Positions 1 through 64,000 of a DNA stretch of 64,000 bases are shown piece by piece. This DNA is from Candidatus Falkowbacteria bacterium RIFOXYA2_FULL_38_12. GTDB lineage: Bacteria > Patescibacteriota > Patescibacteriia > XYB2-FULL-38-15. The position numbers and the translations under genes were made by a program. The stretch is from assembly GCA_001778095.1 (NCBI GenBank), contig MFGA01000020.1, positions 75,805 to 139,804 of the forward strand, read 5' to 3'. Positions within the stretch are counted from its first letter, which is position 1, and each line of letters starts with the position of its first letter. The notes below the pieces were generated by a model that did no database searches, was not told the DNA's origin, and saw only the letters and a list, made by a program, of their open reading frames with translations.

Positions 1-375
1 AAGAAACTAGGTGTTGGCATGGTCTCAATGGGTCCGTTTATCCCTTGCGATAACACGCCCCTTAAAGATATGGAACACGGTGATGTAGAGCTTTCATTAA
101 AAATGATCGCCGTTTCTCGCCTGGTTATGCCCAAAGCGCGTATTCCAATAACAACAGCACTGGAGACTTTGGATCCACTGAATACCCGTAAAAGAGGGCT
201 ACAGGGCGGGGCGAATTCTCTGATGTTTAATCTGACACCGGCAGAATATCGCAGAAAATATAAAATTTATCCAAATAAATTTTACGGTCGAGACAAAGAT
301 TTGGAAGATTTTGCCTTATATAAAGGAAAGGAAAGTTGGGAAATGTTAGAGAGGGAGTTTAAAAAATATCTTTAA
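1..375 (+). CDS. hydE: [FeFe]-hydrogenase maturase HydE, C-terminal part (5' end outside window)
   Basis: Frame runs open from window start. C-terminal region aligns by eye to biotin-synthase-like HydE (GPFIP..DTPL, LKM.A..R, IP.TTA, GANS.M.N.TP..YR..Y..YP.K). Confidence 0.65.
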   Translation, partial: KKLGVGMVSMGPFIPCDNTPLKDMEHGDVELSLKMIAVSRLVMPKARIPITTALETLDPLNTRKRGLQGGANSLMFNLTPAEYRRKYKIYPNKFYGRDKDLEDFALYKGKESWEMLEREFKKYL

Positions 376-388
376 TTACATTTTAGTT

Positions 389-1759
389 ATGAAAATAATT
401 GATGAGAAAAAGATTATTGGAATTTTAGAAAAGACAAAAAACGCGAGCTGGGACAATTTTGAAAAAATAATTGAAAAGGCGAAAAAAATAAAAAGTTTAG
501 ACTTGGAGGAAGTGGGCGTTTTGGTAAATATTAGCGACGAGAAGCTGATAAAAAAAATGCAAGAAGCGGCGCATGAAATAAAGATGGCGATTTACGGCCC
601 GCGATTAGTTTTGTTTGCTCCGCTTTATATTTCCAGTTTTTGCGTCAATGATTGCGCGTATTGCGGTTTTCATCAACGCAACAAAGCGCCACGCAAAAAG
701 TTGTCTTTGAATGAAGTGAAGAAACAGGTGGAGATTTTGGAGGATATGGGGCACAAACGATTACTTTTGGAGTTTGGAGAGGATCCCGAAAAAAATTCAA
801 TTGATTATGTTATTGATGTTATTAAAACTATTTACTCAGTCAAAAAAGAGCGTGGAGCAATTAGGAGAGTTAATATAAATATCGCCGCGACGAGTGTAGA
901 AAATTACAAAAAATTAAAAGAAGCGGGTATAGGTACCTACCAGCTTTTTCAAGAAACTTATCACCGGCCGACTTATGAAAAGCTACATAGCGGTCCGAAG
1001 GCCGACTATGATAGGCAGATCACGGCCATGGATCGCGCTTTTGCGGGCGGAATTGACGATTTGGGGATAGGTGTGTTATTTGGCCTTTATGATTGGCGGT
1101 TTGAAGTTTTGAGTTTGGTAGCGCACGCGGATTATATGGAGAAAAATTTTGGCGTTGGACCACATACTATCTCCGTCCCGCGTTTTCGACCAGCGCCGAC
1201 GGTTGATTTCAAAGCAGAACATGAAGTCAGCGACAAAGATTTTTTAAAACTTATCACAATTTTACGTTTAGCAGTCCCGTATACTGGTATGATAATGTCT
1301 ACTCGAGAATCTCCAAAAATAAGACGCCGAGCTTTTGAAATAGGAATTTCACAGACAAGTGCTGGTTCACGTACAACTCCCGGAGGGTACAATCAAAAAA
1401 AAGAAGAAGAATTGGCTCAATTTAATTTAAGTGATCATCGTACCTTAGACGAGACAGTCTACGATATTTGTAATTTGGGTTACTTGCCGAGTTTTTGCAC
1501 GGCATGCTATAGAAGTGGCCGAACCGGCGACGAATTTATGAAATATGCCAAAGCAGGAACCATACAAAATTTTTGTCAGCCAAATGCCATTTCCACCTTT
1601 ATGGAATATTTAATGGATTACGCTTCACCGGAAACGCGCGAAGTTGGAGAAAAGGTAATTCGACAACAAATGAAGAATATCAATAGTGCGGAGGTAAGGA
1701 CGAATCTAGAAAATAGACTGGAAAAAATTAGAAAAGGAGAGAGAGATTTGTATTTTTAG
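389..1759 (+). CDS. hydG: [FeFe]-hydrogenase maturase HydG (radical SAM tyrosine lyase, ThiH family)
   Basis: N-terminal radical SAM CxxxCxxC (CVNDCAYCGF). C-terminal CX2CX22C motif (CTAC...22 aa...C) diagnostic of HydG versus ThiH. 456 aa. Confidence 0.7.
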   Translation: MKIIDEKKIIGILEKTKNASWDNFEKIIEKAKKIKSLDLEEVGVLVNISDEKLIKKMQEAAHEIKMAIYGPRLVLFAPLYISSFCVNDCAYCGFHQRNKAPRKKLSLNEVKKQVEILEDMGHKRLLLEFGEDPEKNSIDYVIDVIKTIYSVKKERGAIRRVNINIAATSVENYKKLKEAGIGTYQLFQETYHRPTYEKLHSGPKADYDRQITAMDRAFAGGIDDLGIGVLFGLYDWRFEVLSLVAHADYMEKNFGVGPHTISVPRFRPAPTVDFKAEHEVSDKDFLKLITILRLAVPYTGMIMSTRESPKIRRRAFEIGISQTSAGSRTTPGGYNQKKEEELAQFNLSDHRTLDETVYDICNLGYLPSFCTACYRSGRTGDEFMKYAKAGTIQNFCQPNAISTFMEYLMDYASPETREVGEKVIRQQMKNINSAEVRTNLENRLEKIRKGERDLYF

Positions 1760-1819
1760 ACTCTATATTTTGAAATATTAATTCAATTAATTACAGAATA
1801 AGTGGTATTATAAAAACAC

Positions 1820-2332
1820 ATGAAAGCATTAATAATAATCGCTCAAAAAGATTTCAGAGACGAGGAATTTTTTGAGCCAAAAGAAATTTTAGAGAAAAAT
1901 GGCATTGAAGTAAAGGTGGCGAGCGAAGAATTGGCAATGGCGTACGGAAAAATGGGCGGAGAATTTATGCCGGATTTAAAACTGGAAGACGCGAAGGCGG
2001 AAGATTTTGACGCGATTATTTTTGTCGGAGGAATCGGGGCGGAAATGTATTTAGACGATCCGGTTGCTCATAGATTAGCCAATGATTTTCATGGCACGGG
2101 AAAAATTGTGGCGGCAATTTGTTTTGCTCCGTTGATTTTAGCGCATGCGGGAATACTTAACGGGAAAAAAGTGACAGCTTGGATCGGCGGAAAAGAAGAT
2201 TTGGAGGCGGCGCATAGCGCTGTTTACACCGGCAAGGCAGTGGAAGTTGACGGCAATATTATTACTGGGTCTGGTCCTGCGGCGGCGAAAGAGTTTGGAG
2301 AAAAAATAGTTCAGGCTTTATTGAAGGGATAA
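1820..2332 (+). CDS. DJ-1/PfpI family protein
   Basis: 170 aa. Conserved nucleophile elbow region AAICFAPLILAHAGIL and overall DJ-1/PfpI layout. Confidence 0.65.
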   Translation: MKALIIIAQKDFRDEEFFEPKEILEKNGIEVKVASEELAMAYGKMGGEFMPDLKLEDAKAEDFDAIIFVGGIGAEMYLDDPVAHRLANDFHGTGKIVAAICFAPLILAHAGILNGKKVTAWIGGKEDLEAAHSAVYTGKAVEVDGNIITGSGPAAAKEFGEKIVQALLKG

Positions 2333-2443
2333 ACTATGAAACGCGATTATTGCCTGAGCTTGTCGAAGGCATAATCGCGTACCAAGACGCCCTTCGACAA
2401 GCTCAGGGAATAAAATTTAGAGCTCAACAATTAATAGTGGCTT

Positions 2444-3196
2444 ATGAAGAAAAAATTAAAACTTGTTATTGCCAGCATGACTTGTTGCGAAGGATGCCAG
2501 GTGGAAATTTTGAATTTGGGAGAAAGATTGTTAAATATTTTTGAAATTTTTGATCTTGGAAATTTTTCTTGGGTTAAAGAAAAAGAAGAAATTGATTATT
2601 ACGATGTTGCCTTGATTGAGGGAACACCATTAACCGACGAGGATATTCAAAGTTTGAAAGAATTAAGAAAAAAATCAAAAATAATCGTGGCTATGGGAAC
2701 TTGCGCCCATCTCGGTGGAGTGCAAGAAATAAAAAATTATACGGAGAATAGAAAAAATGAAAAAGCAAAATACGTCTATTCAAAATATCAGAGAATAGAA
2801 AATAAGGTTGTTGTACCCCTTAGCAAGATTGTCAAAATTGATTATGTCGCACCCGGATGCCCAATCAATAAAGATGAGCTTTATAATATTCTTTGCGACA
2901 TTGCCATAGGAAAATCACCGAAAATTGCCCCGCGGCCGGTTTGTTTTGAATGCCAGAATAATGGCTATCCATGTTTATTGCAAAAAGGGGAGCCCTGCCT
3001 CGGGCCGATCACTCTTGGTGGATGCGACGCGGTATGTTTAAAAAGTAATAGATTTTGTTATGGTTGCCGTGGTCCGATAAACGCGAAAAGCCCGATAATA
3101 AAAAGGCATTTGGAAAATATAAAAAAATTGGTTGGAGAAAAATATTTGGCGGAAATTCTTGAAACTTTTGGAGCCGAGGATGATTTTATAAAATAA
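2444..3196 (+). CDS. [NiFe] hydrogenase small subunit, group 3 (sulfhydrogenase delta-like)
   Basis: N-terminal proximal-cluster motif TCCEGCQ (compare TSCYGCQ of Pyrococcus sulfhydrogenase delta). Cys-rich C-terminal FeS cluster ligands. Immediately precedes the large subunit. Confidence 0.7.
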   Translation: MKKKLKLVIASMTCCEGCQVEILNLGERLLNIFEIFDLGNFSWVKEKEEIDYYDVALIEGTPLTDEDIQSLKELRKKSKIIVAMGTCAHLGGVQEIKNYTENRKNEKAKYVYSKYQRIENKVVVPLSKIVKIDYVAPGCPINKDELYNILCDIAIGKSPKIAPRPVCFECQNNGYPCLLQKGEPCLGPITLGGCDAVCLKSNRFCYGCRGPINAKSPIIKRHLENIKKLVGEKYLAEILETFGAEDDFIK

Positions 3197-3200
3197 ATTT

Positions 3201-4472
3201 ATGAAAATAACCATAAATCATTTAGCAAAAATTGAAGGTCATGCCGGATTTTTTGCTGATATTTTGAATGGCGACATAAAAAACGCTAAAATCAAAGTTA
3301 AAGTCGGAGCGAGATTGATTGAGGGAATTGTTTTAAATAGGAATTATGTTGAGACTCCAATTGTTACTTCAAGAATTTGCGGGATCTGTTCGGTCGCTCA
3401 CAATCTAACGAGCATTAAAGCCCTGGAAAACGCTTTTAATATAAAGATTACGCCAAAAGCGGAAATACTGCGCAAAATTTTATTTTTGGCCGAACCGATT
3501 CAAAGCCACGCCACCCATCTTTTCTTTTTGTCATTGTCGGATTTCTTCAAGTACGACAATGACCTAGATCTAATAAAAAAATATCCGGATTTAACAAAAA
3601 AAATAGTTTCAATCAGGGATTTTGGGAATAGAATAAAAGAAGTTATCGGCGGAAGGGATATGCATCTTTTATCCACCGAAATTGGAGGATTTAGGAAAGA
3701 GCCGGAAGAAAAGGAGTTGAAAAAAATATATTTTGCGGTAGATAAAGTTTTAGAGGAGGCGATAGTAGTGGCGGAATTTTTTAAAAAATTAAATTATCCA
3801 GATTATGAGAGAAAAATTGAACTTGTCGGATTGGTGGGAAAAAATGAATATTCTTTTTATAAAGGAGAAATGAAAACCTCTTCCGGAGAGAAGACGAGCA
3901 TTAAAAGTTTCTATAAAGAATTATCGGAAGAGCAAACAAATTACGATCCAACCAAAAGAGTGAAACATAAAGGGAGAGAGTTTATGGTTGGGGCGATCGC
4001 GAGACTAAATTTGAGCCATAGCTTACTGAATCCGGAAGCTAAAAAATTATTGGATTTTTTTGGAAGTAAAAAAACGGGCAATGCTTTAATCACCAAAAAT
4101 ACTTTTCATAATATTTATGCCCAAGCCGTGGAACTGGTGCATTGCGCGGAAGAAGTGAAAAATTTATTGGATAATTATTTTAAAGATAAATCAAAAATAT
4201 TATTAGTTAAATATAGAATGCGAAACGGAGAAGGTCTGGCCGCGACCGAGGCGCCACGGGGGACTCTTTATCACTATTATAAAGTAGATCGTTATGGCAT
4301 TATAAGGGAATGCAATATAATCCCGCCGACCGCGCAGTTTTTGGACAGCCTGGAAAATGATCTGGAAAAATACTTATCGGAAGCGGAGATAAAAAATGGC
4401 GAAGATAGGAAAAGAAAAATAAATATGCTGGTGCGGGCGTATGATCCATGTATGACCTGCGCGACACACTAA
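3201..4472 (+). CDS. [NiFe] hydrogenase large subunit, group 3-like
   Basis: N-terminal RICGICSVAH (RxCGxCxxxH) and C-terminal DPCMTCATH (DPCxxCxxH) Ni-Fe ligand motifs. 423 aa. The ORF ends exactly at the His, with no C-terminal extension. Confidence 0.85.
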   Translation: MKITINHLAKIEGHAGFFADILNGDIKNAKIKVKVGARLIEGIVLNRNYVETPIVTSRICGICSVAHNLTSIKALENAFNIKITPKAEILRKILFLAEPIQSHATHLFFLSLSDFFKYDNDLDLIKKYPDLTKKIVSIRDFGNRIKEVIGGRDMHLLSTEIGGFRKEPEEKELKKIYFAVDKVLEEAIVVAEFFKKLNYPDYERKIELVGLVGKNEYSFYKGEMKTSSGEKTSIKSFYKELSEEQTNYDPTKRVKHKGREFMVGAIARLNLSHSLLNPEAKKLLDFFGSKKTGNALITKNTFHNIYAQAVELVHCAEEVKNLLDNYFKDKSKILLVKYRMRNGEGLAATEAPRGTLYHYYKVDRYGIIRECNIIPPTAQFLDSLENDLEKYLSEAEIKNGEDRKRKINMLVRAYDPCMTCATH

Positions 4473-4554
4473 AGAAAATTAAAAGTTAAAAATGAAAAGT
4501 TAAAAGTTAAAGATTATATAACTTTTCACTTTGCACTTTTAATTTCTCACTTCT

Positions 4555-4818
4555 ATGCATGATTTACACGAAGCTGATAGAATATTAAAGCTGGTCTTGG
4601 ACCATGCCGAAAGAAATAATTTTAAAAAAGTTACCAAAATCATTATAGGTCTTGGTAATATTATTGAGCACGGCTTGAATATTGATCCCGATAATTTAAA
4701 ATTTAATATTTCCATGTTGGCGCGAGAGACAAAAGCCGATGAAGCCGAAATTGTTGTGGAAAAAATAGATGGCGATACGTGGGAATTAAAAGAAATTGAG
4801 GGGGATAAAAATATATGA
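4555..4818 (+). CDS. HypA-like small protein lacking the zinc-finger cysteines (possible Ni-binding N-terminal domain only)
   Basis: 87 aa. N-terminal MHDLHE resembles the MHE Ni-binding motif of HypA, but there is no CxxC...CxxC. Position directly after the hydrogenase genes. Confidence 0.3.
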   Translation: MHDLHEADRILKLVLDHAERNNFKKVTKIIIGLGNIIEHGLNIDPDNLKFNISMLARETKADEAEIVVEKIDGDTWELKEIEGDKNI

Positions 4819-6029
4819 AAATGAAAAAAATAAGCGAGATAAAAAATTTAAAAGATAAAAAAGTTTTGTTGCGCGTTGATTACAATGTTCCCTTGGAAAA
4901 GAAAAAAGCGAGCAATGGAAAATATAAAATGGTTGTTCGGGACGACACGAAAATCAAAGAAACCCTCCCTACAATCAATTATCTTTTGGAAAAAGGGGCT
5001 AAGGTTATTTTGATAAGCCATTTGGGCGACCCAAAGGGGAAAATAGTCAAAGATTTAACTATGGAACCGATTGGGGAAGCTCTTTATAAATTGTTAAAAG
5101 AAAAAATGGAGTGCACAGAGATAGTTAAGGATAATTATCCTTTTGATTTTATTGATAAAATGGCGGGCGGAGAAGTGGTTCTTCTTGAAAATCTGAGATT
5201 CAATATCGGCGAAGAAAAAAATGACACTAAATTTGCTAAATATTTGGCATCCCTCGCTGACATTTATGTTAATGATGCTTTTGCCGTTTCGCATCGCGAC
5301 CACGCTTCCGTTTCCAAAATTACTAATTTTTTGCCAAGTTATGCCGGGTTACTCTTGGAAAAAGAAATTGAAGTTTTGTCTAAGTTATTGGCTAAACCAA
5401 AAAAACCATTTGTCGCGGTAACGGGAGGAGCAAAGATCTCCAAAAAGATAGGTCTTATAAAAAATCTATTAAAAAAAGTTGATTGTTTGATGATTGGAGG
5501 GGCAATGGCTAATAATTTTTTTAAGGCTTTCGGTTATAATGTCGGCGCGTCTCTTGTTGAACTGGATAAAATAATTTTTGTTAGAAAATTTTTGAAAAAT
5601 AAGAAAATACTTTTACCGATCGACTTAGTCGTTGGAGATTTTGATGGGAAAAAAGGTAGAATAGTTCAAGTGTCCGGCAGTTCGGAAAATATTTGTGAAA
5701 AAAACGAAGCTATTTTGGATATAGGTCCGGAGACAATAAAAATGTATGAAGAAGTTATCAGTAAGGCAAAAACTCTGATTTGGAATGGGCCAATGGGGTA
5801 TTTTGAAAATACGGAATATAATAAGGGAAGTGATGAGATAAGCAGAATCATCGCGGAATATTCAAAAAAAGGTCTTTTAAGTGTCGTTGGAGGCGGAGAA
5901 ACTTTATCAATAATAAAAAAGACGGGAGTAGCGACTTCGATTGCTCACGTTTCCACCGGTGGCGGGGCAATGTTAGAATTTTTAGAAGGAAAAGTTTTGC
6001 CGGGAATCAGGCCGTTAATAAGACAATAA
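4815..6029 (+). CDS. pgk: phosphoglycerate kinase
   Basis: 404 aa. Typical PGK N-terminal LLRVDYNVPL and C-terminal GGGA..LEFLEGK.LPG motifs. Confidence 0.9.
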   Translation: MKMKKISEIKNLKDKKVLLRVDYNVPLEKKKASNGKYKMVVRDDTKIKETLPTINYLLEKGAKVILISHLGDPKGKIVKDLTMEPIGEALYKLLKEKMECTEIVKDNYPFDFIDKMAGGEVVLLENLRFNIGEEKNDTKFAKYLASLADIYVNDAFAVSHRDHASVSKITNFLPSYAGLLLEKEIEVLSKLLAKPKKPFVAVTGGAKISKKIGLIKNLLKKVDCLMIGGAMANNFFKAFGYNVGASLVELDKIIFVRKFLKNKKILLPIDLVVGDFDGKKGRIVQVSGSSENICEKNEAILDIGPETIKMYEEVISKAKTLIWNGPMGYFENTEYNKGSDEISRIIAEYSKKGLLSVVGGGETLSIIKKTGVATSIAHVSTGGGAMLEFLEGKVLPGIRPLIRQ

Positions 6030-6086
6030 ACTGATAAACAAAGATAGAACATAAAATAACTATTTAAATCTTAAACAAACAAATCT

Positions 6087-6863
6087 ATGGGAAATTTTTG
6101 GCCACAATGGCGCGAGAACAAACTTTTTACAGTTATCGTTACTCTGGCAATGCTCGGAGTCCTTGGCGTTCTTGGAACAATCATTGCTAAAGATCTAAAA
6201 GGGTATCAGTATATTGGCAGACCGACGGCGGAAAGAGATGTGATTAATATCTCCGGAGAAGGAAAAGTGACAGGTATTCCTGATATTGCCACAATTCAGG
6301 TCGGACTTATTACGGAAAAAGGAGATGTTAAAACAGCGCAGAAAGAAAATACAGATAAACTAAATCGTTTGATCACAACCTTAAAAAATTTAGGGGTTGA
6401 AGATAAAGACATTCAAACAAGTTATTATAATATTTATCCGCAATATGATTGGACGGATGGAAAACAACAATTGAGAGGCTATCAAGTCAGCCAGGGGGTT
6501 GCAATCAAGATAAGAAATTTAAGTAAAATTGGTGATATGCTCGCCGCAGCAGGGGAAGGTGGCGCGAATCAAGTTAGTGGCTTAACATTTAATATTGATG
6601 ATCCGGAAAAATTGAAACAAGAAGCAAGGTTGAAAGCCTTAGCAAATGCTAAAGAAAAAGCGGAAGCGTTGGCCGAAGCCGCTGGCGTTAAACTAGGGAA
6701 AGTGGTTTCTTTCAGTGAGTACTCCGATTCGCCGGCCGATTACAGGACAATGATGGACAGCTATGGCGCCGGAGGCGGGGAGATGAAAGTGGCTTCTCCT
6801 GTAATTGAAAGTGGTAGTATTGATATAGTGGTGACAGCAACAGTGGGGTATGAGATAAAATAG
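6087..6863 (+). CDS. SIMPL/DUF541 domain protein (periplasmic, oxidative-stress-defense-like)
   Basis: N-terminal TM helix. SIMPL-like core (GYQVSQGVAIKIRNL..., LKALANAKEKAEALAEAAG). Confidence 0.55.
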   Translation: MGNFWPQWRENKLFTVIVTLAMLGVLGVLGTIIAKDLKGYQYIGRPTAERDVINISGEGKVTGIPDIATIQVGLITEKGDVKTAQKENTDKLNRLITTLKNLGVEDKDIQTSYYNIYPQYDWTDGKQQLRGYQVSQGVAIKIRNLSKIGDMLAAAGEGGANQVSGLTFNIDDPEKLKQEARLKALANAKEKAEALAEAAGVKLGKVVSFSEYSDSPADYRTMMDSYGAGGGEMKVASPVIESGSIDIVVTATVGYEIK

Positions 6864-7025
6864 ACCCGATGAATAATAATCTTTCGTTACGAAACGCAGT
6901 AATTTTAGGATAAAAATTTAGAAAAGCGACGATGTTTATATGATTAGATATAAGCGGAGGAGCTTTTGCAAATTTTTAGCCAAAATTACTAGTTGCAGTA
7001 GAAAGAATTATTATTCAGTGGGTCT
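6862..7025 (-). repeat. ~160-nt structured repeat, copy 1 (inverted orientation relative to copies 2 and 3)
   Basis: Internal ~120 nt nearly identical to the reverse complement of 40906..41064 and 57362..57520. Flanked by its own ~19-bp terminal inverted repeat. Abuts the gpmI start codon. Confidence 0.8.
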
Positions 7026-7037
7026 AATGAACAATTT

Positions 7038-8585
7038 ATGGAAAAGAAAAAAACAACAGCCCTTATTATTCTTGATGGATGGGGGCTTGCTCCGCCTGGT
7101 CAGGGAAACGCCGTTTCTCTTGCTAAAACTCCGACCATGTCAGAACTCTGGAAAAATTTTCCGCACACCGAACTTATCGCGCATGGAAAAAGGGTCGGGT
7201 TGCCGGGTAATCAAGAGGGAAATTCTGAAGCCGGTCATATGAACCTGTCTTCCGGTTTTATTGTTAAACAAGACGCGGTTTACATTAATGATAGTATTGA
7301 AGATGGAACTTTTTTCAAGAATAATGCCTTCGCTGAAGCGATAAGGCACGCTAAAAAATATAAGTCAAAAGTCCATTTGATGGGGCTTCTTTCTAATGGA
7401 GAAAGCGCTCATTCTTTTCCCACCCATCTTTATTCGCTTTTGGATCTTTTGCATCAGAATAAAGTTGGAGATGTTTTTCTGCATTTGTTTACAGATGGCC
7501 GAGATTCTGGTAGATTTGCCTCAATAAAGCTCCTTTCAAAATTAAGGACGCATTTTCACGGAAATGAGAGAATAGCTTCTATTATGGGTAGATTTTACGC
7601 AATGGATAGAGTAAAAAATTGGAAAAGAACAGAATTGGCCTATAATGCCATGGTATTGGGAGGGGAACTAATTGCCGAAAGCGCTGAGGCGGCAATTTCA
7701 ACAGCCTACAACAGGGGAGAAACGGATGAGTTTATTTTGCCAACAGTTATTTTTAAGGATCATGGAGCGACATCAAGGATAGATGATAATGATGCAGTTA
7801 TATTTTTTAACCTTCGTTCAGACAGGGCAAGGGAACTGACAAAAACAATTACTCAAGAAAATTTTAATGGAAAAAATGGAGGATCATTCAAAAGGGAAAA
7901 AGTCTTAAAGAACATTTGTTTTGTCGCCATGACCGATTTCGGTCCGGACTTGCCCGGGGTTATTACAGCTTTTCCCAGTCGCGATATTGAAAATAGTTTA
8001 CCTTCATGTTTAAAAGAGAAGAGACAAATATATATTGCCGAAACCGAGAAATATGCGCATGTTACTTATTTTTTTAACGGAGGATACGCAGATCCGATTT
8101 TTGGAGAAGAGAGAGTGAGAATACCATCGCCCAATGTTCCCAGATATGAAGATAAACCGGAAATGAGCGCGCCGGAGATTACTAAAAATGTAGAATCTTT
8201 TATTCATTCAGGAGTTTATGATTTCATTACGGTTAATTTTTGCAATCCGGATATGATCGGTCATACGGGTAATATAAAAGCGGGGATTAAAGCGGTTAAT
8301 GTAGTTGATATTTGTTTAAAGAGATTGATTAAGGAAATTTTCAGAAATAAAGGCGTCGCTATTGTTACCGCCGATCATGGAAACATTGAAGGGATGATAA
8401 ATCTAAAAACAGGAGAAATAGATACCGAGCATTCAACCAATCCGGTTCCGTTTATTGTCGCCGGAGAAAATTTTAAAAATAAAAAAATAAAAAAAGGGAT
8501 TTTGGCGGATGTCGCGCCAACCATTCTTGATATTATGGATCTTCCGAAACCGAAGACAATGACGAGAAAAAGCCTATTAAATTAA
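7038..8585 (+). CDS. gpmI: 2,3-bisphosphoglycerate-independent phosphoglycerate mutase
   Basis: 515 aa. N-terminal LIILDGWGLAPPG and metal-binding regions typical of iPGM. Confidence 0.9.
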   Translation: MEKKKTTALIILDGWGLAPPGQGNAVSLAKTPTMSELWKNFPHTELIAHGKRVGLPGNQEGNSEAGHMNLSSGFIVKQDAVYINDSIEDGTFFKNNAFAEAIRHAKKYKSKVHLMGLLSNGESAHSFPTHLYSLLDLLHQNKVGDVFLHLFTDGRDSGRFASIKLLSKLRTHFHGNERIASIMGRFYAMDRVKNWKRTELAYNAMVLGGELIAESAEAAISTAYNRGETDEFILPTVIFKDHGATSRIDDNDAVIFFNLRSDRARELTKTITQENFNGKNGGSFKREKVLKNICFVAMTDFGPDLPGVITAFPSRDIENSLPSCLKEKRQIYIAETEKYAHVTYFFNGGYADPIFGEERVRIPSPNVPRYEDKPEMSAPEITKNVESFIHSGVYDFITVNFCNPDMIGHTGNIKAGIKAVNVVDICLKRLIKEIFRNKGVAIVTADHGNIEGMINLKTGEIDTEHSTNPVPFIVAGENFKNKKIKKGILADVAPTILDIMDLPKPKTMTRKSLLN

Positions 8586-8624
8586 AAGTTTCCACCTCTG
8601 CCAAGGCTGCGGTGGGCAAGAAAA

Positions 8625-8700
8625 ATGTAAAGTGAAAAATTACAGTTAAAAGTCCAAAGTTAGAAAGACTTTTAACTTTTAATTTATCACTTTTAACTTA
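8625..8700. repeat. AT-rich palindromic AAAGTGAAAA/GTTAAAAGT element
   Basis: Imperfect hairpin built from AAAGTGAAAAATTACAGTTAAAAGT and the reverse-complement words ACTTTTAACTTTTAATTTATCACTTTTAACTT. Ends 4 nt before the GTG start of the second gpmI. Confidence 0.7.
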
Positions 8701-8704
8701 ATCT

Positions 8705-10279
8705 GTGCGTCCAAAACCAGTAATACTTATTATCCTTGATGGGTGGGGAATAGCGCCACCCGGTCCGGGCAACGCGATCGCTTTAGCCAGGACTCCGAAT
8801 ATAAGTAAGCTAATAAATAATTATTCGGCAATGACCCTTAGAGCCTCCGGTGATGAGGTTGGCTTATCGTGGGGAGAAATGGGAAATTCCGAAGTTGGCC
8901 ATTTAAATCTAGGTGTTGGCAGAATCTTTTATCAGACCTTGCCCAGAATAAATAAAGCCATTGACGGCGAGTCTTTTTTTGAAAGCAGTGTTTTAAAAGA
9001 GGCAACAGAACATATTAAAAAAAACAATTCGAGCCTCCACTTGATGGGTCTTTTGAGTTCCGGACGGGTTCACTCAACTATTGATCATCTCTTTTCTCTG
9101 CTAAAGTTTGCCAGGGATAATAAAATAAAAAAAGTTTTTATTCATGTCTTTTTGGATGGCCGAGATACTATTTATAATAGCGGAGCAGATTTTATTAAAA
9201 AGCTGGAAGAAAAGATAAAAGAATATCGCGTAGGGAAAATTGCCACACTCTCCGGACGTTTTTACGCGATGGATCGAGATAATCGTTGGGACAGAACGGA
9301 AAAAGCCTATCGGGCAATTGTTGAGGGAGTTAGTGATGAATCTTGCGATAGCGCGGAAAAAGCGGTTCAGCTGTCTTATGGCAAAGAAGTCTATGATGAG
9401 GAGTTTATTCCGATCATCATTACGGAAAAGGGACAGCCGGTAGCCAAAATTGAAAAAAATGACGCGGTTATCTTTTTTAATTACAGAGCGGACAGAGCGC
9501 GACAAATAACCAAGGCTTTTGTCGCGGATAATTTTGATAAATTTCAAAGAGAAAAAATAGATAATCTATTTTTTGCGACAATGACCGAATATGAAAAAGA
9601 TTTGCCGGTGAAAATTATTTTTCCGCCGGAAGAAATAAAAGTTTCGTTGGCAAAAGTGATCTCGGAGGCGGGATTAAAACAATTGCACATTGCCGAAACC
9701 GAGAAATACGCCCATGTGACATTTTTTTTCAATGGCATGAAGGAAGAAGAGTTTCCCGGGGAAACGCGCATTATAGTTCCTTCCCCAAAAGTTTCTTCTT
9801 ATGAAGAAAAACCGTCTATGTCTGCCCAAGAAATTACAGAAAAATTAATAAAAGAAGTAATGAGTCAAAAATATGATTTTATAGTCGCCAATTTTGCCAA
9901 CGCTGATATGGTCGGGCACACCGGAAATATGGAGGCAACCAAAGAGGCTATAGAAATGGTAGATAAATGTGTTGGAAAAATAGTCGATGTCGCCTTATCC
10001 GTAAACGGCGCTGTGGCTATAACCGCCGATCATGGCAATGCCGAGGAGCTGATGAATTTAGAAACATCGGAAATGGATAAAGAGCATAGTAATAATCCGG
10101 TTCCTTTTATCTTGATTCGAAAAGATGAAAAGGGTTCGGTAGCAGGAGGCGCGGGAAATGAAAATATTGACTTGAGTATGGCTTCTCCGGCCGGAATTTT
10201 AGCCGACGTTGCTCCAACAATTTTAAAAATTATGGAAATACAGAAGCCGGACGAAATGACGGGAGCGGAATTAATATAA
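8705..10279 (+). CDS. gpmI: 2,3-bisphosphoglycerate-independent phosphoglycerate mutase, second paralog
   Basis: 524 aa. GTG start. VILIILDGWGIAPPGPGNAI plus conserved iPGM core. Tandem to the first copy. Confidence 0.85.
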   Translation: MRPKPVILIILDGWGIAPPGPGNAIALARTPNISKLINNYSAMTLRASGDEVGLSWGEMGNSEVGHLNLGVGRIFYQTLPRINKAIDGESFFESSVLKEATEHIKKNNSSLHLMGLLSSGRVHSTIDHLFSLLKFARDNKIKKVFIHVFLDGRDTIYNSGADFIKKLEEKIKEYRVGKIATLSGRFYAMDRDNRWDRTEKAYRAIVEGVSDESCDSAEKAVQLSYGKEVYDEEFIPIIITEKGQPVAKIEKNDAVIFFNYRADRARQITKAFVADNFDKFQREKIDNLFFATMTEYEKDLPVKIIFPPEEIKVSLAKVISEAGLKQLHIAETEKYAHVTFFFNGMKEEEFPGETRIIVPSPKVSSYEEKPSMSAQEITEKLIKEVMSQKYDFIVANFANADMVGHTGNMEATKEAIEMVDKCVGKIVDVALSVNGAVAITADHGNAEELMNLETSEMDKEHSNNPVPFILIRKDEKGSVAGGAGNENIDLSMASPAGILADVAPTILKIMEIQKPDEMTGAELI

Positions 10280-10425
10280 AAAATCCTAAATCCGAATTTC
10301 TAAATCCTAAACAATATCTAATGACTAAAATTCAAATGTTCAAAACAAAATTGTTTGAAATTTTGAAAATTAGTATTTTGAATTTGTTTAGAGTTTAGGA
10401 TTTTGGATTTCGAATTTAAAAATTT

Positions 10426-11244
10426 ATGCCCGAATTACCCGAGGTTGAAACCATAAAAAACCAATTGCTAGATCAGATTTTGAATAAAAAAATTATTGGC
10501 GTAGAAGTGATAAAACCGAGAATGATAAATGTTTCGGTTGCGGATTTTAAAAAAAAGATTGAAGGGGAAAAAATAAAAAATATTCGTCGGCGAGCAAAGA
10601 TGTTGCTAATGGATTTTTCAAATGATTACAGTTTGATTATTCATTTGAAAATGACGGGCCAGTTGATTTATGACGGAGGGACTGGACGAGGGACTCCGCA
10701 CATTATTTATACATTTGCCGATAAAAGCCAATTAAAGCATTATGACGCGAGACTTTTCGGCTATGCTAAACTTTTTAAAACCAGAGAGGCGGATGATTTT
10801 ATTAAAGAGAGCGACATTGGTCCGGAAATTTTAGAGAAAGAGTTTACTCTTCTAAAATTTGAAGAATTGTTAAAACAAAGAAAAAAAAGTAAAATTAAGC
10901 CATTACTCATGGATCAGAGTTTTATCGCCGGAGTGGGTAATATTTACGCGCAGGAGGCTTGTTTTTGCGCAAAAGTTTCCCCCCAAAGACGAGTTGAGGC
11001 GTTAGAAGAGTTTGAGATTAAAAAAATTTATGATTGTTTAAGAAAAATTTTAGTCTCGGCCGTTAAAGACGGAGGAACGTCGATGGATTCCTATGTTGAC
11101 GCAAAAGGAGAAAAGGGGAAATATATTTTTAAGCTCAAAGTTTATGGCAAAGGGGGAGAGGGGTGTAGTGAATGTGGAGAAAAGATTAAAACAATTAAAC
11201 TTGGCGGGCGGGGAACAAGTTTTTGCCCGAATTGCCAAAAATAA
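10426..11244 (+). CDS. mutM: formamidopyrimidine-DNA glycosylase
   Basis: MPELPEVE N-terminus with catalytic Pro2. C-terminal zinc finger CSECG...CPNCQ. Confidence 0.85.
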   Translation: MPELPEVETIKNQLLDQILNKKIIGVEVIKPRMINVSVADFKKKIEGEKIKNIRRRAKMLLMDFSNDYSLIIHLKMTGQLIYDGGTGRGTPHIIYTFADKSQLKHYDARLFGYAKLFKTREADDFIKESDIGPEILEKEFTLLKFEELLKQRKKSKIKPLLMDQSFIAGVGNIYAQEACFCAKVSPQRRVEALEEFEIKKIYDCLRKILVSAVKDGGTSMDSYVDAKGEKGKYIFKLKVYGKGGEGCSECGEKIKTIKLGGRGTSFCPNCQK

Positions 11245-11246
11245 AT

Positions 11247-11783
11247 ATGGATTTTTTTCTTTTTCAAGAAATAAATAATTTAGCCGGCCAATGGAAGATT
11301 TTGGATTATTTTGGAATTTTTTGCGCCGAATACCTTATTTTTTTGATGGCCACGGCAGTCATAATTTTATTTTTGACAAGAGGGGATAGCTCAGAAACAA
11401 AAAAAGAAAATATTTTAAAAGTATCTTTGTCGGTGGTGGGAAGTTATTTATTAAAAATCGTTATTCAATTATTTTATTTTAGACCAAGGCCGTTTGTTGA
11501 TCATGAAGTTGTAAAGCTCATTGATAAGAGTTCGAGTAGCGCCGCATTTCCATCCGGCCACACCATTGTCGCTTTTGCTTTAGCTTTTTCAATTTTCTAC
11601 TATAATAAAAAACTAGGCGCGTTATTTATTTTTTTAGCCACGTTGGTTAGTTTGGGGAGAATTTATACGGGCGTACACTATCCACTGGACGTGGTTTTTG
11701 GCATTATTGTCGCCTGGATCACAGTTTATGCGATAGGGAAAATGCCGTGGAAAAAATTAATCAATAGATTTATTCAAAAATAA
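11247..11783 (+). CDS. PAP2-family phosphatase (undecaprenyl-diphosphatase-like)
   Basis: PSGHT and SR.....H phosphatase motifs. Multiple TM segments. Start moved to the first ATG after the mutM stop. Confidence 0.6.
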   Translation: MDFFLFQEINNLAGQWKILDYFGIFCAEYLIFLMATAVIILFLTRGDSSETKKENILKVSLSVVGSYLLKIVIQLFYFRPRPFVDHEVVKLIDKSSSSAAFPSGHTIVAFALAFSIFYYNKKLGALFIFLATLVSLGRIYTGVHYPLDVVFGIIVAWITVYAIGKMPWKKLINRFIQK

Positions 11784-11784
11784 T

Positions 11785-12861
11785 ATGGAAATTTTAATTT
11801 TGGCCGGAGGAGGAGGAAAGAGACTTTGGCCGGTTTCTCGAAAGAAAAATCCCAAACAGGTACAACCTATTTTGGGCGACAAAACCTTACTGGAAGAAAC
11901 CTATAACCGTTTTGTAGGTAATTTTGATAAAAAAAATATTTACATTTCAACAAATAGTAATCAGGTTAATTTTATAAAAAAAGCGATAAAAAATTTTGAT
12001 AAGAAAAATTTAATCATTGAGCCAGAAAAAAAAGATACGGCCGCGGCGGTTGGACTGGCGGCAACAATAATTGCTAAAAAAAATCCAAAAGGGATTATTG
12101 CCACGGCCAATTCCGATGCCCATATAGAAAACAGCAAAGAGTACTTGAAAATTTTAAAATTGGGAGAGGAAACAGTCAAAAATAATCCACAAAAGACAGT
12201 TCTTATCGGCGTAAAGCCAAGATATCCGGAAACCGGTTATGGATATATAAAAGTGAAATTTCAAATGTCAAATGTCAAATTTCAAAAAGTATTGGAGGTG
12301 GAAAGATTTGTCGAAAAACCGGATCTAGAAACGGCTGAAAAATATATTGAATCCGGAGAATATTTGTGGAATCCGGCGATATTTATTTGGAGGGTTGATT
12401 ATCTACTAAGCCTTTATGCGAAGTATTTGCCGGAGATGTATTCCATATTGATGAAAATTCAAGAGTCTATTGGCAAGAAAAATGAAGCCAGAATTTTAAA
12501 GCAAGAATTTTCCAAAATAAAACCGATTTCCATTGACTATGGCATAATGGAAAAAGAAAAAGAAATGCTCGTTGTTCCCGGAGATTTCGGTTGGGCGGAT
12601 ATTGGACACTGGAGGGCGGTGGAAGAAGCCTTAAGCGATAAAAATAAAAAAAATGTTATAAAAGGTAATTGTGTAAGCCACGATAGCGACGGTAACCTAA
12701 TTTATAATTTTACCAAAAAAGTAGTTGGTATTTGCGGTCTCAAGGATATGATTGTTGTTGAAACCGATGACGCTCTTTTAGTTTGCCCCAAAGATAAAGC
12801 CCAGCTGGTTAAAAATCTTGTAGAGGAAATAGAAAAGAGCAAATACAAAAAATATATTTAA
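11785..12861 (+). CDS. mannose-1-phosphate guanylyltransferase-like sugar nucleotidyltransferase
   Basis: N-terminal ILAGGGGKRLWP nucleotidyltransferase signature plus C-terminal left-handed beta-helix-like region. Confidence 0.7.
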   Translation: MEILILAGGGGKRLWPVSRKKNPKQVQPILGDKTLLEETYNRFVGNFDKKNIYISTNSNQVNFIKKAIKNFDKKNLIIEPEKKDTAAAVGLAATIIAKKNPKGIIATANSDAHIENSKEYLKILKLGEETVKNNPQKTVLIGVKPRYPETGYGYIKVKFQMSNVKFQKVLEVERFVEKPDLETAEKYIESGEYLWNPAIFIWRVDYLLSLYAKYLPEMYSILMKIQESIGKKNEARILKQEFSKIKPISIDYGIMEKEKEMLVVPGDFGWADIGHWRAVEEALSDKNKKNVIKGNCVSHDSDGNLIYNFTKKVVGICGLKDMIVVETDDALLVCPKDKAQLVKNLVEEIEKSKYKKYI

Positions 12862-12873
12862 GCTAATATTTTT

Positions 12874-13902
12874 ATGAAAAAAATTTTGACAATACTGATA
12901 TTTTTTATTTTATTCAGCTCTTGGTTTTTTTTCGGTCGAGTGAGCGATAACGCGGAAAATAAGGAATTTACCATTAATCCGGGAGAAGGAGTCAATGAAA
13001 TAAGTGATGCTCTATTTAAAGATGGTTTCATTAAAAATAAATTTGTGTTTGAAACATATGTGTGGCTAAAAGATCTTGAGGGAAAGTTTCAAGCGGGCGG
13101 ACACAATATTCAGCCCAAAATGAATTTTTGGGAAATCGTGGAAACATTAACTTCGGGAATTGATGTCAAAGAAACGGAGATAAAAATAATTGAAGGATGG
13201 AGCAATGAAGAAATCGGCGCATATCTGGAAAAAGAAGGGGTTGTCAGTGAAAAAATATTTTTAGAAGAAGCTGAAAATTATAAAAATTTGACCGATTACG
13301 ATTTCTTGAAAGATCTTCCCGTGGGCGCCTCTCTTGAAGGTTATCTTTTTCCGGATACTTACCGCATCTACAAAAATATTCCCGGAGGAGATAATGAAGA
13401 AAACGAAGAAAACGAAGAACGGCTATTGGCTAAACATATTATTGACAAAATGCTAAATAATTTCAGGAGCAAGATTTCCGAAGAAGCGCAAGACGAGATA
13501 AAAAAACAAGGTAAAACTGTTTTTGAAATTTTAACAATGGCTTCGATTGTGGAAAAAGAAGTCGCGAATAAAGAGGATAGAAAAATAGTCGCCGATATCT
13601 TTTGGCGAAGATTAAAAATCGGCATGCCACTCCAATCGGACGCGACGATAAATTACATTACCAATAAAAACACCACTCGGCCGAGTTTGGACGATCTTGA
13701 GGTGGATTCAGTATATAATACTTATAAAAACGGCGGACTGCCCAAGGGACCGATCGGCAATCCCGGACTTGATGCCATTTTAGCTACGACTTACCCTCAA
13801 GGGAATGATTATTTATATTTTCTAACGACGGATGATGGAGTAGCTATCTATGGTAGAAATTTTGAAGAGCACAAGGCGAATAAAGCGAGATATTTGAATT
13901 AA
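12874..13902 (+). CDS. mltG: endolytic murein transglycosylase MltG (YceG family)
   Basis: N-terminal TM helix. Conserved YceG core (LQSDATINY, YNTY, GLP.GPI.NPG). Confidence 0.8.
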   Translation: MKKILTILIFFILFSSWFFFGRVSDNAENKEFTINPGEGVNEISDALFKDGFIKNKFVFETYVWLKDLEGKFQAGGHNIQPKMNFWEIVETLTSGIDVKETEIKIIEGWSNEEIGAYLEKEGVVSEKIFLEEAENYKNLTDYDFLKDLPVGASLEGYLFPDTYRIYKNIPGGDNEENEENEERLLAKHIIDKMLNNFRSKISEEAQDEIKKQGKTVFEILTMASIVEKEVANKEDRKIVADIFWRRLKIGMPLQSDATINYITNKNTTRPSLDDLEVDSVYNTYKNGGLPKGPIGNPGLDAILATTYPQGNDYLYFLTTDDGVAIYGRNFEEHKANKARYLN

Positions 13903-13915
13903 TAATATAAATTTT

Positions 13916-14569
13916 ATGAAACTTTGGAAAAAAATCGACTGGATTATTCTAATAATAATCCTTCTCATGATCGCTTCCGGATTTTTTATGGCGCAAAGAC
14001 TGCCGGACAAAGTCCCGACGCACTGGGATATTAACGGCGAAGTTGACGGATATGGATCAAGGTATATTAATTTATTTTTGCCAACGGGGTTAGCTTTAGT
14101 TGTTTATTTGTTGATGTCTTTTTTGCCGGCTATTGATCCTTTTAGAAAGAATTATGAACAGTTCGCCAAACCGTATTTGTATTTCAAGATTTTTTTAACG
14201 GGATTTTTTATTTGTCTATACTTTTTTCTTTTGTATGCCTCAACGCGCAGTGTCCCGCCGGAAGGAAGCTTGATGTTTGGTGTTCCTATTTCCATTCTAT
14301 TTCTTTTAATCGGTTGGGTCTTACCGCAGATAAAAAGGAATTTCTTTATCGGAATAAAGACCCCCTGGACACTATCATCCGATGAAGTTTGGGATAAAAC
14401 TCACAAAATCGGAGGGAAAATTTTTATAGCCTTTGGTGTCTTGAGTTTAGTTTCGGTTCTTTTCGGAAGTGTAGCAAATTTTATTGTTATTATTTTTGGA
14501 GCAATTTTATCCGCCGTTGTTACGGTGATTTACAGTTATTTAGTATTTAGAAAAAATAAACAGCATTAA
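13916..14569 (+). CDS. DUF1648/SdpI-family membrane protein
   Basis: PTHWDINGEVDGYGSRY matches the DUF1648 signature. Four or more TM helices as in SdpI immunity proteins. Confidence 0.55.
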   Translation: MKLWKKIDWIILIIILLMIASGFFMAQRLPDKVPTHWDINGEVDGYGSRYINLFLPTGLALVVYLLMSFLPAIDPFRKNYEQFAKPYLYFKIFLTGFFICLYFFLLYASTRSVPPEGSLMFGVPISILFLLIGWVLPQIKRNFFIGIKTPWTLSSDEVWDKTHKIGGKIFIAFGVLSLVSVLFGSVANFIVIIFGAILSAVVTVIYSYLVFRKNKQH

Positions 14570-14594
14570 TAATTAATTTTTAATAAAAAATACT

Positions 14595-14864
14595 ATGGCA
14601 GAAAAATTTAGCGCCGAAGAGGCAAAAAAAATCGGCGAGGAATTGGGAATTGATTGGAGTAAATTTAATGTGGAGCAATTCAGGCGGGGGATGGACGTGG
14701 AGCTTGAGCACGGTTCCCGTGATCCGCATACGAATGTTACAAATGATGATCCATTGACGACAGGCAAGATTGCCTTGGCTCACTTCAATGAATTTCTCGA
14801 TTACTACACAAGATTGGATAAAATGGAAAAAGAAGCTGATGAGTTTTGGGGTAAAGAAGAATAA
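14595..14864 (+). CDS. small conserved hypothetical protein
   Basis: 89-aa ORF with a plausible start, followed by a strong terminator. Confidence 0.4.
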   Translation: MAEKFSAEEAKKIGEELGIDWSKFNVEQFRRGMDVELEHGSRDPHTNVTNDDPLTTGKIALAHFNEFLDYYTRLDKMEKEADEFWGKEE

Positions 14865-14871
14865 AGCAATA

Positions 14872-14905
14872 AAAAAACTCCGGGCATTCGTCCGGAGTTT
14901 TTTTA
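14872..14905. terminator. bidirectional rho-independent terminator
   Basis: A-run, hairpin ACTCCGG-gcattcgt-CCGGAGT, then T-run. Sits between convergent genes. Confidence 0.75.
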
Positions 14906-16057
14906 GAGAATAATTTTTTCTTCTTTTTCGTTACTGTAGATGGGGCAGTCGTCATTTTTTCCGGAAAGACAGATTTTAAAATAATATTTTTCAATATCCC
15001 CGTTTGCCGGCCAAATATAGCTTCGGATAGAGGGCGATGGGAGATAAACAAATTCGCTTCCCGGGTAAGTTGGATTGGGGCTAGTAGATCTTAAGATTCT
15101 AAATCCATAAGGAGCCTTTCCTTGGAGCGCCCAATAGAGAGTAACCTCCGACCCCGGTTGATAAGAAGAATGAAGTGTTATTTTTTCTTCCAATTTAGCA
15201 ACTTCGCTTGGATTTTTTTCAATGCTATCCGGCAGTTCAATTATTTTTATCTCTGGAGGATTTAGCGGAGATGATTTTTCATCGCCATCCTCAAGCTGAT
15301 TCCAGAGGTAAAAATTATTTTTTTTTAGAATATCTCTCAAAAGAGGAGTCTTGAAAAGGGCTCTTTCTACCGGTTCATTCAAATTTATGATTAATTTTTC
15401 TTCCGCTCTTACTTCTTTTTCTATGCTTTCGTTTCCTTTTTGCAGGCGGACAAGGGCTAAATTTTTTGTTACCTCAACTGTGACCTCACGCTGTTCGTTT
15501 TCAAGTTTTCGATTGGCGACAAAAAATGTCGAATTACTTGCAACTATTTTTGTCTCGTCGGAAATTATTTCAAAAGAATTTCCATTTGTTTTATAGTAAG
15601 CTCTTCCGATAATCTGAATAACTTCGATTTTTTTATCGTTTAGTTTCTTTAAAATAATATGAGAGTTTTCATCTAGCCTGATTATACTTTTGTCAGTAAA
15701 TTCAATAATCGCCCTTGATTGTTTTCCGGTCCTAATTTGAGAATCTCCGCCGATAATTTTCCCCGGAAGAATATCAAGCCACGCGTTAGCTTTTCCGCTC
15801 CAAATTTCTACTTTTCCATCAGTAAAAGAAATTTTCGCGGAAAAATCGGTTGTTGGCGCGGGAGAGACATTTTCGTTTTGAGAGGCGGACTGTTCTTTTT
15901 CGCCGGAAGGATTATCCATAAAAATAGGCAAAAGAGCGATTATCAGAATAATAATCGCGGTAAAGATATTGCTTTTTGAAAAAAAACTTTTACCGATCAC
16001 GCTTTTTTTGATTTCGGTTAGGTTGTTCTCATTTTGTTGGTCTATGGGTTCGTCCAT
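14903..16057 (-). CDS. membrane-anchored hypothetical protein with FecR-like beta domain
   Basis: 384 aa. N-terminal TM helix. Central region resembles the FecR/DUF4974 fold. Confidence 0.4.
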   Translation of the reverse strand: MDEPIDQQNENNLTEIKKSVIGKSFFSKSNIFTAIIILIIALLPIFMDNPSGEKEQSASQNENVSPAPTTDFSAKISFTDGKVEIWSGKANAWLDILPGKIIGGDSQIRTGKQSRAIIEFTDKSIIRLDENSHIILKKLNDKKIEVIQIIGRAYYKTNGNSFEIISDETKIVASNSTFFVANRKLENEQREVTVEVTKNLALVRLQKGNESIEKEVRAEEKLIINLNEPVERALFKTPLLRDILKKNNFYLWNQLEDGDEKSSPLNPPEIKIIELPDSIEKNPSEVAKLEEKITLHSSYQPGSEVTLYWALQGKAPYGFRILRSTSPNPTYPGSEFVYLPSPSIRSYIWPANGDIEKYYFKICLSGKNDDCPIYSNEKEEKIIL

Positions 16058-16226
16058 ATTTTTAGCGTAGCGAGGGTTGTCAGCCCTTAAAATAAAGTTT
16101 ATTATGTGTTATACTCCGAAAAAGACAATGATTTCTTAATCCTTTTCTAACTAATTTAGTATAAATTGGCAAGTCGGTCAATTATTAGACTTGTCTTCTT
16201 TGCCAATATAATACACCCCAAAAAAT

Positions 16227-16436
16227 ATGTCTGACGTTGATCTAATTTGGGAAGAACTGATTTCACGTTTTGATTTTGGTCTTCCGGAAGATGAAACGGT
16301 TTTTAAAGAAGAAGCGGAGAGCGTTATAAATGAATTTGTGGAAAGTGGAAAAATTTCCGAAGAAGATGACATGGAAAATATGCTAGAGGCCTTGGAAGTA
16401 AAAAGAAAAGATAGTCTTATTGGGAGCGTTATTTAA
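16227..16436 (+). CDS. small acidic protein (candidate antitoxin)
   Basis: 69 aa, very acidic. Ends 4 nt before the next ORF. Confidence 0.3.
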   Translation: MSDVDLIWEELISRFDFGLPEDETVFKEEAESVINEFVESGKISEEDDMENMLEALEVKRKDSLIGSVI

Positions 16437-16439
16437 AAT

Positions 16440-16757
16440 ATGTCTTTTGATAAGAAAAATAGTTTTGGAAATTTTTTCTTGACGAAACACGCGATTTCTA
16501 AAATGAATTTTTACGGACTTTCGGAAAACAGATTGAAAAAGGTTTTTAGAAAACCGGACAGGCGACAAAAGGGTATAGCTTCGGGGACGATAGCTTTGAT
16601 GCAAAGAGTGGGAGGAAAAAGGCAGACAGAGATTTGGTTGATGTATGAAGAAGAAAAAGACGGTCAAAAGAAAATAATTACGGCTTGGCGATTTCCGGGA
16701 ATTAGCCCGGCGGGGGAGGAGATTCCGATACCAAAAGATATTTTAAGCGAGCTTTGA
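16440..16757 (+). CDS. DUF4258-like small basic protein (candidate toxin)
   Basis: 105 aa. LTKHAISKMNFYGLSENRLKKV resembles the DUF4258 signature (HA..R..ERGIS...V). Confidence 0.35.
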   Translation: MSFDKKNSFGNFFLTKHAISKMNFYGLSENRLKKVFRKPDRRQKGIASGTIALMQRVGGKRQTEIWLMYEEEKDGQKKIITAWRFPGISPAGEEIPIPKDILSEL

Positions 16758-16895
16758 TAAATATGAAAAAATATTCTTGCGCAAGATGTGGAAAGGGGAA
16801 AACGCATTATAGAACGCCGTCCAGATTTAGGTCTATGGCAAGAATCAAAACGGAAAGGATAAAAATCAGCAAATAAAAAACTGTAAAATATTTTT

Positions 16896-17579
16896 ATGCC
16901 AAAAAAACAAACGCTTGTTATTTCCCTCGGAGGTTCGGCTATCGTTCCCAATGAAGTTGATGCCGAATTTTTAAAGGAATTTAGCAAGCTTATTTTTAGT
17001 TTTATAAAAAAGGGCGGGCGAGCGGTAATTGTCGCCGGCGGGGGATATACCAACAAAAAATACAACATAGCCGTTCAAAGCATTGCAAAAGCGAGTGACG
17101 AAGATTTGGATTGGCTTGGCATTGCCGCGACAAGACTAAACGCGGAATTATTAAGAATAATTTTTGGCAAAGTCGCCTATCCGAAAGTAGTTATCAACCC
17201 AACAGAAAAAATAAAGACGTCAAAAAAAATTATCATCGGCGCCGGTTGGATGCCGGGATGTTCGTCCGATAATGACGCGGTTTTATGGGCGAAAAATTTA
17301 GGAGCGAAAACAGTTATAAATTTAACCAATGTTGATTATATTTATGATAAAGATCCGAAAGAATTTAAAGACGCTAAGCCTTTTAAAAATTTAAGTTGGA
17401 AAGAGTATAAAAAAATCGTCGGGGGAAAATGGATTCCCAGAATGCACGCGCCGTTTGATCCGGTTGCTTCGCGTATGGCGGAAAAATTAGGAATAAGAGT
17501 TATTATTATGAAAGCCGGTTTGGAAAATTTTAAGAATTTTTTGGATGGCAAAGAGATTGTCGGAAGCGTTTTGGGGTAA
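16896..17579 (+). CDS. pyrH: UMP kinase, archaeal-type (amino acid kinase family)
   Basis: LVISLGGSAIVP...VIVAGGG...GIAATRLNA pattern of archaeal-type uridylate kinases. 227 aa. Confidence 0.6.
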   Translation: MPKKQTLVISLGGSAIVPNEVDAEFLKEFSKLIFSFIKKGGRAVIVAGGGYTNKKYNIAVQSIAKASDEDLDWLGIAATRLNAELLRIIFGKVAYPKVVINPTEKIKTSKKIIIGAGWMPGCSSDNDAVLWAKNLGAKTVINLTNVDYIYDKDPKEFKDAKPFKNLSWKEYKKIVGGKWIPRMHAPFDPVASRMAEKLGIRVIIMKAGLENFKNFLDGKEIVGSVLG

Positions 17580-17597
17580 ATAATACATAAATAAGAT

Positions 17598-18227
17598 ATG
17601 ACAATTTGGGATGATATTTATAAAAATTATCAAAAAGGCGGTGAAGCATGGGCGACTCTTTCAGAAGAAATTCATCCATTGTTTAAAGAGTTTTTAAACG
17701 AATCAAATTTTAAGATTAAATATGTATTGGATATAGGTTGTGGCACAGGGAAGTATCTGAAATTTTTACAAGATGGTGGATTTAAAACTGACGGGATAGA
17801 TTCTAGTGAAACTTCGGTAGAAATGACTAAGGGAACATTGGAAGACGATTCCCTGATCGTCTGTGCAAATATGTTTGAATTCCAGATACCAAAAGAGAAA
17901 TATGATTTAATCATCTCTGTTTCCACAATCCATCATGGAACCAAAGAACAAATACAGAATTTAATAAATAGAATATACGACACAATTGTTAAAAATGGAA
18001 AAATATTTATTACCGTGCCAGACATGGAAAGCAGCAAAAAGTGGAATACCTTTAAAAATCATGAAAAAATAACCGAAGGTACCTTTACGCCACTCGCCGG
18101 TCCAGAAAAAGGATTGCCTCATAGTTTTTATACAAAAGAAGAAGTTGAGAAGTTGTTTTCTAGATTTAGAAATGCAAAAGTAAAGTTAGACGATCTTGGG
18201 AGGTGGGTTATTGGGGCATCTAAATAA
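17598..18227 (+). CDS. class I SAM-dependent methyltransferase
   Basis: Motif I VLDIGCGTGKY. Confidence 0.7.
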   Translation: MTIWDDIYKNYQKGGEAWATLSEEIHPLFKEFLNESNFKIKYVLDIGCGTGKYLKFLQDGGFKTDGIDSSETSVEMTKGTLEDDSLIVCANMFEFQIPKEKYDLIISVSTIHHGTKEQIQNLINRIYDTIVKNGKIFITVPDMESSKKWNTFKNHEKITEGTFTPLAGPEKGLPHSFYTKEEVEKLFSRFRNAKVKLDDLGRWVIGASK

Positions 18228-18236
18228 TTTTTAGAT

Positions 18237-19022
18237 ATGATTCAAGTAAAGAATCTTACAAAAAAATTTGGCGATTTCGTCGCTGTTGACGACATTACTT
18301 TTTCCGTAAACCACGGCGAGATTTTTGCGTTTTTGGGACCAAATGGCGCGGGAAAAACAACCACGATTAAAATGTTGACTACGCTCCTGGAGCCATCAGC
18401 CGGTAAGGTTGTTGTTAATGGAAATGATCCCGTCCAATCTCCCGATAAAGTACGGCGTTCGTTTGAAATTGTGTTTCAAGATCAAAGTCTTGATGACGAG
18501 CTTACAGCTTGGGAGAATATGGAGTTTCATGGAGTTCTTTATGATGTGCCAAAATTGATACGCAAAGAAAGAATCGAACAATTACTCACCTTTGTTGATC
18601 TTTGGGATAGAAAAGACGGCTTGGTTAAAGAATTTTCCGGTGGAATAAAAAGACGGTTGGAAATCGCTCGAGGATTATTGCATCATCCCAAAATTATTTT
18701 TCTGGACGAGCCGACGCTTGGCCTTGATCCGCAAACCAGAAATCATATGTGGACATATTTGCGCGAACTTAACAAAACAGAAGGCACAACAATTTTTTTT
18801 ACGACTCACTACATGGAAGAGGCGGAGCGTATCGCTGGAAGAGTCGCCATTATTGATCATGGGAAAATTGTGGCGATGGGCGCGCCGGATGAATTAAAAA
18901 AACAAACAGAAACTTCCTCGCTTGAAGAAGCGTATCTCGCCCTCACGGGAAAGACAGTCAGAGAAGAAACTTCAAGCGCGACCGATGATATGAGAAATAG
19001 GCATCGCATTTGGAGCAAATAA
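18237..19022 (+). CDS. ABC transporter ATP-binding protein
   Basis: Walker A GPNGAGKTTT, ABC signature LSGGIKRRL, Walker B IIFLDEP. Confidence 0.85.
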   Translation: MIQVKNLTKKFGDFVAVDDITFSVNHGEIFAFLGPNGAGKTTTIKMLTTLLEPSAGKVVVNGNDPVQSPDKVRRSFEIVFQDQSLDDELTAWENMEFHGVLYDVPKLIRKERIEQLLTFVDLWDRKDGLVKEFSGGIKRRLEIARGLLHHPKIIFLDEPTLGLDPQTRNHMWTYLRELNKTEGTTIFFTTHYMEEAERIAGRVAIIDHGKIVAMGAPDELKKQTETSSLEEAYLALTGKTVREETSSATDDMRNRHRIWSK

Positions 19023-19774
19023 AAATTATGAAAAAAATTTACATTCTTTGGCTTAGACAAATAAAAAGATGGCTTCGTTCTCGTTCGCGGATTATCGGGT
19101 CGCTCGCCCAACCTCTTTTATTTTTATGGGCGCTTGGATACGGTTTTAGTTCCGTTTTTGAAAAAGCCGGTCAAGGAAATTATTTAAATTTTCTCGCCCC
19201 GGGTATTATTGGAATGGGGATTATTTTCACCGCTATTTTTTCGGGAATAGAAGTTATTTGGGATCGACAATTCGGTTTTTTGAAAGAAACACTCGTCGCC
19301 CCCATGTCGCGACTGCATATTATGATCGGAAGGACATTGGGCGGAGCGACTATTGCCACAGCGCAGGGAATTATGGTGATGTTTTTAGCAATGCTTTTTG
19401 GTTTTCGTATGGAACACTGGTTGTCCGTTTTTCCCGCGATCGGGGTGATGTTTTTGATCGCGCTTCTTTTTACCTCTCTTGGGACAATGATAGCTTCCCT
19501 TTTGAAAGATATGCAAGGGTTTCAGTTGATTATGAATTTTCTCATTATGCCATTATTTTTTCTTTCCGGCGCGCTCTTTCCTCTGGAAGGTTTGCCGACA
19601 ACACTTTCTATTATTGCTCGGCTTGATCCGCTCTCTTATGGGATTGACGCTCTGCGCGAAATTTTCCTCGGTATGGGGCATTATGGTCTGACAGTCGACC
19701 TTATAGCGTTAGGATCAATAACCGCGATATTCTTATGGCTAGGCAGTTACTTTTTTAAAAAAATTCAGATATAA
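19010..19774 (+). CDS. ABC-2 type transporter permease
   Basis: Six predicted TM helices. Translationally coupled to the upstream ATPase (overlap). Confidence 0.7.
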   Translation: MEQIKIMKKIYILWLRQIKRWLRSRSRIIGSLAQPLLFLWALGYGFSSVFEKAGQGNYLNFLAPGIIGMGIIFTAIFSGIEVIWDRQFGFLKETLVAPMSRLHIMIGRTLGGATIATAQGIMVMFLAMLFGFRMEHWLSVFPAIGVMFLIALLFTSLGTMIASLLKDMQGFQLIMNFLIMPLFFLSGALFPLEGLPTTLSIIARLDPLSYGIDALREIFLGMGHYGLTVDLIALGSITAIFLWLGSYFFKKIQI

Positions 19775-19777
19775 AAT

Positions 19778-20299
19778 ATGAAACTTTTGTTAGAAATAAG
19801 CGACAGCGATATTGGGGTCGGCTCTCCTGAAAGATTTGACAAGCCATATCGTCTCAGAAAAGCCAGTAGAGCCATTATTTTTAATGATAAAAATGAGATT
19901 GCTATTCAATTTGCGTCAAAATATAATTATCATAAACTCCCGGGTGGTGGTTTGGATAAGGGGGAAAATACACCAGAAGCTCTTCGTAGGGAAATTAAAG
20001 AAGAGGTTGGGTGTGAGATTGAAATAGGGGATGAGATAGGCATAATTATTGAATATAGAAATCAGCTAGATCTTCTCCAAGTGTCATATTGCTATCTAGC
20101 AAAATTAGTCGGTGAAGTTGGTAAACCGGCATGGGAAGAAGGCGAAATCGAAGAAGGTTTTGAATCTGTTTGGATGTTGCCAGATGAAGCTATTAGATTG
20201 CTAGAAAGCGAGAGCCCAAATGAATATAAAAACCAGTTTATAGTAAAAAGAGACTTAGAATTTTTAAGGGAGGCCAAAAGGATGCTACAAAATAAGTAA
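19778..20299 (+). CDS. NUDIX hydrolase
   Basis: Nudix box GGGLDKGENTPEALRREIKEEVGCEI. Confidence 0.75.
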   Translation: MKLLLEISDSDIGVGSPERFDKPYRLRKASRAIIFNDKNEIAIQFASKYNYHKLPGGGLDKGENTPEALRREIKEEVGCEIEIGDEIGIIIEYRNQLDLLQVSYCYLAKLVGEVGKPAWEEGEIEEGFESVWMLPDEAIRLLESESPNEYKNQFIVKRDLEFLREAKRMLQNK

Positions 20300-20505
20300 T
20301 TTTTAGGAGATTTGACAAATATCTATCCATAAGGTAAACTCTTTAAAAGTGAATAAAGCCATAGACAGCAGGCGTTCCGTCCAGCGGAACTTAATCAAAG
20401 AAAGCCCGCCGAGGTAAATCGCCCCTTTTGGGGATTATGTCTGTGGTAATGCCACAGTTTTTTATTACAAATTACGCAAATAAAAGCGAATATAAAACTA
20501 ATATT
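20300..20505 (+). promoter_or_regulatory. candidate ribosomal protein L10 leader / rplJL promoter region
   Basis: ~200 nt structured non-coding region (gcaggcgttccgtccagcggaac hairpin) immediately upstream of rplJ. L10(L12)4 autoregulatory leaders occupy this position in many bacteria. Confidence 0.35.
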
Positions 20506-21027
20506 ATGCCAAAAACAAAAGATCAAAAGAAAGAAGATTTGAAAAGTTTGGAAGATAAATTTGCAAGAACCAAGGCCGCAGTTTTTGTTAATTTTTCAGG
20601 CTTGAATGTAAAAGATACAACAAGTCTAAGAAGTTCTTTAAGAAAAGAGGGGATTGATTACGGCGTAGCAAAAAAGACTCTTATAAAAATAGCTATGGAT
20701 AAAACCGGCTATTCGGGAGTTGATCCGAAACAGTTTGAAGGCAATGTTGCCGCAGTGTTTGGCTATGACGACGAAGTTCTTCCGGCCAAGATTTTAAAAC
20801 AGTTTAAAGCGCAACATGACGCATTAAAGATTTTGGGAGGAATCCTCGAAAAGAAATATATTGATTCCGCGAAAGTTCTAGAGTTGGCCAATATTCCAGG
20901 GAAACAAGAGCTTTTGGCACAATTGGTTGGCAGTTTGAATTCTCCGGTTTCCGGATTTGTGAATGTCTTGGCTGGAAATTTAAGAGGATTTGTCCAAGTT
21001 TTAAAATCAATGTCGGAAAAAGCTTAA
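20506..21027 (+). CDS. rplJ: 50S ribosomal protein L10
   Basis: MPKTKDQKKEDL... typical L10 N-terminus. The ORF-table start at 20428 adds a non-homologous extension, so the first conserved ATG was chosen. Confidence 0.8.
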   Translation: MPKTKDQKKEDLKSLEDKFARTKAAVFVNFSGLNVKDTTSLRSSLRKEGIDYGVAKKTLIKIAMDKTGYSGVDPKQFEGNVAAVFGYDDEVLPAKILKQFKAQHDALKILGGILEKKYIDSAKVLELANIPGKQELLAQLVGSLNSPVSGFVNVLAGNLRGFVQVLKSMSEKA

Positions 21028-21068
21028 AAGTAATTTAATTAAAATAATTAATTAAGGAAAACAAAAAT

Positions 21069-21476
21069 ATGTCCGAAGAAAAAAAGGAAGTGCAAGTGCT
21101 GGAAAAATTCAAGGCGCTTGTCGAACAAATCGAAAAATTATCAGTTCTTGATTTAGCGGAATTGGTAAAAGTCTTGGAAGAAAAATTCGGAGTTTCCGCC
21201 GTCGCGCCAGTTATGGCCGTTGCTACCGGAGCCCCAGCAGCCGGGGGAGCCCCAGTTGAAGAGCAAAGCGCATTTAACGTGGAAATTACCGAAGGTGGAG
21301 CCAATAAAATCGGCGTCATTAAAGTAGTTCGCGAACTTACTCAAATGGGCTTGAAAGATGCCAAAGATTTGGTTGATGGCGCGCCAAAAGTTTTAAAGGA
21401 AGGTGTTGGTAAGGCTGAAGCCGAAGAGATGAAGAAAAAGTTAGAAGCAGCCGGCGCGAAGGTTACTTTAAAGTAA
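21069..21476 (+). CDS. rplL: 50S ribosomal protein L7/L12
   Basis: N-terminal dimerisation region, Ala/Pro hinge, C-terminal domain ...[38 protein letters not shown]. Confidence 0.9.
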
Positions 21477-21488
21477 GATTTCAAATTT

Positions 21489-21525
21489 AAAAATCCCGCT
21501 CTTTTTGAAGAGCGGGATTTTTGTT
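21489..21525 (+). terminator. rho-independent terminator after rplL
   Basis: AAAAATCCCGCTC-tttttgaa-GAGCGGGATTTTTG. Confidence 0.8.
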
Positions 21526-21537
21526 TGGATAGTGGAG

Positions 21538-21580
21538 TAGCGAACTTTAGTTCGCGTAAGACGCAGACTAAAGTCTGCTA
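21538..21580. repeat. tandem hairpin pair with complementary loops (TTTAG / TAAAG)
   Basis: GCGAAC-tttag-TTCGC and GCAGAC-taaag-TCTGC, downstream of the minus-strand gene ending at 21607. Confidence 0.5.
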
Positions 21581-21606
21581 TTCCAAAATACTCGCGTAAT
21601 TTCCGA

Positions 21607-23853
21607 TTATAGATGAGTAATATCAAAACTCAACATTTGCGTTCCGTTCAACAAATATATTTTCTTTTCTTTTTCCAGAACGGAAAAATCTTTTGGATTA
21701 TCAAGTTGTTCAAATAAATATTGTATTTTAAGTTTTCCCTGTTTATCAAATACAGCTATCCTTTTTGAAGAAGGTTCAAGTATGTATAAGTATGAAGATT
21801 CGGAGGATGTCCATATTTTTGTGGGGGCAAAGAGAGCAGGCTCAATTGTAAGAGAAAGATCAATCTTATTTCCGTTGGCAAATTTAAGTAATTCGGAATT
21901 TTTTAAAACATAGATTGTCCCGTCAACGGCAATACTTTTTGAGTTTTCCAAATTTACCTCGCCTTTTATCCATGGAGTTCCTTTGGCAAAACCGACAATT
22001 GTTGGAGAATGTTTAAACACTTGATTGGCTTCGGAAGATACAGTATATAATTTTTGATTATATATAGTCATGTCGTCAACATTGCTTTCGCTCGCGACCT
22101 CTATTTGTTTTAACGAATTTTTTATTGAATTAAACTCAAATAATTTTTGATCGACGCCGTAGAGCAGGACAGTGTCTTCGTCTTTAAGACAAGCCAAAGC
22201 GGGCGCCAGATTATCGGTTTGTTTTTTTAATATTTTTTTATCCTTGATATTGTAGGTATATATTGAAGAGGATTCCTTACCAAGAGCGATAATGCCGGTT
22301 TTGGAAAGAATAAATTTATCCAATTTTGTTTCTTGATTTTCTTCCTTAAAATCAACAATAATGGCCAGATCGGTTATCCTCTTTATGTTTCGTATTTTTT
22401 CTCCCAGAAGTTGGATATCGTTGTTCAGGCTGTTATAAGTTTCGTTTAATTTCGGGTCATCCTTGGGAAACTCGGCGAGTAGTTTTTCCGCCTCCCTTAA
22501 ACTGTTTACAGCCGTTACCTGATCACCGTAGATGATGCTCGCCTCAGCCAGATTTTTTTGTGTTTGAATATCTTCAATTCTTTGATTTAAATTTTTCAGA
22601 GCCAGCTCATTTTTATATCTTGAATATGCGACAACGGTTGTCCCCAAAAAGATGGAAAAAAGAATTACGACGACCGCAAGGGATATTTGAGAAGATCGAG
22701 GTAGAGACAAAAGTTTTGTTTTAATATTGTTAATCTTTGTTTTTAAATTTTTTGGTATAGATATTATGACATCTTTTCGCTTCCCGTTTTTATTTGTTAT
22801 GACAATAAATAAAAATTTAAAAATGCCGATCAATGCGGAAAAAAAGCCTCTTGCCAAAATGGCGATAGCGCTAACTGTTTTTTTAGATATTTTGGAAATT
22901 ATCTTAAAAGCATTATGCTGCGATATATTTTTTATCGCATTTTCTTTTCTATCCAAGGAAGTTTTGACCTTTTCGAAAAAGTTAAAAAAAGTACTGCCAA
23001 GATTCATGTGCATTGATGGGGTGAGAAATTTCTCGGTATCGGCCACTGTGCCCAACAGTTTTTCCATGGAGTGTTGGGAAGGGGCGGGAAGATTATTTTT
23101 TTGATCACTATTTATTTCTTGTTCTTCTTTAGCCTCTTCTTCTTTTAGTTTTATAACCAATGAGCCAAAGGAAGTGTGGGGGTTCGCCGGTCCGGCCAAC
23201 AATTCCTTTAAATTTCTCGAAGCTTCCCGTGGAGAGGACGCAGAGACAATATTAGAAAGTTTTTCCAGAGAAAAATAATCAAGAAGGCTCTCGGTAGTCA
23301 AGAGAAGATAATCTCCAATGTTTATTTTTCCACTAACAATGTTGTTGAAAATATTGATGTTATTGGCGCGGTTTTCTTTTCCCGAGGCATTTTCCGAGAT
23401 ATCCATTATTTTGTAACCGCCGTCGGGTTTGGTTCTATAGATAAGAAAAGGGCGGATTTTTCCGCTTTGGACAAAATAAATATTTTTTCCGATAGAAAGA
23501 AGGAGTAGCGCGTTTATTTTTGGTGGCCAGTCGGCCGAATCGGTTTCTTCCTCTTCGCCGACGAGCTCCACATATCTGTAATTTATTCTTTGGACTAGAT
23601 TTTCAAAGAAATTTTCAGGGGTTTTGCCGAGAAAATTTTGACTGCTGATGGGTTTTATCTCTCCGAATATTTCTTCAACCAAGTTGTTTATTTTACGATT
23701 TGGCAAAGAGGCGATTTCCACGAGAGAAAAAACTTTGCAGGCGAGTTCTTCATTTTGTTCTTTGGAATTGAATAAATCCCAAACAAAAATCTGACAAGTG
23801 GTTTTACTCTTGTCTGGTTGTATAGAAATTTTACTGTATTCTATCTTTAGCAC
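21607..23853 (-). CDS. large hypothetical membrane protein (central TM helix, beta-rich C-terminal domain)
   Basis: 748-aa uninterrupted ORF. One clear TM segment in the middle. No confidently recognisable catalytic motifs. Confidence 0.4.
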   Translation of the reverse strand: MLKIEYSKISIQPDKSKTTCQIFVWDLFNSKEQNEELACKVFSLVEIASLPNRKINNLVEEIFGEIKPISSQNFLGKTPENFFENLVQRINYRYVELVGEEEETDSADWPPKINALLLLSIGKNIYFVQSGKIRPFLIYRTKPDGGYKIMDISENASGKENRANNINIFNNIVSGKINIGDYLLLTTESLLDYFSLEKLSNIVSASSPREASRNLKELLAGPANPHTSFGSLVIKLKEEEAKEEQEINSDQKNNLPAPSQHSMEKLLGTVADTEKFLTPSMHMNLGSTFFNFFEKVKTSLDRKENAIKNISQHNAFKIISKISKKTVSAIAILARGFFSALIGIFKFLFIVITNKNGKRKDVIISIPKNLKTKINNIKTKLLSLPRSSQISLAVVVILFSIFLGTTVVAYSRYKNELALKNLNQRIEDIQTQKNLAEASIIYGDQVTAVNSLREAEKLLAEFPKDDPKLNETYNSLNNDIQLLGEKIRNIKRITDLAIIVDFKEENQETKLDKFILSKTGIIALGKESSSIYTYNIKDKKILKKQTDNLAPALACLKDEDTVLLYGVDQKLFEFNSIKNSLKQIEVASESNVDDMTIYNQKLYTVSSEANQVFKHSPTIVGFAKGTPWIKGEVNLENSKSIAVDGTIYVLKNSELLKFANGNKIDLSLTIEPALFAPTKIWTSSESSYLYILEPSSKRIAVFDKQGKLKIQYLFEQLDNPKDFSVLEKEKKIYLLNGTQMLSFDITHL

Positions 23854-23978
23854 AATAATGCAATTTTCTTTATTTTTTTATTTTTCTATACTATACTAAT
23901 TATAACGGTTTTTTAAAGAGAAGTACAGTAGATCTAGGCTCGTCGTAAAATTATTACGCGACGAGCTCAATATTTTTT

Positions 23979-24695
23979 ATGGTTTCAAAGACTGACAAAA
24001 AAAAGATAGACGGCGGCGGGCTTGAACAAATCTTTGGATCAGGAACGAGAGTTAAGTTGTTAAAGTTGTTTTTAAACGATCCGGATAAAGCCTATTTTGT
24101 AAGAGAGATATCCAGAATCATTGGCGCGCAAATAAATTCAGTCAGGCGAGAGCTTTTGAATCTAAAAAGCTTGGGGATTGTTAGCGAAGTGGAATGGCCG
24201 GAAAATAGAGAATATATTGTTCCGGTCAAGGAAAGAGGAAAAGATAATGGGTCGCTAAAATTAAAGAAAATAAGCTCGGTTGACGTTACAAAAAAGTTTT
24301 TTCAAGCTAATAAGCTTTTTATTCTTTTTCCGGAGCTAAAAGCCCTTATTCTAAAAGCGGATTTTCTGTTGGAGAAAAATCTTGCCAAGGAAATAGGAAA
24401 AATTGGCGAGGTTGATTATCTGGCCTTAACCGGGGATTTTGTCGGTTTGTCCGATGCCCCCGTTGACCTGATTTTAGTGGGAAAATTCAATAAAAAGAAA
24501 TTGAGCGATTTAATTGGTGATTTTGAAAAAGATTTTGGTCGGGCGATTGATTATACTGTAATGACGCGTCAAGAATTTAATTACCGAAAGGATATTACGG
24601 ATCGATTTTTATATAATATTTTAGAGAATAAAAAAATTGTAATGGTAAATGAACTTGATAATTCAAGACTTAGCAGGGGAGATGACGTCAAGTAA
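23979..24695 (+). CDS. winged-helix DNA-binding protein with C-terminal nucleotidyltransferase-like (Pol-beta superfamily) region
   Basis: N-terminal wHTH-like segment (YFVREISRIIGAQINSVRRELLNLKSLGIV). GDFVGLSDAPVDLILVG resembles the NTase GS...D.D motif. Confidence 0.35.
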   Translation: MVSKTDKKKIDGGGLEQIFGSGTRVKLLKLFLNDPDKAYFVREISRIIGAQINSVRRELLNLKSLGIVSEVEWPENREYIVPVKERGKDNGSLKLKKISSVDVTKKFFQANKLFILFPELKALILKADFLLEKNLAKEIGKIGEVDYLALTGDFVGLSDAPVDLILVGKFNKKKLSDLIGDFEKDFGRAIDYTVMTRQEFNYRKDITDRFLYNILENKKIVMVNELDNSRLSRGDDVK

Positions 24696-24704
24696 TTATT
24701 AACT

Positions 24705-25112
24705 ATGATTTTTATAATAAACACAGCGACACAAGGCGCAACATCCGTCGCCCTAATAAAGGGCGATTCTTTTTATAAAAAAACAGTCGCCGGAAAAGAG
24801 TCCGGTAAAATATTAGTTTTACTTGATAATTTGTTAAAAAAAGTGAAAGCAAAAAAAGAAGATCTCACGGGGGTGGTAGTCGTGAGTGGGCCGGGACCGT
24901 TTACTTCGGTAAGGCAGGGAGTTGTTGTCGCTAATGCTTTGGCGCGACTTCTTAATATTCCAATCATTGGTGTGCGAGCGGAAGAATTTAATTTAGATAA
25001 AAAATCAGTCGCGGATTATGAGGCCAAGCTGAAGAAAGTTAAAGCGGGAAAAATCGTTTTGCCTTTTTATGACAGAGAACCAAATATTACAAAGCCGAAG
25101 GTGAGTATCTAG
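24705..25112 (+). CDS. tsaB: TsaB/YeaZ-like protein (short)
   Basis: MIFIINTATQGATSVAL...GPGPFTSVRQGVVVANALARLLNIPIIGV matches the N-terminal half of TsaB. Only 135 aa. Confidence 0.5.
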   Translation: MIFIINTATQGATSVALIKGDSFYKKTVAGKESGKILVLLDNLLKKVKAKKEDLTGVVVVSGPGPFTSVRQGVVVANALARLLNIPIIGVRAEEFNLDKKSVADYEAKLKKVKAGKIVLPFYDREPNITKPKVSI

Positions 25113-25143
25113 TATCTAGTATTCAGTATTTAGTATAAAAAAG

Positions 25144-25152
25144 TTATCCACA
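25144..25152 (+). promoter_or_regulatory. perfect DnaA box TTATCCACA
   Basis: Exact 9-mer consensus. Two further perfect copies in inverse orientation lie within 370 bp. Confidence 0.5.
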
Positions 25153-25162
25153 TATCAAGATT

Positions 25163-25190
25163 CGCCATATAAAAAATGGCGTTTTTTGTT
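25163..25190 (+). terminator. rho-independent terminator after tsaB-like gene
   Basis: CGCCAT-ataaaaa-ATGGCG followed by TTTTTTG. Confidence 0.7.
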
Positions 25191-25394
25191 TGTTAAAAGT
25201 AAGTAAAGGGTGCCCGCCACGCACAAGGCAAAGGTCTTTTTTAGGCTAATTATAATGAAAAATTTTTAAGACAGTTGCTTTGCGATGGTGTTTGGTCAAT
25301 ATAAGCCTTGTATGTGGTTGACCCCGTATGAAGTTTAGGTAATTCAAGGCATTTGCAGAGTAGTAATTTTAGATAATGATAGTTTACTGAGCAT

Positions 25395-25510
25395 TGTGGA
25401 TAACCTTTACTTCATACGGGGTTGACTGGGTATTTAAAGTGGTATAAAATGGAAGTATAAGAATTAAAAGTGGATAAAAGTGGGGATAGATAAGAAAATC
25501 TGTGGATAAC
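25395..25510 (+). promoter_or_regulatory. cluster of DnaA boxes (TGTGGATAA x2 perfect, AGTGGATAA) interleaved with MraZ-type AAAGTGG direct repeats, upstream of mraZ
   Basis: Perfect TGTGGATAA at 25395-25403 and 25501-25509. AAAGTGG at 25436, 25467 and 25477, the last two spaced 10 bp apart. AT-rich surroundings. Directly upstream of the mraZ ATG at 25541. Confidence 0.55.
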
Positions 25511-25540
25511 TAATAATAAGAGATTATTAGAATTTTCTTT

Positions 25541-25972
25541 ATGTTTATTGGCGAATACAAGCATACAATTGATGAAAAGGGGAGACTGGCCGTGCCGGTC
25601 AAGTTTCGAGCTCAATTATCCGGAGGCGCGGTAGTGACGAGAGGCCTGGATAATTGTCTTTTTTTATATACAGAAGAAGAATGGAAGAATTTAGCCGAGA
25701 GATTGGCAAAATTACCAATTGGCAAAGCTAATTCCAGAGCTTTTGCGAGATTGATGCTCGCCGGAGCAATGGATGTTTCCTTAGATAAACAGGGAAGAAT
25801 TATTTTGCCTGATTATTTAAGAAAATATGCGGCAGTGGGAAAAAATGTTGTTGTCGCCGGTCTTTATAATCGTTTGGAAATTTGGGATGAAGCAAAATGG
25901 GAAGAATATAAAAACGGAACAGAAAGTTCAAGTGGAGATATAGCCGAGCAATTGGGGGAGCTTGGCGTATAA
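25541..25972 (+). CDS. mraZ: transcriptional regulator MraZ
   Basis: Two SpoVT/AbrB-like halves. N-terminal MFIGEYKHTIDEKGRLAVP is typical of MraZ. Confidence 0.9.
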   Translation: MFIGEYKHTIDEKGRLAVPVKFRAQLSGGAVVTRGLDNCLFLYTEEEWKNLAERLAKLPIGKANSRAFARLMLAGAMDVSLDKQGRIILPDYLRKYAAVGKNVVVAGLYNRLEIWDEAKWEEYKNGTESSSGDIAEQLGELGV

Positions 25973-26007
25973 AGAAGTTAAAAGTGAAAAATGAAAAGTT
26001 AAAAGTT
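25972..26007. repeat. AAAGTGAAAA/GTTAAAAGT element (single arm)
   Basis: aaagaagttaaaagtgaaaaatgaaaagttaaaagtt, immediately 5' of the rsmH ATG. Confidence 0.6.
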
Positions 26008-26994
26008 ATGGTTGAGGAATCAAAATATAAAGGACATATTCCTGTTCTGCTCGATGAAGTTATAGAAAATTTTGATCCAAAGCCAAACCAAAATTTTGTT
26101 GATTGCACTTTAGGTGGCGGGGGACACAGCGCGGCGATTCTTAAATTGACGGGTCCGTCCGGAAAGGTGTTAGGGATAGATTTGGACGAACAAGCTATTA
26201 AAGCCGCGGAGTTAAAAGTTTCTTCCTTCGCCAAGGCTACGAAGGACAAGAAAAATGAAAAGTTGGAAGTTGGCCGATTGATTGCGGTAAAAGGAAATTT
26301 CAGAGATTTAAAAAACATTGTTCATCAAAATAATTTTGAGAATATTTCCGGAATTTTACTGGATTTGGGGTTTTCTTCAATGGAAATGGATGATTCAGAA
26401 AAGGGTCTTTCATTTAGATATGACGCGCCACTGGATATGCGTTTTGGGGAAGAGGGGATAACAGCAGAAGAAGTTATTAATAATTTTAAAGAAAAAGAGT
26501 TGGAAGATATTTTTAGGACTTATGGAGAGGAAAGATTTTCCGGAAGAATTGCCAGAATTATCTGCGAGGTGAGGAAGGAAAAGCCTATCCGAACAACATT
26601 TGAACTAGTTGAGGCGATAAGAAAAGTAATTCCCGGTAAGTTCCAGTACGGGCGAATTCACTTCGCGACAAAAGTTTTTCAGGCTTTGCGTATCTTTGTA
26701 AATCAAGAATTAGATAATTTGAAAATCGTCTTGCCTCAAGCGATCGATTTATTGTTGCCGGGAGGACGACTTGCGGTGATTTCCTTTCATTCTTTGGAAG
26801 ATAGGATTGTTAAAGAATTTTTTAAGCGAGAATCACGAGACTGTATTTGTCCGAAAGAGATGCCGATTTGTCAGTGTGACCACAAAGCAAAATTAAAAAT
26901 ATTAAATAAGAAACCAATAATTCCAAAAGAGGGGGAGGCAAAAATAAATCCCAGGTCACGAAGCGCAAAGCTCCGAGTAGCGGTTAAGTTGTGA
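26008..26994 (+). CDS. rsmH: 16S rRNA (cytosine1402-N4)-methyltransferase RsmH (MraW)
   Basis: HIPVLLDEV...DCTLGGGGHS SAM-binding start and the conserved RsmH core. The earlier ATG at 25984 lies inside the repeat element and was rejected. Confidence 0.9.
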   Translation: MVEESKYKGHIPVLLDEVIENFDPKPNQNFVDCTLGGGGHSAAILKLTGPSGKVLGIDLDEQAIKAAELKVSSFAKATKDKKNEKLEVGRLIAVKGNFRDLKNIVHQNNFENISGILLDLGFSSMEMDDSEKGLSFRYDAPLDMRFGEEGITAEEVINNFKEKELEDIFRTYGEERFSGRIARIICEVRKEKPIRTTFELVEAIRKVIPGKFQYGRIHFATKVFQALRIFVNQELDNLKIVLPQAIDLLLPGGRLAVISFHSLEDRIVKEFFKRESRDCICPKEMPICQCDHKAKLKILNKKPIIPKEGEAKINPRSRSAKLRVAVKL

Positions 26995-27013
26995 AATTTA
27001 GCGGAAGTTTTTT

Positions 27014-27125
27014 CTGTGTCATCCTGACCCCGCCTTTTGCGGGGGAAGGATCTCTCGCGAATGCGAGCTAGAAAAGGATATTGCGGACATTCGTCCGAGA
27101 TCCTTCACTGCGTTCAGGATGACGG
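27014..27125. repeat. GC-rich multi-stem (cloverleaf-like) structured element
   Basis: Outer stem GTCATCCTGA/TCAGGATGAC encloses CCCCGC-cttttg-CGGGG and a second stem AAGGATCTC/GAGATCCTT, which itself contains CTCGC-gaat-GCGAG and CGGAC-attc-GTCCG. Confidence 0.5.
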
Positions 27126-27153
27126 CTTGTCGGGTTGAGCGCAAGATAAAAAT

Positions 27154-27513
27154 ATGGAAAAATCATTGTTTTTAGCCCAAAAGAGAGGGCACCAGAAAAC
27201 AAACAAAAACATCAGCGCCAAACGAAAATTTTTTCTTAATGTTAAAGTTTTTAACATTTTTATTGTTATTGCCATTTGTTGTGGAGGAGTCTTATATCTC
27301 GCCAATATCAACAACACGGCAACCAAAGGGTTTAAAACCAAAGAATTAGAAGAAAAACAGGCATTTCTAAAAGAGAGCATAAAAAGAGCGGAGTTTCAAA
27401 CAGCTGATTTGCAATCAGTGCAGAAGATAAAAGAAAGAGTGAATTCTTTAAACATGGTCGCTGTCACTCGCACGGAATACGCAGGAACGGCGAGTACGGT
27501 CGCAGTGAAGTAA
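27154..27513 (+). CDS. FtsL-like / septum-formation-initiator-like small membrane protein
   Basis: 119 aa with a single TM helix followed by a coiled-coil-prone region. Sits in the mraZ-rsmH-ftsL position of a dcw cluster. Confidence 0.4.
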   Translation: MEKSLFLAQKRGHQKTNKNISAKRKFFLNVKVFNIFIVIAICCGGVLYLANINNTATKGFKTKELEEKQAFLKESIKRAEFQTADLQSVQKIKERVNSLNMVAVTRTEYAGTASTVAVK

Positions 27514-27532
27514 GGCATATATAGACAATATG

Positions 27533-27560
27533 GCCGCCAATTTGGCGGTTTTTTTATTTT
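27533..27560 (+). terminator. rho-independent terminator
   Basis: GCCGCCAAATTTGGCGG palindrome followed by TTTTTTTATTTTTT. Confidence 0.7.
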
Positions 27561-27612
27561 TTAGACTTGCCAAGAGGGGGAAGAAAAAGTAAGGTTAAGT
27601 AATAGTGGTAGT

Positions 27613-27687
27613 CTGTCATTCCCGCGAAGGCGGGAATCCACTCGCAATTATTTTAAAGTAGATTCCCGCCTTCGCGGGAATGACAAA
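27613..27687. repeat. twin GC hairpins with identical stems and complementary loops
   Basis: GTCATTCCCGC-gaag-GCGGGAATC and its exact reverse complement GATTCCCGC-cttc-GCGGGAATGAC, 21 nt apart. Overlaps the first annotated codons of tgt. Confidence 0.6.
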
Positions 27688-28852
27688 TGAGAGTATGTAT
27701 AGAATTCAAAAAAAATCAAAAACATCACAGGCGAGAGCGGGAATATTGGAGACAGCGCACGGAAAAGTGCAAACCCCGTTTTTTATGCCCATTGCAACTA
27801 AAGCATCTGTAAAGACTTTGGATAGTTTTGATTTGGAAAATTTTGGTGCAGAAATAATCTTATCCAACACATATTACTTAATGCTTCGGCCGGGTATTGA
27901 AGTTATAAAAAAGGCTAAGGGTTTGCATAAATTCATGAATTGGCCAAGAGCGATCCTGACTGACAGTGGGGGATATCAAGTTTTTTCTTTGGCTAAACAA
28001 AGAAAGATTAAAGAAGACGGAGTGGAATTCAGGTCGCATCTTGATGGCAAAAAATTTATTTTAACTCCGGAATTATCCTTGGAAATCCAAAAGAATTTAG
28101 GCGTGGATATTGCCATGATTTTGGACATTTGTTCCCCTTATCCTTGTTCAAAGGAAGACGCGGAAGAATCAATGAAATTGACGACAGAATGGGCGAAAAG
28201 AAGTAAAAAATTTAAATTAAAAAAAGGACAAATGAAATTTGGCATTGTCCAAGGAAGCGTTTATTCGGATTTACGTTTAAAATCAGCGGAAGATTTGGTT
28301 AAATTGGATTTTGACGGCTACGCAGTCGGGGGATTGGCGGTTGGCGAACCGAGAGAGGAAATGTTTAGGATATTAAAGGAAATTGTACCAAAATTGCCGG
28401 AAGACAAGCCACGCTATTTAATGGGCGTGGGCCAGCCGGAGGAGATTGTGGAAGCAGTCAGATCCGGCATTGATATGTTTGATTGTGTTCTGCCGACAAG
28501 AAATGCGCGACATGGGTTGCTTTATGTGTGGAAGAAAGTATCAAAATTAGTCCCTGAGTTTGTCGAAGGGCAATCAAAATTTCATCCTTTGACAGGCTCA
28601 GGAAATAAAATTTTGAAGGAATCTTTTTACGAAACAATCCATATCACCAACGAAAAATTTAAAAAAGATTTTTCTCCGCTGGATAAAAATTGTTCTTGCC
28701 ATACTTGCAAGAATTTTTCTCGCGCCTATCTCCGCCATCTTTTTGTCGCCGAAGAGCCACTTGCTCTGCGCCTCGCGACTATTCACAATGTTAATTTTTA
28801 TTTGGATTTGATGAGGAGGATTAGAGGGGAGATAAAGGAGGGAAATTTTTAG
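27680..28852 (+). CDS. tgt: queuine tRNA-ribosyltransferase
   Basis: ARAGILETAHGKVQTPFFMP aligns to the Tgt N-terminus. Catalytic Asp region LTDSGGYQV. Zinc site CSCHTC...H. The true start may be the downstream Met at 27698. Confidence 0.9.
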   Translation: MTNESMYRIQKKSKTSQARAGILETAHGKVQTPFFMPIATKASVKTLDSFDLENFGAEIILSNTYYLMLRPGIEVIKKAKGLHKFMNWPRAILTDSGGYQVFSLAKQRKIKEDGVEFRSHLDGKKFILTPELSLEIQKNLGVDIAMILDICSPYPCSKEDAEESMKLTTEWAKRSKKFKLKKGQMKFGIVQGSVYSDLRLKSAEDLVKLDFDGYAVGGLAVGEPREEMFRILKEIVPKLPEDKPRYLMGVGQPEEIVEAVRSGIDMFDCVLPTRNARHGLLYVWKKVSKLVPEFVEGQSKFHPLTGSGNKILKESFYETIHITNEKFKKDFSPLDKNCSCHTCKNFSRAYLRHLFVAEEPLALRLATIHNVNFYLDLMRRIRGEIKEGNF

Positions 28853-29106
28853 AAATAAAAAAACGTTAGTTTTGAGGATAAACTAACAAACCTTCACGCC
28901 GTCAGAGACATAAATAAATACAAATAATAGAAATAATACTAAGGATCCAAAAAATTATACTAAAAGCAAAAATAACATCATCGTACTTATTCATTATCTC
29001 CTCCATAGTTGTTATGGAGAATTTTATCACGGGGGGGTATTGTCAAGAGTTTGTATTTTTTTATTCGTATTTTTCGTAAAATTTCGTAATTTCGCAGAGG
29101 ATTTAT

Positions 29107-29117
29107 TTTGTGCTATA
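29107..29117 (+). promoter_or_regulatory. extended -10 promoter element (TGcTATAAT)
   Basis: TGTGCTATAAT located 11 nt upstream of the ATG at 29128. Confidence 0.4.
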
Positions 29118-29127
29118 ATAACCTAAT

Positions 29128-29496
29128 ATGGCACAGGCGAATATTGGAGTTTTAATAAAAAGTATTTTGCAGGATAAGGCAAAAGAGATTTTGTATTTTC
29201 CTTTTTGGTGGTACGGAAAAGGATTTTTGATTGCGCTTAATTTTTTATGGGAAAAAATAAGGGGAATGGAAGCGAGACTGGGATTGAAAATCTGGGCAAA
29301 GAATTTGTTTACGCCGATGTTTGGGCAAAGAGATTTTGCCGGAATTGCCATTAGTTTTTTTATGCGCGTCGTCCAAATCATTGGACGTTTTTTCATTTTA
29401 GTTTTATGGATGATTTTAATGGCAGGTTTATTGCTCCTTTGGCTGGGTCTGCCGATTTTTGTGGTTTTGGGGATTGTTATTAATTTGGTTGCGTAA
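29128..29496 (+). CDS. hypothetical membrane protein
   Basis: 122 aa. Two hydrophobic helices at the C-terminus. Confidence 0.35.
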   Translation: MAQANIGVLIKSILQDKAKEILYFPFWWYGKGFLIALNFLWEKIRGMEARLGLKIWAKNLFTPMFGQRDFAGIAISFFMRVVQIIGRFFILVLWMILMAGLLLLWLGLPIFVVLGIVINLVA

Positions 29497-29526
29497 TTTT
29501 TTCATTAAATTTTAAATAACAAAAAT

Positions 29527-30459
29527 ATGTCGCAAGAAAAATGGCGGTTAGAACAATCTCGGGAAAAAAGGGATGGGATGGTTGTTGAAGAAATGACTGA
29601 AATTATGCAAAAATATGGATTATCAACACGAGAATTAGCTGACATTGTCAGTGGTATGGTTAGTCAAGAGCAACAAGATCAGCATGATTTGCCAGAAAGG
29701 GAGACTGGAGGGTTAGTGGGGGCCAAAAAAGAGGCCGGGGAGCCGAAAATAGAAAACTATAAGAATCTGTTAAGTTACGCTCGCGATAGCCTAGCTAGAG
29801 TTAAACAAGAGTTAAATTCCAGAGAAGGATCCGCTTTGTATGTGGTGGAAGATCATCTTTGTAGTTTAAATAGGCTTATTGAGGATAGCAATTCTTTTCT
29901 TCGGGATGTGGAGAGAGGCGAGAGAAAATTGGAATTTAGTGTACAGAGATATTGGTTAAAAATTATTCGCCTTAAACTTATATTTGAAGCATTTTTTTTA
30001 CAGTCTCCCTACGTTAGAACAGTCTTTAACGAAGAAGACTGGTCTAAAATATTATCTTTGCATAAAACATTTGAGAGGATAACTAGAAAAATGGATAATT
30101 ATTTCAGAGATTATTTAGGAGTAGAGTTTGATGATAAAGTTGAGCTTTTTAAAAAAGTACCAGAGGGTGCAAAGACTATGGCAGCTGGCGATGATCATTT
30201 GACAACACTGGTTTCTGGTTTGGCAACGAAGAGCCCAAATCTTGGAAAGAGAATGAGTAAAACTGCGAGCGACGCATTTGAGAAAGCGGGTGGTGGCCGG
30301 GCGGGAATGATTATAGATATTCAGACGATAGGGTATAGAAAGAGCGGTCAACAAGTTGAAGAAACTGTTTTTGGGGTATATCATCCTTCGTGTAGGATTT
30401 ATAGTAAAAAGAGAATATTCAGTAAAATTACATGCTTAAAATGCCAAACAATTTTTTAA
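29527..30459 (+). CDS. hypothetical protein (Cys-rich C-terminus)
   Basis: 310-aa ORF. Its 3' end overlaps the start of the ClpC-like gene by 28 nt in another frame. Confidence 0.35.
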   Translation: MSQEKWRLEQSREKRDGMVVEEMTEIMQKYGLSTRELADIVSGMVSQEQQDQHDLPERETGGLVGAKKEAGEPKIENYKNLLSYARDSLARVKQELNSREGSALYVVEDHLCSLNRLIEDSNSFLRDVERGERKLEFSVQRYWLKIIRLKLIFEAFFLQSPYVRTVFNEEDWSKILSLHKTFERITRKMDNYFRDYLGVEFDDKVELFKKVPEGAKTMAAGDDHLTTLVSGLATKSPNLGKRMSKTASDAFEKAGGGRAGMIIDIQTIGYRKSGQQVEETVFGVYHPSCRIYSKKRIFSKITCLKCQTIF

Positions 30460-33203
30460 ACTGCGCCGCGTGCGCTGGAAGCGGAAAAATCGGAGGAGGG
30501 AAGTGCCTTTCCTGCCATGGTTTGGGTATGGGAATTTATAGAGACAAAAAATTTCTATATTGGAATAAAATAATTACAAATCAGGAGTTGGAAAAGAAAA
30601 AAGCGGAGAAATTCTTAAAATTATTTTTAAATGGGATATCTTTTGTTTTTAGCGTTCTGGCTACTCTACTTTTACTTTGGCAAATAGTGGAAAACAGTTT
30701 TTTTGGCCAGATTTTTACCTTATCTTTTTGGATTTCGGGCAGTCCGGTCGTAACCTTATTTTTGGTTTCTTTATTGGTTGACGCTTATTTAATTTATCGT
30801 TTTTCCGAAGAAATTGCCCAAAAGGCGAAGATTGAGAAAAAAGAATATCAAGACAAGGAGGGAGAGAAAAAAGAGGAGGTAATGGAAACTCTTCCGTCCG
30901 ACTGGGTTTCCGTGCGCGATTTATCAAGCAAAATAAAAATAAATGTTGCCGATACTTTTACTTTTGATGCCCAAAAAGCCGTAGAGGATGCTTTTTTTGT
31001 GGCCACAAAATTTAATCATGGTAAAATTTTGCCATTGCATCTTTTTATAGCTCTTCTTTTTTCCAAAAAGGCGGCAATAGTTTTTGGAAGATTGGGAGTG
31101 AATTTAAAAGAAATGCAGGAAAAACTAGGCCGACAAATATCTTCTGTGGGTGAACTTCTTGCGGAAGGTCAAGAGTCGGTTTTTAGCGAAGAATTAATCC
31201 AATTATTTTTTGATGGATATTTTGAAGCCTACAATTCAAGGCGAGAACAGATTGATATTGCCGAACTTTTGCTCGTTGTTTCCAGATCTAATCCAATCAT
31301 TCAAGAATTGCTTTATGAATATGAAGTTGATCTTGATAAGTTGAAAAACGTAGTGGAGTGGCTTAGGATTTCCGAATTTTTAAGAAAAAGATGGCAAAAA
31401 ACAAGAACGCTGGCGAGATTAAAGCCGGGGGGCACAATGTCGCGGGCAATGACAGCTGTGGCCACGCCATATTTGGATCGTTTCAGTCAGGATTATACAA
31501 TGATGGCAAAATACGGATATTTCGCGCCGTGTCTCGGCAGGGAAAAAGAAATTGAGGAAATTTTTAGAATTATAGAAGGCGGTCGGCAGAGCGTTATTTT
31601 AATCGGTAATCCGGGAATAGGAAAATCGGCAATCCTCGAAGGTATTGCCCAAAGGATGGTGGAAGAAGATGTGCCGAAAATTTTGCAAGACAAAAGATTA
31701 GTAAATTTAAATATCGGACAATTGGTTGCCGGAGCGACGGCTTCTGAAGTTCAAAAAAGATTGTTGATGATTTGCGATGAAATAGCCCGCGCGGGAAATA
31801 TCATTCTTTGCATTCAGGATATTGAAGGAATGATCGGAATTACTTCCGGCGATAAAGAGAGTATTGATTTATCAAGAGTTTTGGCTGATGAATTGTCGCA
31901 AGGTTATTTTTTTGCGATTGCTTCGGCAAGATCCGGAGTGTATGGTCAATACATTGAAAACTCTTCGTTGGGGGCGGTTTTGCAAAAGGTGACAATAGAA
32001 GAGCCGGATACTAATGGAGCGATCCAAATTTTGGAAGGTAAGGCCGGAGCGATTGAATATCAAAACAAAGTGGTTTTTTCTTATGACGCTATTTCCAAGG
32101 CGGTGATTTTGTCCGGTCGTTATTTGCACGACAGATATTTACCGGAAAAAGCCATAGAAATAATGAGAGAAGTAGCACATTATGCGGCAGGGAAACGCGG
32201 AGTGGGGACAATCGTTGTCGGGGAAGATGTGGCTGAAGTAATCGCGCAAAAAACCAAAATACCAGTAACCGCGGTAAATGAAGTTGAATCGGAAAAATTA
32301 TTGCGCCTGGAAGAAGAAATGCATAAGCGAGTGATTGGTCAAGAAGAAGCGATTAAAATGATTGCCGCGGCGCTTCGTCGGGCGAGAGCGGAAATTCGCG
32401 AGGCTAAGCGACCGATTGCCAACTTTTTATTTTTGGGACCGACCGGTGTAGGAAAAACCGAAACGGCAAAAACAGTTTCCGAGGTTTATTTTGGCGATGA
32501 GAGAAATATGATTCGGCTTGATATGTCAGAATATCAAGATCAAGCCAGTATTTATCGCTTGATCGGCGCGCCGGCAGGAAATTCAGCCGGACTTTTGACC
32601 GAGGCGGTGCGTAAAAATCCTTTTACTTTGGTTTTGCTGGATGAAATAGAAAAATCCCATCCGGATATTTTGAATGTTTTTTTGCAAGTTATGGATGACG
32701 GTCGCCTGACCGATAACTTGGGTCGAACGGTTGATTTTACTAATGTTATTTTAATTGCCACTTCCAATGCCGGTTCTCCGGCGATTCAAGACGGAATAAA
32801 GCAAGGATTGACTATTGAAGCGGTCAAAGAGCAACTTATAAATACGGAATTAAAGCCATATTTCAGACCGGAGTTTTTAAATCGTTTTGACGGGATTGTT
32901 GTTTACCGTCCGCTTACCAGTCCGGAAATAGAACAAATTGCCGGCTTGATGCTTGCCAAAATCGGGAAACAGTTGGAGAATAAGCGGGGGATTGTTCTTG
33001 AGGTTACGGGCGAAGCTGTGCGCGAACTAGCCGCGGCTGGTTTTGATCCTGCTTTTGGAGCAAGACCATTACGTCGAGTGATTCAGGAAAAAGTTGAGGA
33101 TGGCTTGACTAATCTTATTTTGACGAAGAAAATTGAAAGAAGAGATAAAGTTATTTTGGAAGTTGGGGGAAATTTTAGAATAGAAAAGGGGAGAGTGTTA
33201 TAA
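30432..33203 (+). CDS. membrane-anchored ClpC/ClpB-like AAA+ ATPase with N-terminal DnaJ-type zinc-finger motifs
   Basis: Two AAA+ modules (Walker A GNPGIGKS and GPTGVGKT, sensor and arginine-finger regions). Clp_N-like repeats. N-terminus carries CAACAGSG and CLSCHGLG (CxxCxGxG) followed by two TM helices. Confidence 0.8.
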   Translation: MLKMPNNFLNCAACAGSGKIGGGKCLSCHGLGMGIYRDKKFLYWNKIITNQELEKKKAEKFLKLFLNGISFVFSVLATLLLLWQIVENSFFGQIFTLSFWISGSPVVTLFLVSLLVDAYLIYRFSEEIAQKAKIEKKEYQDKEGEKKEEVMETLPSDWVSVRDLSSKIKINVADTFTFDAQKAVEDAFFVATKFNHGKILPLHLFIALLFSKKAAIVFGRLGVNLKEMQEKLGRQISSVGELLAEGQESVFSEELIQLFFDGYFEAYNSRREQIDIAELLLVVSRSNPIIQELLYEYEVDLDKLKNVVEWLRISEFLRKRWQKTRTLARLKPGGTMSRAMTAVATPYLDRFSQDYTMMAKYGYFAPCLGREKEIEEIFRIIEGGRQSVILIGNPGIGKSAILEGIAQRMVEEDVPKILQDKRLVNLNIGQLVAGATASEVQKRLLMICDEIARAGNIILCIQDIEGMIGITSGDKESIDLSRVLADELSQGYFFAIASARSGVYGQYIENSSLGAVLQKVTIEEPDTNGAIQILEGKAGAIEYQNKVVFSYDAISKAVILSGRYLHDRYLPEKAIEIMREVAHYAAGKRGVGTIVVGEDVAEVIAQKTKIPVTAVNEVESEKLLRLEEEMHKRVIGQEEAIKMIAAALRRARAEIREAKRPIANFLFLGPTGVGKTETAKTVSEVYFGDERNMIRLDMSEYQDQASIYRLIGAPAGNSAGLLTEAVRKNPFTLVLLDEIEKSHPDILNVFLQVMDDGRLTDNLGRTVDFTNVILIATSNAGSPAIQDGIKQGLTIEAVKEQLINTELKPYFRPEFLNRFDGIVVYRPLTSPEIEQIAGLMLAKIGKQLENKRGIVLEVTGEAVRELAAAGFDPAFGARPLRRVIQEKVEDGLTNLILTKKIERRDKVILEVGGNFRIEKGRVL

Positions 33204-33270
33204 GTTAAAGGTTAAAAGTGAAAAATGAAAAGTTGCAACTTCTCACTTTTAACTTTTCATTTTTCACTTT
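33203..33270. repeat. AAAGTGAAAA/GTTAAAAGT palindromic element
   Basis: gttaaaggttaaaagtgaaaaatgaaaagtt + gcaa + cttctcacttttaacttttcatttttcacttt (near-perfect hairpin). Confidence 0.75.
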
Positions 33271-33272
33271 AT

Positions 33273-34349
33273 ATGTATTTTCTCGCGTTCATTGCCGCGT
33301 TTTTATTGGCAGTTTTTTTTACTTATTTCGTCCGGAAAATTGCGTTTAGATTTAATGTTGTGGACACGCCGGGCGGAGAAAGGAAAATTCACAAAAAGCC
33401 AATTCCGCTTTTGGGCGGTTTGGCGATTTTTTTGTCGTTTTTTTTAGTTCTCGGTTTTTTTCTTTTTTTCACGGATAAAATTTTAGCCGGACAAATTTTA
33501 GCAAAACATTTTCTCGGCATTTTTATCGGCGGTGTTTTTTTAATGATTGGCGGAGTTCTGGATGACAAGTACAATTTAAGGGCAAGGTGGCAGCTCGTTT
33601 GGCCGATCCTTGCGGCGATAGCGGTAATTGTGAGTGGTATTGGGGTAAACTATGTTACGAACCCCTTTGGGGGCCTAGTACAGCTTGATAGCTTAAAATT
33701 TGTTCTTTTTAATTTTGACGGGGTTCCCTATAAAATAACTTTGTTGTCCGATGTTTTTACTTTTCTTTGGCTAATGGGAATGATGTATACGACAAAACTT
33801 TTGGACGGACTTGATGGGCTTGTCTCGGGCGTGACCACAATCGGCGCGGTTATTATTTGTTTTGTCAGTTTGATGTCAGAAGTTTCCCAGCCGGAAACGG
33901 CTATTTTGGCCATCGCCTTAGCCGGAGCCTTTGCCGGTTTTTTGATTTGGAATTTCAACCCCGCAAAAATTTTTCTGGGAGAAAGCGGGAGTATTTTTGC
34001 CGGATTTATGCTGGGATCTTTATCTATCATCGCCGGCGGTAAAATTGCCACAACGCTTTTAATTATGGGTTTGCCAATTATAGATGTTTTGATTGTTATT
34101 ATCCAAAGATTATTCAAGTCAAAAAAGATTTTCGCGGCGGATAAAAGGCATCTCCATTTTAGACTCCTTGAAGCCGGTCTAACTCAAAGGCAAGTCGTTC
34201 TAGTTCTTTATGGTATTACTTTTATTTTTGGAATTTCCACGCTAGTTTTAAAAACAGAAGGAAAGATTTTTGCTTTGGGCGCATTGTTTTTACTGGCGAT
34301 AGTTTTGACAGTTGTTTTGTTGAAGAGAAATAAAGAGGGCTTAGAATAA
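33273..34349 (+). CDS. glycosyltransferase family 4 polyprenyl-phosphate HexNAc-1-phosphate transferase (WecA/MraY family)
   Basis: VVDTPGGERKIHKKPIPLLGG (WecA-like) and multiple TM helices. The ORF-table start at 33225 translates the palindromic element and was rejected. Confidence 0.75.
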   Translation: MYFLAFIAAFLLAVFFTYFVRKIAFRFNVVDTPGGERKIHKKPIPLLGGLAIFLSFFLVLGFFLFFTDKILAGQILAKHFLGIFIGGVFLMIGGVLDDKYNLRARWQLVWPILAAIAVIVSGIGVNYVTNPFGGLVQLDSLKFVLFNFDGVPYKITLLSDVFTFLWLMGMMYTTKLLDGLDGLVSGVTTIGAVIICFVSLMSEVSQPETAILAIALAGAFAGFLIWNFNPAKIFLGESGSIFAGFMLGSLSIIAGGKIATTLLIMGLPIIDVLIVIIQRLFKSKKIFAADKRHLHFRLLEAGLTQRQVVLVLYGITFIFGISTLVLKTEGKIFALGALFLLAIVLTVVLLKRNKEGLE

Positions 34350-34388
34350 GATTTTAAGATATTTTATTAATAAATAATTTAAAAACAT

Positions 34389-34745
34389 ATGGGCATTCAA
34401 GTGGAATTCAATCCAGATTTAGCATTAAGAGATATTTCTGAATTCAAAAAAGGAAATCGAAAAGTGGAAGAATGTATCCCGGAAAATTTAGAAGCTGGAA
34501 AAGCATATCCTTTTTTTAAGAAAGATCAAAGAAATTATTGGTTGTTTGGCGAAATTCCTTTATTGCAGACAAAGGGGAACGGAGTTTTATCTAGACCAAG
34601 AGCAAGTATCGTGATGCTTGAAGCAACTCATTTCTTGGTTGACGGAGAAGTGTATACTAGGGGGAAATATAAGGTTGTCGAAGTATTCAGGGATAATAAA
34701 ATATATTTTGAAGGATTAGATCGAGTTGGTTCTAAAAATTTCTAA
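34389..34745 (+). CDS. hypothetical protein
   Basis: 118-aa ORF with no recognisable motifs. Confidence 0.3.
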   Translation: MGIQVEFNPDLALRDISEFKKGNRKVEECIPENLEAGKAYPFFKKDQRNYWLFGEIPLLQTKGNGVLSRPRASIVMLEATHFLVDGEVYTRGKYKVVEVFRDNKIYFEGLDRVGSKNF

Positions 34746-34840
34746 CTGGAGAGACTCCGTTTCATTTTACGCCACGTGTGTTATTAATATTTCCAAAAAT
34801 AAAACATCTATGCTAAGATAAATTAATAATTAAATTGATT

Positions 34841-34954
34841 TTAATCCAATATGGGACAAAATAGCGCGGCAAAAGCAAGAACAAAACACGCTCACAAAAA
34901 CACGAAGATTGGCAAGAAATTGGCGGAACATACCAAAAGGCTGAGAAAGAAAGG
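34841..34954 (+). CDS. small highly basic protein (37 aa), unannotated in ORF track
   Basis: MGQNSAAKARTKHAHKNTKIGKKLAEHTKRLRKKGHG. ATG preceded by an AT-rich region. Below the ORF-track length cutoff. Confidence 0.3.
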
Positions 34955-34989
34955 GCACGGCTAAGAGAAAAAATGCAGAGATGATTTTT

Positions 34990-35080
34990 TGTTTCCCCTC
35001 CCTTGATGGGAGGGGCTAGGGGAGGGTGGTCGTATAAATTCACCCCCACCTAACCTCCCCCATCGAGGGGGAGGAAATTT
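34990..35080. repeat. paired GC-rich hairpin element (CCCCTCCC-loop-GGGAGGGG family)
   Basis: CCCCTCCC-ttgat-GGGAGGGG, a middle GGTGG/CCACC stem, then CCTCCCCC-atcga-GGGGGAGG. Confidence 0.65.
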
Positions 35081-35092
35081 GGTGATAATTTT

Positions 35093-35533
35093 ATGGAAAA
35101 ATTTTATTCAATTGTTTTTGGCGTCATTTTAGTGACAGCAGTAGTCATGAAAGTCGGCCAATATTCCAATGAGCATGGCAGGGTTATTGTCGGTGAAGAT
35201 AAGATAAAGGTTGAAATTGTCAGTCAATTGACATCAAGGCAGAAAATGTTGGATTGGCAGGAAGATATGGACAAAGACAATGGGCTTCTCTTTGTTTTGG
35301 ATAAGCCGTCCGAGACTACAGCTTGGTTAAACGAGCTACGATTGCCGGCTGATATCATTTGGCTCCAGAATGGGCAAATAATTGATCTTGCCCCAAATCT
35401 ACCGGCAATTGGTAGTGATTTGCTTGATGGCTACAAAACCCCAAAACCGGCCACTCATATTTTAGAAATCGGTTCCGGTTTTGTGGATAAGTACGACCTA
35501 AAAATCGGGGATAGGCTGGAGATTGAGATATAG
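35093..35533 (+). CDS. DUF192 (COG1430) family protein
   Basis: N-terminal TM helix. GLLFVLDKP...AWLNELRLPADIIWL...ATHILEI...IGDRLEI fits the DUF192 pattern. Confidence 0.5.
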   Translation: MEKFYSIVFGVILVTAVVMKVGQYSNEHGRVIVGEDKIKVEIVSQLTSRQKMLDWQEDMDKDNGLLFVLDKPSETTAWLNELRLPADIIWLQNGQIIDLAPNLPAIGSDLLDGYKTPKPATHILEIGSGFVDKYDLKIGDRLEIEI

Positions 35534-35619
35534 AAACGGCTTATTTTAGATTATAATTGACAAAAAATGAGATAAATGTTTAAATTGTTGAATATTTTTA
35601 TATTACTAAAATTATCATT

Positions 35620-35931
35620 ATGTTCGCTATAATTAAAACCGGAGGAAAGCAATACAAGGTAAAACAAGGGGAAACCTTGAAAATAGAAAAAATCGTCGGA
35701 AATGTCGGCGATAAGGTTGATTTTGACAAGGTTCTTTTGCTAGCCGACGAGGAAGGAAAAGACGTTAAAATTGGAAAACCAATGTTGTTGGGAGCTAAAG
35801 TTTCCGCCGAGATATTGGAGCAGGGGAGAGATAAAAAAGTGAATGTCATTAAATATAAACCAAAGGTTCGCTATAGAAGAAAAGCCGGACACAGACAGAT
35901 GTTTACGAAAGTAAAAGTGGTTGGTATCTAG
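35620..35931 (+). CDS. rplU: 50S ribosomal protein L21
   Basis: MFAIIKTGGKQYKVKQGETLKIEKI, the canonical L21 start. 103 aa. Confidence 0.85.
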   Translation: MFAIIKTGGKQYKVKQGETLKIEKIVGNVGDKVDFDKVLLLADEEGKDVKIGKPMLLGAKVSAEILEQGRDKKVNVIKYKPKVRYRRKAGHRQMFTKVKVVGI

Positions 35932-35948
35932 TAGTTGGTATAAATTAA

Positions 35949-35978
35949 AATGCTCATCCGAAAGGATGGGCATTTTTT
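35949..35978 (+). terminator. rho-independent terminator after rplU
   Basis: ATGCTCATCC-gaaa-GGATGGGCAT followed by TTTTTT. Confidence 0.75.
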
Positions 35979-36036
35979 AAATTTTAAAATCTAAATGAAT
36001 CACGAATCATGATTCTTGATTCGTGATTCAGAACAA

Positions 36037-36648
36037 TCATAATTCCTTTCTTCCTTTCAGCGCATCGGAAACAGTCACTTCGTCGGCATATTCAAGGTCG
36101 GCTCCGATAGGTAATCCCCGCGCCAGGCGGGTTATTTTTATTACGGAATTTTTATCAAATGATTTTATAAGCTTGGTGAGATAAAGGATTGTTGTTTCTC
36201 CTTCTAAATCCGGATTTAGAGCAAGAACTATTTCTTTAATATTATTATTCTGGACTCTATAAATTAGCTCTTTAATTTTTAATTGATCGGGCGTGATGCC
36301 GTGCAGTGGGTCGAGAACGCCGCCCAAAACGTGGTATGCGCCAAGATACTCTCCCGTGTTTTCAATGACCGGCAGGTCTTGATGTTCCGCGACAACGCAG
36401 ATGACGGCCTGATCGCGGTTTTTGTCGGAGCAAATGGCACAAGGATTTTTTTCAGAAAAATTTTGGCAGACGTGGCAAGTGGCGATGGAACTGCCTAGCA
36501 TCTCTATGGCCTTTGCGAATTTTATATTATCATCTTGCTTTTGTCTTAATAAATAAAAAACAAAGCGCAGGGCTGTTTTTGGCCCAACGCCAGGGAGACG
36601 GGAGAAGGAGTCGGCTAAGTTTTGGATAACTAAAGGGAACCGTGGCAT
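36037..36648 (-). CDS. recR: recombination protein RecR
   Basis: C4 zinc finger CHVCQNFSEKNPCAICSD. Toprim domain. Confidence 0.9.
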   Translation of the reverse strand: MPRFPLVIQNLADSFSRLPGVGPKTALRFVFYLLRQKQDDNIKFAKAIEMLGSSIATCHVCQNFSEKNPCAICSDKNRDQAVICVVAEHQDLPVIENTGEYLGAYHVLGGVLDPLHGITPDQLKIKELIYRVQNNNIKEIVLALNPDLEGETTILYLTKLIKSFDKNSVIKITRLARGLPIGADLEYADEVTVSDALKGRKEL

Positions 36649-36747
36649 CTAATTAAGATAAATTATAAATTTCGAAGCTAGCTAATAAATTTTCTAATTT
36701 TTAATTTTGTAATTTTTAAATAATGCTTTAATTTCTTAATTTTTAAA

Positions 36748-36850
36748 CTTGGGCGTGGAGCCCGTCCCTTTAGGGCGGGACTAACTTAGACTAACATCTG
36801 TCTCTGCCTAAAGGCAGGACTCCGCCGCAAAGATCAGCTTTGTCCAAGTT
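36748..36850. repeat. GC-rich structured element with TTTAG/TAAA-loop hairpins inside an AT-rich (TAATTTTTAA repeat) intergenic region
   Basis: Outer CTTGG/CCAAG stem. Inner CTGCC-taaa-GGCAG hairpin and GTCCC-tttag...GGGAC hairpin. Flanked by TAATTTTTAA-type repeats. Confidence 0.4.
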
Positions 36851-36948
36851 TCAAACATTAAAACATTAGAAAATTATTTATAAAATTAAAAATTCAAAAA
36901 TTAAAAATTGTTTTATATTCAAAGTTTAGTATTTAGGGGTTTAGAGTT

Positions 36949-38313
36949 TTATTGCCCAATATTCTCAAAATTTGTCTCTAAGTTCTTAAACGACGCTCTA
37001 TTTTCATCAAAAAACAGGGGAACAACACCGGTCGGACCGTTTCTGTGCTTGGCGATATGAATCTCGGCAAGATTTTTTTCTTCAGGAGAAAGATCTCTAA
37101 AATTACGGTCAGCCGCTTTGCGGTAGATAAACATAACAATATCGGCATCCTGCTCAATACTTCCCGATTCGCGCAAATCAGCTAATCTCGGTATGGCGGG
37201 GGAGCGAGCTTCAACCGCGCGATTAAGCTGGGAAAGGACAAGAACGGGAATGTTCAGTTCTCTGGCAATTCCCTTTAAAGATCGAGATATTTCGGATATT
37301 TCTTGGACGCGGTTATCGCTCTTTGTCCGGGATTCCATCAATTGCAAGTAATCTATGACAAGCAAGCCCAAGCCTTGTTCCATCTGGAGTCGTCTCGCTT
37401 TTGTTCTTATTTCCATAATGTTTGAAGTGGCGGAATCGTCTATAAAAATAGGGGCTTCTGACAATACACCCATAGCGTGACCGATGCGAGGAAAGTCGTC
37501 GTCTTCATCACGATCGGAGAGTTTTCCCGTTCTCATTTTCCATAAATCAACTCCTGATTCGGCGCAAAGAAGGCGGTCAACCAATTGTTCTTTGGACATT
37601 TCCAAACTGAAAATTCCAACCGGAGTTTTGCTTCTTATGGCAGCATTTCTCGCTATATCAAGGGCTAAAGAAGTTTTACCAACAGACGGTCTGGCTGCCA
37701 AAATCACTAAATCAGATTTCTGGAGACCGGAAAGAAAATTATCTAATCCGGCAAAGCCAGTTGGAATTCCTCTTAATCTTCCCTTATCGCGATGTAAGAG
37801 ATCAATTCTGTCAAAAGCCTCAGAAAGAATATTTTTGATGGGAATAAAAATCTGCCTTAAGTATTTTTGCGAGACAGAAAAAAGTTTTTGTTCGGCCTTA
37901 TCCAGAATATTTTCCGTTTCTTCTTCTTCATTATAGGCAAAACCGGTTATTTCCCCGGCGGCTTGAAGCAAACGACGCAAAGTAGCCTTTTTCTGAACAA
38001 TATTGGCGTAGTGGACAACATGAGAGGCGGTAGGGACGCTGTTTGTGAGTCCCATCAAATAACTTCTTCCTCCGACCATTTCCAATTTTTTTCTTTCTTC
38101 AAGTTTTGAAGACAAGCTTAAAATATCAATTGGCTCGTGCTTAGCAAAGAGATCAATCATGGCCGCGTAGATTTCGCCGTGGCTGTCTTTGTAAAAATCT
38201 TCCGCACGGACAAGATCGGCAATCCTAATCATGGCATCCTTATCAATCATAAGAGAGCCCAAAAGGGATTGCTCGGCCTCAATATTTTGCGGAGTTATTT
38301 TTTTGTTGGACAT
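36949..38313 (-). CDS. dnaB: replicative DNA helicase DnaB
   Basis: Walker A GKTSLALD in a RecA-like C-terminal domain. N-terminal DnaB domain. 454 aa. Confidence 0.9.
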   Translation of the reverse strand: MSNKKITPQNIEAEQSLLGSLMIDKDAMIRIADLVRAEDFYKDSHGEIYAAMIDLFAKHEPIDILSLSSKLEERKKLEMVGGRSYLMGLTNSVPTASHVVHYANIVQKKATLRRLLQAAGEITGFAYNEEEETENILDKAEQKLFSVSQKYLRQIFIPIKNILSEAFDRIDLLHRDKGRLRGIPTGFAGLDNFLSGLQKSDLVILAARPSVGKTSLALDIARNAAIRSKTPVGIFSLEMSKEQLVDRLLCAESGVDLWKMRTGKLSDRDEDDDFPRIGHAMGVLSEAPIFIDDSATSNIMEIRTKARRLQMEQGLGLLVIDYLQLMESRTKSDNRVQEISEISRSLKGIARELNIPVLVLSQLNRAVEARSPAIPRLADLRESGSIEQDADIVMFIYRKAADRNFRDLSPEEKNLAEIHIAKHRNGPTGVVPLFFDENRASFKNLETNFENIGQ

Positions 38314-38588
38314 ATAAAATTTACTTTTGTTATTTTACCCCAGATAGGTTTTGATTGCAACTTTAGTTTTATTTAGTAGAAACTCATTGACATTTTATAT
38401 TTTTTATGTAATTCTGGCTAAGATAAGGGAAATTTTAATCATTATCCCTTTAGCCGTCAGGCTCAATATTGACTCTTTTTACATACATTTGTCGTTCACT
38501 GATTTATATTTGCTTTAGTCTGTGTTTATGTTATACTGAAAACAAGTTCAAGCCTTTCGTTTTTTAGTTGAAATAGTTGGGTTAATGA

Positions 38589-38665
38589 GGACGATTAGCT
38601 CAGTTGGTTAGAGCGTTCGATTCACATTCGAAAGGTCGGAGGTTCGAATCCTCCATCGTCCACCA
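38589..38665 (+). tRNA. tRNA-Val (anticodon CAC)
   Basis: Cloverleaf: acceptor GGACGAT/ATCGTCC, D-arm GCTC..GAGC, anticodon stem TTCGA/TCGAA with loop TTCACAT, T-arm GGAGG-TTCGAAT-CCTCC, encoded CCA. Confidence 0.8.
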
Positions 38666-38668
38666 GAC

Positions 38669-38775
38669 GAAGTTAAAAGTGAGAAGTGAAAAATTAAAAG
38701 TTGTTGATGATCTGCCCTTAACTTTAAATTTTGAACTGTAACTTTTCACTTTGCATTTTTAACTTTTAATTTATT
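38669..38775. repeat. AAAGTGAAAA/GTTAAAAGT palindromic element
   Basis: agttaaaagtgagaagtgaaaaattaaaagtt ... acttttcactttgcatttttaacttttaattt. Lies between the tRNA and the lepB ATG. Confidence 0.7.
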
Positions 38776-39426
38776 ATGTCATACAACAATTCTGAACCCG
38801 GTCTTGAAAATTTTGGCGGACAGGATGAAGAAAAAAAAATCGTTGAAGAGGAATTAAAAAAGCCGAGTACGTTACGTTATGTTGCCGACTATGTTTTAGA
38901 GTTTGCCAAAATCGTAGTCCTTTCATTGGCAATTATTATTCCGGTTAGATATTTTTTGATTCAGCCTTTTTATGTAAAGGGCGCGTCCATGGAACCCAAT
39001 TTTTTTGACCATGAATATTTAATCATCAACGAAATTAGCTATCGCTTTGAAACGCCGGAAAGAGGGGATATTATCGTTTTTAAATATCCTCACGACCCCA
39101 GTCAATATTTTATAAAAAGAGTAATTGGTTTACCGAATGAAACAGTAGAGATTAAGGATAACAAAATTACGATTTACAACAAAGATAATCCAAACGGCAT
39201 TGCCCTTGATGAAAAATATTTGGAAGACACTGTTCAGACTTTTGGCAACAAGACTCTTGCTCTCGGGGTTGATGAATATTTTGCCCTGGGAGACAACCGG
39301 ACAGCCAGCTATGATTCCAGAAGTTTTGGAGCGGTAAATAAAAGTTTCATTGTTGGAAAAGTTTGGGTGCGAGGTTGGCCGTTTAACAAGATTAAAGTTT
39401 TTGAAACGCCGGAATATAATTTTTAA
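38776..39426 (+). CDS. lepB: signal peptidase I
   Basis: S26 family. Ser box GASMEPN, Lys box KRVIGLPNETVE, GDNR motif. Confidence 0.85.
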   Translation: MSYNNSEPGLENFGGQDEEKKIVEEELKKPSTLRYVADYVLEFAKIVVLSLAIIIPVRYFLIQPFYVKGASMEPNFFDHEYLIINEISYRFETPERGDIIVFKYPHDPSQYFIKRVIGLPNETVEIKDNKITIYNKDNPNGIALDEKYLEDTVQTFGNKTLALGVDEYFALGDNRTASYDSRSFGAVNKSFIVGKVWVRGWPFNKIKVFETPEYNF

Positions 39427-39457
39427 TAGTTGGTCTAATAATGGGGGCAGATAATTT

Positions 39458-40870
39458 ATGCCTAAAATAAAATTGAAAATGAAAAATAAAAAACCAGCCA
39501 AGGAAGATATTCAAAAAATGAAAAAAGAAAAAGCGGCTAAAGTCCAAAGCAAAGTTGAACAACCGATCAAAGAAAAAAAGATTAAAGCGCCGAGAAGCTT
39601 TCAAACCTTAAAAGGGATGAAAGATATTTTGGCGTCTGAAAACAAGTATTGGGAATACGTGAAGACCAAAGCTAAAAATTTTGCTTTAAATTACGGATAT
39701 GAGTCAATAGAAACGCCAATTCTTGAAGAAACGGCTCTTTTTAATCGAGCAGTGGGTAATGAAACCGATATCGTCTCCAAGGAAATGTTTTCTTTCGTTG
39801 ATCAAGGAGAGGAAAATGTTTGCTTGAGACCGGAGGCAACCGCTTCTGTCGTAAGATCTTATGTCCAGCACGGAATGTTGAATCTTCCCCAGCCGGTCAA
39901 GTTCTTTTATTTCGGACCAATGTTCAGATACGATAGACCGCAAGCGGGCAGATTAAGGATGTTTCATCAGATCGGTCTTGAGGCGATCGGTGAAGAAAGC
40001 CCCATTATAGACGCGGAAATCATTTTTTTTGTTTATAATTTCTTAAAAGATTTGGGATTAAAAACGGTGATAGAAATAAACAGTATCGGTTGTCCGAAAT
40101 GTCGCGAAGCCTATAAAACAAAGTTGATTAATTATTACCGCGATCGTAAGTCCGGTCTTTGTGAAGATTGTCAGAAAAGATTGGTGAAAAATCCTTTAAG
40201 GCTTCTTGATTGCAAGGAAGAAGGATGTCAGGCCTATAAAGAAGACGCGCCGCAAATTGTTGATTGGCTTTGCGATGAATGTAAAAATCATTTTGTGGGA
40301 GTTTTGGAATATCTTGATGAATCAGGAGTTATTTATAATCTCAATCCTCGTTTGGTGAGAGGTCTTGATTATTACACAAAAACAGTTTTTGAATTTTTTC
40401 CGGATAATGCGGATGGAGTTGAAAAAAGACAAGATGCTTTGGGTGGTGGCGGACGTTACGATGGCTTGGTTGAATATTTGGGTGGTCGGCCGACGCCAGC
40501 TTGCGGGGTAGCTTTGGGGCTGGAGCGAATTATTTTAAAGTTGAAAGAAAATAATATAGAAATACCGGCGCTTCGAAAACCGGATATATTTTTGGCGCAA
40601 TTGGGAGAACAAGCAAGGAAAAAAAGTTTTATCTTGATTGAAGAATTAAGAAAGTCGGGATTTTATGTTGTACACAGTTGTTCGAAAAAAGGATTGAAGA
40701 AACAGTTGGAGATGGCTAATAAGGATGGCGTTAAATATACTTTAATCTTAGGACAAAAGGAAGTTATTGACGGAACAATTATTGTTCGCGAAATGGAAGG
40801 TGGAGCGCAAGAAATAGTTGATTTCAATAAAACAGTTCAAGAAATGAAAAAGAAAATAATTTTACAGTAA
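39458..40870 (+). CDS. hisS: histidyl-tRNA synthetase (with Lys-rich N-terminal extension and Cys-rich insertion)
   Basis: Class II motifs (fRPE..A.VVRSY, motif 3 GGGGRYDGL). Anticodon-binding C-terminal domain. Inserted CPKC...CEDC...C..C region. Confidence 0.85.
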   Translation: MPKIKLKMKNKKPAKEDIQKMKKEKAAKVQSKVEQPIKEKKIKAPRSFQTLKGMKDILASENKYWEYVKTKAKNFALNYGYESIETPILEETALFNRAVGNETDIVSKEMFSFVDQGEENVCLRPEATASVVRSYVQHGMLNLPQPVKFFYFGPMFRYDRPQAGRLRMFHQIGLEAIGEESPIIDAEIIFFVYNFLKDLGLKTVIEINSIGCPKCREAYKTKLINYYRDRKSGLCEDCQKRLVKNPLRLLDCKEEGCQAYKEDAPQIVDWLCDECKNHFVGVLEYLDESGVIYNLNPRLVRGLDYYTKTVFEFFPDNADGVEKRQDALGGGGRYDGLVEYLGGRPTPACGVALGLERIILKLKENNIEIPALRKPDIFLAQLGEQARKKSFILIEELRKSGFYVVHSCSKKGLKKQLEMANKDGVKYTLILGQKEVIDGTIIVREMEGGAQEIVDFNKTVQEMKKKIILQ

Positions 40871-40905
40871 CAAGCTAATAAAAAATATAATATATAGACC
40901 CCCCG

Positions 40906-41064
40906 AACAATAATCCTTTCTACTGCAACTTGTAATTTTGTCTACAAATTTTCTAAAGCTCCTCCGCTTATCCTGCGGATAAACATCGTCGCTTTATCCC
41001 CGCCATGGGCGGGGCGCTCAAAATTACTGCGTTTCGTAACAAAAGATTATTATTCAGTGGGTCT
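40906..41064 (+). repeat. ~160-nt structured repeat, copy 2
   Basis: Shares ctttctactgcaact.gtaatttt ... ccgcttatcc...ggataaacatc ... aaaattactgcgtttcgtaac with copies 1 and 3. Has its own terminal inverted repeat. Confidence 0.8.
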
Positions 41065-41084
41065 AAAGAAAGAGGGGTGAAATC

Positions 41085-41336
41085 ATGGGACAAGAAGTAA
41101 AAAGAAAAAAAGGAGAAACCTTTGAAAGCATGATGAGGCGTTTTTCAAGACGCGTTCAGCAAAGCGGAAAATTATTGCAAGCCAAAAAAATAAGATTTTA
41201 TGAACCGGAAAAGAGTCGTAATCTTCAACGTGTATCAGCTTTGAGAAGAGAAGATATAAAAAAGAAAAGGGAATATCTGAAGAAAGTCGGAAAATTAAAA
41301 GACGAAGATACAAAAAATAAATATACGCGAAGATGA
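41085..41336 (+). CDS. rpsU: 30S ribosomal protein S21
   Basis: VKRKKGETFESMMRRFSRRVQQSGKL...RFYEPEKSRNL matches the S21 pattern. Confidence 0.8.
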   Translation: MGQEVKRKKGETFESMMRRFSRRVQQSGKLLQAKKIRFYEPEKSRNLQRVSALRREDIKKKREYLKKVGKLKDEDTKNKYTRR

Positions 41337-41848
41337 GCATAAAAGAGAAAATAGAAAAAGATTTTATTGAGGCGCGCAAAGAAAAAAATGAAACCATGGT
41401 CTCCGTCCTTGGTATGTTAAAGGCGGCCATTTTGAATGGTGAAATAGCGGCAAGACCCGCCCGCCAAGCAAGCCAACCCCATGCTTGCATTAGCGGGCAA
41501 GATGCTGGCGTTGCGGGCGGGCCGAAAGAATTTGGAGAAGATGATATTCTGAAAGTTATAGGAAGTGAAGTTAAAAAACACAAAGATTCAATCGGAGAAT
41601 ATACCAAGGGCGGCCGAGAAGATTTGGCTTTGAAAGAAAAACAGGAAATGGAAATTTTAATGAAATATCTTCCGGCTCAAATGACAGAGGAAGAATTAAA
41701 AAAAATCGTAGAAGATAAAATAAAAGACTTGGACGCGAAGGGAGCGGGAGATTTCGGAAAAGTCATGGGCGCGGTGGTGAAAATAGTGGCCGGGCGCGCC
41801 GGTGGAGACACTATGAGTAAAATAGTAAAGGAAATTCTCGGTGCTTGA
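41333..41848 (+). CDS. yqeY: GatB/YqeY domain protein (with internal GC-rich palindromic insertion)
   Basis: N- and C-terminal YqeY-like regions (KEKIEKDFIEARK, GAGDFGKVMGAVVKIVAGRAGGD). Conserved rpsU-yqeY adjacency. Confidence 0.75.
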   Translation: MSIKEKIEKDFIEARKEKNETMVSVLGMLKAAILNGEIAARPARQASQPHACISGQDAGVAGGPKEFGEDDILKVIGSEVKKHKDSIGEYTKGGREDLALKEKQEMEILMKYLPAQMTEEELKKIVEDKIKDLDAKGAGDFGKVMGAVVKIVAGRAGGDTMSKIVKEILGA

Positions 41849-41974
41849 TCTTTGGTGTCGGGGCTGTGTATAAAAAAGACTATCAAAAAATATTTTTTTC
41901 AGTTATAATAAAATAATTGCGAAAAAAGATTATTGGAAAATTTGCGGTTTGATTGTTTTGGAATCGCAATAAAG

Positions 41975-42068
41975 ATTTTAAAGTTAAAAGTGCAAAGTAA
42001 AAAATTAAAAGTTACAATTCAAAGTTAAAAGTTGTTAGCAGTTAATTTTAAACTTTTCACCTTTAGGC
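41975..42068. repeat. AAAGTGAAAA/GTTAAAAGT element
   Basis: aaagttaaaagtgcaaagtaaaaaattaaaagttacaattcaaagttaaaagtt ... aaacttttcaccttt, ending 2 nt before the ATG. Confidence 0.65.
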
Positions 42069-42069
42069 G

Positions 42070-43980
42070 ATGTTTAAAAAAAAGACAGCCTTAAAGTTTT
42101 TATTAGCCCTAGTTTTACTTGTGGGAGGTTTTTTGTTTGTCCAAAATGTTTTCGCTCAAGATATTGCCGGCATGGACATTGTGAACGAAAATATCGCTTT
42201 GTCCGCCGATGACCCAAGAATTATCGCCGCAAGGATTATTAGAATAGCTTTGGGATTTTTAGGAATAATAGCCGTCTGCATAGTCTTGTATGGAGGTTTT
42301 TTATGGATGACTTCAGCCGGCAATGAAGAAACTATTGGTAAGGCAAAAAAAGTTTTGATCAATGGATTGATCGGTTTGATCATAATTTTAATGGCTTTTG
42401 GCATTACCCAATTTGTTTTAAATTCTCTGCTTGGCAGGGTCGGGGGAGGAGCCGGCGGGGGAGGCGGGTCACCATTAATCGGGCGATATAGCGGAGCCTT
42501 GGGTAATGGAATTATTGAGAGTCATTATCCGCCACGCGGAGGGACGGGAATTCCACGTAATACAAAAATTATCGTGACATTCAAGGAAAAAATGTTACTT
42601 GAGTCTTTGGTTAACAATTATAATGATAACGGAACGCCGGACAATATTGCGGATGATGTGGTTACTAAAAATGACAATGGCACGCCCGGCAATCCAGCAG
42701 ATGATTGGATGGAAATCAATAGCGAGAATGTTAGAATCTTTAAATCAAGCGAAGGAGAACTTGGCACGGAGCGAGTCCCGAACTATTTATCATCAAGCCA
42801 GGTAAGGGTTTCCTTTACGGCTGATCTGAAAAATTTTGTTTTTGATCCGATTCCACTGCTTGGTAGTCCGACGGAAAATATTTGGTATACAACAGCCTTA
42901 AAGCCGGGCATAGAAAAATCAAACGGCGACAATGCTTTTGCCGGAGCTTTCCGTGACGGATATGCTTGGGATTTTGAAGTGAGCACGATTATTGACGTAA
43001 CTCCGCCACAAGTAGTCAGCGTTATTCCAAGAAAAGATTCTGTAAATCCGCGCAATATAAAAGTGCAAATAAATTTTAATGAAGCAATGGATCCGACAAC
43101 TGTTTCCGGAAGTACTTTTGGCGAGGAGGCTTTAAGATTTAATAATGTTTTAACCACTGATGCTCTTGATCGCGAGGTTGCCGGAACGTGGAGTATTGGT
43201 AATCAATATAAAACAATAGAATTTGTAACTAATGACAAGTGTGGGACAAATTCTTGTGGAGGCGATGTTTATTGTCTTCCGGGAGATGAAACAATCAGCG
43301 TTCTGGCCATTGCCGCAAGATTAGGGAGTAGTCCGCCGGAGGCCGAGATGCCTTATGACGGTATTGTTGATGTTTGCGGTAATTCTTTGGATGGAAATAG
43401 CAACGGCCGAGCCGAAGGACAGTCTCTGGAAGGGAGAAGCGCTATTGGTGGAGATAATTATTCATGGCTTTTTAAAACAAACGACACTATTGATTTAGTT
43501 CCGCCAACAATCAGCGCGGTTACTCCAATGCCGGAAACTGAAAGCGTGGCTTTCGCCGTTCCGGTAGAATTAACCTTTTCAAAATTAATGAGTATTACGA
43601 GTTTTACAACCAGCAATATTTCCTTTCAGGATAATCAACGCGATGAATGCGCGGTTTGGTTTTTTCTGGATGGCGACAATTTACAAGCGGACGGAGCTCC
43701 GGTTAGGGGATCTGATGATATCGCCATACGCACAAAAGCGAGAGTCAGTCATGAAAACTTATTGCCGACAGGTGGAGTTTGTTCTGACGATAGACCGGTA
43801 GAAGGACCGTTAGCAATGGATGGCGAGGGTTCATTGGTTTATTATTTTCCAGTTGCCAATTCGGATGTTCAAGATTTGTTTCAAAATTGTTTTTATAGAC
43901 CCATCGGACCGGCCGATGGTCAGACTTGCGTTGTTGGAAGAGATGGAAATTTGCCAGCTGACTGCGAGCCATGGAGATAA
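42070..43980 (+). CDS. secreted surface protein with VirB2/TrbC-pilin-like N-terminal anchor and Big_5-type Ig-like domains
   Basis: Signal peptide, then two hydrophobic helices separated by a short charged loop, then a poly-Gly linker. Repeated D.TPP.V....P........I...F.E.MDP.TV Ig-like modules. Confidence 0.6.
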   Translation: MFKKKTALKFLLALVLLVGGFLFVQNVFAQDIAGMDIVNENIALSADDPRIIAARIIRIALGFLGIIAVCIVLYGGFLWMTSAGNEETIGKAKKVLINGLIGLIIILMAFGITQFVLNSLLGRVGGGAGGGGGSPLIGRYSGALGNGIIESHYPPRGGTGIPRNTKIIVTFKEKMLLESLVNNYNDNGTPDNIADDVVTKNDNGTPGNPADDWMEINSENVRIFKSSEGELGTERVPNYLSSSQVRVSFTADLKNFVFDPIPLLGSPTENIWYTTALKPGIEKSNGDNAFAGAFRDGYAWDFEVSTIIDVTPPQVVSVIPRKDSVNPRNIKVQINFNEAMDPTTVSGSTFGEEALRFNNVLTTDALDREVAGTWSIGNQYKTIEFVTNDKCGTNSCGGDVYCLPGDETISVLAIAARLGSSPPEAEMPYDGIVDVCGNSLDGNSNGRAEGQSLEGRSAIGGDNYSWLFKTNDTIDLVPPTISAVTPMPETESVAFAVPVELTFSKLMSITSFTTSNISFQDNQRDECAVWFFLDGDNLQADGAPVRGSDDIAIRTKARVSHENLLPTGGVCSDDRPVEGPLAMDGEGSLVYYFPVANSDVQDLFQNCFYRPIGPADGQTCVVGRDGNLPADCEPWR

Positions 43981-44075
43981 AGTGAAAGGTTAAAAGTGAA
44001 AGATGAAAAATTAACGAGTTTTCAACTTTCAACTTTTAACTGTAACTTTACACTTTTCATTTTTCACTTTTAATT
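43981..44075. repeat. AAAGTGAAAA/GTTAAAAGT palindromic element
   Basis: agtgaaaggttaaaagtgaaagatgaaaaatt ... aacttttaactgtaactttacacttttcatttttcacttttaattt. Confidence 0.7.
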
Positions 44076-44079
44076 TACG

Positions 44080-47000
44080 TTGATGCTAAGCAAAAAGACA
44101 GCTCTAAAATTTACACTATCCCTCATCGTACTTATGGGAAGTCTTTTGTTTGTCCAAACGGTTTTTGCGCAAGATTTTGGGACTGATGTTGTCGGCGAAA
44201 ATATTGCTCTAGTGGATGCCGGTGATCCCAGAGTTGTCGCCGCAAGGATTATCAGAATAGCTTTGGGATTTTTGGGAATTATTGCTGTTTGCATAGTTTT
44301 GTATGGAGGCTTTTTATGGATGACTTCAGCCGGCAACGAAGAGACTCTTGGTAAGGCAAAAAAGGTTTTAACCAGCGGTTTGATCGGACTTATCATTATT
44401 TTAATGGCTTTTGGTATTACTCAATTTGTTTTGAGTAGATTGACAGAGGCAACAGGGGTTGATGGCGGAGGGGGTGGCGGAGGCGGCGGAGGGGGTGGCG
44501 GAGGCTTGCCTTCTGACGCTTTTTTAGTAAGAAGCATTCAGCCAAATGGCGCTATTCCCATTCGTAATGTCATTGTCAGAGTTCTTTTTAATAAAAACGT
44601 AAATGCAGATAGTCTAAGAGTGGCGGGAAATTTTGTAGTGCGTCGGGTTTCCGACAACACGCCAGTAGAAGGAATAATAAATCTAAATGGTAATCTTGCG
44701 GAATTTGTTCCCAATGCCGATTGTCCCGAACCAAATGCTGATAGAAAATGTTTTGATAGTGATACTGAATTTAGAGTGGAATTAGCTACTGGGATAAGAA
44801 GCGAGACTGGAAAGAGTTTGATGTGTGGAGGATTGGCTCCGTCTTGTCGTGGAACTTTCACAACTGGAAATTTGGTTGATGTTACCGGCCCCGAGGTTGA
44901 TGTTACTTTTCCTGATGATGGTCAGCCGGTGAGTGCCGACGCGATTATAAGTATTGAAGCGCATGCGATTGACGATGCGGGAATTTCTTATTTGGATTAT
45001 TTTGTTAATAACAACCTTTTGGGTCGGGACGCTCCGGAGGGGCCGACTGTTCGAGATTATTTTTCGGCTACCGATTGGGATACAACCGGAATAGCCTCGG
45101 GGACAAAATATAAATTAAAGGCCACAGCTTTTGATATTGATTCAAACAATACAAACTCAAACGGCGTAGGGGTGATTGTTAGAGCTGCGCATTGTTTTAA
45201 TGCGTTTAAAGATCTTGATGAGATCCAAGTTGATTGTGGCGGAGTTGATTGCGGTTTATGTGACGGCGGAGCTTGTGTTAATGATGATGAGTGTCGTAGT
45301 GGAATTTGTTTAAACGGAATTTGTCGGAGCTTGCCGGTTATCGCTAGGGTTGCTCCCAGCGATGGCGCAGTAGGAAATTTTATAACAATATTTGGCGAGC
45401 ATTTTGGCAATGTTCACGGTTCGGTTTATTTTCAGGATCACATCGAAGGCAATTTGCCGAGAGGTTGTGTAGTTGGAGACGTTTGGCAGGATAGACAAAT
45501 TATCGTTGAGGTCCCGGCAGGAGCATTGGACGGGCCGATTTCCGTTGTTATTCCTCCACCGGACGGAGCGCTAGCTTCAGACTATACGGACAGGACGAAT
45601 GATGAACGAGGTCCGTTGTTGCCTGATTTTGACGTGAATGAAATTGAACGTCCGGGAATTTGCGCAATTAATCCGAAAGAAGGAGAACCAAAAGCTGAAG
45701 TGAGGGTTTTGGGAACTCATTTTGGTGACCAGCAGGGAGACAGTTTGATTAATTTTGGAGGGACAAGAGCCGAAAGAATTTTGGATTGGGGAGAATCAAG
45801 TATTAGGGCAACAGTTCCCTTGATAGCCCCGGCGGTTGTTCCCGTTCAAGTAGTAAAAGATGAAGAAAATAGCAATCCTATTAATTTTACCGTTCTTCAA
45901 TCTGCCGCGACTCCAAAAATTTTAAGTTTCTCTCCGACAAAAGGGCCGGAAGGGGAATATATAACCATTTTAGGTTCAAGTTTCGGCGACACTCCCGGTA
46001 AAGTTGATTTTGTTGCGCCGGACGGAACAATTTATTTGGCGGCAACTGATTTTCCGGAGGTCTGCGGAGCTAATTGGTGGAAAGATGACGCAGTGATTAT
46101 TAAAATACCGAAAGAAGCAAGGATTATTCTTCCCGGGCCAAAATATACTTTAAAATTAACGGCAAATAGCGGCCTTGTTGATGATACTTCGGATTTAACA
46201 CCGGCAACTCTCGAAATTATTGGCGGGGCGCCAAAACCGGGAATTTGTCGTATTTTTCCGGACAACGGACCGGCTGGTCTTGAGGTTGCAATTGATGGGG
46301 AAAGATTGGGGTTGAGAGGAATTTTAAATTTTTGGAGAAATAAGGTTGCTCTAACAAATTCGTGGAAAGTGGATCAGGTTGTTGGAGTCGTGCCAGTCGG
46401 ATCAGAAACCGGGCCAATCAATGTTTCGGTCGGCGATAATTTAAGCAATAATGTAAATTTTAACGTTCGCGATTGTCGCGACGCGAGAACGCCATGCGGA
46501 GAAGGAGAAGAATGTTGTCGGGATGGATCATGTCGAGCGGATGGAGAATGCGCGGAAGCGCCGGGTAGCGGACATTATTTTTGGCGTTTTTCCACCGGTG
46601 AGCTACCAATAAATCCCAGAGTGGTGGAATATTGCGGTCCGGCTGATGAACCAAGAAGATTAAACCCGTCACCTTCACCTTGGAATAAAAGAGAAGGTGG
46701 AAACAATGTTTGCATTAATGCCAGGATCACGGCCAGATTTAATGTAAAAATGAACAATGAATCATTGACAACACATGGGAATATTGTTGTGGAAGAATGT
46801 GCCGGTCCTGACGCGGAAAATCCTTGTCTTGAAAAAAGAGTAGTTGAGGGAGAAATTAATCCTTTAGTTGTAAATGATGCTCTTTTACCAAGAGGAATTG
46901 GATCAGATTCATTTGAGTTTGTTTTGCCAGCGGGCATTCTATTTGAACAAAATAAAGTTTATCAAGTTACTTTAAAAGGTGGTTCATTTGAAGATCCCGG

Positions 47001-50000
47001 ACTTGCAAGTGTTGCCGGGTTGCTTTTAGACGGAGATAAAGACGGAGAAGAGGGTGGAGATTATATTTTTGAATTTAAAACAAGGAATACTGATGAGTTG
47101 TGCGAAATAGGTTCAATCGGAATCATGCCTCCAATCGCAACACTGACTGAACAATGGATAGAAGATGAAGAAATTGTCGGATCAGAATTGGAGTATACCG
47201 GTTTGTGCTATGCAGAGGGGGATATATGTTTAACTCTAAATTGTAGAAACTATGATTGGAGATGGAAATCATCTGACGATCCGTTAAATCCAAAGGTTTC
47301 ATTGCTGGAAGTGGAAGATGATGAAGGCGAAGTGATTGAAGAGAAGGCACTTGTCAGGGCAGTAGCGGAGACAGATATAAACCCCGCGACTGGTCTAAGT
47401 CAACCAGTAATAATAACTGGCGCGATCCCAGTTGAAAGAAAGTCTGGAGAGGGAGATTTAACTATTAGTTTTACAGATCCAAAAGTAATTGAAAAATGGC
47501 CTGATTGTCGAGAGGCCTGCAAGAATTCGGAAGTAGGCGTTAAATTTAATACATGGATGGATGAAGAAATTGCCGGCGATCCTCAAAATATAAAGTTATA
47601 TATCTGGCGTTGCGGTAATAGTGTTATTGATCATGGCGAAGATTGTGATGACGGAAATATTGTTTCCGGCGATGGTTGCAGTAGTAGTTGTCTAAATGAG
47701 GGAACAAAACTTTGTCTCGAATTTGATCCGGCCGTCAGAGAAGTATCGGTCGAGGATTCTTGTTGCGGAAATGGACGGCGCGATCCGGGCGAAGATTGCG
47801 ATGGTAATCCTTTTCCGGCGAATTGCCGAGTAGATGGATTGGCTGACAATTGTCTTAATGAAGGAACGGCTGTGATCGGCGACGGTGGAAGTTGTGGTAA
47901 TAGTATAGTTGAAGAAGGTGAAGATTGCGATCCGCCGGATCTTGCTTTGCCACCGGGAAGTCGTGGGTGTAGCGTGGAATGTTTGAATCAAGGGACTTCC
48001 GGACTATTTCCGGCGCCCGGAGGTATTGTCGGAGTTTTACCTCGATATTCTTCAGTAAGCCTAAGCGAAGGGAAATGGGAACACAAACTGAATTTTGATT
48101 TTCCTGTCGGTTTTTCTCTTCTTCCTAATACTTGGTATAGGGCGGTAGTTTCGGGAGCTCAAAAAAGCGTTAGCGGAGTTGCTCTCACGGAATTGAATTA
48201 TGACGATATACCTGACGAAAGACATTCTTTAGATTCATATTCTTGGGCGTTTAGAACCAAAAGCGATGATTCTTTATGCGCTGTTGATAAAATTGAAGTG
48301 AGCCCGAGGGAAGCGCGGGTTAGATTTATTGGAGCAAAAGTTGATTTTAGGTCAATGCCTTTTGGCGCGCCGGATGAATGTAGCCCTAATGGCCAGAAAT
48401 TGAGAGCGATGAGCTATCCTTGGGTTTGGAATTCAACAGTAGAGGAAGTGGGAACTCTTCCGGCTCCTCGTTCCGATAGATTCCCCGGTTGTGGCAATGG
48501 TGTTGTGGAATTTGGTGAAGATTGCGACGATGGAAATATACTTCCGGGTGATGGTTGCGCCGGGCCGGGAGATAACGCCTGCTTAAATGAGGGTGAGAGC
48601 GCGTGCGCCTTTGGAGAAGGTATGTGTATAGTAGATAAACGTTGTATTTGGAATGAAGCTGATGGAGGAAGATGTATTAAAAAAACTATCTGCGGAAATA
48701 GAGCAGTAGAGATAGGCGAAGATTGCGATGATGGAGATAGAGATTCGGGAGACGGATGCAATAATAAATGTTTGAATGAGGGGTCAGTCGCCGGAGGATC
48801 TGTCTGTGGAGATATGAAGATTGGTATTGGTGAAGACTGCGATGACGGAAATACTCGATCGGGAGATGGATGCAGTAATCTTTGTTTGAATGAAGGGACT
48901 ATTCTTGACAGAAGAATTGATCCTCTGCAAACAGTAACGGCAAAGGGGCTAAGAGTTGATCATGCTCGCGAGGACACTACGGCAATAAGCGCTGAAACAG
49001 ATGGAAAAAAAGGTGAGGGCAATTTTACTTTAGCTTGCAGTTATAATCTACCGGACAATCCTTGCCCGGAAGACGACGAAAGGGGTGATATTTATGGAAT
49101 TGGTAATAATTCTTGCTGTTATCCAAAGCCAATTATTGAAACCTGTAATCCGTCAGGCGCGGCTATTTGTTCCAATAAACCGGAAGGGGAAGCGGTTTGT
49201 CGCAATTCTTTAATCTCAATAACTTTTGATAAAGAAATGGATCCGGCCTCACTGGAAGAAAATATTATTGTCGCTGGCAATTATAATGTTTGCCCGGAAG
49301 GAACGATTGACGTTGGTAATGGCGATATCAGACTTCGTGAATTTATAAATTGGTGCGCGGTAACGGGAGGAATTACCGTTAGTCAAATTGTTCCGGAAGA
49401 AGGCGAAAAAAAGACAAGAGTTGATTTTAATTTATCCAAACTTTTGGATCCGAGCATAAAATATAAAGTTATTGTTCGCGGGAATAATTTATTGACTCGA
49501 GATAGAGTAGAGGGAGCAAGGAGTATTAACGGAGTGGAGCTGGGAGAGACTAATTTTACTTTTAGAGAAGGGGAGGCGAGTTATCAAAGCAGGAGCTGGA
49601 CTTTTTGGACAAACGATCAAATTTGCGCCCTGTCTTCAGTTAAAATAAATCCCGAAAGTCATCTTTTTACCAGCAGTTTGGATCCGGAAAATCGGGCTGA
49701 TTTTATAGCAACCGCCTTGGATGCAAGAAATAATCCTATTTCGTCAATTCCCGGATCTTATTCTTGGAGATGGGATTGGACTTCAAGTTATATTGACATA
49801 GCCGCTCTTTCTCTTTGCGCTGATCCAAACGGATGTAGCACAAGAACCGTGACGGCGCAAAATCAAAACGGAGAATCATTAATTTCCGCCAAAGCGACGA
49901 TAACAGCAGATGAAGAAGTCCCGGGCGCAAGAGGTCAAAGCAAGTTTGGCATTTCCAATGTCGCTGTTTTTCTTTGCGAAAATCCTTGGCCAACAGCGGC

Positions 50001-53000
50001 AACAATAAGAGAGGACGGAGGATATCTTGATCGTAATTATAATTTCAAATTTTACTATTGCCGAGACAAAGGGGAATTTTTGCCTGACGATGATCTACCC
50101 TGTTTTCCCTCGGCGGAAGTGGGCGGAGCGATTGCCGTAAGGGATACCGAGAGAATCGGCGTATTAAGAGAAGATGGTTTGTTGAGAGAATATTTATTTA
50201 CGTTTCCGGGAACATTTTATTGTAGTGTTTCACAAACTTTATGCGATCCTGCCGCCCTTCCTGACGCTCTGGGTTTCTGTCCTGCCGGAACCGGAGATTG
50301 CCGACCGGCCCCGGATGCCATTGGTATTAGAATTTACGAAAACGTTAATCATCTAACTCCGACCGAATGGTATGGAAAGCAAGGATTAGCTGTGGGAAGT
50401 CCGGAGACAATTAATATTGACGGCTATGAAGCAATACGAGATGGTCGGACAGTCTATATTTCGGCGGCCAATGACACGATGGGTCCGGACACTCTTTATA
50501 CAAATATTTATTTGGTCTCTTATAACGACGGAGCTAATTCGGATACAATAAATATCTATAATCAGATAATACAAAATTTAAAATTTAATACTAATTTGAG
50601 AAATGCGGATCTGCGGGCATGTCTTTACAGGGCTTGCAGTAATAATGCCAGCAAAAGTTGCAATATGGATGCAGACTGTCGCGCGGAGCCTGACGTTACT
50701 TCAACTTGTTTGCCTTTATCTTATTGCACTAAAGATATGGATTGTCCGCCGGCGGTTCCGGTTGCGGGAACAATTAACGAATGTCAAGCGCCAAAAGATA
50801 AATTAACCAGAGACATGAGGAGGATTATTGACCTTAATAATCTAAAAAGAGTAATAGATTCTTATAAAACTGTTCATGGAAGCTATCCAAAACTGGAAGC
50901 GGGAACTTATATCAGATCATTGGTCTCCAGCGTTTGGGGTTCTTGGATCGGGGCGTTGGGCAAAGACTTAGGCGCATCATTACCCGTTGATCCGATCAAC
51001 AAAATTGTTAATTGCGAGGGGGCGGGTTTTGATAAGGAAACATGTTGGAATCTAGAATCAAAAACGTATCAATGTCCGGCCGGTTCGCATGTTTATCAAT
51101 ATAAAGTGAACGGAGACGGGACATATAAATTAAAGAGTGATTTTGAGTATAGGGCAAACGATCGCCTCGTTGATCTAAAAACGCTATGGGTAGGAAATTT
51201 ATCTAATGTGTTTGAAATACAAGGATCTTGCGATGGCGCTCCCATAAGAAGCACCGGCGTTTGCGGAGATGGAAATATAGACGGTCCCGAGGAATGCGAG
51301 CCGAGAGCTAATCCCCCGCGAGACAGGGCGTGTACACTTGAGATTGATGGAGAAGAAGTGGCTGGCAGACAAAGAGAAGAGTGTAACCCAGCTGACTGCA
51401 CTTGGCGCGAGCTAGGTGGCTGTTCGGTTCTCTGTGGGGATGGCATTCGCCAAGTGGGTGAAGAATGTGACGAAGGGCCTCTGGGCGGACGAATAGCTGG
51501 TGGAGGAATGTCTCCGGAAAATCAGTATTTTTGTACTAGAGAATGTGAAATGATGGGAGGTTATTGTGGTGATGGAGGAGAACCACAGGTAGCTTATGGA
51601 GAAAGATGCGATAATGGAGTTTCTTGCACGTTAAGGTTGCCTTGTGCAAGTGTGGATGGATGTGTCTGTGGATCTTGTATAGTTCCTAGGGGAAAGAAAA
51701 GCTGTGGAAATGGATCTTACGGATTGAGCGTTAGTGGAGAACCTTGGTGCAAAACAGATTGTTCGGGCTTCGGTCCATATTGCGGAGATGAGGTTGTAAA
51801 TGGAGCTGAACAATGTGATGGAGATTCTATTACTTCAAAAGGAATTTGTGTTCCAGAAGGAATACCAGAACTAAACGATGTGGATACGGTTCTTGGAAGT
51901 TATACCTCATGTAACAACAATGAAGATTGTTCGGACGGTACTTGTGTTATTTGTGATAATTCTAGAGAAGGTTATTCTCAATCAAGAACGAAAAACTGTG
52001 GAGAGTTGGGGGTACCAGGGTTAGCTCTTCTATGTGACTGGAATAGATGGGGCGCTTGCGAGACGGCAGGTACTTGCGGAAATGGGACAAAAGAAGGGGA
52101 CGAGGAATGTGATGATGGAAATGAAAATAATAATGATGGTTGTATTATCACCTTGGAAAATTCTCCATCGGGTCCTGATAATTGCAAACTAGCTCGTTGT
52201 GGAGATGGATTTACTAAGATTGGTGCAGAAGCCTGTGACGTCGGCGTAGGCAATGGCAGGATTTGCAGGGCAAACTATGGTGAAAATTGTAATTATTGCG
52301 ATGTTAATTGCGCTATAAAAGTTATTACCGGACCTCGTTGCGGAGATGGAATAATAAATGGAAGAGAGACATGCGATGATCGAGCGGGAACTAGTTTGTT
52401 ATATAAAATAATTGAGGAACAAAAATATTTTGCTGATAATCGTGGCGATAGTTTAGGAGTAGTTGTTCCCGTGAGTATGGATTCGGCCTGCTCAATAGAC
52501 AGCGCTCTTCCGGGCATAGATGGTTCCTGCCCGGGGCAACCGCCAACAGGAGCACTGAAATTTAATCGGGCGGTTTGTTCAGCGGATTGCGCTTCAACTT
52601 GTCCCCCGGCTTATAAAATACAAACATTAACCTTTGGTCCGGAAGGACGAAGTTCAATTGAATTAGGAAGTAACGAGGAGGTCTCAGTTAATCTTCCCGC
52701 TTGTCGTGTTTTGGGTGACATTAAAGTTGATGTTGATTTGAGTAATGTTACTCAAACTCCGTTGAATGTGGTTTTTGTGACGGATAGATCGGGGAGTATG
52801 GGGTGGGGAACAACATCAAGTTCTGGACCAAATCTTTCTTGCAGTGAAGACAGAACGAGGATGGGTTGTGCTAGAGATGCGCTTACGGAAGCAATAAATT
52901 TATTATTTGATAGTTATGAAAATATTCGCATTGGCTTGGTAAGTTATGGTAATAATGTCCCGGTTGGTGCATGGCATGACTTGCTGGGTTTTTTAGGGAA

Positions 53001-53658
53001 AGACATATTAATTTCCGCAGTTGGTTCCTATACTCCGACTTTAGGTGCTACTAACATTTCCGCTGGGGTAAAGAAGGCAAAAGATATATTAAACAATGAA
53101 GATGGTAAAAAAATAATTGTTTTAATGAGTGATGGAGAAGCGACGAGACCTCATGAAACCCCAGCGCTAAGAGCAGTTTATCCTGCTTGTGATAGATATA
53201 GTAGAGACGATTTTGCCGCATGCGTTGCAGGAGAAGAGGTTAGATTGGCTAAAGGTAGAGATATAGAAATTTACACAATTTTATTTTATGGTCCCACATC
53301 CGCAGAAGCTAATATGGAGAGTTGGGCAAGTTCTCCCACGGAGCCTTACGCTAACATAAGCGCTCCCGATAATGACTTGGATGAAATTTATCGTTCTATT
53401 ATAGCCTCTCTAACATCCTCAAGTATAAATTTAAATTTACAAGAAACCGGAGGTGTGCGAGGGGGTGCAGAGATACCTCTTTTAAGAAGTATCTTTTGTA
53501 AGGAAGAAGAACAAACAGATATTCCCTTTAGTATAGATTTTGGCGGGATAGGCAAGGCGCGTGTAAGTAATCTAAAAGCTTATATATGCCCTGGCCCGCC
53601 GTATCCACCCGAAGATCTTTGGGAATGTGTCGGAGACTCTTGCGATGTGAGTCTATAG
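44080..53658 (+). CDS. giant (3192 aa) cell-surface protein: pilin-like N-terminal anchor, poly-Gly linker, IPT/TIG and Ig-like domains, ~12 cysteine-rich (GEDCDDGN...GDGC) repeats, embedded pseudopilin-like segment, C-terminal vWA domain
   Basis: N-terminal 125 aa ~85-90% identical to the 42070 protein. Four IPT-like modules (ITIFGEHFG, VRVLGTHFG, ITILGSSFG, VAIDGERLG). Repeats CGN..GEDCDDGN...GDGC..C of the Myxococcus-type cysteine-rich repeat. vWA MIDAS VVFVTDRSGSM and IIVLMSDGEAT. Confidence 0.7.
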   Translation: MMLSKKTALKFTLSLIVLMGSLLFVQTVFAQDFGTDVVGENIALVDAGDPRVVAARIIRIALGFLGIIAVCIVLYGGFLWMTSAGNEETLGKAKKVLTSGLIGLIIILMAFGITQFVLSRLTEATGVDGGGGGGGGGGGGGGLPSDAFLVRSIQPNGAIPIRNVIVRVLFNKNVNADSLRVAGNFVVRRVSDNTPVEGIINLNGNLAEFVPNADCPEPNADRKCFDSDTEFRVELATGIRSETGKSLMCGGLAPSCRGTFTTGNLVDVTGPEVDVTFPDDGQPVSADAIISIEAHAIDDAGISYLDYFVNNNLLGRDAPEGPTVRDYFSATDWDTTGIASGTKYKLKATAFDIDSNNTNSNGVGVIVRAAHCFNAFKDLDEIQVDCGGVDCGLCDGGACVNDDECRSGICLNGICRSLPVIARVAPSDGAVGNFITIFGEHFGNVHGSVYFQDHIEGNLPRGCVVGDVWQDRQIIVEVPAGALDGPISVVIPPPDGALASDYTDRTNDERGPLLPDFDVNEIERPGICAINPKEGEPKAEVRVLGTHFGDQQGDSLINFGGTRAERILDWGESSIRATVPLIAPAVVPVQVVKDEENSNPINFTVLQSAATPKILSFSPTKGPEGEYITILGSSFGDTPGKVDFVAPDGTIYLAATDFPEVCGANWWKDDAVIIKIPKEARIILPGPKYTLKLTANSGLVDDTSDLTPATLEIIGGAPKPGICRIFPDNGPAGLEVAIDGERLGLRGILNFWRNKVALTNSWKVDQVVGVVPVGSETGPINVSVGDNLSNNVNFNVRDCRDARTPCGEGEECCRDGSCRADGECAEAPGSGHYFWRFSTGELPINPRVVEYCGPADEPRRLNPSPSPWNKREGGNNVCINARITARFNVKMNNESLTTHGNIVVEECAGPDAENPCLEKRVVEGEINPLVVNDALLPRGIGSDSFEFVLPAGILFEQNKVYQVTLKGGSFEDPGLASVAGLLLDGDKDGEEGGDYIFEFKTRNTDELCEIGSIGIMPPIATLTEQWIEDEEIVGSELEYTGLCYAEGDICLTLNCRNYDWRWKSSDDPLNPKVSLLEVEDDEGEVIEEKALVRAVAETDINPATGLSQPVIITGAIPVERKSGEGDLTISFTDPKVIEKWPDCREACKNSEVGVKFNTWMDEEIAGDPQNIKLYIWRCGNSVIDHGEDCDDGNIVSGDGCSSSCLNEGTKLCLEFDPAVREVSVEDSCCGNGRRDPGEDCDGNPFPANCRVDGLADNCLNEGTAVIGDGGSCGNSIVEEGEDCDPPDLALPPGSRGCSVECLNQGTSGLFPAPGGIVGVLPRYSSVSLSEGKWEHKLNFDFPVGFSLLPNTWYRAVVSGAQKSVSGVALTELNYDDIPDERHSLDSYSWAFRTKSDDSLCAVDKIEVSPREARVRFIGAKVDFRSMPFGAPDECSPNGQKLRAMSYPWVWNSTVEEVGTLPAPRSDRFPGCGNGVVEFGEDCDDGNILPGDGCAGPGDNACLNEGESACAFGEGMCIVDKRCIWNEADGGRCIKKTICGNRAVEIGEDCDDGDRDSGDGCNNKCLNEGSVAGGSVCGDMKIGIGEDCDDGNTRSGDGCSNLCLNEGTILDRRIDPLQTVTAKGLRVDHAREDTTAISAETDGKKGEGNFTLACSYNLPDNPCPEDDERGDIYGIGNNSCCYPKPIIETCNPSGAAICSNKPEGEAVCRNSLISITFDKEMDPASLEENIIVAGNYNVCPEGTIDVGNGDIRLREFINWCAVTGGITVSQIVPEEGEKKTRVDFNLSKLLDPSIKYKVIVRGNNLLTRDRVEGARSINGVELGETNFTFREGEASYQSRSWTFWTNDQICALSSVKINPESHLFTSSLDPENRADFIATALDARNNPISSIPGSYSWRWDWTSSYIDIAALSLCADPNGCSTRTVTAQNQNGESLISAKATITADEEVPGARGQSKFGISNVAVFLCENPWPTAATIREDGGYLDRNYNFKFYYCRDKGEFLPDDDLPCFPSAEVGGAIAVRDTERIGVLREDGLLREYLFTFPGTFYCSVSQTLCDPAALPDALGFCPAGTGDCRPAPDAIGIRIYENVNHLTPTEWYGKQGLAVGSPETINIDGYEAIRDGRTVYISAANDTMGPDTLYTNIYLVSYNDGANSDTINIYNQIIQNLKFNTNLRNADLRACLYRACSNNASKSCNMDADCRAEPDVTSTCLPLSYCTKDMDCPPAVPVAGTINECQAPKDKLTRDMRRIIDLNNLKRVIDSYKTVHGSYPKLEAGTYIRSLVSSVWGSWIGALGKDLGASLPVDPINKIVNCEGAGFDKETCWNLESKTYQCPAGSHVYQYKVNGDGTYKLKSDFEYRANDRLVDLKTLWVGNLSNVFEIQGSCDGAPIRSTGVCGDGNIDGPEECEPRANPPRDRACTLEIDGEEVAGRQREECNPADCTWRELGGCSVLCGDGIRQVGEECDEGPLGGRIAGGGMSPENQYFCTRECEMMGGYCGDGGEPQVAYGERCDNGVSCTLRLPCASVDGCVCGSCIVPRGKKSCGNGSYGLSVSGEPWCKTDCSGFGPYCGDEVVNGAEQCDGDSITSKGICVPEGIPELNDVDTVLGSYTSCNNNEDCSDGTCVICDNSREGYSQSRTKNCGELGVPGLALLCDWNRWGACETAGTCGNGTKEGDEECDDGNENNNDGCIITLENSPSGPDNCKLARCGDGFTKIGAEACDVGVGNGRICRANYGENCNYCDVNCAIKVITGPRCGDGIINGRETCDDRAGTSLLYKIIEEQKYFADNRGDSLGVVVPVSMDSACSIDSALPGIDGSCPGQPPTGALKFNRAVCSADCASTCPPAYKIQTLTFGPEGRSSIELGSNEEVSVNLPACRVLGDIKVDVDLSNVTQTPLNVVFVTDRSGSMGWGTTSSSGPNLSCSEDRTRMGCARDALTEAINLLFDSYENIRIGLVSYGNNVPVGAWHDLLGFLGKDILISAVGSYTPTLGATNISAGVKKAKDILNNEDGKKIIVLMSDGEATRPHETPALRAVYPACDRYSRDDFAACVAGEEVRLAKGRDIEIYTILFYGPTSAEANMESWASSPTEPYANISAPDNDLDEIYRSIIASLTSSSINLNLQETGGVRGGAEIPLLRSIFCKEEEQTDIPFSIDFGGIGKARVSNLKAYICPGPPYPPEDLWECVGDSCDVSL
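44464..44505 (+). repeat. perfect 21-bp tandem duplication encoding a poly-Gly linker
   Basis: ggcggagggggtggcggaggc x2, inside the giant gene (15-residue Gly run). Confidence 0.8.
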
Positions 53659-53685
53659 GAGAATATACATATAGAGACTAAAATT

Positions 53686-54495
53686 ATGCAAAAAAATACA
53701 AAAATTATTATCGCATTCTTGGTTGGAGCTTTGATTTTATTTGGAGTCGCTTTTGGTTTTTGGTATTCAAAACAAAAAAATAACACTGAAAATTTGCCAG
53801 AAAATCAAGAAAAAATAGTGGAAGAAGTCCCGGAAAATAAAACATTTGAATTGGCAAGAATAGAAAAAGAAAAAAGTAAATGCGCGGAAAATGGAGAAGA
53901 GGGATGTGGAGACAATGTTTTAATTATGGAAGCAATAAATGATTTAAAAGTGGAAGCATGCAACGAAGTCGTGGATGAAAAAGCGAGAAATAATTGCATT
54001 ACGGAAATTGCCATTCGCCAAAATGATGAAAAAAGTTGCGATCTCCACAAAGACGAGGCGGAAAAAAATACTTGTTTGAGTTTGATCTTGGGAAATAAAG
54101 CCAGAGAGAGCGATGATATGGCAGTTTGTCTTGCGGTTCCCGGCGAAAGTTATAGAGATTCTTGCTTTTTTAGCATTGTGAATAAAAAAAATGACGCAAA
54201 ATATTGCGACGAGCTGGGAGAGCTAAGAGATAAATGCTTGAATATAATTTTGACCAATAAGGCTTTTGAAGAGGGCGACACAAGTTTTTGCGATAATATT
54301 ACAGACGCCGATTCGCGAGAAAGTTGTTCGGCGGAATTGGGCGGGACGGATTCTGATAATGATGGTCTAAGTAATTCCGACGAAGAAAAATACGGAACTG
54401 ATCCCAAAGATCCGGATAGTGACGGGGATAGTTATCTTGATGGGGCGGAAGTGGAAGCGGGGTATAATCCGAAGGGAGCGGGGAAATTGGAGTAA
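53686..54495 (+). CDS. TM-anchored Cys-rich secreted protein with C-terminal thrombospondin-type-3-like Ca-binding repeats
   Basis: N-terminal TM helix. Regularly spaced Cys pairs. C-terminal DSDNDGLSNSDEE...DPDSDGDSYLDGAEVEAGYNPKGAGKLE. Confidence 0.5.
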   Translation: MQKNTKIIIAFLVGALILFGVAFGFWYSKQKNNTENLPENQEKIVEEVPENKTFELARIEKEKSKCAENGEEGCGDNVLIMEAINDLKVEACNEVVDEKARNNCITEIAIRQNDEKSCDLHKDEAEKNTCLSLILGNKARESDDMAVCLAVPGESYRDSCFFSIVNKKNDAKYCDELGELRDKCLNIILTNKAFEEGDTSFCDNITDADSRESCSAELGGTDSDNDGLSNSDEEKYGTDPKDPDSDGDSYLDGAEVEAGYNPKGAGKLE

Positions 54496-54570
54496 ACTAA
54501 GAGGAAAAAGGCAACTTTAAACTTTTAATTGTAACTTTTCACTTCTCATTTTTAACCTTTAACTTAATAC
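54496..54570. repeat. AAAGTGAAAA/GTTAAAAGT element (reverse-arm words only)
   Basis: ggcaactttaaacttttaattgtaacttttcacttctcatttttaacctttaactt, ending 8 nt before the ATG. Confidence 0.6.
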
Positions 54571-54571
54571 T

Positions 54572-55270
54572 ATGTTTGACCAACAACCAGACGACATGTT
54601 TGCCGGAACTGAGCCGGCGAAACAACAAACCTTAAATCCAAATCAAAGGCCGGCTGGCCCCGTCGCGGCCGTAAAGCCAATCTCTCCCACCCCTAATTCA
54701 ATGCCAGTAAATCCCGCTCCTTCACCGATTTCTCGAGATATGTTGGGTGATGAAGAGCCTCAAATTGGCGGAGGTAATAAAAAAGTTTTTTTAGGCATTA
54801 TCGCAGTGGTAGTCGTTTTAATTCTAGGAATTGGCGGATATTTTTTGTGGAGACAGTTATCAACCCCCACTACGCAAGTTTTGGAGAATGGTCCTATTAA
54901 TACTGTTCCCCCGATTACTACGCCCGAAGAGCCGGTTGCGCCGGAAGAAATTGAAGAACCAATCGGTGGTTTGTCCGGCAATGAAATTTCTCCGGACGAA
55001 GCAGTGGCGGATGTAGACACAGATATGGATGGTATTATAGACGACGAAGAACTTAATCTAGGTACGAATCCGATGAAAGTTGATTCTGATGATGACGGAT
55101 TGACTGACAGGGAAGAAGCAAAAATATACAAAACAGATCCATTAAATCCGGATACTGACGGAGATACTTATGGAGATGGACAAGAAGTTAGAGGCGGATA
55201 TAATCCAAACGGTTCAGGAAAGCTTTATGAATTGCCGGTGAATAACGTGGAGAGCGAAGTAGTTGAATAA
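54572..55270 (+). CDS. TM-anchored Pro-rich protein with C-terminal thrombospondin-type-3-like repeats
   Basis: TM helix. DTDMDGIIDDEE...DSDDDGLTDREE...DPLNPDTDGDTYGDGQEVRGGYNPNGSGKL. Confidence 0.5.
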   Translation: MFDQQPDDMFAGTEPAKQQTLNPNQRPAGPVAAVKPISPTPNSMPVNPAPSPISRDMLGDEEPQIGGGNKKVFLGIIAVVVVLILGIGGYFLWRQLSTPTTQVLENGPINTVPPITTPEEPVAPEEIEEPIGGLSGNEISPDEAVADVDTDMDGIIDDEELNLGTNPMKVDSDDDGLTDREEAKIYKTDPLNPDTDGDTYGDGQEVRGGYNPNGSGKLYELPVNNVESEVVE

Positions 55271-55311
55271 TCTTCTACGAAATTATCGAAAAGTACGAAA
55301 GTTAGCAAGTT

Positions 55312-55390
55312 CCTCCCCTTTGACAGGGGAGGCGAGGAGGGGATGATTATTCAAGTCACCCTCCCCTAACCCCTCCCGTCAAGGGAGGGG
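55312..55390. repeat. paired GC-rich hairpin element (CCCCTCCC-loop-GGGAGGGG family)
   Basis: CCTCCCC-tttgaca-GGGGAGG and CCCCTCCC-gtcaa-GGGAGGGG. Same family as 34990..35080. Confidence 0.65.
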
Positions 55391-55433
55391 AACACTGCTA
55401 ATCTGCTTATAGACTTATTAGCTAAATTTAAAT

Positions 55434-56486
55434 ATGTTTGGAATTGGAAAAAAATCAGCCACGCCGGTTATTGATCCCGAAGGAATTGCCATAAAGGTGA
55501 TGCCCGAGGAGTTTTATTCTAAAAAAGGTAGTATGAGTCGGCCGGCTAGCGAAGAGCCAAGAACGGCGAGTATTTTGCCCCCACCCATTCCTTCTCCCGC
55601 GAGTCCCGTCTCTGCCCCGTTTGATCCCAACAGGCAACAACTTGCTACCCCGCGAGAGAAACCAACGTTGATTATTGTTTTGATTGCCGTGGCAGTCCTT
55701 TTGATTGGTGGCGCTATTTTTCTTTTTATCCAAAGCTTGAATATAGGAAAAGAACCGGTTAAAAGCGAGCCCATTGTTGAAGAAGAGCCAATAAAAGAAC
55801 CTCCGGCTCCTCCCGCTCCTATTTGTGGCGATGGGCAATGCGAAGATGACGAGAATTCAATAAGTTGTCTTTCCGATTGTCCGCTTCCGCCAGAACCAGA
55901 ACCCGTGGCTCCGGTTATTTTGCCAATGGCTCCCGACAGTGACGGAGATGGATTAACGAGTATGGAGGAAGAACTTTTTGGAGTAAGTGGCGAAAATTCG
56001 GACACGGATAGTGATGGTTATAAAGATGGGTTGGAAGTAATTAATTTGTATAATCCTTCGGGCTTTGCCCCTCAAAAAATAGAAGAAACAAAGCTAGTTG
56101 AAATTTATAAAAACCCAACATACAATTTTCAAGTTTTCTATCCGAAGAATTGGTTAGCCGGAGCTCTTAATGAAACCAACGAGGAAATAATGATCACGTC
56201 AGCAACGGGAGAATTTATTCAAATTATTGTTGTCGAAAATAAGGAAGGATTAGCTCTAATGGATTGGTATCTCGAAAAAGCGCCGGAGGTAAAACCGGCA
56301 GACGTGGGAACGGCTGCGACGAAAAACGGATTATTCGGTATTAAAACCCCGGATGAGTTGACGGCATATTTTAGTATCGGAGAAAAAATATTTGCTATCA
56401 GTTATAATGTTGGAGTAAAAACAGAATTAAACTATAAAAGCACTTTTGAAATGATTATAAGAAGTTTTAAAGTCAATGTTCGGTAA
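55434..56486 (+). CDS. TM-anchored Pro-rich protein with thrombospondin-type-3-like repeats and C-terminal globular domain
   Basis: TM helix. CGDGQCEDDENSISCLSDC. DSDGDGLTSMEEE...DTDSDGYKDGLEVINLYNPSG. Additional ~150-aa C-terminal domain. Confidence 0.5.
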   Translation: MFGIGKKSATPVIDPEGIAIKVMPEEFYSKKGSMSRPASEEPRTASILPPPIPSPASPVSAPFDPNRQQLATPREKPTLIIVLIAVAVLLIGGAIFLFIQSLNIGKEPVKSEPIVEEEPIKEPPAPPAPICGDGQCEDDENSISCLSDCPLPPEPEPVAPVILPMAPDSDGDGLTSMEEELFGVSGENSDTDSDGYKDGLEVINLYNPSGFAPQKIEETKLVEIYKNPTYNFQVFYPKNWLAGALNETNEEIMITSATGEFIQIIVVENKEGLALMDWYLEKAPEVKPADVGTAATKNGLFGIKTPDELTAYFSIGEKIFAISYNVGVKTELNYKSTFEMIIRSFKVNVR

Positions 56487-56488
56487 CT

Positions 56489-56908
56489 ATGAGCCATGAA
56501 ATTGAAGTTAATCAAAAAATCGGAGAAAAGATAACAAAAATAAAACTGGAAAAAGTTGTCGCAGAAGCGTTAAAAATAATTGGCAGGAAAAGCGGAAAAA
56601 TTTCCGTTGCCATTGTCGGAGACAACGAAATAAAAAAGCTTAACAAAAAATATCGCGACAAAGACAAGGTGACTGATGTTTTAAGTTTTGGTTATAGCGC
56701 CAGCCCGCTTCTTGGGGAAATAGTCATTTGTCTTCCTCAAGTAAAGCGTCAGGCCAAAGAAAATAATATTGACTGGGAAAATGAATTGATTTTTATGTTA
56801 ATCCATGGGGTTTTGCATCTTTGCGGTTACGATCACGAGAAGAGTGAAAAAGAAGCGCGCGAAATGGAAGGCTTGCAGAAAAAGATTTACGAAAAAATTA
56901 TAAAATAA
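56489..56908 (+). CDS. ybeY: rRNA maturation RNase YbeY
   Basis: HGVLHLCGYDHE metal-binding motif. 139 aa. Confidence 0.85.
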   Translation: MSHEIEVNQKIGEKITKIKLEKVVAEALKIIGRKSGKISVAIVGDNEIKKLNKKYRDKDKVTDVLSFGYSASPLLGEIVICLPQVKRQAKENNIDWENELIFMLIHGVLHLCGYDHEKSEKEAREMEGLQKKIYEKIIK

Positions 56909-56912
56909 TTTT

Positions 56913-57302
56913 ATGCTGAGCCTAGCAAGATTTATTCGAAGTTTTCGTTACTCTCTCAAGGGTTTATCTCAAATTTTTAGAGAGGAACACAGTTTTCGTA
57001 TTCAAGTTTTTATAGGATTATTAGTTTTAATTTTGTCTTTGGGTTTTAATATTAAAGTATGGGAGTTGGTCGTAGTTGTTTTAGTGATGACTTTGATCTT
57101 TGTTCTTGAACTTATAAATAGCGTTTTGGAAAGATTTGTTGATGTTTTAAAGCCCAGACTTCATCCGTATGTGGAAAGCAGTAAAGATATGATGGCAGCG
57201 GTTGTTCTGATTTTTTCCATTGGCGCGATCCTAATCGGTTTGTTGATTTTTACGCCTTATTTTATAAATTTGTTCAGTAATATAAGCAAAATATCGTTCT
57301 AA
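56913..57302 (+). CDS. dgkA: diacylglycerol kinase / undecaprenol kinase (DgkA family)
   Basis: Three TM helices. N-terminal amphipathic segment. Conserved E..N...E motif region. Follows ybeY as in many bacteria. Confidence 0.75.
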   Translation: MLSLARFIRSFRYSLKGLSQIFREEHSFRIQVFIGLLVLILSLGFNIKVWELVVVVLVMTLIFVLELINSVLERFVDVLKPRLHPYVESSKDMMAAVVLIFSIGAILIGLLIFTPYFINLFSNISKISF

Positions 57303-57361
57303 AGACTAATCTCTGATAAAATTTTGAATAATTTGTCAAAATTTTTTTAATATCTTATAAT

Positions 57362-57520
57362 AGACCTGTCGCATAACAATTCTTTCTACTGCAACTGGTA
57401 ATTTTGGCTAAAAATTTACAAAAGCTCTTCCGCTTATCCTATGGATAAACATCATCGCTTTTCTAAATTTATCCTAAAATTACTGCGTTTCGTAACGAAA
57501 AATTGTTATACGACAGGTCT
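57362..57520 (+). repeat. ~160-nt structured repeat, copy 3
   Basis: Terminal inverted repeat AGACCTGTCGCATAACAATT / AATTGTTATACGACAGGTCT. Internal sequence ~90% identical to copy 2. Confidence 0.8.
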
Positions 57521-57552
57521 AATAATAAAACTTAATTTCGGAAGGTTCTAAT

Positions 57553-58791
57553 ATGAGGAGTGAAATAATAACAGGTTTAGACCTTGGGTCAACTACCACT
57601 AGAGTAGTGGTTGCCCAAAGAGATGAAAACGGCTTGCCTAGAATTATTGCTGCTGTGGAAACCCCGTCGGAAGGTATCTCTAAAGGGGCGATTTCAAGCG
57701 TTGAAGATGTGACATCAAGCATTGCTGCCGCTTTTGAAACGGCAGAAAGAATTACGGGAGTTCCTCTTGAAAAAGTTTGGGTAGGTGTTTCCGGCGGTCA
57801 TATAATTTTTCAAAAAAGCAAGGGAGTTGTTGCCGTTGCTAGGATAAATGGAGAAATAGACGAAGGGGATGTGGAGCGGGTGATAGAAGCCTCTAGAACG
57901 GTCGCTTGTCCTCCTAATTTTGAAGTATTGCATGTTATTCCAAGATCATTTTCCATTGATAATCAAACAAATATCAAGGATCCTATTGGAATGAGCGGAG
58001 TAAGGCTTGAGGTTGAAACTCAAATTATTCAAGGAATGGGGACGCATCTTAAAAATCTAACCAAATGTATTTATAGAACAGGTGTTGACATTGAAGACGC
58101 AGTTCTTTCCATTTTGGCGGCCTCTGAAGCTGTCTGCACTCCTCACCAAAAAGAGCTTGGAGTGGCAGTGGTCAATATTGGTCGTTCTTCAACCGAAGTG
58201 GCTGTTTTTGAAGGGGGAGATCTTATTCATATCGGATTTTTGCCTATTGGCGGAGAATTTATTACTTCCGATATTGCGATCGGCTTGAGAACATCTCTAG
58301 AAGCGGCGGAAAAAATAAAATTGGAATACGGCACAGCTTCATCCAAAGATATGAACAAAAAAGACGAAATCAATCTGGGTGATTTTGATCCTACTGAAAA
58401 TACTTTGGTTTCCAAAAAATATATTTCCGAAATTATAGAAGCTCGCGTTGAGGAAATTTTTGAAAAAGTTGACGAAGAATTAAAACGTATTGATCGAAGC
58501 GGTCTTTTACCTTCAGGGGTCATCTTGATTGGCTCTACGGCGAAACTGCCGGGGATTATTGAAGTGGCGAAAAGAAAGTTAAGATTACCGGTTGCTCTCG
58601 GATTCCCCAAAAAGATTATCAGCGTGATTGATAAAGTAAACGATATCTCTTTTGTTCCGGCCTTGGGATTGGCTCTTTGGGGAAATGCGGTCTATGATGA
58701 TAGGGGAGGGAGAAGTTTTCTTTCTAGATTTAAAGGAGTCGGACGGATTACGGATAAGATAAAAAAAATGTTTAAATCATTGATGCCGTAG
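57553..58791 (+). CDS. ftsA: cell division protein FtsA
   Basis: Actin-fold phosphate 1 motif GLDLGSTTTRVVV. 412 aa. Immediately upstream of ftsZ. Confidence 0.85.
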   Translation: MRSEIITGLDLGSTTTRVVVAQRDENGLPRIIAAVETPSEGISKGAISSVEDVTSSIAAAFETAERITGVPLEKVWVGVSGGHIIFQKSKGVVAVARINGEIDEGDVERVIEASRTVACPPNFEVLHVIPRSFSIDNQTNIKDPIGMSGVRLEVETQIIQGMGTHLKNLTKCIYRTGVDIEDAVLSILAASEAVCTPHQKELGVAVVNIGRSSTEVAVFEGGDLIHIGFLPIGGEFITSDIAIGLRTSLEAAEKIKLEYGTASSKDMNKKDEINLGDFDPTENTLVSKKYISEIIEARVEEIFEKVDEELKRIDRSGLLPSGVILIGSTAKLPGIIEVAKRKLRLPVALGFPKKIISVIDKVNDISFVPALGLALWGNAVYDDRGGRSFLSRFKGVGRITDKIKKMFKSLMP

Positions 58792-58876
58792 AAGTAAATT
58801 AAGTGCGTGAGTAAATTAAGCGAGTTAAGCAATAACTTAATTTACTTAATTTACTTAGTCCTAAATTTACTCAAAT

Positions 58877-60106
58877 ATGCCAGAAATAAAACCAGAGATT
58901 GAAACGTTTGCCAAGATTAAAGTGATTGGCGTTGGTGGAGCGGGAGGATCGGCGATAAACAGGATGGTAAAGTCAAAAATCAAAGGAGTTGAATTTATAG
59001 TTGCCAATACTGATGTTCAGGCGCTTCATTATTCAGAAGCCCCGGTCAGGTTGCATGTAGGAAAAACGGTAACTAGGGGGTTGGGGGCAGGGATGGATCC
59101 GGAGATTGGTAAAAAGGCGGCCGAAGAAAGCCAAAATGAAATCAGAGACATTTTAAAGGGAGCAGACATGGTTTTTGTTACTTGCGGATTGGGTGGAGGA
59201 ACGGGAACAGGCGCTGCGCCGATTATTGCCCAAATCGCTCGGGATTTGGGAGCGTTAACGGTTGGAGTGGTTACCAGACCATTTGCTTTCGAAGGGGCAC
59301 AGAGGCGAATCAACGCAGATAGAGGATTGGAAGAAATGGAAGGGAAAGTAGATACTCTGATTACTATACCCAATGACAGATTACTTCAGATAATTGATAA
59401 AAAAACCACTCTGCTTGATGCTTTTACAACATGCGATGAGGTATTAAAAAGTGGTGTCCAAGGTATTTCGGAATTAATTACCATACCCGGGTTGATCAAC
59501 GTTGATTTTGCCGACGTTAAGGCGATCATGAAAGACGCCGGATCGGCGATGATGGGCTTGGGCGAGGCAAGTGGTGAAAAACGAGGCGAGGAAGCAGCTA
59601 AAATAGCCATATCAAGCCCATTACTTGAACAATCAATAGAAGGAGCCAGGGGTATACTTTTTACTGTTACTGGCGGGCCGGGATTGGGAATGCATGAAGT
59701 GGCTGAAGCGGCGAAAATTATCACTGGATCAGCGGATCCGGACGCAAAAGTTATTTTCGGAGCTGTCATTAATGAAAACATGAAGGATGCGATAAGGATA
59801 ACAGTTATTGCTACCGGATTTAATGACAGAAAAAAAGCGGTAAGCGATGTGGAAAGTCCGGCTCGTCGCAGTTTTAACCCCAACCCTTTAGTTTCCGATA
59901 AACGTAAAGAGATAGATTGGAGTTCGTCCGGACAATTTCAAAAAAGACCGGTGAAAAAGATAGCTCATTTTGGAGATACGGAAGACAGTGGAATGGAAAT
60001 GGATGACAGTAATAAAAATCAGAATATAAAAAAGGCGATTGATGAAAAAGGAGGAGAGGGAGAGGATTTGGATATCCCCGCTTTTCTAAGAAAAAAAATA
60101 ATGTAA
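58877..60106 (+). CDS. ftsZ: cell division protein FtsZ
   Basis: Tubulin signature GGGTGTG. N-terminal [11 protein letters not shown]7 loop NVDFAD. Confidence 0.95.
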
Positions 60107-60254
60107 AAATTGAAACTATTTAATGTTAAAATAGCAAGATAATAAGACAGTAAGAGATGTTTACTCAATAGGGCGGAGGAAATAAGGTTTTGAAAATTAA
60201 AAGTTGGGTAATCTGTTGTTTTTATGTTATCTTGTATTTTATTCTCTAAATTTT

Positions 60255-62312
60255 ATGATGTACAGTCAAAATCAAATCAGTCAGATTAAAAAAAGGGATG
60301 GCCGGATTGTTGATTTTGACCAAAATAAAATTATCATAGCAGTTCAAAAGGCGATGGAAGCGGTGGGGGAAAAAGATCCGAAAAAAATACAAAAAATTTC
60401 CGATCAAATTGCCAAGGCTTTAAATAACAAATTTCATTATCGATCCATTCCGGCGATTGAAGAACTGCAAGATATTGTTGAAGAAGTTTTGATAAGATCA
60501 AAACAAATAAAAGCGGCCAAAGCTTATATTTTGTACAGAGATCAACATTCAAAAATTCGCGAATTGAAAGCGTTAGTTGATTCAAATCAGATAATGGGCG
60601 ATTATCTTGATAAACTAGATTGGTTGGTAAAAGAAAACAGCAACATGGCCTATTCTTTGCAGGGCCTGAATAACCATATCAGTTCGGCAATCAGTTCTCA
60701 TTATTGGTTAAATAAAGTTTATCCTCCGGAAATAAGAGATGTTTTTTTGGATGGCGATATTCATATTCACGATATGCAAATTTTAGCGGCATATTGTTGC
60801 GGTTGGGATTTGCAAGATTTATTGGTTAGGGGATTTGGCGGAGTTTCCGGAAAAATAGAATCAAAACCGCCGAATCATTTAAGAACCGCTTTGGGACAAA
60901 TTGTTAACTTTTTCTATACTCTCCAGGGAGAAGTTGCTGGAGCCGAAGCTTTTGCGGATTTTGATACCTACATGGCTCCTTTTATTCGTTATGATAAATT
61001 GAGCTATAAAGACGTTAAACAAGCAATTCAAGAATTTGTTTTTAATCTTAACGTTCCCACCCGTGTCGGTTTTCAAACGCCATTTACCAATATTACAATG
61101 GATTTGAATCCGCCGAGCACAATGGCCGAGGAATCGGTTATTATTGGGGGAAAACCTCAAAAAGAAAAGTATAAAGATTTTCAGCCGGAGATGGATATGA
61201 TCAATAGGGCATTTGCCGAAGTGATGCTTGAGGGTGATGCCAAGGGAAGAGTTTTTTCTTTTCCGATTCCGACCTATAATATCACGCCGGATTTTGAATG
61301 GGACAAAAAGGAACTGGATCCGGTTTGGGAGATGACCGCCAAGTATGGCATTCCTTATTTTGCCAATTTTGTTAATTCCGATATGAAAGCCGAAGACGCG
61401 CGCTCCATGTGTTGCCGATTAAGGCTTGATAATCGCGAGTTAAGAAAAAGAGGCGGAGGATTATTTGGGGCAAATCCATTGACAGGATCAATTGGGGTCG
61501 TAACAATAAACATGCCGAGAATCGGTTATCTCTCCAAAACAAGAACGGAATTTTTTGAAAGACTGGCCAAACTGATGGATTTATCAAGGAAAAGCTTGGA
61601 GATAAAAAGAGAAATCATAGAGAGCCTGACGGATAAAGGACTTTATCCATATTGTCGGCATTATCTCGCTCCGATAAAAGCCAGATTTAATGAATACTGG
61701 AGAAATCATTTTAATACAATCGGATTAATTGGAATGAATGAGGCGTGTCTTAATTTTTTAGGGAAAGACATTACCACGGAAGGTGGGCATGACTTTGCCA
61801 AATCAGTACTTGATTTCATGAGAGAAAGATTAATGGACTATCAGCTTGAAACAAATAATCTTTATAACTTGGAAGCTACTCCGGCTGAAGGGACGTGTTA
61901 TAGCTTGATTAAAAAAGACAAGGCAAAATATCCCGATATTATTTCGGCCAACGAAAAAGCTGTCAAAGAAAACGGGGCTGTTCCGTATTATACAAATTCA
62001 TCTCATCTGCCCGTTGATTTCACTAATGATTTTATAGAAGCGTTAAAGTTGCAAGACGACCTACAAACAAGGTATACTGGAGGTACAGTACTGCACGGTT
62101 TTATTGGAGAACGTTTGCCGTCGGGAGACGCAGCTAAGAAGTTAGTCAGAAAAGTTGCTGAAAATTTTAAATTGCCCTATTTTTCTCTTACGCCAACGTT
62201 CAGCGTTTGTCCAAAACACGGTTATTTATCCGGGGAGCATAAATTTTGCCCGTCGTGCGACGAAGAAATTGGGTACAAAAGTGAAATAGCTGATAAGCAA
62301 GAAAGCAGTTAG
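60255..62312 (+). CDS. nrdD: anaerobic ribonucleoside-triphosphate reductase NrdD, large fragment (ATP-cone, catalytic barrel, Zn ribbon); lacks the glycyl-radical motif
   Basis: N-terminal ATP-cone (ISQIKKRDGRIVDFD...). Conserved class III RNR core. C-terminal CPKHGY...CPSC Zn site, then a stop with no RVxGY glycyl-radical loop. Start chosen at MMYSQ rather than the upstream ATG at 60204. Confidence 0.8.
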   Translation: MMYSQNQISQIKKRDGRIVDFDQNKIIIAVQKAMEAVGEKDPKKIQKISDQIAKALNNKFHYRSIPAIEELQDIVEEVLIRSKQIKAAKAYILYRDQHSKIRELKALVDSNQIMGDYLDKLDWLVKENSNMAYSLQGLNNHISSAISSHYWLNKVYPPEIRDVFLDGDIHIHDMQILAAYCCGWDLQDLLVRGFGGVSGKIESKPPNHLRTALGQIVNFFYTLQGEVAGAEAFADFDTYMAPFIRYDKLSYKDVKQAIQEFVFNLNVPTRVGFQTPFTNITMDLNPPSTMAEESVIIGGKPQKEKYKDFQPEMDMINRAFAEVMLEGDAKGRVFSFPIPTYNITPDFEWDKKELDPVWEMTAKYGIPYFANFVNSDMKAEDARSMCCRLRLDNRELRKRGGGLFGANPLTGSIGVVTINMPRIGYLSKTRTEFFERLAKLMDLSRKSLEIKREIIESLTDKGLYPYCRHYLAPIKARFNEYWRNHFNTIGLIGMNEACLNFLGKDITTEGGHDFAKSVLDFMRERLMDYQLETNNLYNLEATPAEGTCYSLIKKDKAKYPDIISANEKAVKENGAVPYYTNSSHLPVDFTNDFIEALKLQDDLQTRYTGGTVLHGFIGERLPSGDAAKKLVRKVAENFKLPYFSLTPTFSVCPKHGYLSGEHKFCPSCDEEIGYKSEIADKQESS

Positions 62313-62318
62313 CAGGTT

Positions 62319-62341
62319 CTCTCCTTTTTAAAAAGGGAGAG
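62319..62341. terminator. perfect palindromic hairpin between the nrdD fragments (possible terminator/insertion scar)
   Basis: CTCTCCTTTTT/AAAAAGGGAGAG, 7 nt after the nrdD stop. No T-run follows. Confidence 0.4.
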
Positions 62342-62391
62342 CTAGAGAGGGATTTCGAATTTAGAGTTTATTAATAATTATATAAAAAAAT

Positions 62392-62538
62392 ATGGAGGAA
62401 AAAGAAACAAAAAGACAACCATGTGAGGTCTACTCACGAGTGGTGGGCTACTTACGACCAACAAGCCAGTGGAACGACGGGAAAAGGGCGGAATTTGACG
62501 TTAGGCAGGCTTACAACAAGCAATTGCAAGAGGAATAG
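62392..62538 (+). CDS. 48-aa ORF encoding the NrdD glycyl-radical domain as a separate peptide
   Basis: MEEKETKRQPCEVYSRVVGYLRPTSQWNDGKRAEFDVRQAY contains the class III RNR glycyl-radical motif (SR[VI].GY followed by WN.GK..E). Has its own ATG, 80 nt downstream of the nrdD stop. Confidence 0.55.
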   Translation: MEEKETKRQPCEVYSRVVGYLRPTSQWNDGKRAEFDVRQAYNKQLQEE

Positions 62539-62608
62539 AAGGAAAAACATAAGAACATGGGAGCATGGTAACATTTTGTGTTACCATGTTTCATATTAAG
62601 ATAATATT

Positions 62609-63361
62609 ATGCTTCTTGGCGGTTTGCAAAAACTAACTTTAATTGATTATCCGGGTAAAGTCGCCTGTACTGTTTTTACAGTCGGCTGTAATTTTCGTTG
62701 TCCATTTTGTCATAACCCCGAATTGGTAACGCAAAGACGCGAAAATGACCGCAAAGACGCAAAAGAAAAAGAAGGAGTAGTAGATTTTAGTCTGCGCCCA
62801 ATGATTAGCGAAGAGCTTTTTTTTAATTTTTTATCAGAAAGGAAAGGAATTCTTGATGGAGTTTGTGTGACGGGCGGAGAGCCGACCGTTCACGCTGATC
62901 TGGAAATTTTTTTGCGAAAAATAAAAGAAATGGGATTTTTAGTAAAACTGGATACTAATGGAACAAATCCGGAAATTTTGAAAAAACTGCTTGATGAAAA
63001 ATTGCTTGATTATATCGCAATGGACTTAAAAAATAATTTCAAATCTAATTATGCCAAAACGGCTGGTGTAGAAGTCAACATAGAAGATATTAAGAAGAGC
63101 GTGGAAATAATAAGAAACAGTGGGGTTGATTATGAATTTAGAACAACAGTTGTTCCCGGTTTGCACACAAAAGAAGACCTTTTGGCAATAGCGGATGAAA
63201 TTAAGGGAGCGAAAAAATATTATTTACAGCAATTTAAACACGAGCAAAAAATGTTGAATCCGGATTTTAGAGAGGTGACGCCTTATGGTAAAGATTTTTT
63301 GGAAGATATTAGGGAAAAAATAAAAGATTATTTTGAGGTTTGTGAGGTGAGGGGAGAGTGA
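62609..63361 (+). CDS. nrdG: anaerobic ribonucleoside-triphosphate reductase activating protein (radical SAM)
   Basis: CNFRCPFCHNPE (CxxxCxxC), GGEPT motif. Adjacent to nrdD. Confidence 0.8.
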   Translation: MLLGGLQKLTLIDYPGKVACTVFTVGCNFRCPFCHNPELVTQRRENDRKDAKEKEGVVDFSLRPMISEELFFNFLSERKGILDGVCVTGGEPTVHADLEIFLRKIKEMGFLVKLDTNGTNPEILKKLLDEKLLDYIAMDLKNNFKSNYAKTAGVEVNIEDIKKSVEIIRNSGVDYEFRTTVVPGLHTKEDLLAIADEIKGAKKYYLQQFKHEQKMLNPDFREVTPYGKDFLEDIREKIKDYFEVCEVRGE

Positions 63362-63517
63362 TATTTTTTTGCATACTTTTTTAAAATTTGCTTTTTGATA
63401 ATAAGGAAAAATAAGTTTTTTTATTTTTTACATAGGGGCAATAAGGTGTTTTTTCTGCTCGTGGAATTGCATAAAAAATTATTTTTATTTTAAGCCAAAT
63501 TACGCTATAATATAGAT

Positions 63518-64000
63518 ATGAATGAAATCGCCAAAAAACGCAATTTAGGCCAATTTTTCACTACCAATTCCGACCAAATTCTGCAAGGGTTTAGTGAATT
63601 TGTCGTAAACAAAGAAGTTATAGACCCCTTTGCCGGCAATCAGGATTTGTTGAACTGGTCAAGAGATAACAAATGTAAAAAAGCCACAGGGTTTGATTGT
63701 GACAAAAATTATATAGATGGTAAAAACGTTTTTCTAAACGATTCTATAAACTCGCCTAAAGATTATAAATTTGTCTGCACTAATCCGCCTTATCTGCATA
63801 AGAATAAGGCATCTGGCGAAATAAAGGGAAAATTTTTTTTCGGAATAAACTCAAGCTTTGAGGATTTGTATCAGATTTCCATTTTTTCCATCTTAAATTG
63901 TGAGGAGGGTATAATTATAGTTCCTTTGAATTTTTTATGTGCGGAAAATTCAAAAAAAATCAGAGAATTATTTTTTGCACAATTTGAAATTATAAAATTA
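63518..64000 (+). CDS. N6-adenine DNA methyltransferase, N-terminal part (3' end beyond window)
   Basis: Motif I-like IDPFAGNQDL and catalytic TNPPY (NPPY) motif. Preceded by TATAAT at 63506-63511. ORF still open at the window end. Confidence 0.55.
   Translation, partial: MNEIAKKRNLGQFFTTNSDQILQGFSEFVVNKEVIDPFAGNQDLLNWSRDNKCKKATGFDCDKNYIDGKNVFLNDSINSPKDYKFVCTNPPYLHKNKASGEIKGKFFFGINSSFEDLYQISIFSILNCEEGIIIVPLNFLCAENSKKIRELFFAQFEIIKL

What the first reader, a model, noticed from the sequence alone, without database searches (positions are those of the whole stretch)
1..4818. [FeFe]-type maturase genes (hydE, hydG) co-localised with a group-3-like [NiFe] hydrogenase whose large subunit has no C-terminal extension, plus a Cys-less HypA-like ORF
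HydE and HydG (the latter with its diagnostic CX2CX22C C-terminal cluster motif) normally build the H-cluster of [FeFe] hydrogenases. Here they sit directly upstream of [NiFe] small and large subunit genes, with L1 RICGICSVAH and L2 DPCMTCATH. The large subunit terminates exactly at the His, so no maturation-protease cleavage site is present. The following 87-aa ORF keeps a HypA-like MH(D/E) N-terminus but has lost all zinc-finger cysteines. Only two hydrogenase subunits are present, with no FAD/NAD-binding beta or gamma genes in the window. Together this suggests a streamlined or unconventional hydrogenase maturation pathway, or a mixed locus serving an [FeFe] enzyme encoded just upstream.
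Basis: partly seen in the sequence, partly recalled or inferred. Interest (0 to 1): 0.55.

Follow-up and report, generated by a model that had tools for sequence, protein, structure and literature searches.

The report
[FeFe]-type maturases wired into [NiFe] hydrogenase
A candidate-phyla bacterium encodes a nickel-iron hydrogenase whose operon carries, instead of the usual HypD/E/F cofactor factory, the radical-SAM enzymes HydG and HydE (HydE fused to the iron chaperone HypC), which suggests an undescribed tyrosine-based way of making the CO/CN ligands of [NiFe] hydrogenases.

Summary
Window 1-4818 encodes the 3' end of hydE, a bona fide hydG, a DJ-1/PfpI protein, group-3b-like [NiFe] small and large subunits (the large one ends exactly at the His of DPCMTCATH) and an 87-aa Cys-less HypA.

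The window edge hid the key facts. On the parent contig (Ca. Falkowbacteria) the "missing" beta and gamma subunits lie directly upstream. HydE is a 423-aa fusion with an N-terminal HypC chaperone domain (MCLTIPG...). No hydA or hydF lies within 10 kb upstream.

The fusion is a conserved family:
- At least 80 (up to about 310) species-level genomes carry it, in Patescibacteria, Planctomycetota, Thermodesulfobacteriota and DPANN archaea.
- hydG follows it in about 63% of loci.
- A [NiFe] large subunit (3b-like, group-1-like or group-1/2-like) lies within 10 kb in about half.
- hypA, hypB or an endopeptidase gene are sometimes adjacent.
- HypD, HypE, HypF, HydF and HydA are never found nearby (1.26 Mb searched).
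- HypC-HydE-HydG triple fusions occur next to 3b hydrogenase genes.

Best reading: HydG plus HypC-HydE supply the Fe-CO/CN unit to the [NiFe] large subunit, probably replacing HypDEF. Genome-wide absence of HypDEF and any biochemistry remain untested. I found no paper proposing this pathway.

The parts
1..375 (+). 3' end (last 124 codons) of hypC-hydE. The full 423-aa protein starts 897 bp upstream of the window (L001 8716-9987) and is an N-terminal HypC domain fused to a complete HydE radical-SAM maturase.
   Evidence: The full protein passes both curated NCBIfam cutoffs: HydE TIGR03956 284.8 > 254.6 (residues 88-393) and HypC TIGR00074 56.3 > 48 (residues 1-67). The N-terminus is MCLTIPGQV. 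The AF2 model has pLDDT 91, pTM 0.90, and its HydE part superposes on T. maritima HydE with TM 0.85-0.91.
389..1759 (+). hydG, the radical-SAM tyrosine lyase that builds an Fe-CO/CN synthon. It starts 13 bp after hydE.
   Evidence: TIGR03955 scores 598.6 bits (cutoff 312) and 576 bits to HydG 4WCX. It has CX3CX2C, C-terminal CX2CX22C, and the His aligned to the residue I take, from memory, to be the dangler-iron His of 4WCX. hydG follows the fusion gene in 46 of 73 loci that have at least 2 kb downstream.
1820..2332 (+). DJ-1/PfpI-family protein (170 aa). A recurrent neighbour of the fusion gene; role unknown.
   Evidence: PF01965, 139.9 bits. A homologue lies directly downstream of the fusion in eight other loci (Counter count of 9 includes L001, the window's own contig).
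2444..3196 (+). [NiFe] hydrogenase small (delta) subunit, group-3b type, 250 aa.
   Evidence: Oxidored_q6 81.5 bits; best NCBIfam hit ShyD 180 bits, below its equivalog cutoff.
3201..4472 (+). [NiFe] hydrogenase large (alpha) subunit, group-3b type, 423 aa. L1 is RICGICSVAH and L2 is DPCMTCATH. The stop codon directly follows the His, so there is no C-terminal extension.
   Evidence: The best solved relatives are P. furiosus SH-I alpha and T. kodakarensis HyhL (about 200 bits). Their 428-aa precursors carry 4 residues after the His. The window protein ends where the mature 419-aa chain ends.
4474..4548 (+). AU-rich hairpin in the 82-bp spacer between the large subunit and mini-hypA. Possible RNA processing or stability element; function not established.
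   Evidence: MFE -17.8 kcal/mol, z = -3.66 against 200 shuffles.
4555..4818 (+). Mini-HypA. It is the nickel-binding N-terminal domain of HypA (MHD...) with the whole zinc-finger domain deleted. It overlaps pgk by 4 bp.
   Evidence: Pfam HypA 34.7 > 28.9. Alignment to E. coli HypA shows a clean deletion of about residues 72-105. The family has 77 clusters, of which 76 are 82-98 aa and one is a 59-aa fragment; every one that carries a source name is from Patescibacteria.

Best explanation
The locus is a four-subunit, group-3b-type cytosolic [NiFe] hydrogenase operon of a Candidatus Falkowbacteria bacterium. The gene order is beta, gamma, hypC-hydE, hydG, dj-1, delta, alpha, mini-hypA. It carries its own unconventional cofactor-assembly genes.

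Proposed mechanism:
1. HydG cleaves tyrosine and assembles CO and CN on an iron atom. This is its established chemistry in [FeFe] maturation.
2. The HydE domain processes that organometallic iron unit.
3. The HypC domain fused to HydE takes the Fe-CO/CN fragment on its invariant N-terminal cysteine and inserts it into the apo large subunit. In the canonical pathway HypC does this after HypD/E/F have built Fe(CN)2CO from carbamoyl phosphate.
4. Mini-HypA then supplies nickel.
5. No endopeptidase step is needed, because the large subunit is made without a C-terminal extension.

Shown here: gene identities, the fusion, its conservation, and its genomic linkage to hydG and to [NiFe] genes.

Inferred: that the module acts on the [NiFe] enzyme; that it replaces HypDEF rather than supplementing it; and all of the chemistry.
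For: (1) HydE is fused to a HypC domain, and each part passes its curated family cutoff. The 120 closest protein clusters all carry both Pfam domains. In 78 aligned members M1, C2, L3, P6 and the radical-SAM cysteines are invariant.

(2) A scan of GTDB species representatives found 310 relatives. The best 80 all cover residues 1 to about 420, so all are fusions. By record title they come from Patescibacteria, Planctomycetota/Brocadiaceae, Delta-/Thermodesulfobacteriota and DPANN archaea.

(3) Neighbourhoods were analysed in 83 distinct loci plus one duplicate (about 1.26 Mb). One search counts are out of 84 and include that duplicate locus. hydG lies directly downstream in 54 (46 of 73 loci with at least 2 kb downstream). 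A [NiFe] large subunit lies within 10 kb in 45 (18 of 33 fully flanked loci). The small subunit is present in 39, beta in 28 and gamma in 29.

(4) The module sits beside different [NiFe] types. These are 3b-like enzymes (CPR and delta-type bacteria), a 484-aa group-1/2-like enzyme with adjacent histidine kinase and response regulators (Planctomycetota; order fusion-hydG-hypA-hypB-small-large), and a group-1-like enzyme with a putative cytochrome b-like 196-aa ORF (not annotated), a protease, hypA and hypB.

(5) There were no tblastn hits (E <= 1e-5) to E. coli HypD, HypE or HypF. There were no HydA H-cluster, HydF, HypD or HypE signature motifs among 1367 ORFs. The 64-kb window and five further loci also gave none. 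No HydA or HydF Pfam family appears in any precomputed gene table.

(6) HypC-HydE-HydG triple fusions exist (881 and 906 aa). For the 881-aa protein all three parts exceed their curated cutoffs; for the 906-aa protein HydG and HydE do, while HypC scores 45.8, just under the cutoff of 48. Both lie in or next to group-3b hydrogenase operons.

(7) HydG and the HydE domain are close to the characterised enzymes, so the known CO/CN-forming chemistry is plausible.

[quoted passage not shown] Its text never mentions HypD or HypF.
Against: Genome-wide absence of hypD/E/F, hydF and hydA could not be tested. Only up to 10 kb on each side of each locus, and 74 kb of the window's own genome, were visible.

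About a third of fusion loci have no hydG within reach. Some complete CPR hydrogenase operons have the fusion but no hydG nearby (L049, L065, L070, L080, L082, L084, L087). One operon has only a solo HypC (L094). In 11 of 33 fully flanked loci the fusion gene has neither hydG nor a hydrogenase nearby.

Canonical HydG delivers Fe(CO)2(CN), whereas the [NiFe] site needs Fe(CO)(CN)2, so an extra ligand-exchange step must be assumed.

The fused HypC domain lacks the His that aligns with E. coli HypC His51, so it may not handle iron as HypC does. Seven loci encode an additional solo HypC that keeps this His.

Some DPANN lineages that carry the fusion are reported to have [FeFe] hydrogenases (PMC11216029).

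There are no expression or biochemical data.
Confidence: 0.55

Rival explanations
1. The module supplements a canonical HypCDEF set encoded elsewhere in the genome. For example, it could be the long-sought anaerobic source of the CO ligand only, with the cyanides still coming from carbamoyl phosphate via HypE/F on a HypC-HypD scaffold.
For: Genome-wide absence of HypDEF is untested. Seven loci have an extra solo HypC with the canonical His directly upstream of the fusion, which fits a hand-over to a normal Hyp chaperone. A 2025 review (PMC12134894) calls the anaerobic origin of CO the most pressing open question, so a dedicated CO route is plausible. HydG makes more CO than the [NiFe] site needs relative to CN.
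Against: hypD, hypE and hypF were never seen in 1.26 Mb around 83 fusion loci, whereas hypA, hypB and endopeptidase genes were. In the Planctomycetota loci the fusion and hydG sit immediately upstream of hypA-hypB, and hypC, hypD and hypE, which follow hypAB in the E. coli operon, are absent from these loci. CPR genomes are about 1 Mb and strongly streamlined.
Confidence: 0.22
2. HydG and HydE mature an [FeFe] hydrogenase encoded elsewhere. The position inside a [NiFe] operon and the HypC fusion would then reflect only co-regulation of hydrogen-metabolism genes.
For: HydG and the HydE domain are very similar to canonical [FeFe] maturases. In 11 of 33 fully flanked loci the fusion has no hydrogenase nearby. 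[FeFe] hydrogenases occur in some DPANN and CPR lineages (PMC11216029; own knowledge).
Against: No hydA or hydF lies in any of 83+ loci or in the window. HydF, the obligatory scaffold in the canonical pathway, is never adjacent. A covalent fusion to the [NiFe]-specific chaperone, conserved across phyla with an invariant Cys2, is hard to explain by co-regulation, as are the triple fusions next to 3b genes. The linkage is to several different [NiFe] types and never to an [FeFe] enzyme.
Confidence: 0.1
3. The hydrogenase-like enzyme carries a non-standard active site, or the module serves some other iron-carbonyl or cyanide cofactor. One possibility is Ni-Fe(CO)2(CN) delivered unchanged from HydG. 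In that case neither maturation scheme fully applies.
For: The HydG product has CO:CN of 2:1, the opposite of the [NiFe] site. The fused HypC domain lacks the canonical His. DJ-1 and DUF6390 proteins of unknown role recur in the module.
Against: All four Ni/Fe-binding cysteines are present, and so is the Arg of the R-x-x-DPC segment, which I recall as a cyanide hydrogen-bond partner (VRAYDPCMTCATH). The subunit set is that of ordinary 3b enzymes.
Confidence: 0.08

Closest known systems
Canonical [NiFe] maturation (HypA-F plus endopeptidase, as in E. coli and T. kodakarensis)
   Same: A HypC-type chaperone domain with the essential N-terminal Cys is present. A HypA-type nickel-binding domain is present. 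In some relatives HypB and a HycI/HybD-type protease are also present. The target is a standard [NiFe] large subunit with L1 and L2 cysteines.
   Different: No HypD, HypE or HypF is seen anywhere near the module. HypC is fused to a radical-SAM enzyme and lacks the His51 equivalent. HypA lacks its zinc domain. There is no HypB in the window locus. There is no C-terminal extension or protease in the window locus.
[FeFe] H-cluster maturation (HydE, HydF, HydG)
   Same: HydG and the HydE domain pass the equivalog cutoffs. They keep the cluster-binding motifs and resemble the crystallised enzymes (576 and 249 bits).
   Different: No HydF scaffold and no HydA target are nearby. HydE carries a [NiFe] chaperone domain. 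The genomic partners are [NiFe] subunits and hypA/hypB.
Group 3b [NiFe] (sulf)hydrogenases (P. furiosus SH-I/II, T. kodakarensis Hyh) and the CPR 'hyd1' clade of Jaffe et al. 2020 (PMC7304191)
   Same: The alpha, beta, gamma, delta subunit set is the same, and the best sequence matches are to these enzymes. Jaffe et al. already noted that beta and gamma are not always adjacent to the small subunit, and that a neighbouring family shows HypC homology.
   Different: The large subunit has no 4-aa C-terminal tail. Maturase genes are inserted between gamma and delta. Jaffe et al. did not identify HydE, HydG or the fusion.
'Unusual HydE-HypC fusion' in the [NiFe] operon of Ca. Centrionella anaeramoebae (bioRxiv 10.64898/2026.04.11.717937)
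   Same: It describes the same kind of fusion protein inside a group-3 [NiFe] operon with HypA, HypB and HybD.
   Different: It is mentioned in one sentence, with no analysis, no HydG link and no mechanistic proposal, in a different phylum.
Large subunits naturally lacking a C-terminal extension (H2-sensing HoxC/HupV, CO-induced CooH; own knowledge)
   Same: The protein ends at or near the His/Arg of the L2 motif, so no endopeptidase is needed.
   Different: As far as I recall, those enzymes still depend on HypCDEF. In this work about 32 of 42 large subunits linked to the fusion are extension-less, across 3b-like and group-1/2-like types.
HypX (aerobic CO-ligand synthesis from formyl-THF; PMC12134894)
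   Same: It is an accessory route that supplies a diatomic ligand to the [NiFe] iron.
   Different: The enzymes and chemistry are unrelated. HypX works together with HypCDEF and makes only CO.

Membership tests
HydG (TIGR03955) | Score above the curated equivalog cutoff | tested here: met
   598.6 bits against 312.15; 576 bits to PDB 4WCX.
HydG (TIGR03955) | Radical-SAM CX3CX2C, the C-terminal CX2CX22C auxiliary-cluster motif and the dangler-iron His | tested here: met
   CVNDCAYC and CTAC-x22-C are read directly from the sequence. A His is conserved at the position aligned to the residue I take, from memory, to be the dangler-iron His of 4WCX.
HydG (TIGR03955) | Works with HydF and HydA ([FeFe] hydrogenase) in the same organism | tested here: inconclusive
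   No hydF or hydA in the window, in the 10 kb upstream, or in 83 related loci.
HydE (TIGR03956) | Score above the curated cutoff, with the radical-SAM motif and the HydE fold | tested here: met
   284.8 > 254.6 for the full protein. The motif is CVNNCLYC. Foldseek TM is 0.85-0.91 to T. maritima HydE.
HydE (TIGR03956) | Stand-alone maturase architecture | tested here: not met
   An N-terminal 67-aa HypC domain is fused to it. All 120 nearest clusters share this architecture.
HypC/HybG/HupF (TIGR00074) | Score above the cutoff and the N-terminal Met-Cys...Pro motif | tested here: met
   56.3 > 48. M1, C2, L3 and P6 are invariant in 78 sequences.
HypC/HybG/HupF (TIGR00074) | Conserved His (E. 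coli His51) implicated in iron binding (own knowledge) | tested here: not met
   The aligned position is S, M, I, A, T, V or Q in the fusions. Solo HypCs in the same loci keep the His.
HypC/HybG/HupF (TIGR00074) | Partner HypD scaffold present | tested here: inconclusive
   No HypD was found by tblastn or by the GPGCPVC motif in any locus. This was not testable genome-wide.
Group 3b [NiFe] hydrogenase | Large subunit with the L1 RxCGxCxxxH and L2 DPCxxCxxH cysteines | tested here: met
   RICGICSVAH and DPCMTCATH.
Group 3b [NiFe] hydrogenase | Four subunits: alpha, delta, an AsrA-like beta and an FAD/NAD-binding gamma | tested here: met
   Beta (ShyB/AsrA-like) and gamma (PRK08345, 269.9 bits) lie upstream in L001. 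Delta and alpha lie in the window.
Group 3b [NiFe] hydrogenase | Closest relatives are characterised 3b enzymes, with formal HydDB or phylogenetic placement | tested here: inconclusive
   The best PDB and NCBIfam hits are SH-I/SH-II/Hyh, but all are below the equivalog cutoffs. No tree or HydDB classification was run. Jaffe 2020 places CPR sequences in a 3b-related clade.
Group 3b [NiFe] hydrogenase | Precursor with a short C-terminal extension removed by an endopeptidase | tested here: not met
   The stop codon follows the His directly. The PDB precursors have 4 more residues.
HypA (PF01155 / TIGR00100) | Family score | tested here: inconclusive
   It is above the Pfam gathering score (34.7 > 28.9) but below the NCBIfam equivalog cutoffs (35.4 < 88.1; 41.8 < 146), because only profile positions 1-68 match.
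HypA (PF01155 / TIGR00100) | N-terminal Met-His-Glu nickel site | tested here: inconclusive
   The motif is MHD instead of MHE, and it is invariant in the 12 aligned mini-HypAs. Metal binding was not tested.
HypA (PF01155 / TIGR00100) | Zinc site with two CxxC pairs | tested here: not met
   The protein has no cysteine. The alignment shows the whole zinc domain deleted. 76 of the 77 related clusters are 82-98 aa; one is a 59-aa fragment.
Canonical Hyp pathway | HypD, HypE and HypF encoded by every organism that has a [NiFe] hydrogenase | not testable with these tools
   They are absent from all sequence that could be read, but complete genomes could not be scanned.

The most novel reading that the evidence does not exclude
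In these lineages the CO and CN ligands of the [NiFe] active site come from tyrosine through HydG, with no HypD/E/F and no carbamoyl phosphate. The iron-carbonyl-cyanide unit is built on, or handed to, the N-terminal cysteine of a HypC domain fused to HydE. After Met removal, the free amine and thiol of that cysteine could stand in for the free cysteine ligand of the HydG synthon. This would be a third, hybrid hydrogenase-maturation pathway and an evolutionary bridge between the [FeFe] and [NiFe] systems. It would also give a defined anaerobic source of the CO ligand.
Probability: 0.4. Interest if true: 0.92.

Novelty: new variant of a known kind. Interest (0 to 1): 0.8.

Why it matters
[NiFe] cofactor assembly is taught as universally dependent on the six Hyp proteins. 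A 2025 review (PMC12134894) calls the anaerobic origin of the CO ligand the field's most pressing open question. A conserved, multi-phylum module in which the [FeFe]-type tyrosine lyase HydG and a HypC-HydE fusion sit in [NiFe] operons, in place of hypCDE, offers a concrete and directly testable candidate route for CO and CN.

It would also matter in four other ways:
- It would show cross-talk between two maturation systems thought to be independent.
- It could explain orphan hydE/hydG genes in genomes without [FeFe] hydrogenases.
- It would change how such genes are annotated. They are currently labelled '[FeFe] hydrogenase maturase' and used as [FeFe] markers.
- It would give a compact gene set (about 3-4 maturation genes) for heterologous [NiFe] hydrogenase production.

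Tried and rejected
- **[FeFe] genes upstream.** There are none in 10 kb.
- **Rest of the window.** I scanned the rest of the 64-kb window for hyp or hyd genes by tblastn and through precomputed Pfam tables. It holds only housekeeping genes. One look-up failed because of a wrong start codon.
- **Literature.** None found a paper proposing HydG or HydE in [NiFe] maturation. There is one passing mention of a HydE-HypC fusion, and Jaffe 2020 notes HypC homology in a neighbouring family. The term 'hypE' matched 'hyper...', which made uninformative. Supplement searches found nothing.
- **Plasmid collection.** A protein search found only ordinary unfused HydE and HydG.
- **Promoter and terminator scan of 1-6200.** The counts were not above shuffled expectation.
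- **Structure model of the fusion.** It is confident, but coordinates are not exposed. The distance from Cys2 to the HydE cavity could not be measured, and the model adds no mechanistic evidence.
- **'The extension-less large subunit is required by the module.'** Rejected. The hyd2-type CPR loci, L027, L032 and L096 have C-terminal tails, mostly with a protease gene, and still carry the module.
- **'HydG here is a diverged paralogue with new chemistry.'** Rejected. It scores as high against T. italicus HydG (576 bits) as other fusion-linked HydGs do against it (about 450-645 bits for full-length hits).
- **Genome-wide presence or absence of hypDEF, hydF and hydA.** No available tool can scan a named genome, so this remains the main gap.

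Full report
**1. What is in the window**

There are seven co-directional ORFs.

- Window 1-375 is the last 124 codons of a HydE (BATS domain, partial TIGR03956 hit).
- Window 389-1759 is a 456-aa HydG. TIGR03955 scores 598.6 bits against a curated cutoff of 312. The motifs are CVNDCAYC and CTAC-x22-C.
- Window 1820-2332 is a 170-aa DJ-1/PfpI protein.
- Window 2444-3196 is a 250-aa [NiFe] small subunit (best hit ShyD).
- Window 3201-4472 is a 423-aa large subunit (best hits ShyA and HydA of the Pyrococcus sulfhydrogenases). It has RICGICSVAH and ends ...DPCMTCATH followed by a stop.
- Window 4555-4818 is an 87-aa protein that matches only the first 68-72 positions of the HypA profiles. It starts MHD and contains no cysteine.
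- pgk follows and overlaps the previous gene by 4 bp.

The HydG scores 576 bits against the crystallised T. italicus HydG, and a His is conserved at the position I take, from memory, to be the dangler-iron His of 4WCX. The large subunit's nearest solved relatives are P. furiosus SH-I alpha and T. kodakarensis HyhL. Their 428-aa precursors extend 4 residues past the His. The window protein stops where the mature 419-aa chain stops.

**2. What the window edge hid**

An exact-sequence look-up of HydG found the parent contig. It is a 165.7-kb ENA contig, and the sequence is also in NCBI GCA_001780335.1, Candidatus Falkowbacteria from the Rifle aquifer. Window position equals L001 position minus 9612.

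Upstream of hydG lie the following genes:
- A 423-aa protein with both HupF_HypC and Radical_SAM domains.
- A 274-aa NAD_binding_1/DHODB_Fe-S protein (the hydrogenase gamma subunit; PRK08345, 269.9 bits).
- A 350-aa ferredoxin-like protein (the beta subunit; ShyB/AsrA-like).
- An OmpR-type response regulator and a PAS/GAF histidine kinase.
- Housekeeping genes.

There is no hydA and no hydF.

So the enzyme is an ordinary four-subunit 3b-type complex. Its operon is interrupted, between gamma and delta, by hypC-hydE, hydG and dj-1.

The 423-aa protein passes two curated NCBIfam cutoffs at once. HydE scores 284.8 > 254.6 over residues 88-393, and HypC/HupF scores 56.3 > 48 over residues 1-67. It begins MCLTIPGQV, the hallmark HypC N-terminus. 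PDB searches agree: residues 78-400 match T. maritima HydE (249 bits) and residues 1-64 match T. kodakarensis HypC. An AlphaFold2 model built on 78 homologues is confident (pLDDT 91, pTM 0.90), and its barrel superposes on T. maritima HydE with TM 0.85-0.91.

**3. The fusion is a conserved, widespread family**

The 120 best protein clusters, down to 51% identity, all carry both domains. M1, C2, L3, P6 and the radical-SAM cysteines are invariant.

A scan of one genome per GTDB species found 310 relatives. The best 80 all align from residue 1 to about 420. By record title they belong to three groups:
- Many Patescibacteria: Falkow-, Moran-, Berkel-, Peregrini-, Buchanan- and Jorgensenbacteria.
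- Planctomycetota/Brocadiaceae (Ca. Kuenenia, Ca. Wunengus) and Delta-/Thermodesulfobacteriota/Syntrophales.
- DPANN archaea: Aenigmat-, Alti- and Woesearchaeota.

Some record titles, for example the 'binchicken' MAGs, may be unreliable.

At 50% clustering, about 17 of the top 150 representatives are fusions. Two of them, 881 and 906 aa, are HypC-HydE-HydG triple fusions. For the 881-aa protein all three parts exceed their curated cutoffs. For the 906-aa protein HydG and HydE do, while HypC scores 45.8, just under the cutoff of 48.

**4. Neighbourhood analysis**

I analysed 83 distinct loci, about 1.26 Mb, with the window proteins and E. coli HypA-F and HycI as queries. One search counts are out of 84 and include one duplicate locus (L012 = L007).

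- hydG lies directly downstream of the fusion on the same strand, usually within 6-280 bp, in 54 loci. That is 46 of the 73 loci with at least 2 kb downstream.
- A [NiFe] large subunit lies within 10 kb in 45 loci, and in 18 of the 33 loci with at least 8 kb on both sides.
- The small subunit is present in 39 loci, beta in 28, gamma in 29, mini-HypA in 16, full-length HypA in 8, HypB in 7 and a HycI-type protease in 4-6.
- No locus gave a hit to HypD, HypE or HypF. No ORF carried HydA H-cluster motifs, the HydF C-terminal motif, the HypD GPGCPVC motif or the HypE PRIC terminus. The same holds for the 64-kb window and for five loci fetched later.

The associated hydrogenases are of different types:
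- 3b-like enzymes in CPR and delta-type bacteria.
- A 484-aa extension-less group-1/2-like enzyme with a Tat-less small subunit and an adjacent histidine kinase and response regulators, in Planctomycetota. The gene order there is fusion-hydG-hypA-hypB-small-large.
- A group-1-like enzyme with a putative cytochrome b-like 196-aa ORF (not annotated), a protease, hypA and hypB (L029).

The triple fusions lie inside a Falkowbacteria 3b operon (L095) and next to a beta-gamma-delta-alpha-hycI cluster (L096).

**5. Interpretation**

Three independent kinds of genomic evidence tie HydG and HydE to [NiFe] rather than [FeFe] hydrogenases:
- Domain fusion to the [NiFe]-specific chaperone, up to a triple fusion.
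- Conserved operonic linkage to hydG.
- Recurrent placement beside [NiFe] structural genes and hypA, hypB or protease genes across phyla.

The genes that normally make Fe(CN)2CO (hypD, hypE, hypF), and the [FeFe] partners (hydF, hydA), never appear.

The most economical mechanism has five steps. HydG makes the Fe-CO/CN unit from tyrosine. HydE processes it. The fused HypC domain carries it on Cys2 into the apo large subunit. HypA, a zinc-less mini version in CPR, delivers nickel. Proteolysis is skipped where the large subunit has no tail.

Only the gene identities and linkages are shown. The chemistry is inferred from the established functions of HydG, HydE and HypC.

**6. Caveats**

- I could not scan whole genomes, so HypDEF or HydA/HydF may be encoded elsewhere. 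This keeps two rivals alive: the module as a CO-only supplement to a normal Hyp set, and service to a distant [FeFe] enzyme.
- About a third of loci lack an adjacent hydG, including otherwise complete CPR hydrogenase operons (L049, L065, L070, L080, L082, L084, L087).
- A Komeilibacteria operon has only mini-HypA and a solo HypC (L094).
- HydG's known product, Fe(CO)2(CN), has the wrong CO:CN ratio for the [NiFe] site.
- The fused HypC domain lacks the His aligned with E. coli His51. Seven loci encode an extra solo HypC that keeps it.

**7. The two side features**

*Extension-less large subunits.* About 32 of 42 fusion-linked large subunits end at the His. The exceptions are the hyd2-type CPR enzymes (tail HFLKxxW...), L027, L032 and L096. 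L027, L032 and L096 have a recognisable HycI-type protease gene nearby. Five of the six hyd2-type loci have only a 127-aa ORF with no Pfam hit, which I guess is a divergent endopeptidase. The missing tail is therefore a parallel streamlining and not a requirement of the module.

*Mini-HypA.* It is a conserved family of 77 clusters. 76 are 82-98 aa and one is a 59-aa fragment; every one that carries a source name is from Patescibacteria. The 12 aligned members share an invariant MHD start, a clean deletion of the zinc domain and a conserved (I/V)EHG segment.

**8. Prior knowledge**

- Jaffe et al. 2020 (PMC7304191) defined CPR-specific 3b clades. They noted that beta and gamma are sometimes not adjacent to the small subunit, and that a neighbouring family has HypC homology. 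The paper does not mention radical SAM, HydE or HydG.
- A 2026 preprint on a Legionellales symbiont mentions 'an unusual HydE-HypC fusion' in its [NiFe] operon, in one sentence.
- The 2025 minireview on [NiFe] cofactor biosynthesis (PMC12134894) states that six Hyp proteins are needed and that the anaerobic CO source is unresolved. It does not mention HydG.
- Greening et al. 2024 (PMC11216029) note that archaeal HydEFG rarely co-occur with [FeFe] hydrogenases.
- Ten full-text searches found no proposal of a HydG/HydE route for [NiFe] enzymes. The library lacks most subscription journals, so prior description cannot be excluded.

**9. Verdict**

The 'two-subunit' and '[FeFe] enzyme just upstream' ideas are refuted.

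The finding is best described as a new variant of [NiFe] maturation built from known parts. It has strong genomic support, no biochemical support, and one decisive gap that could not be tested here, namely genome-wide absence of HypDEF. Interest is 0.8.

Noticed in passing
window 1820-2332; L051, L052, L057, L066, L067, L074, L079, L085: A DJ-1/PfpI gene recurs directly downstream of the hypC-hydE fusion in eight other loci. In those loci neither hydG nor a hydrogenase lies within 10 kb. It has the nucleophile Cys (AAICFAP) but no following His, so it is DJ-1-like rather than PfpI-like. It may be a further component of the module, for example one that handles a HydG by-product. Its role is unknown.
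   Followed up: partly
L007 12781-13455: In a related operon the slot between hydG and the small subunit holds a DUF6390 protein. Its C-terminus has a weak, sub-threshold HypC-like match (PF01455, E = 2.8e-4).
   Followed up: no
window 4474-4548: An AU-rich hairpin of about 27 bp lies in the spacer between the large-subunit stop and the mini-hypA start (MFE -17.8 kcal/mol, z = -3.66). It may be an RNA processing or stability element.
   Followed up: partly
L055 10001-10231, L058, L073, L076, L046, L022, L060: A solo HypC gene that keeps the canonical His (LLAHGDLA) sits immediately upstream of the HypC-HydE fusion, whose own HypC domain lacks that His. These organisms therefore have two HypC paralogues with presumably different roles.
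   Followed up: partly
L094 (GCA_048538235.1, 860-kb contig) 4036-11570: A Komeilibacteria 3b operon has mini-HypA followed by a solo HypC. Its true start is MCMTVP at 10257; the gene call missed two codons. There is no hydE or hydG within 10 kb. Two unannotated ORFs (260 and 157 aa) occupy the slot between gamma and the small subunit.
   Followed up: partly
L001 4162-6830 (upstream of window); L023, L036, L044: A two-component system (OmpR-type response regulator plus PAS/GAF histidine kinase) lies directly upstream of the hydrogenase beta gene. In Planctomycetota the module-linked, extension-less group-1/2-like hydrogenase is followed by a histidine kinase and response regulators, which is reminiscent of H2-sensing hydrogenases.
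   Followed up: no
L014, L017, L035, L048, L062 (e.g. L048 15858-16241): CPR 'hyd2-type' large subunits with a C-terminal tail (HFLKxxW...) are accompanied by a 127-aa ORF (VGNLLVEEDSLP...). It looks like a very divergent maturation endopeptidase but has no Pfam hit.
   Followed up: partly
window 44080-53658: A 3192-aa ORF with no Pfam hit on record follows a 636-aa Big_5-like protein. It is probably a giant surface protein, typical of CPR.
   Followed up: no
window 7038-8585 and 8705-10279: Two tandem paralogues of cofactor-independent phosphoglycerate mutase (iPGM) lie downstream of pgk. The hydrogenase operon is embedded in a glycolysis gene cluster (pgk, eno and iPGM in relatives).
   Followed up: no
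L009, L010, L033 (Ca. Kuenenia), L039, L053, L061: In several genomes the fusion gene stands alone, with neither hydG nor a hydrogenase within 10 kb, so the module can be dispersed. Whether those genomes encode the partner genes elsewhere is unknown.
   Followed up: no

Follow-up and report, generated by a model that had tools for sequence, protein, structure and literature searches.

The REP, REPIN and BIME elements of proteobacteria are multi-copy, extragenic inverted doublets that lie between co-transcribed genes, and roles in mRNA stability and in transcription attenuation have been proposed for them. REPs are about 35 nt long and GC-rich, carry a conserved tetranucleotide, and are mobilized by RAYT transposases, which are Y1 enzymes of the IS200/IS605 kind. 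The Correia elements (CREE) of Neisseria are bounded by 26-bp terminal repeats, show a TA target duplication, and contain internal promoters; the hairpins transcribed from them are cleaved by RNase III, an enzyme that needs a double-stranded RNA of at least about 20 bp.

Heptanucleotide repeats have been reported for decades from cyanobacteria, Bacteroidetes, and giant sulfur bacteria, with no more than speculation as to what they do. [quoted passage not shown] A passage of the former paper states that heptanucleotides are the most abundant class of 5–11-nt units in most genomes rich in long simple repeats (PMC4679880). In the 5′ UTRs of H. influenzae hmw1A and hmw2A, an (ATCTTTC)n array constitutes one arm of a hairpin that is cut by RNase III; the repeat is perfect, with at least 11 copies, the right arm is an unrelated G-rich region, and phase variation is clear (PMC12721329).

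Here we describe eight elements, E1 to E8, found in a 165-kb contig of a Candidatus Falkowbacteria genome within a stretch of 64,000 nucleotides that was analyzed as a whole and is called the window. They belong to the bacterial heptanucleotide tandem repeats, together with the STRR and LSSR repeats and with the TAACTGA and TTTTGAA heptamers of Beggiatoaceae and Nostoc, respectively, and they differ from these in forming long inverted pairs.

Results

A sequence-only reading of the window had listed eight AT-rich elements, and inspection of the sequence finds one at each of the eight positions. The same reading took them for one family of repeats, periodic within at a short interval, which is borne out by Tandem Repeats Finder, by lag-7 autocorrelation, and by motif counts. 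The words and reverse complements of which the elements were said to be built are present; their order, described as shuffled, proves instead to be that of tandem heptamers. The arms consist of degenerate tandem copies of a 7-nt unit, which reads AAAAGTK on the left and is the complement of this on the right. In all eight elements Tandem Repeats Finder detects arrays of period 7 (consensus AAAGTTA or ACTTTTC), with 4.6–7.9 copies per arm and 72–88% matches between adjacent copies, and AAAGT/ACTTT words recur for the most part at intervals of 7 or 14 nt. Autocorrelation by lag across the window detects 11 segments at lag 7, against about none in shuffled sequence; lag 9 yields four segments, lags 8 and 12 one each, and lags 4–6, 10, 11, 13, and 14 none.

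A motif search, proposed with the original observation and run here on the window, gave 36 matches to the two-unit motif GTKAAAARTKAAAA at no more than one mismatch, compared with 2.46 ± 1.6 expected from dinucleotide shuffles. All of these lie within the eight elements save one, a stray coding match at 17988 (35/36). A hidden Markov model of the arm found no copy beyond these eight, either in the window or in the adjoining 19 kb of the contig (9.6 kb upstream and 9.4 kb downstream); because the model captured only the generic heptamer core, it does not tell homologous arrays of other phyla from convergent ones. All eight copies are intergenic, and with at least three tandem 7-nt copies and one unit at many loci they have the features by which heptanucleotide repeats are recognized. 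Rfam 15, searched over the window at gathering score, returns the tRNA-Val and the L10 leader only and no family for the elements. Since the element sequences are identical across at least 10 independent assemblies, they are not assembly artefacts. The window derives from a Falkowbacteria-like Patescibacterium of the Rifle aquifer. One assembly, GCA_001778195.1, equals the window sequence over the 14.9 kb compared, and the GpmI protein of the window is 73% identical to a Candidatus Falkowbacteria protein. It is largely established that all eight belong to a single family of dispersed palindromic repeats.

Most copies had been described as long imperfect hairpins, and six of the eight do fold as long AU hairpins; the other two, E3 and E8, are single arms. 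When fold energies are compared with those of shuffled sequences, a control also suggested earlier, the six full copies give z scores from −1.95 to −5.4. E1 (4473–4554) is a full palindrome, with its A-rich arm at about 4473–4513 and its T-rich arm at about 4514–4554; it fills the spacer between the stop codon of the NiFe-hydrogenase large subunit at 4472 and the HypA ATG at 4555, and folds at −17.8 kcal/mol (z −3.9). E2 (8620–8704; A arm about 8625–8660, T arm about 8667–8699; −24.7 kcal/mol, z −4.4) is a palindrome between two iPGM paralogues, about 40 nt past the stop codon at 8585 and 5 nt short of the GTG at 8705. E3 (25973–26007, plus strand) is a single A-rich arm of about five heptamers, with no partner arm and no hairpin, in the spacer between the MraZ stop codon at 25972 and the likely RsmH ATG at 26008. 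E4 (33202–33272) is a palindrome that contains a 20-nt perfect inverted repeat (33215–33234 and 33251–33270); it is located between the ClpB stop codon at 33203 and the ATG of a GT4 gene at 33273, and folds at −22.9 kcal/mol (z −5.4).

E5 (38666–38775) is a palindrome with a short A arm (38669–38702) and a long T arm (38718–38772), placed between the end of tRNA-Val at 38665 and the LepB ATG at 38776; its fold energy is −26.1 kcal/mol (z −3.7). E6 (41973–42069) combines a long A arm (41973–42033) with a short T arm (42042–42066), lies about 120 nt downstream of YqeY and 3 nt before the ATG of a Big_5 surface protein at 42070, and folds weakly (−18.7 kcal/mol, z −1.95). E7 (43979–44082; −26.0 kcal/mol, z −3.2) is a palindrome with an A arm at 43979–44015 and a long T arm at 44019–44076, between the stop codon of the Big_5 gene at 43980 and the ATG of a giant 3191-aa protein at 44083. 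E8 (54511–54571, plus strand) consists of one long T-rich arm, to which the T arms of E5 and E7 are homologous; it lies between two genes for TSP3-repeat proteins and ends 3 nt before the ATG at 54572. The palindromes themselves are assigned no strand. Arm lengths are asymmetric, with long arms paired to short ones, and the arms contain 11–25% GC. The periodicity of the arms allows several pairing registers in each hairpin.

Every copy ends 2–18 nt upstream of a start codon, much as had been observed. The upstream edges are equally tight: most copies begin 0–11 nt past a stop codon or the tRNA-Val, and only E2 and E6 begin farther off, at about 40 nt and about 120 nt, respectively. The elements abut both stop and start codons because they occupy whole spacers of a compact genome, and adjacency to start codons thus loses its value as a hint of function. 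The consistent orientation that had been claimed fares no better, since an A arm followed by a T arm reads alike on both strands, which makes the orientation of full copies uninformative, and the single arms of E3 and E8 point opposite ways. Pfam agrees with the gene identities that had been guessed for the flanks, and no functional theme unites the genes downstream of the eight elements; essential genes, including lepB and hisS, are among those downstream. Shine-Dalgarno sequences are indeed missing, but this is not specific to the elements, as SD cores precede only five of the 54 genes in the window, a proportion below the 12.9% background. The longest-ORF starts at 25984 and 33225 do lie within E3 and E4, and the one at 33225 is used by a public gene call. 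The true starts are more likely the later ATGs, at 26008 for E3 and at 33273 for E4.

Several other repeats of this kind occur in the window. An AAATCCT ... AGGATTT palindrome with 64-nt arms (10280–10425) fills the spacer from iPGM to Fpg and folds at −42.1 (z −7.6); a homologous element is found at the same junction in L204, a relative described below. A GAATCAC/GTGATTC palindrome (35993–36033; fold −20, z −4.8) directly follows the stop codon of recR, a minus-strand gene, and ranks first among the terminator-like sites of a pattern scan. An AT-rich, A-first palindrome with a 9-nt unit, AGTAAATTA, fills the spacer from FtsA to FtsZ (58792–58876; fold −29.4, z −6.9). A direct array of AGTATCT heptamers on the plus strand (25100–25142, about 4.7 copies) has no inverted partner, and it overlaps and runs past the stop codon of the ORF at 24705–25112. 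Canonical terminators occur elsewhere in the window, at 14865, 21490, 27530, and 35950.

The arms of the E elements share more than their periodicity. When the arms are aligned in one orientation, about 55 nt are common to E5, E7, E8, and the left arm of E6, together with a diverged left arm of E2. At one shared place in E5, E7, E8, and E6, with E2 diverged, the 7-nt phase is interrupted by an irregular 6-nt unit (AAYTGTAAC), and the E8 arm has the irregular AATTGTAAC unit in common with the T arms of E5 and E7. The same landmark recurs in a Patescibacteria MAG (L083) and in a Candidatus Falkowbacteria genome (L275), and the L275 copy that carries it sits at the junction from hydrogenase to HypA, the same one as E1. 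Possession of this derived unit argues for common descent and dispersal of the arms, so that it was premature to set a MITE-like origin aside. As judged from the aligned arms, the dispersed copies go back to a defined ancestral arm, of which the short copies are the outer parts. The ancestral form can for the most part be reconstructed as, roughly, an A-rich arm of about 55 nt, a short loop, and a T-rich arm of about 55 nt.

Among called genes in 83 kb of the contig no transposase was found, and likewise no RAYT; no target-site duplication is visible by eye at the element flanks. Relatives that lack an element carry other palindromes at the site, with no clean empty site among them. A phage origin was rejected: a scan of viral contigs for the irregular unit gave 59 matches, none of them in the context of an array, as chance would produce.

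Comparison with relatives points to rapid turnover. In L132, at about 88% nucleotide identity, E6 is 99% conserved, and different palindromes stand at the positions of E5 and E7. In L204, the GpmI of which is 80% identical, the E1 junction, occupied by the AAAAGTK element in both the window and L275, has a TACGAAA-type palindrome, and the E2 junction has a CCAGTTA-type one; yet another palindrome separates hypA from pgk, a pair that overlaps in the window. Further palindrome units in L275 are AATATCC, TACAAAT, and AAAGTAT. More distant relatives often have short empty spacers or direct heptamer arrays at the same junctions. In 735 kb of related Patescibacteria period 7 is dominant, with 19 segments of many unrelated units, against at most five segments for each of the other periods that are not multiples of three. 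It is largely established that co-directional spacers in this Falkowbacteria-like lineage consist for the most part of such palindromes, and that these turn over quickly.

Within the species there is little variation. More than 20 assemblies are essentially clonal, and the sole variant found within any element examined is a deletion of 14 nt, or two units, at 38718–38731 of E5 in strain L130, in a matching stretch of 1.77 kb that is otherwise identical. Base calls within E6 are ambiguous in one assembly. Arms show no excess pairing with their own partners, in that a left arm matches its own right arm no better than it matches those of the remaining elements (permutation p = 0.93). The history looks, from sequence comparison, like one of spread followed by decay through 7-nt slippage and not like that of a stem kept by compensatory change: the AAAAGTK family would have spread to at least eight spacers, and the copies would then have decayed by deletions in 7-nt steps.

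A second regularity concerns the order of the arms. Among co-directional spacers of at least 40 nt in three Falkowbacteria-like genomes, about 28 of 45 fold at z ≤ −3, and these well-folded spacers consist of AT-rich heptamer palindromes, GC-rich REP-like palindromes, and a 170-nt structured repeat. In the AT-rich folded spacers the A-rich half comes first and the T-rich half second (about 17 of about 17), across about 11 unrelated unit families. The one exception to this order in the window, at 36688–36910, flanks a GC core. A scan of a genome collection for 3.4 copies of RTKAAAA located more than 120 loci, the hosts of which include Bacteroidota, Nostocales, Planctomycetes, Nitrospirae, proteobacteria, several Patescibacteria, and one archaeon; GC-rich organisms are among these hosts. 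Where an inverted partner array lies within 120 nt of such a locus, 31 pairs are A-first and four T-first, or 27 versus one when counted by locus. A perfect stem that contains GC pairs is situated between the arms in eight of 28 A-first pairs, and those of L055 and L090 are, by eye, canonical terminators.

The polarity is clear only for well-folded spacers and array pairs; in a lax-threshold test over all relatives the count is 30 versus 25, swamped by noise, with half expected by chance. A hairpin finder that missed several known copies was applied to 75 related loci and detected hairpins in 10% of the co-directional spacers and in 7% each of the divergent and the convergent ones, a result that does not inform on junction type. 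Strand-symmetric mutation cannot make an A-first polarity, a regularity that calls for explanation. The order is that of a bidirectional intrinsic terminator, in which an A-tract, a hairpin, and a U-tract follow one another. Another possible source of the polarity is that U-rich sequence is preferred immediately before start codons.

Discussion

The elements share with heptanucleotide repeats elsewhere a 7-nt unit, three to eight tandem copies, an intergenic location, and dispersal over many loci, and like them they often come right before a start codon where Shine-Dalgarno sequences are scarce. The RTKAAAA class of A-rich units to which they belong recurs in the other phyla that bear heptamers. 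They differ in their arrangement, being inverted pairs with long hairpins where the TAACTGA repeats are almost all direct, and in being degenerate, with shared non-periodic landmarks of common descent, in a Patescibacterium host. In the strict cyanobacterial sense they are not STRRs, given a unit AAAAGTK and a Falkowbacteria-like Patescibacterium as host; the STRR units of heterocystous cyanobacteria presumably have other sequences.

In architecture the elements resemble REP, REPIN, and BIME sequences, as multi-copy extragenic inverted doublets between co-transcribed genes; six of the eight copies have an A arm followed by a T arm. Unlike REPs and REPINs, they are AT-rich and heptamer-periodic, and their arms reach 55 nt. 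Correia elements and other MITEs are likewise small, non-coding, dispersed repeats with long inverted repeats between genes, but here the whole element is a repeat array, and neither a target duplication nor an internal unique segment was found. Some copies also recall the hmw loci, in that a heptamer repeat takes part in a long hairpin just upstream of a gene for a surface protein. The hmw repeat is a single type of locus, whereas the present family occupies eight loci, mostly upstream of housekeeping genes; its arrays are degenerate, and a single unit builds both arms. By analogy, the hmw 5′ UTR is the nearest characterized case for a putative processing of the elements by RNase III.

Our tentative reading, to which we give a little less than even confidence, is that the elements are REPIN/STRR-like dispersed heptamer palindromes that may well act as leaky terminators or as RNA-processing hairpins. 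There is no room for a promoter between an element and its start codon, and essential genes lie downstream, so the elements must be transcribed through; they would be co-transcribed with the neighboring genes. In RNA, a full copy would form an AU hairpin of 20–35 bp with a U-rich 3′ arm, a geometry that would correspond to a bidirectional intrinsic terminator in which the A and U tracts had been expanded by 7-nt slippage. Such hairpins might act as leaky terminators, or attenuators, without a dedicated regulator, or they might offer double-stranded RNA sites to RNase III or barriers to exonucleases. Either action would uncouple the expression of adjacent cistrons. What is established about intrinsic termination and RNase III leads one to expect leaky termination, processing between cistrons, or both. 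A role at the RNA level, in the intercistronic region or the 5′ UTR, is possible.

The likeness to bidirectional intrinsic terminators is a partial one. All full copies have an A-rich 5′ side and a U-rich 3′ side, the same on both strands, and heptamer pairs of other phyla sometimes enclose a canonical GC stem-loop. In contrast to such terminators, which have a GC-rich stem of about 5–14 bp, the elements have no GC-rich core, with arms of 11–25% GC and stems of 20–35 bp, and the downstream genes need read-through. A terminator pattern scan of positions 33000–45000 did not call E4 to E7. Some copies lie between functionally linked genes (hydrogenase and HypA, MraZ and RsmH, the two iPGM genes), where termination would seem unwanted. 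Three palindromes, E6, L275:761-890, and L143:8948-8998, are confined to a 5′ UTR and hug the start codon with no stop codon nearby. Leaderless transcripts that begin in the T arm were considered and rejected, as no peak of −10-like hexamers is found 6–8 nt before the starts of 99 genes.

The elements might have no function at all. Slippage in 7-nt steps and template switching could make and homogenize such arrays as selfish or neutral DNA that survives only in spacers, the hairpin being unselected. Rapid turnover, presence or absence at orthologous junctions, and decay by 7-nt indels are all consistent with this idea, as is the dominance of period 7 among many unrelated units in relatives. 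A passage that cites Mrazek 2007 ascribes to slippage the commonness of heptanucleotides among long simple repeats of 5–11 nt (PMC4679880). Neutral processes leave unexplained both the A-first polarity across unrelated units and phyla and the GC terminator hairpins that stand between the arms at some loci, and we regard this explanation as unlikely, if not strikingly so.

Rather less likely still is a module for translation, in which the U-rich arm would be a landing site for the ribosome (S1), masked by the A-rich arm; a ribosome that terminated at the base of the stem would melt it and re-initiate, giving strict translational coupling. The scarcity of SD cores (five of 54 genes) would suit such a device, and the stem bases of full copies lie 0–11 nt from a stop codon and 2–11 nt from a start codon; copies are also found between genes that are functionally linked. 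Where a spacer is only partly filled, it is the start codon that the palindrome hugs (E2, E6, L275:761-890, and L143:8948), and similar proposals have been made for the TAACTGA repeats of Beggiatoaceae (PMC4679880) and for the Nostoc heptamers. No upstream ribosome would be available to open E5, which follows a tRNA, or E6, which is separated from the nearest ORF by about 120 nt; in E3 the arm that precedes the AUG is A-rich instead of U-rich; and the GAATCAC palindrome is at the 3′ end of a gene with no start codon nearby. The orthologous junctions of relatives are often without an element, and arm-specific compensation is absent.

A broader proposal appears doubtful to us. The A-first heptamer hairpin would be a general intercistronic device, running from stop to start codon, in genomes that lack Shine-Dalgarno sequences, among Falkowbacteria and perhaps more widely. 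Leaky termination, or ribosome-driven melting and re-initiation, would set the output of the downstream gene, and stem length would be tuned in evolution by steps of one 7-nt unit. Alternatively, the 7-nt pitch might reflect a ring-shaped RNA-binding protein similar to HutP, which reads UAG every 7 nt.

The sequence-only reading gave first place to a promoter or operator module, in which a DNA-binding protein that recognizes repeated AAAGT half-sites would control the downstream gene. This idea is the least supported, and we consider it very improbable. Precedents can be named: in Bacteroidota, (TTTTCAC)n arrays appear by eye directly upstream of a TAnnTTTG −7 motif, and one report has SARP regulators of Streptomyces binding heptameric direct repeats (PMC5930380). 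In the window, no convincing −35/−10 pair can be placed for the downstream start; a promoter scan returned nothing usable within the elements, the sole match, in E5, overlapping the ATG, and sigma-70-like promoters are visible by eye in other spacers. None of the three divergent spacers, where a promoter alone would be expected, holds an element. Half-sites 7 bp apart do not keep in phase with the DNA helix, and the downstream genes are without a functional theme. Units differ wholly between junctions and between species, and the occurrence of unrelated heptamers at the same junctions in relatives means that no single protein specific for one half-site explains the class.

A phase-variation switch, by which heptamer copy number would tune surface proteins as at hmw in H. 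influenzae, is scarcely credible: the precedent itself, the three of eight copies that precede surface proteins (Big_5, the giant protein, and TSP3), the 14-nt indel of L130 in E5, and the ambiguous E6 base calls of one assembly are outweighed by the five copies that precede housekeeping genes, by the otherwise complete identity of more than 20 assemblies at every element examined, and by arrays too degenerate, at 72–88% adjacent-copy matches, for high slippage rates.

In the open-access literature we found no description of heptamer repeats in Patescibacteria, nor one of palindromic heptamers as the main constituent of spacers or of an A-first rule. The window provides a clean case from the candidate phyla radiation, with a compact genome, no Shine-Dalgarno sequences, and spacers that consist almost wholly of such palindromes. 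There is a practical side to the finding, as gene callers set starts within the elements (25984 and 33225) and assemblies break there. Two regularities, neither of which we met in the literature consulted, can be tested: the A-arm-first order, which is almost without exception across units and phyla, and the canonical terminator hairpins that sometimes stand between the arms. If the polarity does reflect termination or attenuation, it would supply a simple rule for reading the transcription units of uncultured organisms.

Palindrome Families in the Spacers

Besides the AAAAGTK elements, a second repeat family is present, a strongly structured element of 170–210 nt (fold z −3.1 to −10.9) found in the window at 6864–7037, 40871–41084, and 57303–57552 and elsewhere at L273:2140–2304 and L204:3222–3433. 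Terminal inverted repeats (GACCCACTGAATAATAAT...) bound the element, and its conserved core is ctttcgttacgaaacgcagtaattttagg. At the SIMPL-to-iPGM junction it is kept at the same place in the relative whose GpmI is 80% identical. The element has no match in Rfam and may represent a MITE or else an RNA not yet described.

Other spacers are filled by GC-rich REP-like palindromes, for example TGTCATTCCCGCGAAGGCGGGAATCC with its complement (fold z −5 to −8), located at 27614–27685, 26995–27153, 34992–35077, 55271–55433, and 2347–2413 of the window and at 14705–14929 and 18431–18549 of L274. The spacers that hold these palindromes are mosaics of several palindrome families.

Where this species was assembled from other samples, contigs tend to end on the palindromes or beside them: L122 starts at window position 33300, L125 ends at 42100, L267, L270, and L271 start within 10310–10381, and L123 starts at 36676. 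These breaks are consistent with the palindromes being multi-copy repeats that fragment assemblies. The stretch 41576–42075, which takes in the 3′ portion of yqeY along with the spacer and E6 (the AAAAGTK-family palindrome 5′ of the Big_5 surface-protein ATG), is 97–99% identical to L132, a relative with about 88% nucleotide identity; the genes flanking it are mostly about 75–95% identical in 100-nt windows. The high identity could mark a recent recombination tract or an unusually constrained region.

Heptamer Arrays

Among loci L001–L120, 16 single RTKAAAA arrays lie in convergent spacers, and for 15 of them the nearest gene's strand carries the A-rich version; this count relies on ORF-based gene calls and may be biased by them. 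Every unit in the A orientation contains TAA or TGA and, because 7 is coprime with 3, every reading frame meets a stop just 3′ of the gene once three or more such units are present.

In Bacteroidota (L023, L046, L084, L085, L086, and L116), inspection by eye places the motif TAnnTTTG, known as the Bacteroidetes −7 promoter element, a few bases downstream of the ends of (TTTTCAC)n arrays, which therefore overlap the upstream part of the promoters.

Within the window, a period-7 array of AAATGTC/AAATTTC (about 4.4 copies, 12245–12292) lies inside the NTP_transferase/ManC-like coding region (11785–12861), an unusual location for a repeat with a period not divisible by three.

Structured RNAs and Initiation Context

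In relatives, the tRNA-Val(CAC) gene upstream of lepB separates the halves of another tRNA-like sequence (ggacgcatagctcag ... tccagatgcgtccacca), with an inverted repeat flanking them (L134:7225–7420, L136:5005–5230, and L135:8909–9060). The inner tRNA is the only ARAGORN call at these three loci, and the halves joined as a spliced version are not convincingly a tRNA. Immediately 5′ of rplJ, window 20341–20473 matches the Rfam ribosomal protein L10 leader (47 bits; gathering score 44).

The sequence 5′ of the start codon was tallied for 99 genes of the window, L273, L274, L204, and L275. Position −1 is T in 83 of them, the stretch from −3 to −8 is rich in A, and Shine–Dalgarno cores are no more frequent than background. 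The initiation context of this lineage is unusual and very uniform.

Follow-up and report, generated by a model that had tools for sequence, protein, structure and literature searches.

The 64-kb window of Candidatus Falkowbacteria DNA analysed here, by which we mean the whole stretch at its full length, carries three copies of a non-coding element of ~160 bp that is palindromic throughout. The element is probably a non-autonomous, TA-targeting foldback MITE of this lineage and of other CPR/Patescibacteria, and it is a new family within the known kind of bacterial foldback MITE that includes Correia, ERIC and bcr1. Its copies fold as single hairpins whose arms covary, they fold better on one strand than on the other, and they lie between TA dinucleotides. 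Judged from the comparison of related genomes, the element is mobile, and the insertion polymorphism found at all three of the window loci is the decisive result. A sequence-only reading of the same DNA had proposed either a structured ncRNA family or a mobile palindromic element. The empty and filled sites and the TA at their borders uphold the mobile element; the autonomous RNA gene did not hold up, for reasons taken up below.

Copies of the Element in the Window

With the TA at each end included, copy 1 occupies positions 6861–7026 (166 nt), copy 2 positions 40895–41065 (171 nt) and copy 3 positions 57361–57521 (161 nt). The bordering dinucleotides are at 6861–6862 and 7025–7026 for copy 1, 40895–40896 and 41064–41065 for copy 2, and 57361–57362 and 57520–57521 for copy 3. 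All three loci had been picked out in the sequence-only reading, but copy 2 had been started at 40906, which is 11 nt too far in and misses the left arm TAGACCCCCCGAACAATAATC. The window copies are 160–171 nt long, and none contains an ORF of its own of 40 aa or more. That there are three of them is confirmed by two blocks of 21 and 25 nt (AAAATTACTGCGTTTCGTAAC and CTTTCTACTGCAACTnGTAATTTTG), each of which occurs three times in the window, and no more often when 3 mismatches are allowed, against an expectation of 0 from 100 shuffles. A covariance model built from 23 copies finds just the three known copies in the window, with copy 1 scoring 159.5 bits. The density is thus ~1 copy per 20 kb (3 copies in 64 kb).

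We refer to the strand with the better folding energy as the sense strand. For copy 1 this is the + strand of the window and for copies 2 and 3 the − strand, copy 1 being inverted with respect to the other two. The sense strand of copy 1 runs co-directionally with the SIMPL-domain ORF and gpmI, that of copy 2 is opposed to hisS and rpsU, and that of copy 3 is opposed to dgkA and ftsA. The earlier placement of the copies immediately upstream of gpmI, rpsU and ftsA, with copy 1 in the opposite orientation, is borne out, the distances to the downstream start codons being 11, 19 and 31 nt, respectively.

Two of the insertions fall on a stop codon and on a promoter-like site, respectively. The left TA of copy 1 and the first G of the element form the TAG stop codon of ORF 6087..6863, and the SIMPL-domain ORF is therefore undamaged. 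Directly upstream of copy 3, on the + strand, is the promoter-like site TTGTCA-17-TATAAT (57333–57361), which matches the consensus at 11 of 12 positions. Copy 3 is inserted at the TA that closes the −10 box, and the same TA regenerates the box; an identical TTGTCA...TATAAT is already present at the empty ftsA site of the relative L044. Since the −10 box is regenerated by the TA of copy 3, transcripts from this putative ftsA promoter would probably begin inside the element.

A consensus promoter scan of the three copies found no promoter that is common to the copies or able to yield a full-length transcript. By eye, a match to TTACnn-17-TATTAn can be spotted that is under the threshold of the scan. 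Terminator-like sites number zero at the three copies, and no intrinsic terminator, in the form of a G+C-rich hairpin and a T run, was found there.

Hairpin Architecture

Each copy folds end to end into a single imperfect hairpin with a stem of ~75 bp. Minimum free energies of the copies are −50 to −75 kcal/mol, with z-scores of −5 to −12 against shuffles. The sequence-only reading had described an end stem of ~19 bp and a separate inner hairpin. The terminal stems that it quoted for copies 1 and 3 are correct, as are the inner hairpins TTATCC-n3-GGATAA and TTATAT-n6-ATATAA, but the pairing is longer than it supposed, and the whole element is one hairpin.

The outermost part is a variable terminal stem, in which 6863–6880 pairs with 7007–7024 in copy 1, 40897–40915 with 41045–41063 in copy 2 and 57363–57381 with 57501–57519 in copy 3. 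In the alignment of copies, it comprises columns 1–20 paired with columns 160–179, with as many as five pair types in a single column and at least 15 distinct versions of the stem overall. Its outer ~10 bp (positions 6–15) are the most variable part of the element, yet they are complementary in each copy. The alternative offered beforehand, a conventional MITE with sequence-conserved terminal inverted repeats, is not matched by inverted repeats whose outer 10 bp vary this widely. The terminal GAC...GTC also changes in more distant genomes, again with compensation.

Inside the terminal stem are two subterminal blocks of ~25 nt each, which are nearly invariant and differ in sequence between the arms. 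One is CTTTCTACTGCAACTnGTAATTTTG, at 57382–57406 (+), 40916–40940 (+) and 6981–7005 (−), which is invariant in 23 of 23 aligned copies. The other is AAAATTACTGCGTTTCGTAACrAAA, at 57476–57500 (+), 41020–41044 (+) and 6882–6906 (−), which contains the local palindrome TTTCG-n3-CGAAA. The blocks are just partly complementary to each other and so form conserved asymmetric internal loops.

In the apical stem, two tandem GA/GA mismatches surround a perfectly covarying pair (CG in 11 copies, GC in 11 and UA in 1). Identity of these tandem GA motifs with a K-turn or C/D box was considered and rejected, the bulge geometry being unsuitable as judged by eye. In place of the usual A+T-rich stretch, copy 2 has an extra G+C-rich mini-hairpin nested at 40996–41019 (CCCCGCC-ATG-GGCGGGG), and comparable nested G+C hairpins occur in copies of L041, L051 and L011. 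In one genome, two loci share a variant that has the same nested G+C hairpin in an identical internal position, which indicates that variants propagate. The stem versions and centre classes are found in varied combinations, so the copies recombine as modules.

Covariation and Strand Asymmetry

Covariation was assessed on 23 distinct aligned copies, which come from the window, from metagenomes and from genomes. Standard pairing is found in 95.5% of cells, and both sides have changed in 33 of the 58 pairs; none of 500 shuffles reached the observed covariation. When partner columns were slid by 1–3 positions as a control, pairing fell to 36–48% and the number of doubly changed pairs to 9–16. Covariation is confirmed in this way, and the earlier inference that compensatory changes reflect selection on a folded single strand is supported and is strengthened by an asymmetry between the strands.

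The same strand folds better in 23 of 23 copies, by 4–25 kcal/mol. Copy 1 folds at −64.9 kcal/mol on the + strand and −52.4 on the − strand. For copies 2 and 3 the better strand is the − strand, with −75.0 versus −49.9 and −69.0 versus −53.5 kcal/mol, respectively. The consensus energy is −62.4 kcal/mol on the better strand versus −45.2 on the opposite one. The asymmetry is repeated in four copies of a second subfamily whose interiors differ, and it is also seen with DNA energy parameters. The 20 terminal pairs are identical whichever strand is read. Among them, the better strand has G·U in 32 cells (15 columns) and A·C in 8 cells (7 columns); these counts come from related copies and so are not independent events, but the direction is consistent across deep sublineages. 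Since G·U stands on one strand where the other has A·C, the form under selection would be the single-stranded hairpin, and the asymmetry suggests that this selection is strand-specific. The better strand bears no fixed relation to the direction of the flanking genes. Nor was a replication-strand bias found, the GC skew being uniformly positive across the window, yet with copies in both orientations.

Empty and Filled Sites

At the rpsU locus, the site of copy 2 is empty in L048, L046 and L049. The hisS–rpsU spacing is 48–72 nt in these relatives, whose HisRS is 96, 89 and 81% identical, versus 214 nt in the window. Where the window reads TA-element-TA, these empty alleles show one TA and, directly after it, (a)agaaag. 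At the ftsA locus, the site of copy 3 is empty, again with a single TA, in relatives with 96 and 85% identical FtsA. The empty alleles read ttataaTAataaaactt in L044 and cttataaTAgtaaaatt in L043, and the window reads ...cttataa[TA GACC...GGTC TA]ataaaactt. In a relative with 88% identical FtsA, the same site is empty, but another copy lies 12 nt downstream in the same intergenic region. At the gpmI locus, the site of copy 1 is empty in L053, where the sequence is ...GAAATAAAA-TA-ATTATTATGG and the TA forms part of a stop codon, TAA. In L051 the same position, between the SIMPL-domain gene and gpmI, carries a copy. The reverse case is also found: L043 has a subfamily-2 copy in the last codons of an ORF, at a place where the window is empty (56476/7); this junction is without a clean TA.

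At the three window loci, then, there is one TA in the empty site and a TA on both sides of the filled site. This is as compatible with a 2-bp duplication as with a TA-ended element placed beside a TA. TA is itself a palindrome and lengthens the stem, and its outermost T or A deviates in 8 of 23 copies. The flanks share nothing beyond TA. The terminal stems are not a palindromic target sequence, since the empty sites have no palindrome; it follows that the variable stems are carried along by the element. The idea that the variable stem acts as a guide with matches in the flanks was also rejected: the longest common words are 4–7 nt (mean 5.2), none of them conspicuous in a comparison made without a shuffled-flank control.

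Distribution and Relatives

Beyond the window, ~30 further copies were found, in metagenomes and in CPR genomes that include Berkelbacteria and Staskawiczbacteria. In the JGI metagenomes, a 20-mer from the right arm matched 20 loci, with ~14 distinct copies. The same 20-mer had 0 matches in the GTDB representative genomes, in which a left-arm pattern recovered 7 real copies along with 6 chance matches. The 7 genome copies are in Candidatus Berkelbacteria, Candidatus Staskawiczbacteria and one further MAG. No match to the element was found in viral contigs, phage records or plasmid records. No Rfam 15 model overlaps a copy in the window or in three loci, and relaxing the cut-off from the gathering threshold to an E of up to 10 adds none.

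The covariance model also detected a diverged second subfamily in the related loci. It retains the terminal stem and an outer module (CTTTCGTnnCGAAA / TTGCAGTAGAAAG) and has a different interior. One 78-kb metagenome contig holds at least 4 copies and a fifth, weaker match to subfamily 2. L003 is a chimera of two copies. Compared with the same locus in L019, L014 has its central 73 nt exactly inverted, and the inverted segment lies between two 8-bp inverted repeats, GTAATTTT and AAAATTAC.

Search for a Mobilising Enzyme

Pfam identified no transposase among 10 window ORFs. An all-against-all BLAST of the ORFs from 50 related loci (~395 kb) gave no multi-copy ORF, and PHROGs returned nothing for 101 neighbouring ORFs. 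A regex search turned up neither a longer element nor orphan ends with the same termini. A Y1_Tnp gene is present beside the locus in L050, a 96%-identical relative. It was rejected as the cognate enzyme when its surroundings were traced to the contig end, since the hairpins on either side of it, GGACAGTCC, are its own and unrelated to this element.

Proposed Mode of Propagation

We propose that the element targets TA in A+T-rich DNA between the genes of its hosts, tiny bacteria of groundwater. Its targets include the TA of stop codons and that of a −10 box, and after insertion it is bordered by TA on either side. The two subterminal blocks may serve as sequence-specific recognition sites for a trans-acting enzyme encoded outside the window, and the outer ~10 bp of the arms and much of the centre are free to change provided that pairing persists. 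Propagation would then select a strand-specific single-stranded hairpin, either ssDNA or RNA, and not two separately bound duplex ends. Once inserted, the element is expected to be transcribed together with its neighbours, forming a long hairpin in the leader or spacer of an mRNA, and any effect on neighbour expression would be a by-product.

The default reading is an enzyme of Tc1/IS630 type with a 2-bp TA duplication. Transposases of the classical DDE type bind the two duplex ends independently of each other. Since such binding does not need the ends to pair, the simplest MITE model leaves the covariation unexplained. A tentative extension is that base pairing, and not sequence, specifies the ends: one strand would be excised or copied as a single-stranded hairpin, and the enzyme would read the invariant asymmetric loops and cut at the foot of the stem beside the TA. 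We put this forward as a minority possibility that is more probably wrong than right.

Alternative Explanations

Quasi-palindrome-templated mutation is a known mechanism, and the compensatory changes could in principle be unselected products of DNA-level template switching in the quasi-palindrome or of gene conversion between arms or copies. The inverted centre of L014 relative to L019 shows that DNA-level events of the template-switch type do occur, and the reshuffling of stem types and centre classes among copies and the chimeric L003 would fit as well. Such events probably contribute to the concerted change of the arms. That they are the whole of the matter we regard as unlikely. They would erase the asymmetric internal loops, which are invariant in every copy; particular G·U positions persist in many copies; and a purely double-stranded or symmetric process would not yield 32 G·U versus 8 A·C. 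Neither the preserved asymmetries nor the strand bias can be accounted for by template switching. Those same features, strong covariation and a strand bias made of G·U pairs, would be expected of a family of genes for a trans-acting structured ncRNA, in which each copy encodes a ~160-nt hairpin RNA read from the better strand; the tandem GA/GA mismatches flanking the covarying apical pair and the conservation of the core across CPR lineages agree with it. An independent RNA gene is nevertheless not supported, because there is no Rfam match, no consensus promoter for a full-length transcript or terminator-like site was found, the copies are in mixed orientation, and their presence varies among near-identical strains. 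Copies 2 and 3 would also need to be transcribed against the surrounding operons, one copy lies within the 3′ end of a coding sequence, and only TA is common to the flanks, and we consider an RNA gene family very improbable.

Two other explanations accept that the element is mobile. It might be REPIN- or PATE-like, with an HUH (Y1) transposase moving an ssDNA hairpin that is pasted beside a TA without duplication, the second TA being the 3′ end of the element. One TA in empty and two in filled sites would be compatible with insertion beside the target, and compensatory hairpin changes are known in REPINs (PMC3116915). The folding advantage is indeed strand-specific and independent of host gene orientation, and a Y1_Tnp gene does occur in the 96%-identical L050, but there it is flanked by unrelated hairpins, and no Y1 gene was found among the ORFs tested in the window. 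The flanks here conserve nothing but TA, whereas IS200/IS605 targets are 4–5 nt long. Moreover, the element does not consist of two short G+C-rich REP hairpins, and copy 1 is opposite to copies 2 and 3 on one replichore with uniform GC skew. We judge the HUH mechanism quite unlikely. The remaining explanation is that a mobile hairpin was co-opted by the host as a cis-acting RNA element, for instance an RNase III/RNase E site, an mRNA stabiliser or a translation modulator, so that host-level selection keeps the hairpin; such roles have been proposed for ERIC and Correia elements. Every copy is within a few to ~100 nt of gene ends or starts, and copy 3, between the promoter-like site and ftsA, would be an ftsA leader. 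Copy 1 and the L051 copy share a site and have kept the hairpin while the flanking protein is just 82% identical, and the review literature offers precedents in ERIC and NEMIS (PMC2229807). On the other side, copies 2 and 3 are lacking in relatives with 96% identical proteins and so are recent and dispensable, orientation is random though a single strand folds best, and between the copy of the window and that of L051 it is entire centre modules that differ, not single bases, a sign of replacement or re-insertion and not of a hairpin preserved where it stood. Selection by the host in this manner is improbable in our estimate, and the foldback MITE is the reading that we carry forward.

Significance

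CPR/Patescibacteria genomes are ~1 Mb in size with very little non-coding DNA. Despite this compactness, the element attains ~1 copy per 20 kb in this window and is spread over several CPR lineages, and its insertions at stop codons and promoter boxes leave these intact. The combination of invariant asymmetric blocks, hypervariable paired termini and a constant better strand offers naturally occurring data on the requirements for a foldback MITE to move. On the practical side, the covariance model separates element repeats from genuine regulatory RNAs in CPR annotation, and element repeats account for some assembly chimeras and breaks in CPR MAGs. For further work, the feature of interest is the structure-defined and strand-specific character of the element's ends. 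If the ends are in fact defined by pairing, this would be a mode of mobilisation undescribed for TA-flanked bacterial MITEs. It could also explain the movement of the transposase-less Correia and ERIC-type elements, for which no mobilising transposase is cited in the portion of the review literature drawn on here (PMC2229807).

Comparison with Known Systems

The review literature records bacterial MITEs that end in TA and form a long stem-loop (PMC2229807). By the usual description of a bacterial MITE, the element here is short (<~300 bp) and transposase-less, with dispersed copies in both orientations and insertion polymorphism; it departs from that description in that its arms are not sequence-conserved, positions 6–15 varying with compensation, and in that no parent IS was found.

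The Correia/NEMIS elements of Neisseria, as reviewed (PMC2229807, PMC3184786), are similar in being ~100–160 bp long and non-coding, with TA termini and many intergenic copies in both orientations, and in that the whole element becomes a long stem-loop once transcribed, often just upstream of genes. Their inverted repeats are described there as 24–26 bp long and sequence-conserved, whereas the outer ~10 bp here are hypervariable and only complementarity is kept. There is no sequence similarity between the two, and neither an IHF site nor an outward promoter was detected in the element here. The ERIC/IRU (RU-1) elements of enterobacteria are, by the review account (PMC2229807), imperfect palindromes of similar size with TA termini, and a further likeness is that they are co-transcribed with their neighbours with orientation-dependent effects. 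They differ in having, as summarised there, terminal repeats of ~7 bp and one highly conserved sequence, and in residing in enterobacterial and not CPR hosts. A strand asymmetry of folding goes unmentioned for ERIC in the relevant parts of two reviews. The bcr1 element of the Bacillus cereus group is ~155 bp, mobile and transcribed, with compensatory changes that keep the double-stranded structure, according to the portion of the source cited (PMC3184786). It is flanked, again according to that source, by 5-bp direct repeats and not by TA, and it has no sequence similarity to the element here.

Among elements moved by RAYT/Y1 enzymes, REPINs are alike in that a long ssDNA or RNA hairpin is predicted, two-sided compensatory changes are common, and conserved recognition blocks are combined with sequence that is free but paired (PMC3116915). 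They are, however, doublets of short G+C-rich REP hairpins with conserved ends and a variable middle, whereas the outermost part is variable here. Instead of two inverted short REP hairpins and a spacer, the element has a local palindrome in one arm, and its arms are A+T-rich. A cognate Y1 gene flanked by the same repeats, as for REPINs, was not seen, and no associated RAYT was found. The PATEs derived from IS200/IS605, which have a subterminal hairpin of their own at each end and go in, without duplication, 3′ of a conserved target of 4–5 nt, differ from the element here, in which the ends pair with each other and only TA is conserved in the flanks.

RUP of Streptococcus pneumoniae, associated with IS630-Spn1, is described in the review literature as a ~107-bp MITE inserting at TA (PMC2229807), and this likeness makes a Tc1/IS630-type enzyme the default candidate for the element here. 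The ends of RUP match a known IS, whereas no IS with matching ends was found for the present family. Ends that change freely and yet stay paired are what is unusual about the family, and for this there is partial precedent in other bacterial elements, compensatory changes being on record for bcr1, in the part of the literature used here (PMC3184786), and for REPINs (PMC3116915).

Rearranged and Deleted Copies of the Element

The related loci from metagenomes and CPR genomes (L-numbers) include copies of the MITE that have been rearranged internally. Upstream of rpmJ, the same locus was recovered from two samples (L014:1520-1682 and L019:834-996). In one relative to the other, the element's central 73 nt are precisely inverted; 8-bp inverted repeats, GTAATTTT and AAAATTAC, bound the inverted stretch, and the flanks are otherwise almost identical. 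The copy at L003:890-1057 matches the L009 copy in its left half and left flank, and on the right, in both arm and flank, it matches the L019 copy. Either two copies have recombined here or the assembly has joined them into a chimera across the 33-nt conserved block. An internally deleted derivative of 57 nt (L030:5991-6047) retains the left block and both terminal arms and has a GG microhomology at the deletion junction.

Nested within several copies of the element are short G+C-rich hairpins, about 20-30 nt long. These are found at 40996-41019 in the window, at L041:9808-9838, at about 3390-3420 in L051 (a relative carrying the element at the same site upstream of gpmI) and at L011:11609-11779, and they take forms such as CCCCGCC-ATG-GGCGGGG and GCCCAAGGC-AGATCY-GCCTTGGGC. 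The nested hairpins could represent a miniature mobile element in their own right, for which the A+T-rich MITE is a landing site.

Genes and Known RNAs

The window has two tandem paralogous gpmI (iPGM) genes (7038-8585 and 8705-10279), an arrangement that is the same in L051. A 636-aa ORF (42070-43980) and a 3192-aa ORF (44080-53658) have an N-terminal region in common, 87% over 215 nt, and in the larger one Cys-rich repeats, each about 90 nt long, occur many times. Rfam models match just two stretches of the window: an L10 leader at 20341-20473, with 47 bits against a gathering threshold of 44, and a tRNA at 38589-38662.

A 96%-identical relative encodes a 200-aa Y1_Tnp (IS200/RAYT-like) protein (L050:108-750), and GAGGACAGTCCTT...AAGGACTGTCCTC hairpins lie on the flanks of its gene. 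At the corresponding position of the window (about 53659-53685), two genes are only 27 nt apart.

Other Repeats and Hairpins

A second intergenic repeat family in the window is unrelated to the MITE and is built from AAAAGTK-like units arranged in A+T-rich runs such as AAGTTAAAAGTGAAAAATGAAAAGTT. It occurs at 4471-4562, 8620-8705, 25960-26015, 33201-33281, 38664-38789, 41980-42034, 43977-44091 and 54512-54569. A run is usually followed by its inverted copy, and together they form long intergenic A+T hairpins in both orientations. A hairpin resembling this family is also present at L011:4590-4706.

The window also has G+C-rich hairpins and repeats. A near-perfect 65-nt hairpin (2348-2412; -38.9 kcal/mol) lies between the ORFs at 1820..2332 and 2444..3196; it is unrelated to the MITE family, and its match to the covariance model of 23 element copies is a weak chance one (E 0.13). 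The 36-nt C/G-rich sequence TTCCCCTCCCTTGATGGGAGGGGCTAGGGGAGGGTG is present in two inverted copies (34993-35028 and 55357-55392) that are 94% complementary and 20 kb apart. Finally, the G+C-rich unit TGTCATTCCCGCGAAGGCGGGAATC forms an inverted doublet at 27614-27685, with 29-nt arms that are 97% complementary and spaced by 14 nt. Each single unit forms a small hairpin of its own, and the arrangement of the doublet looks REPIN-like.
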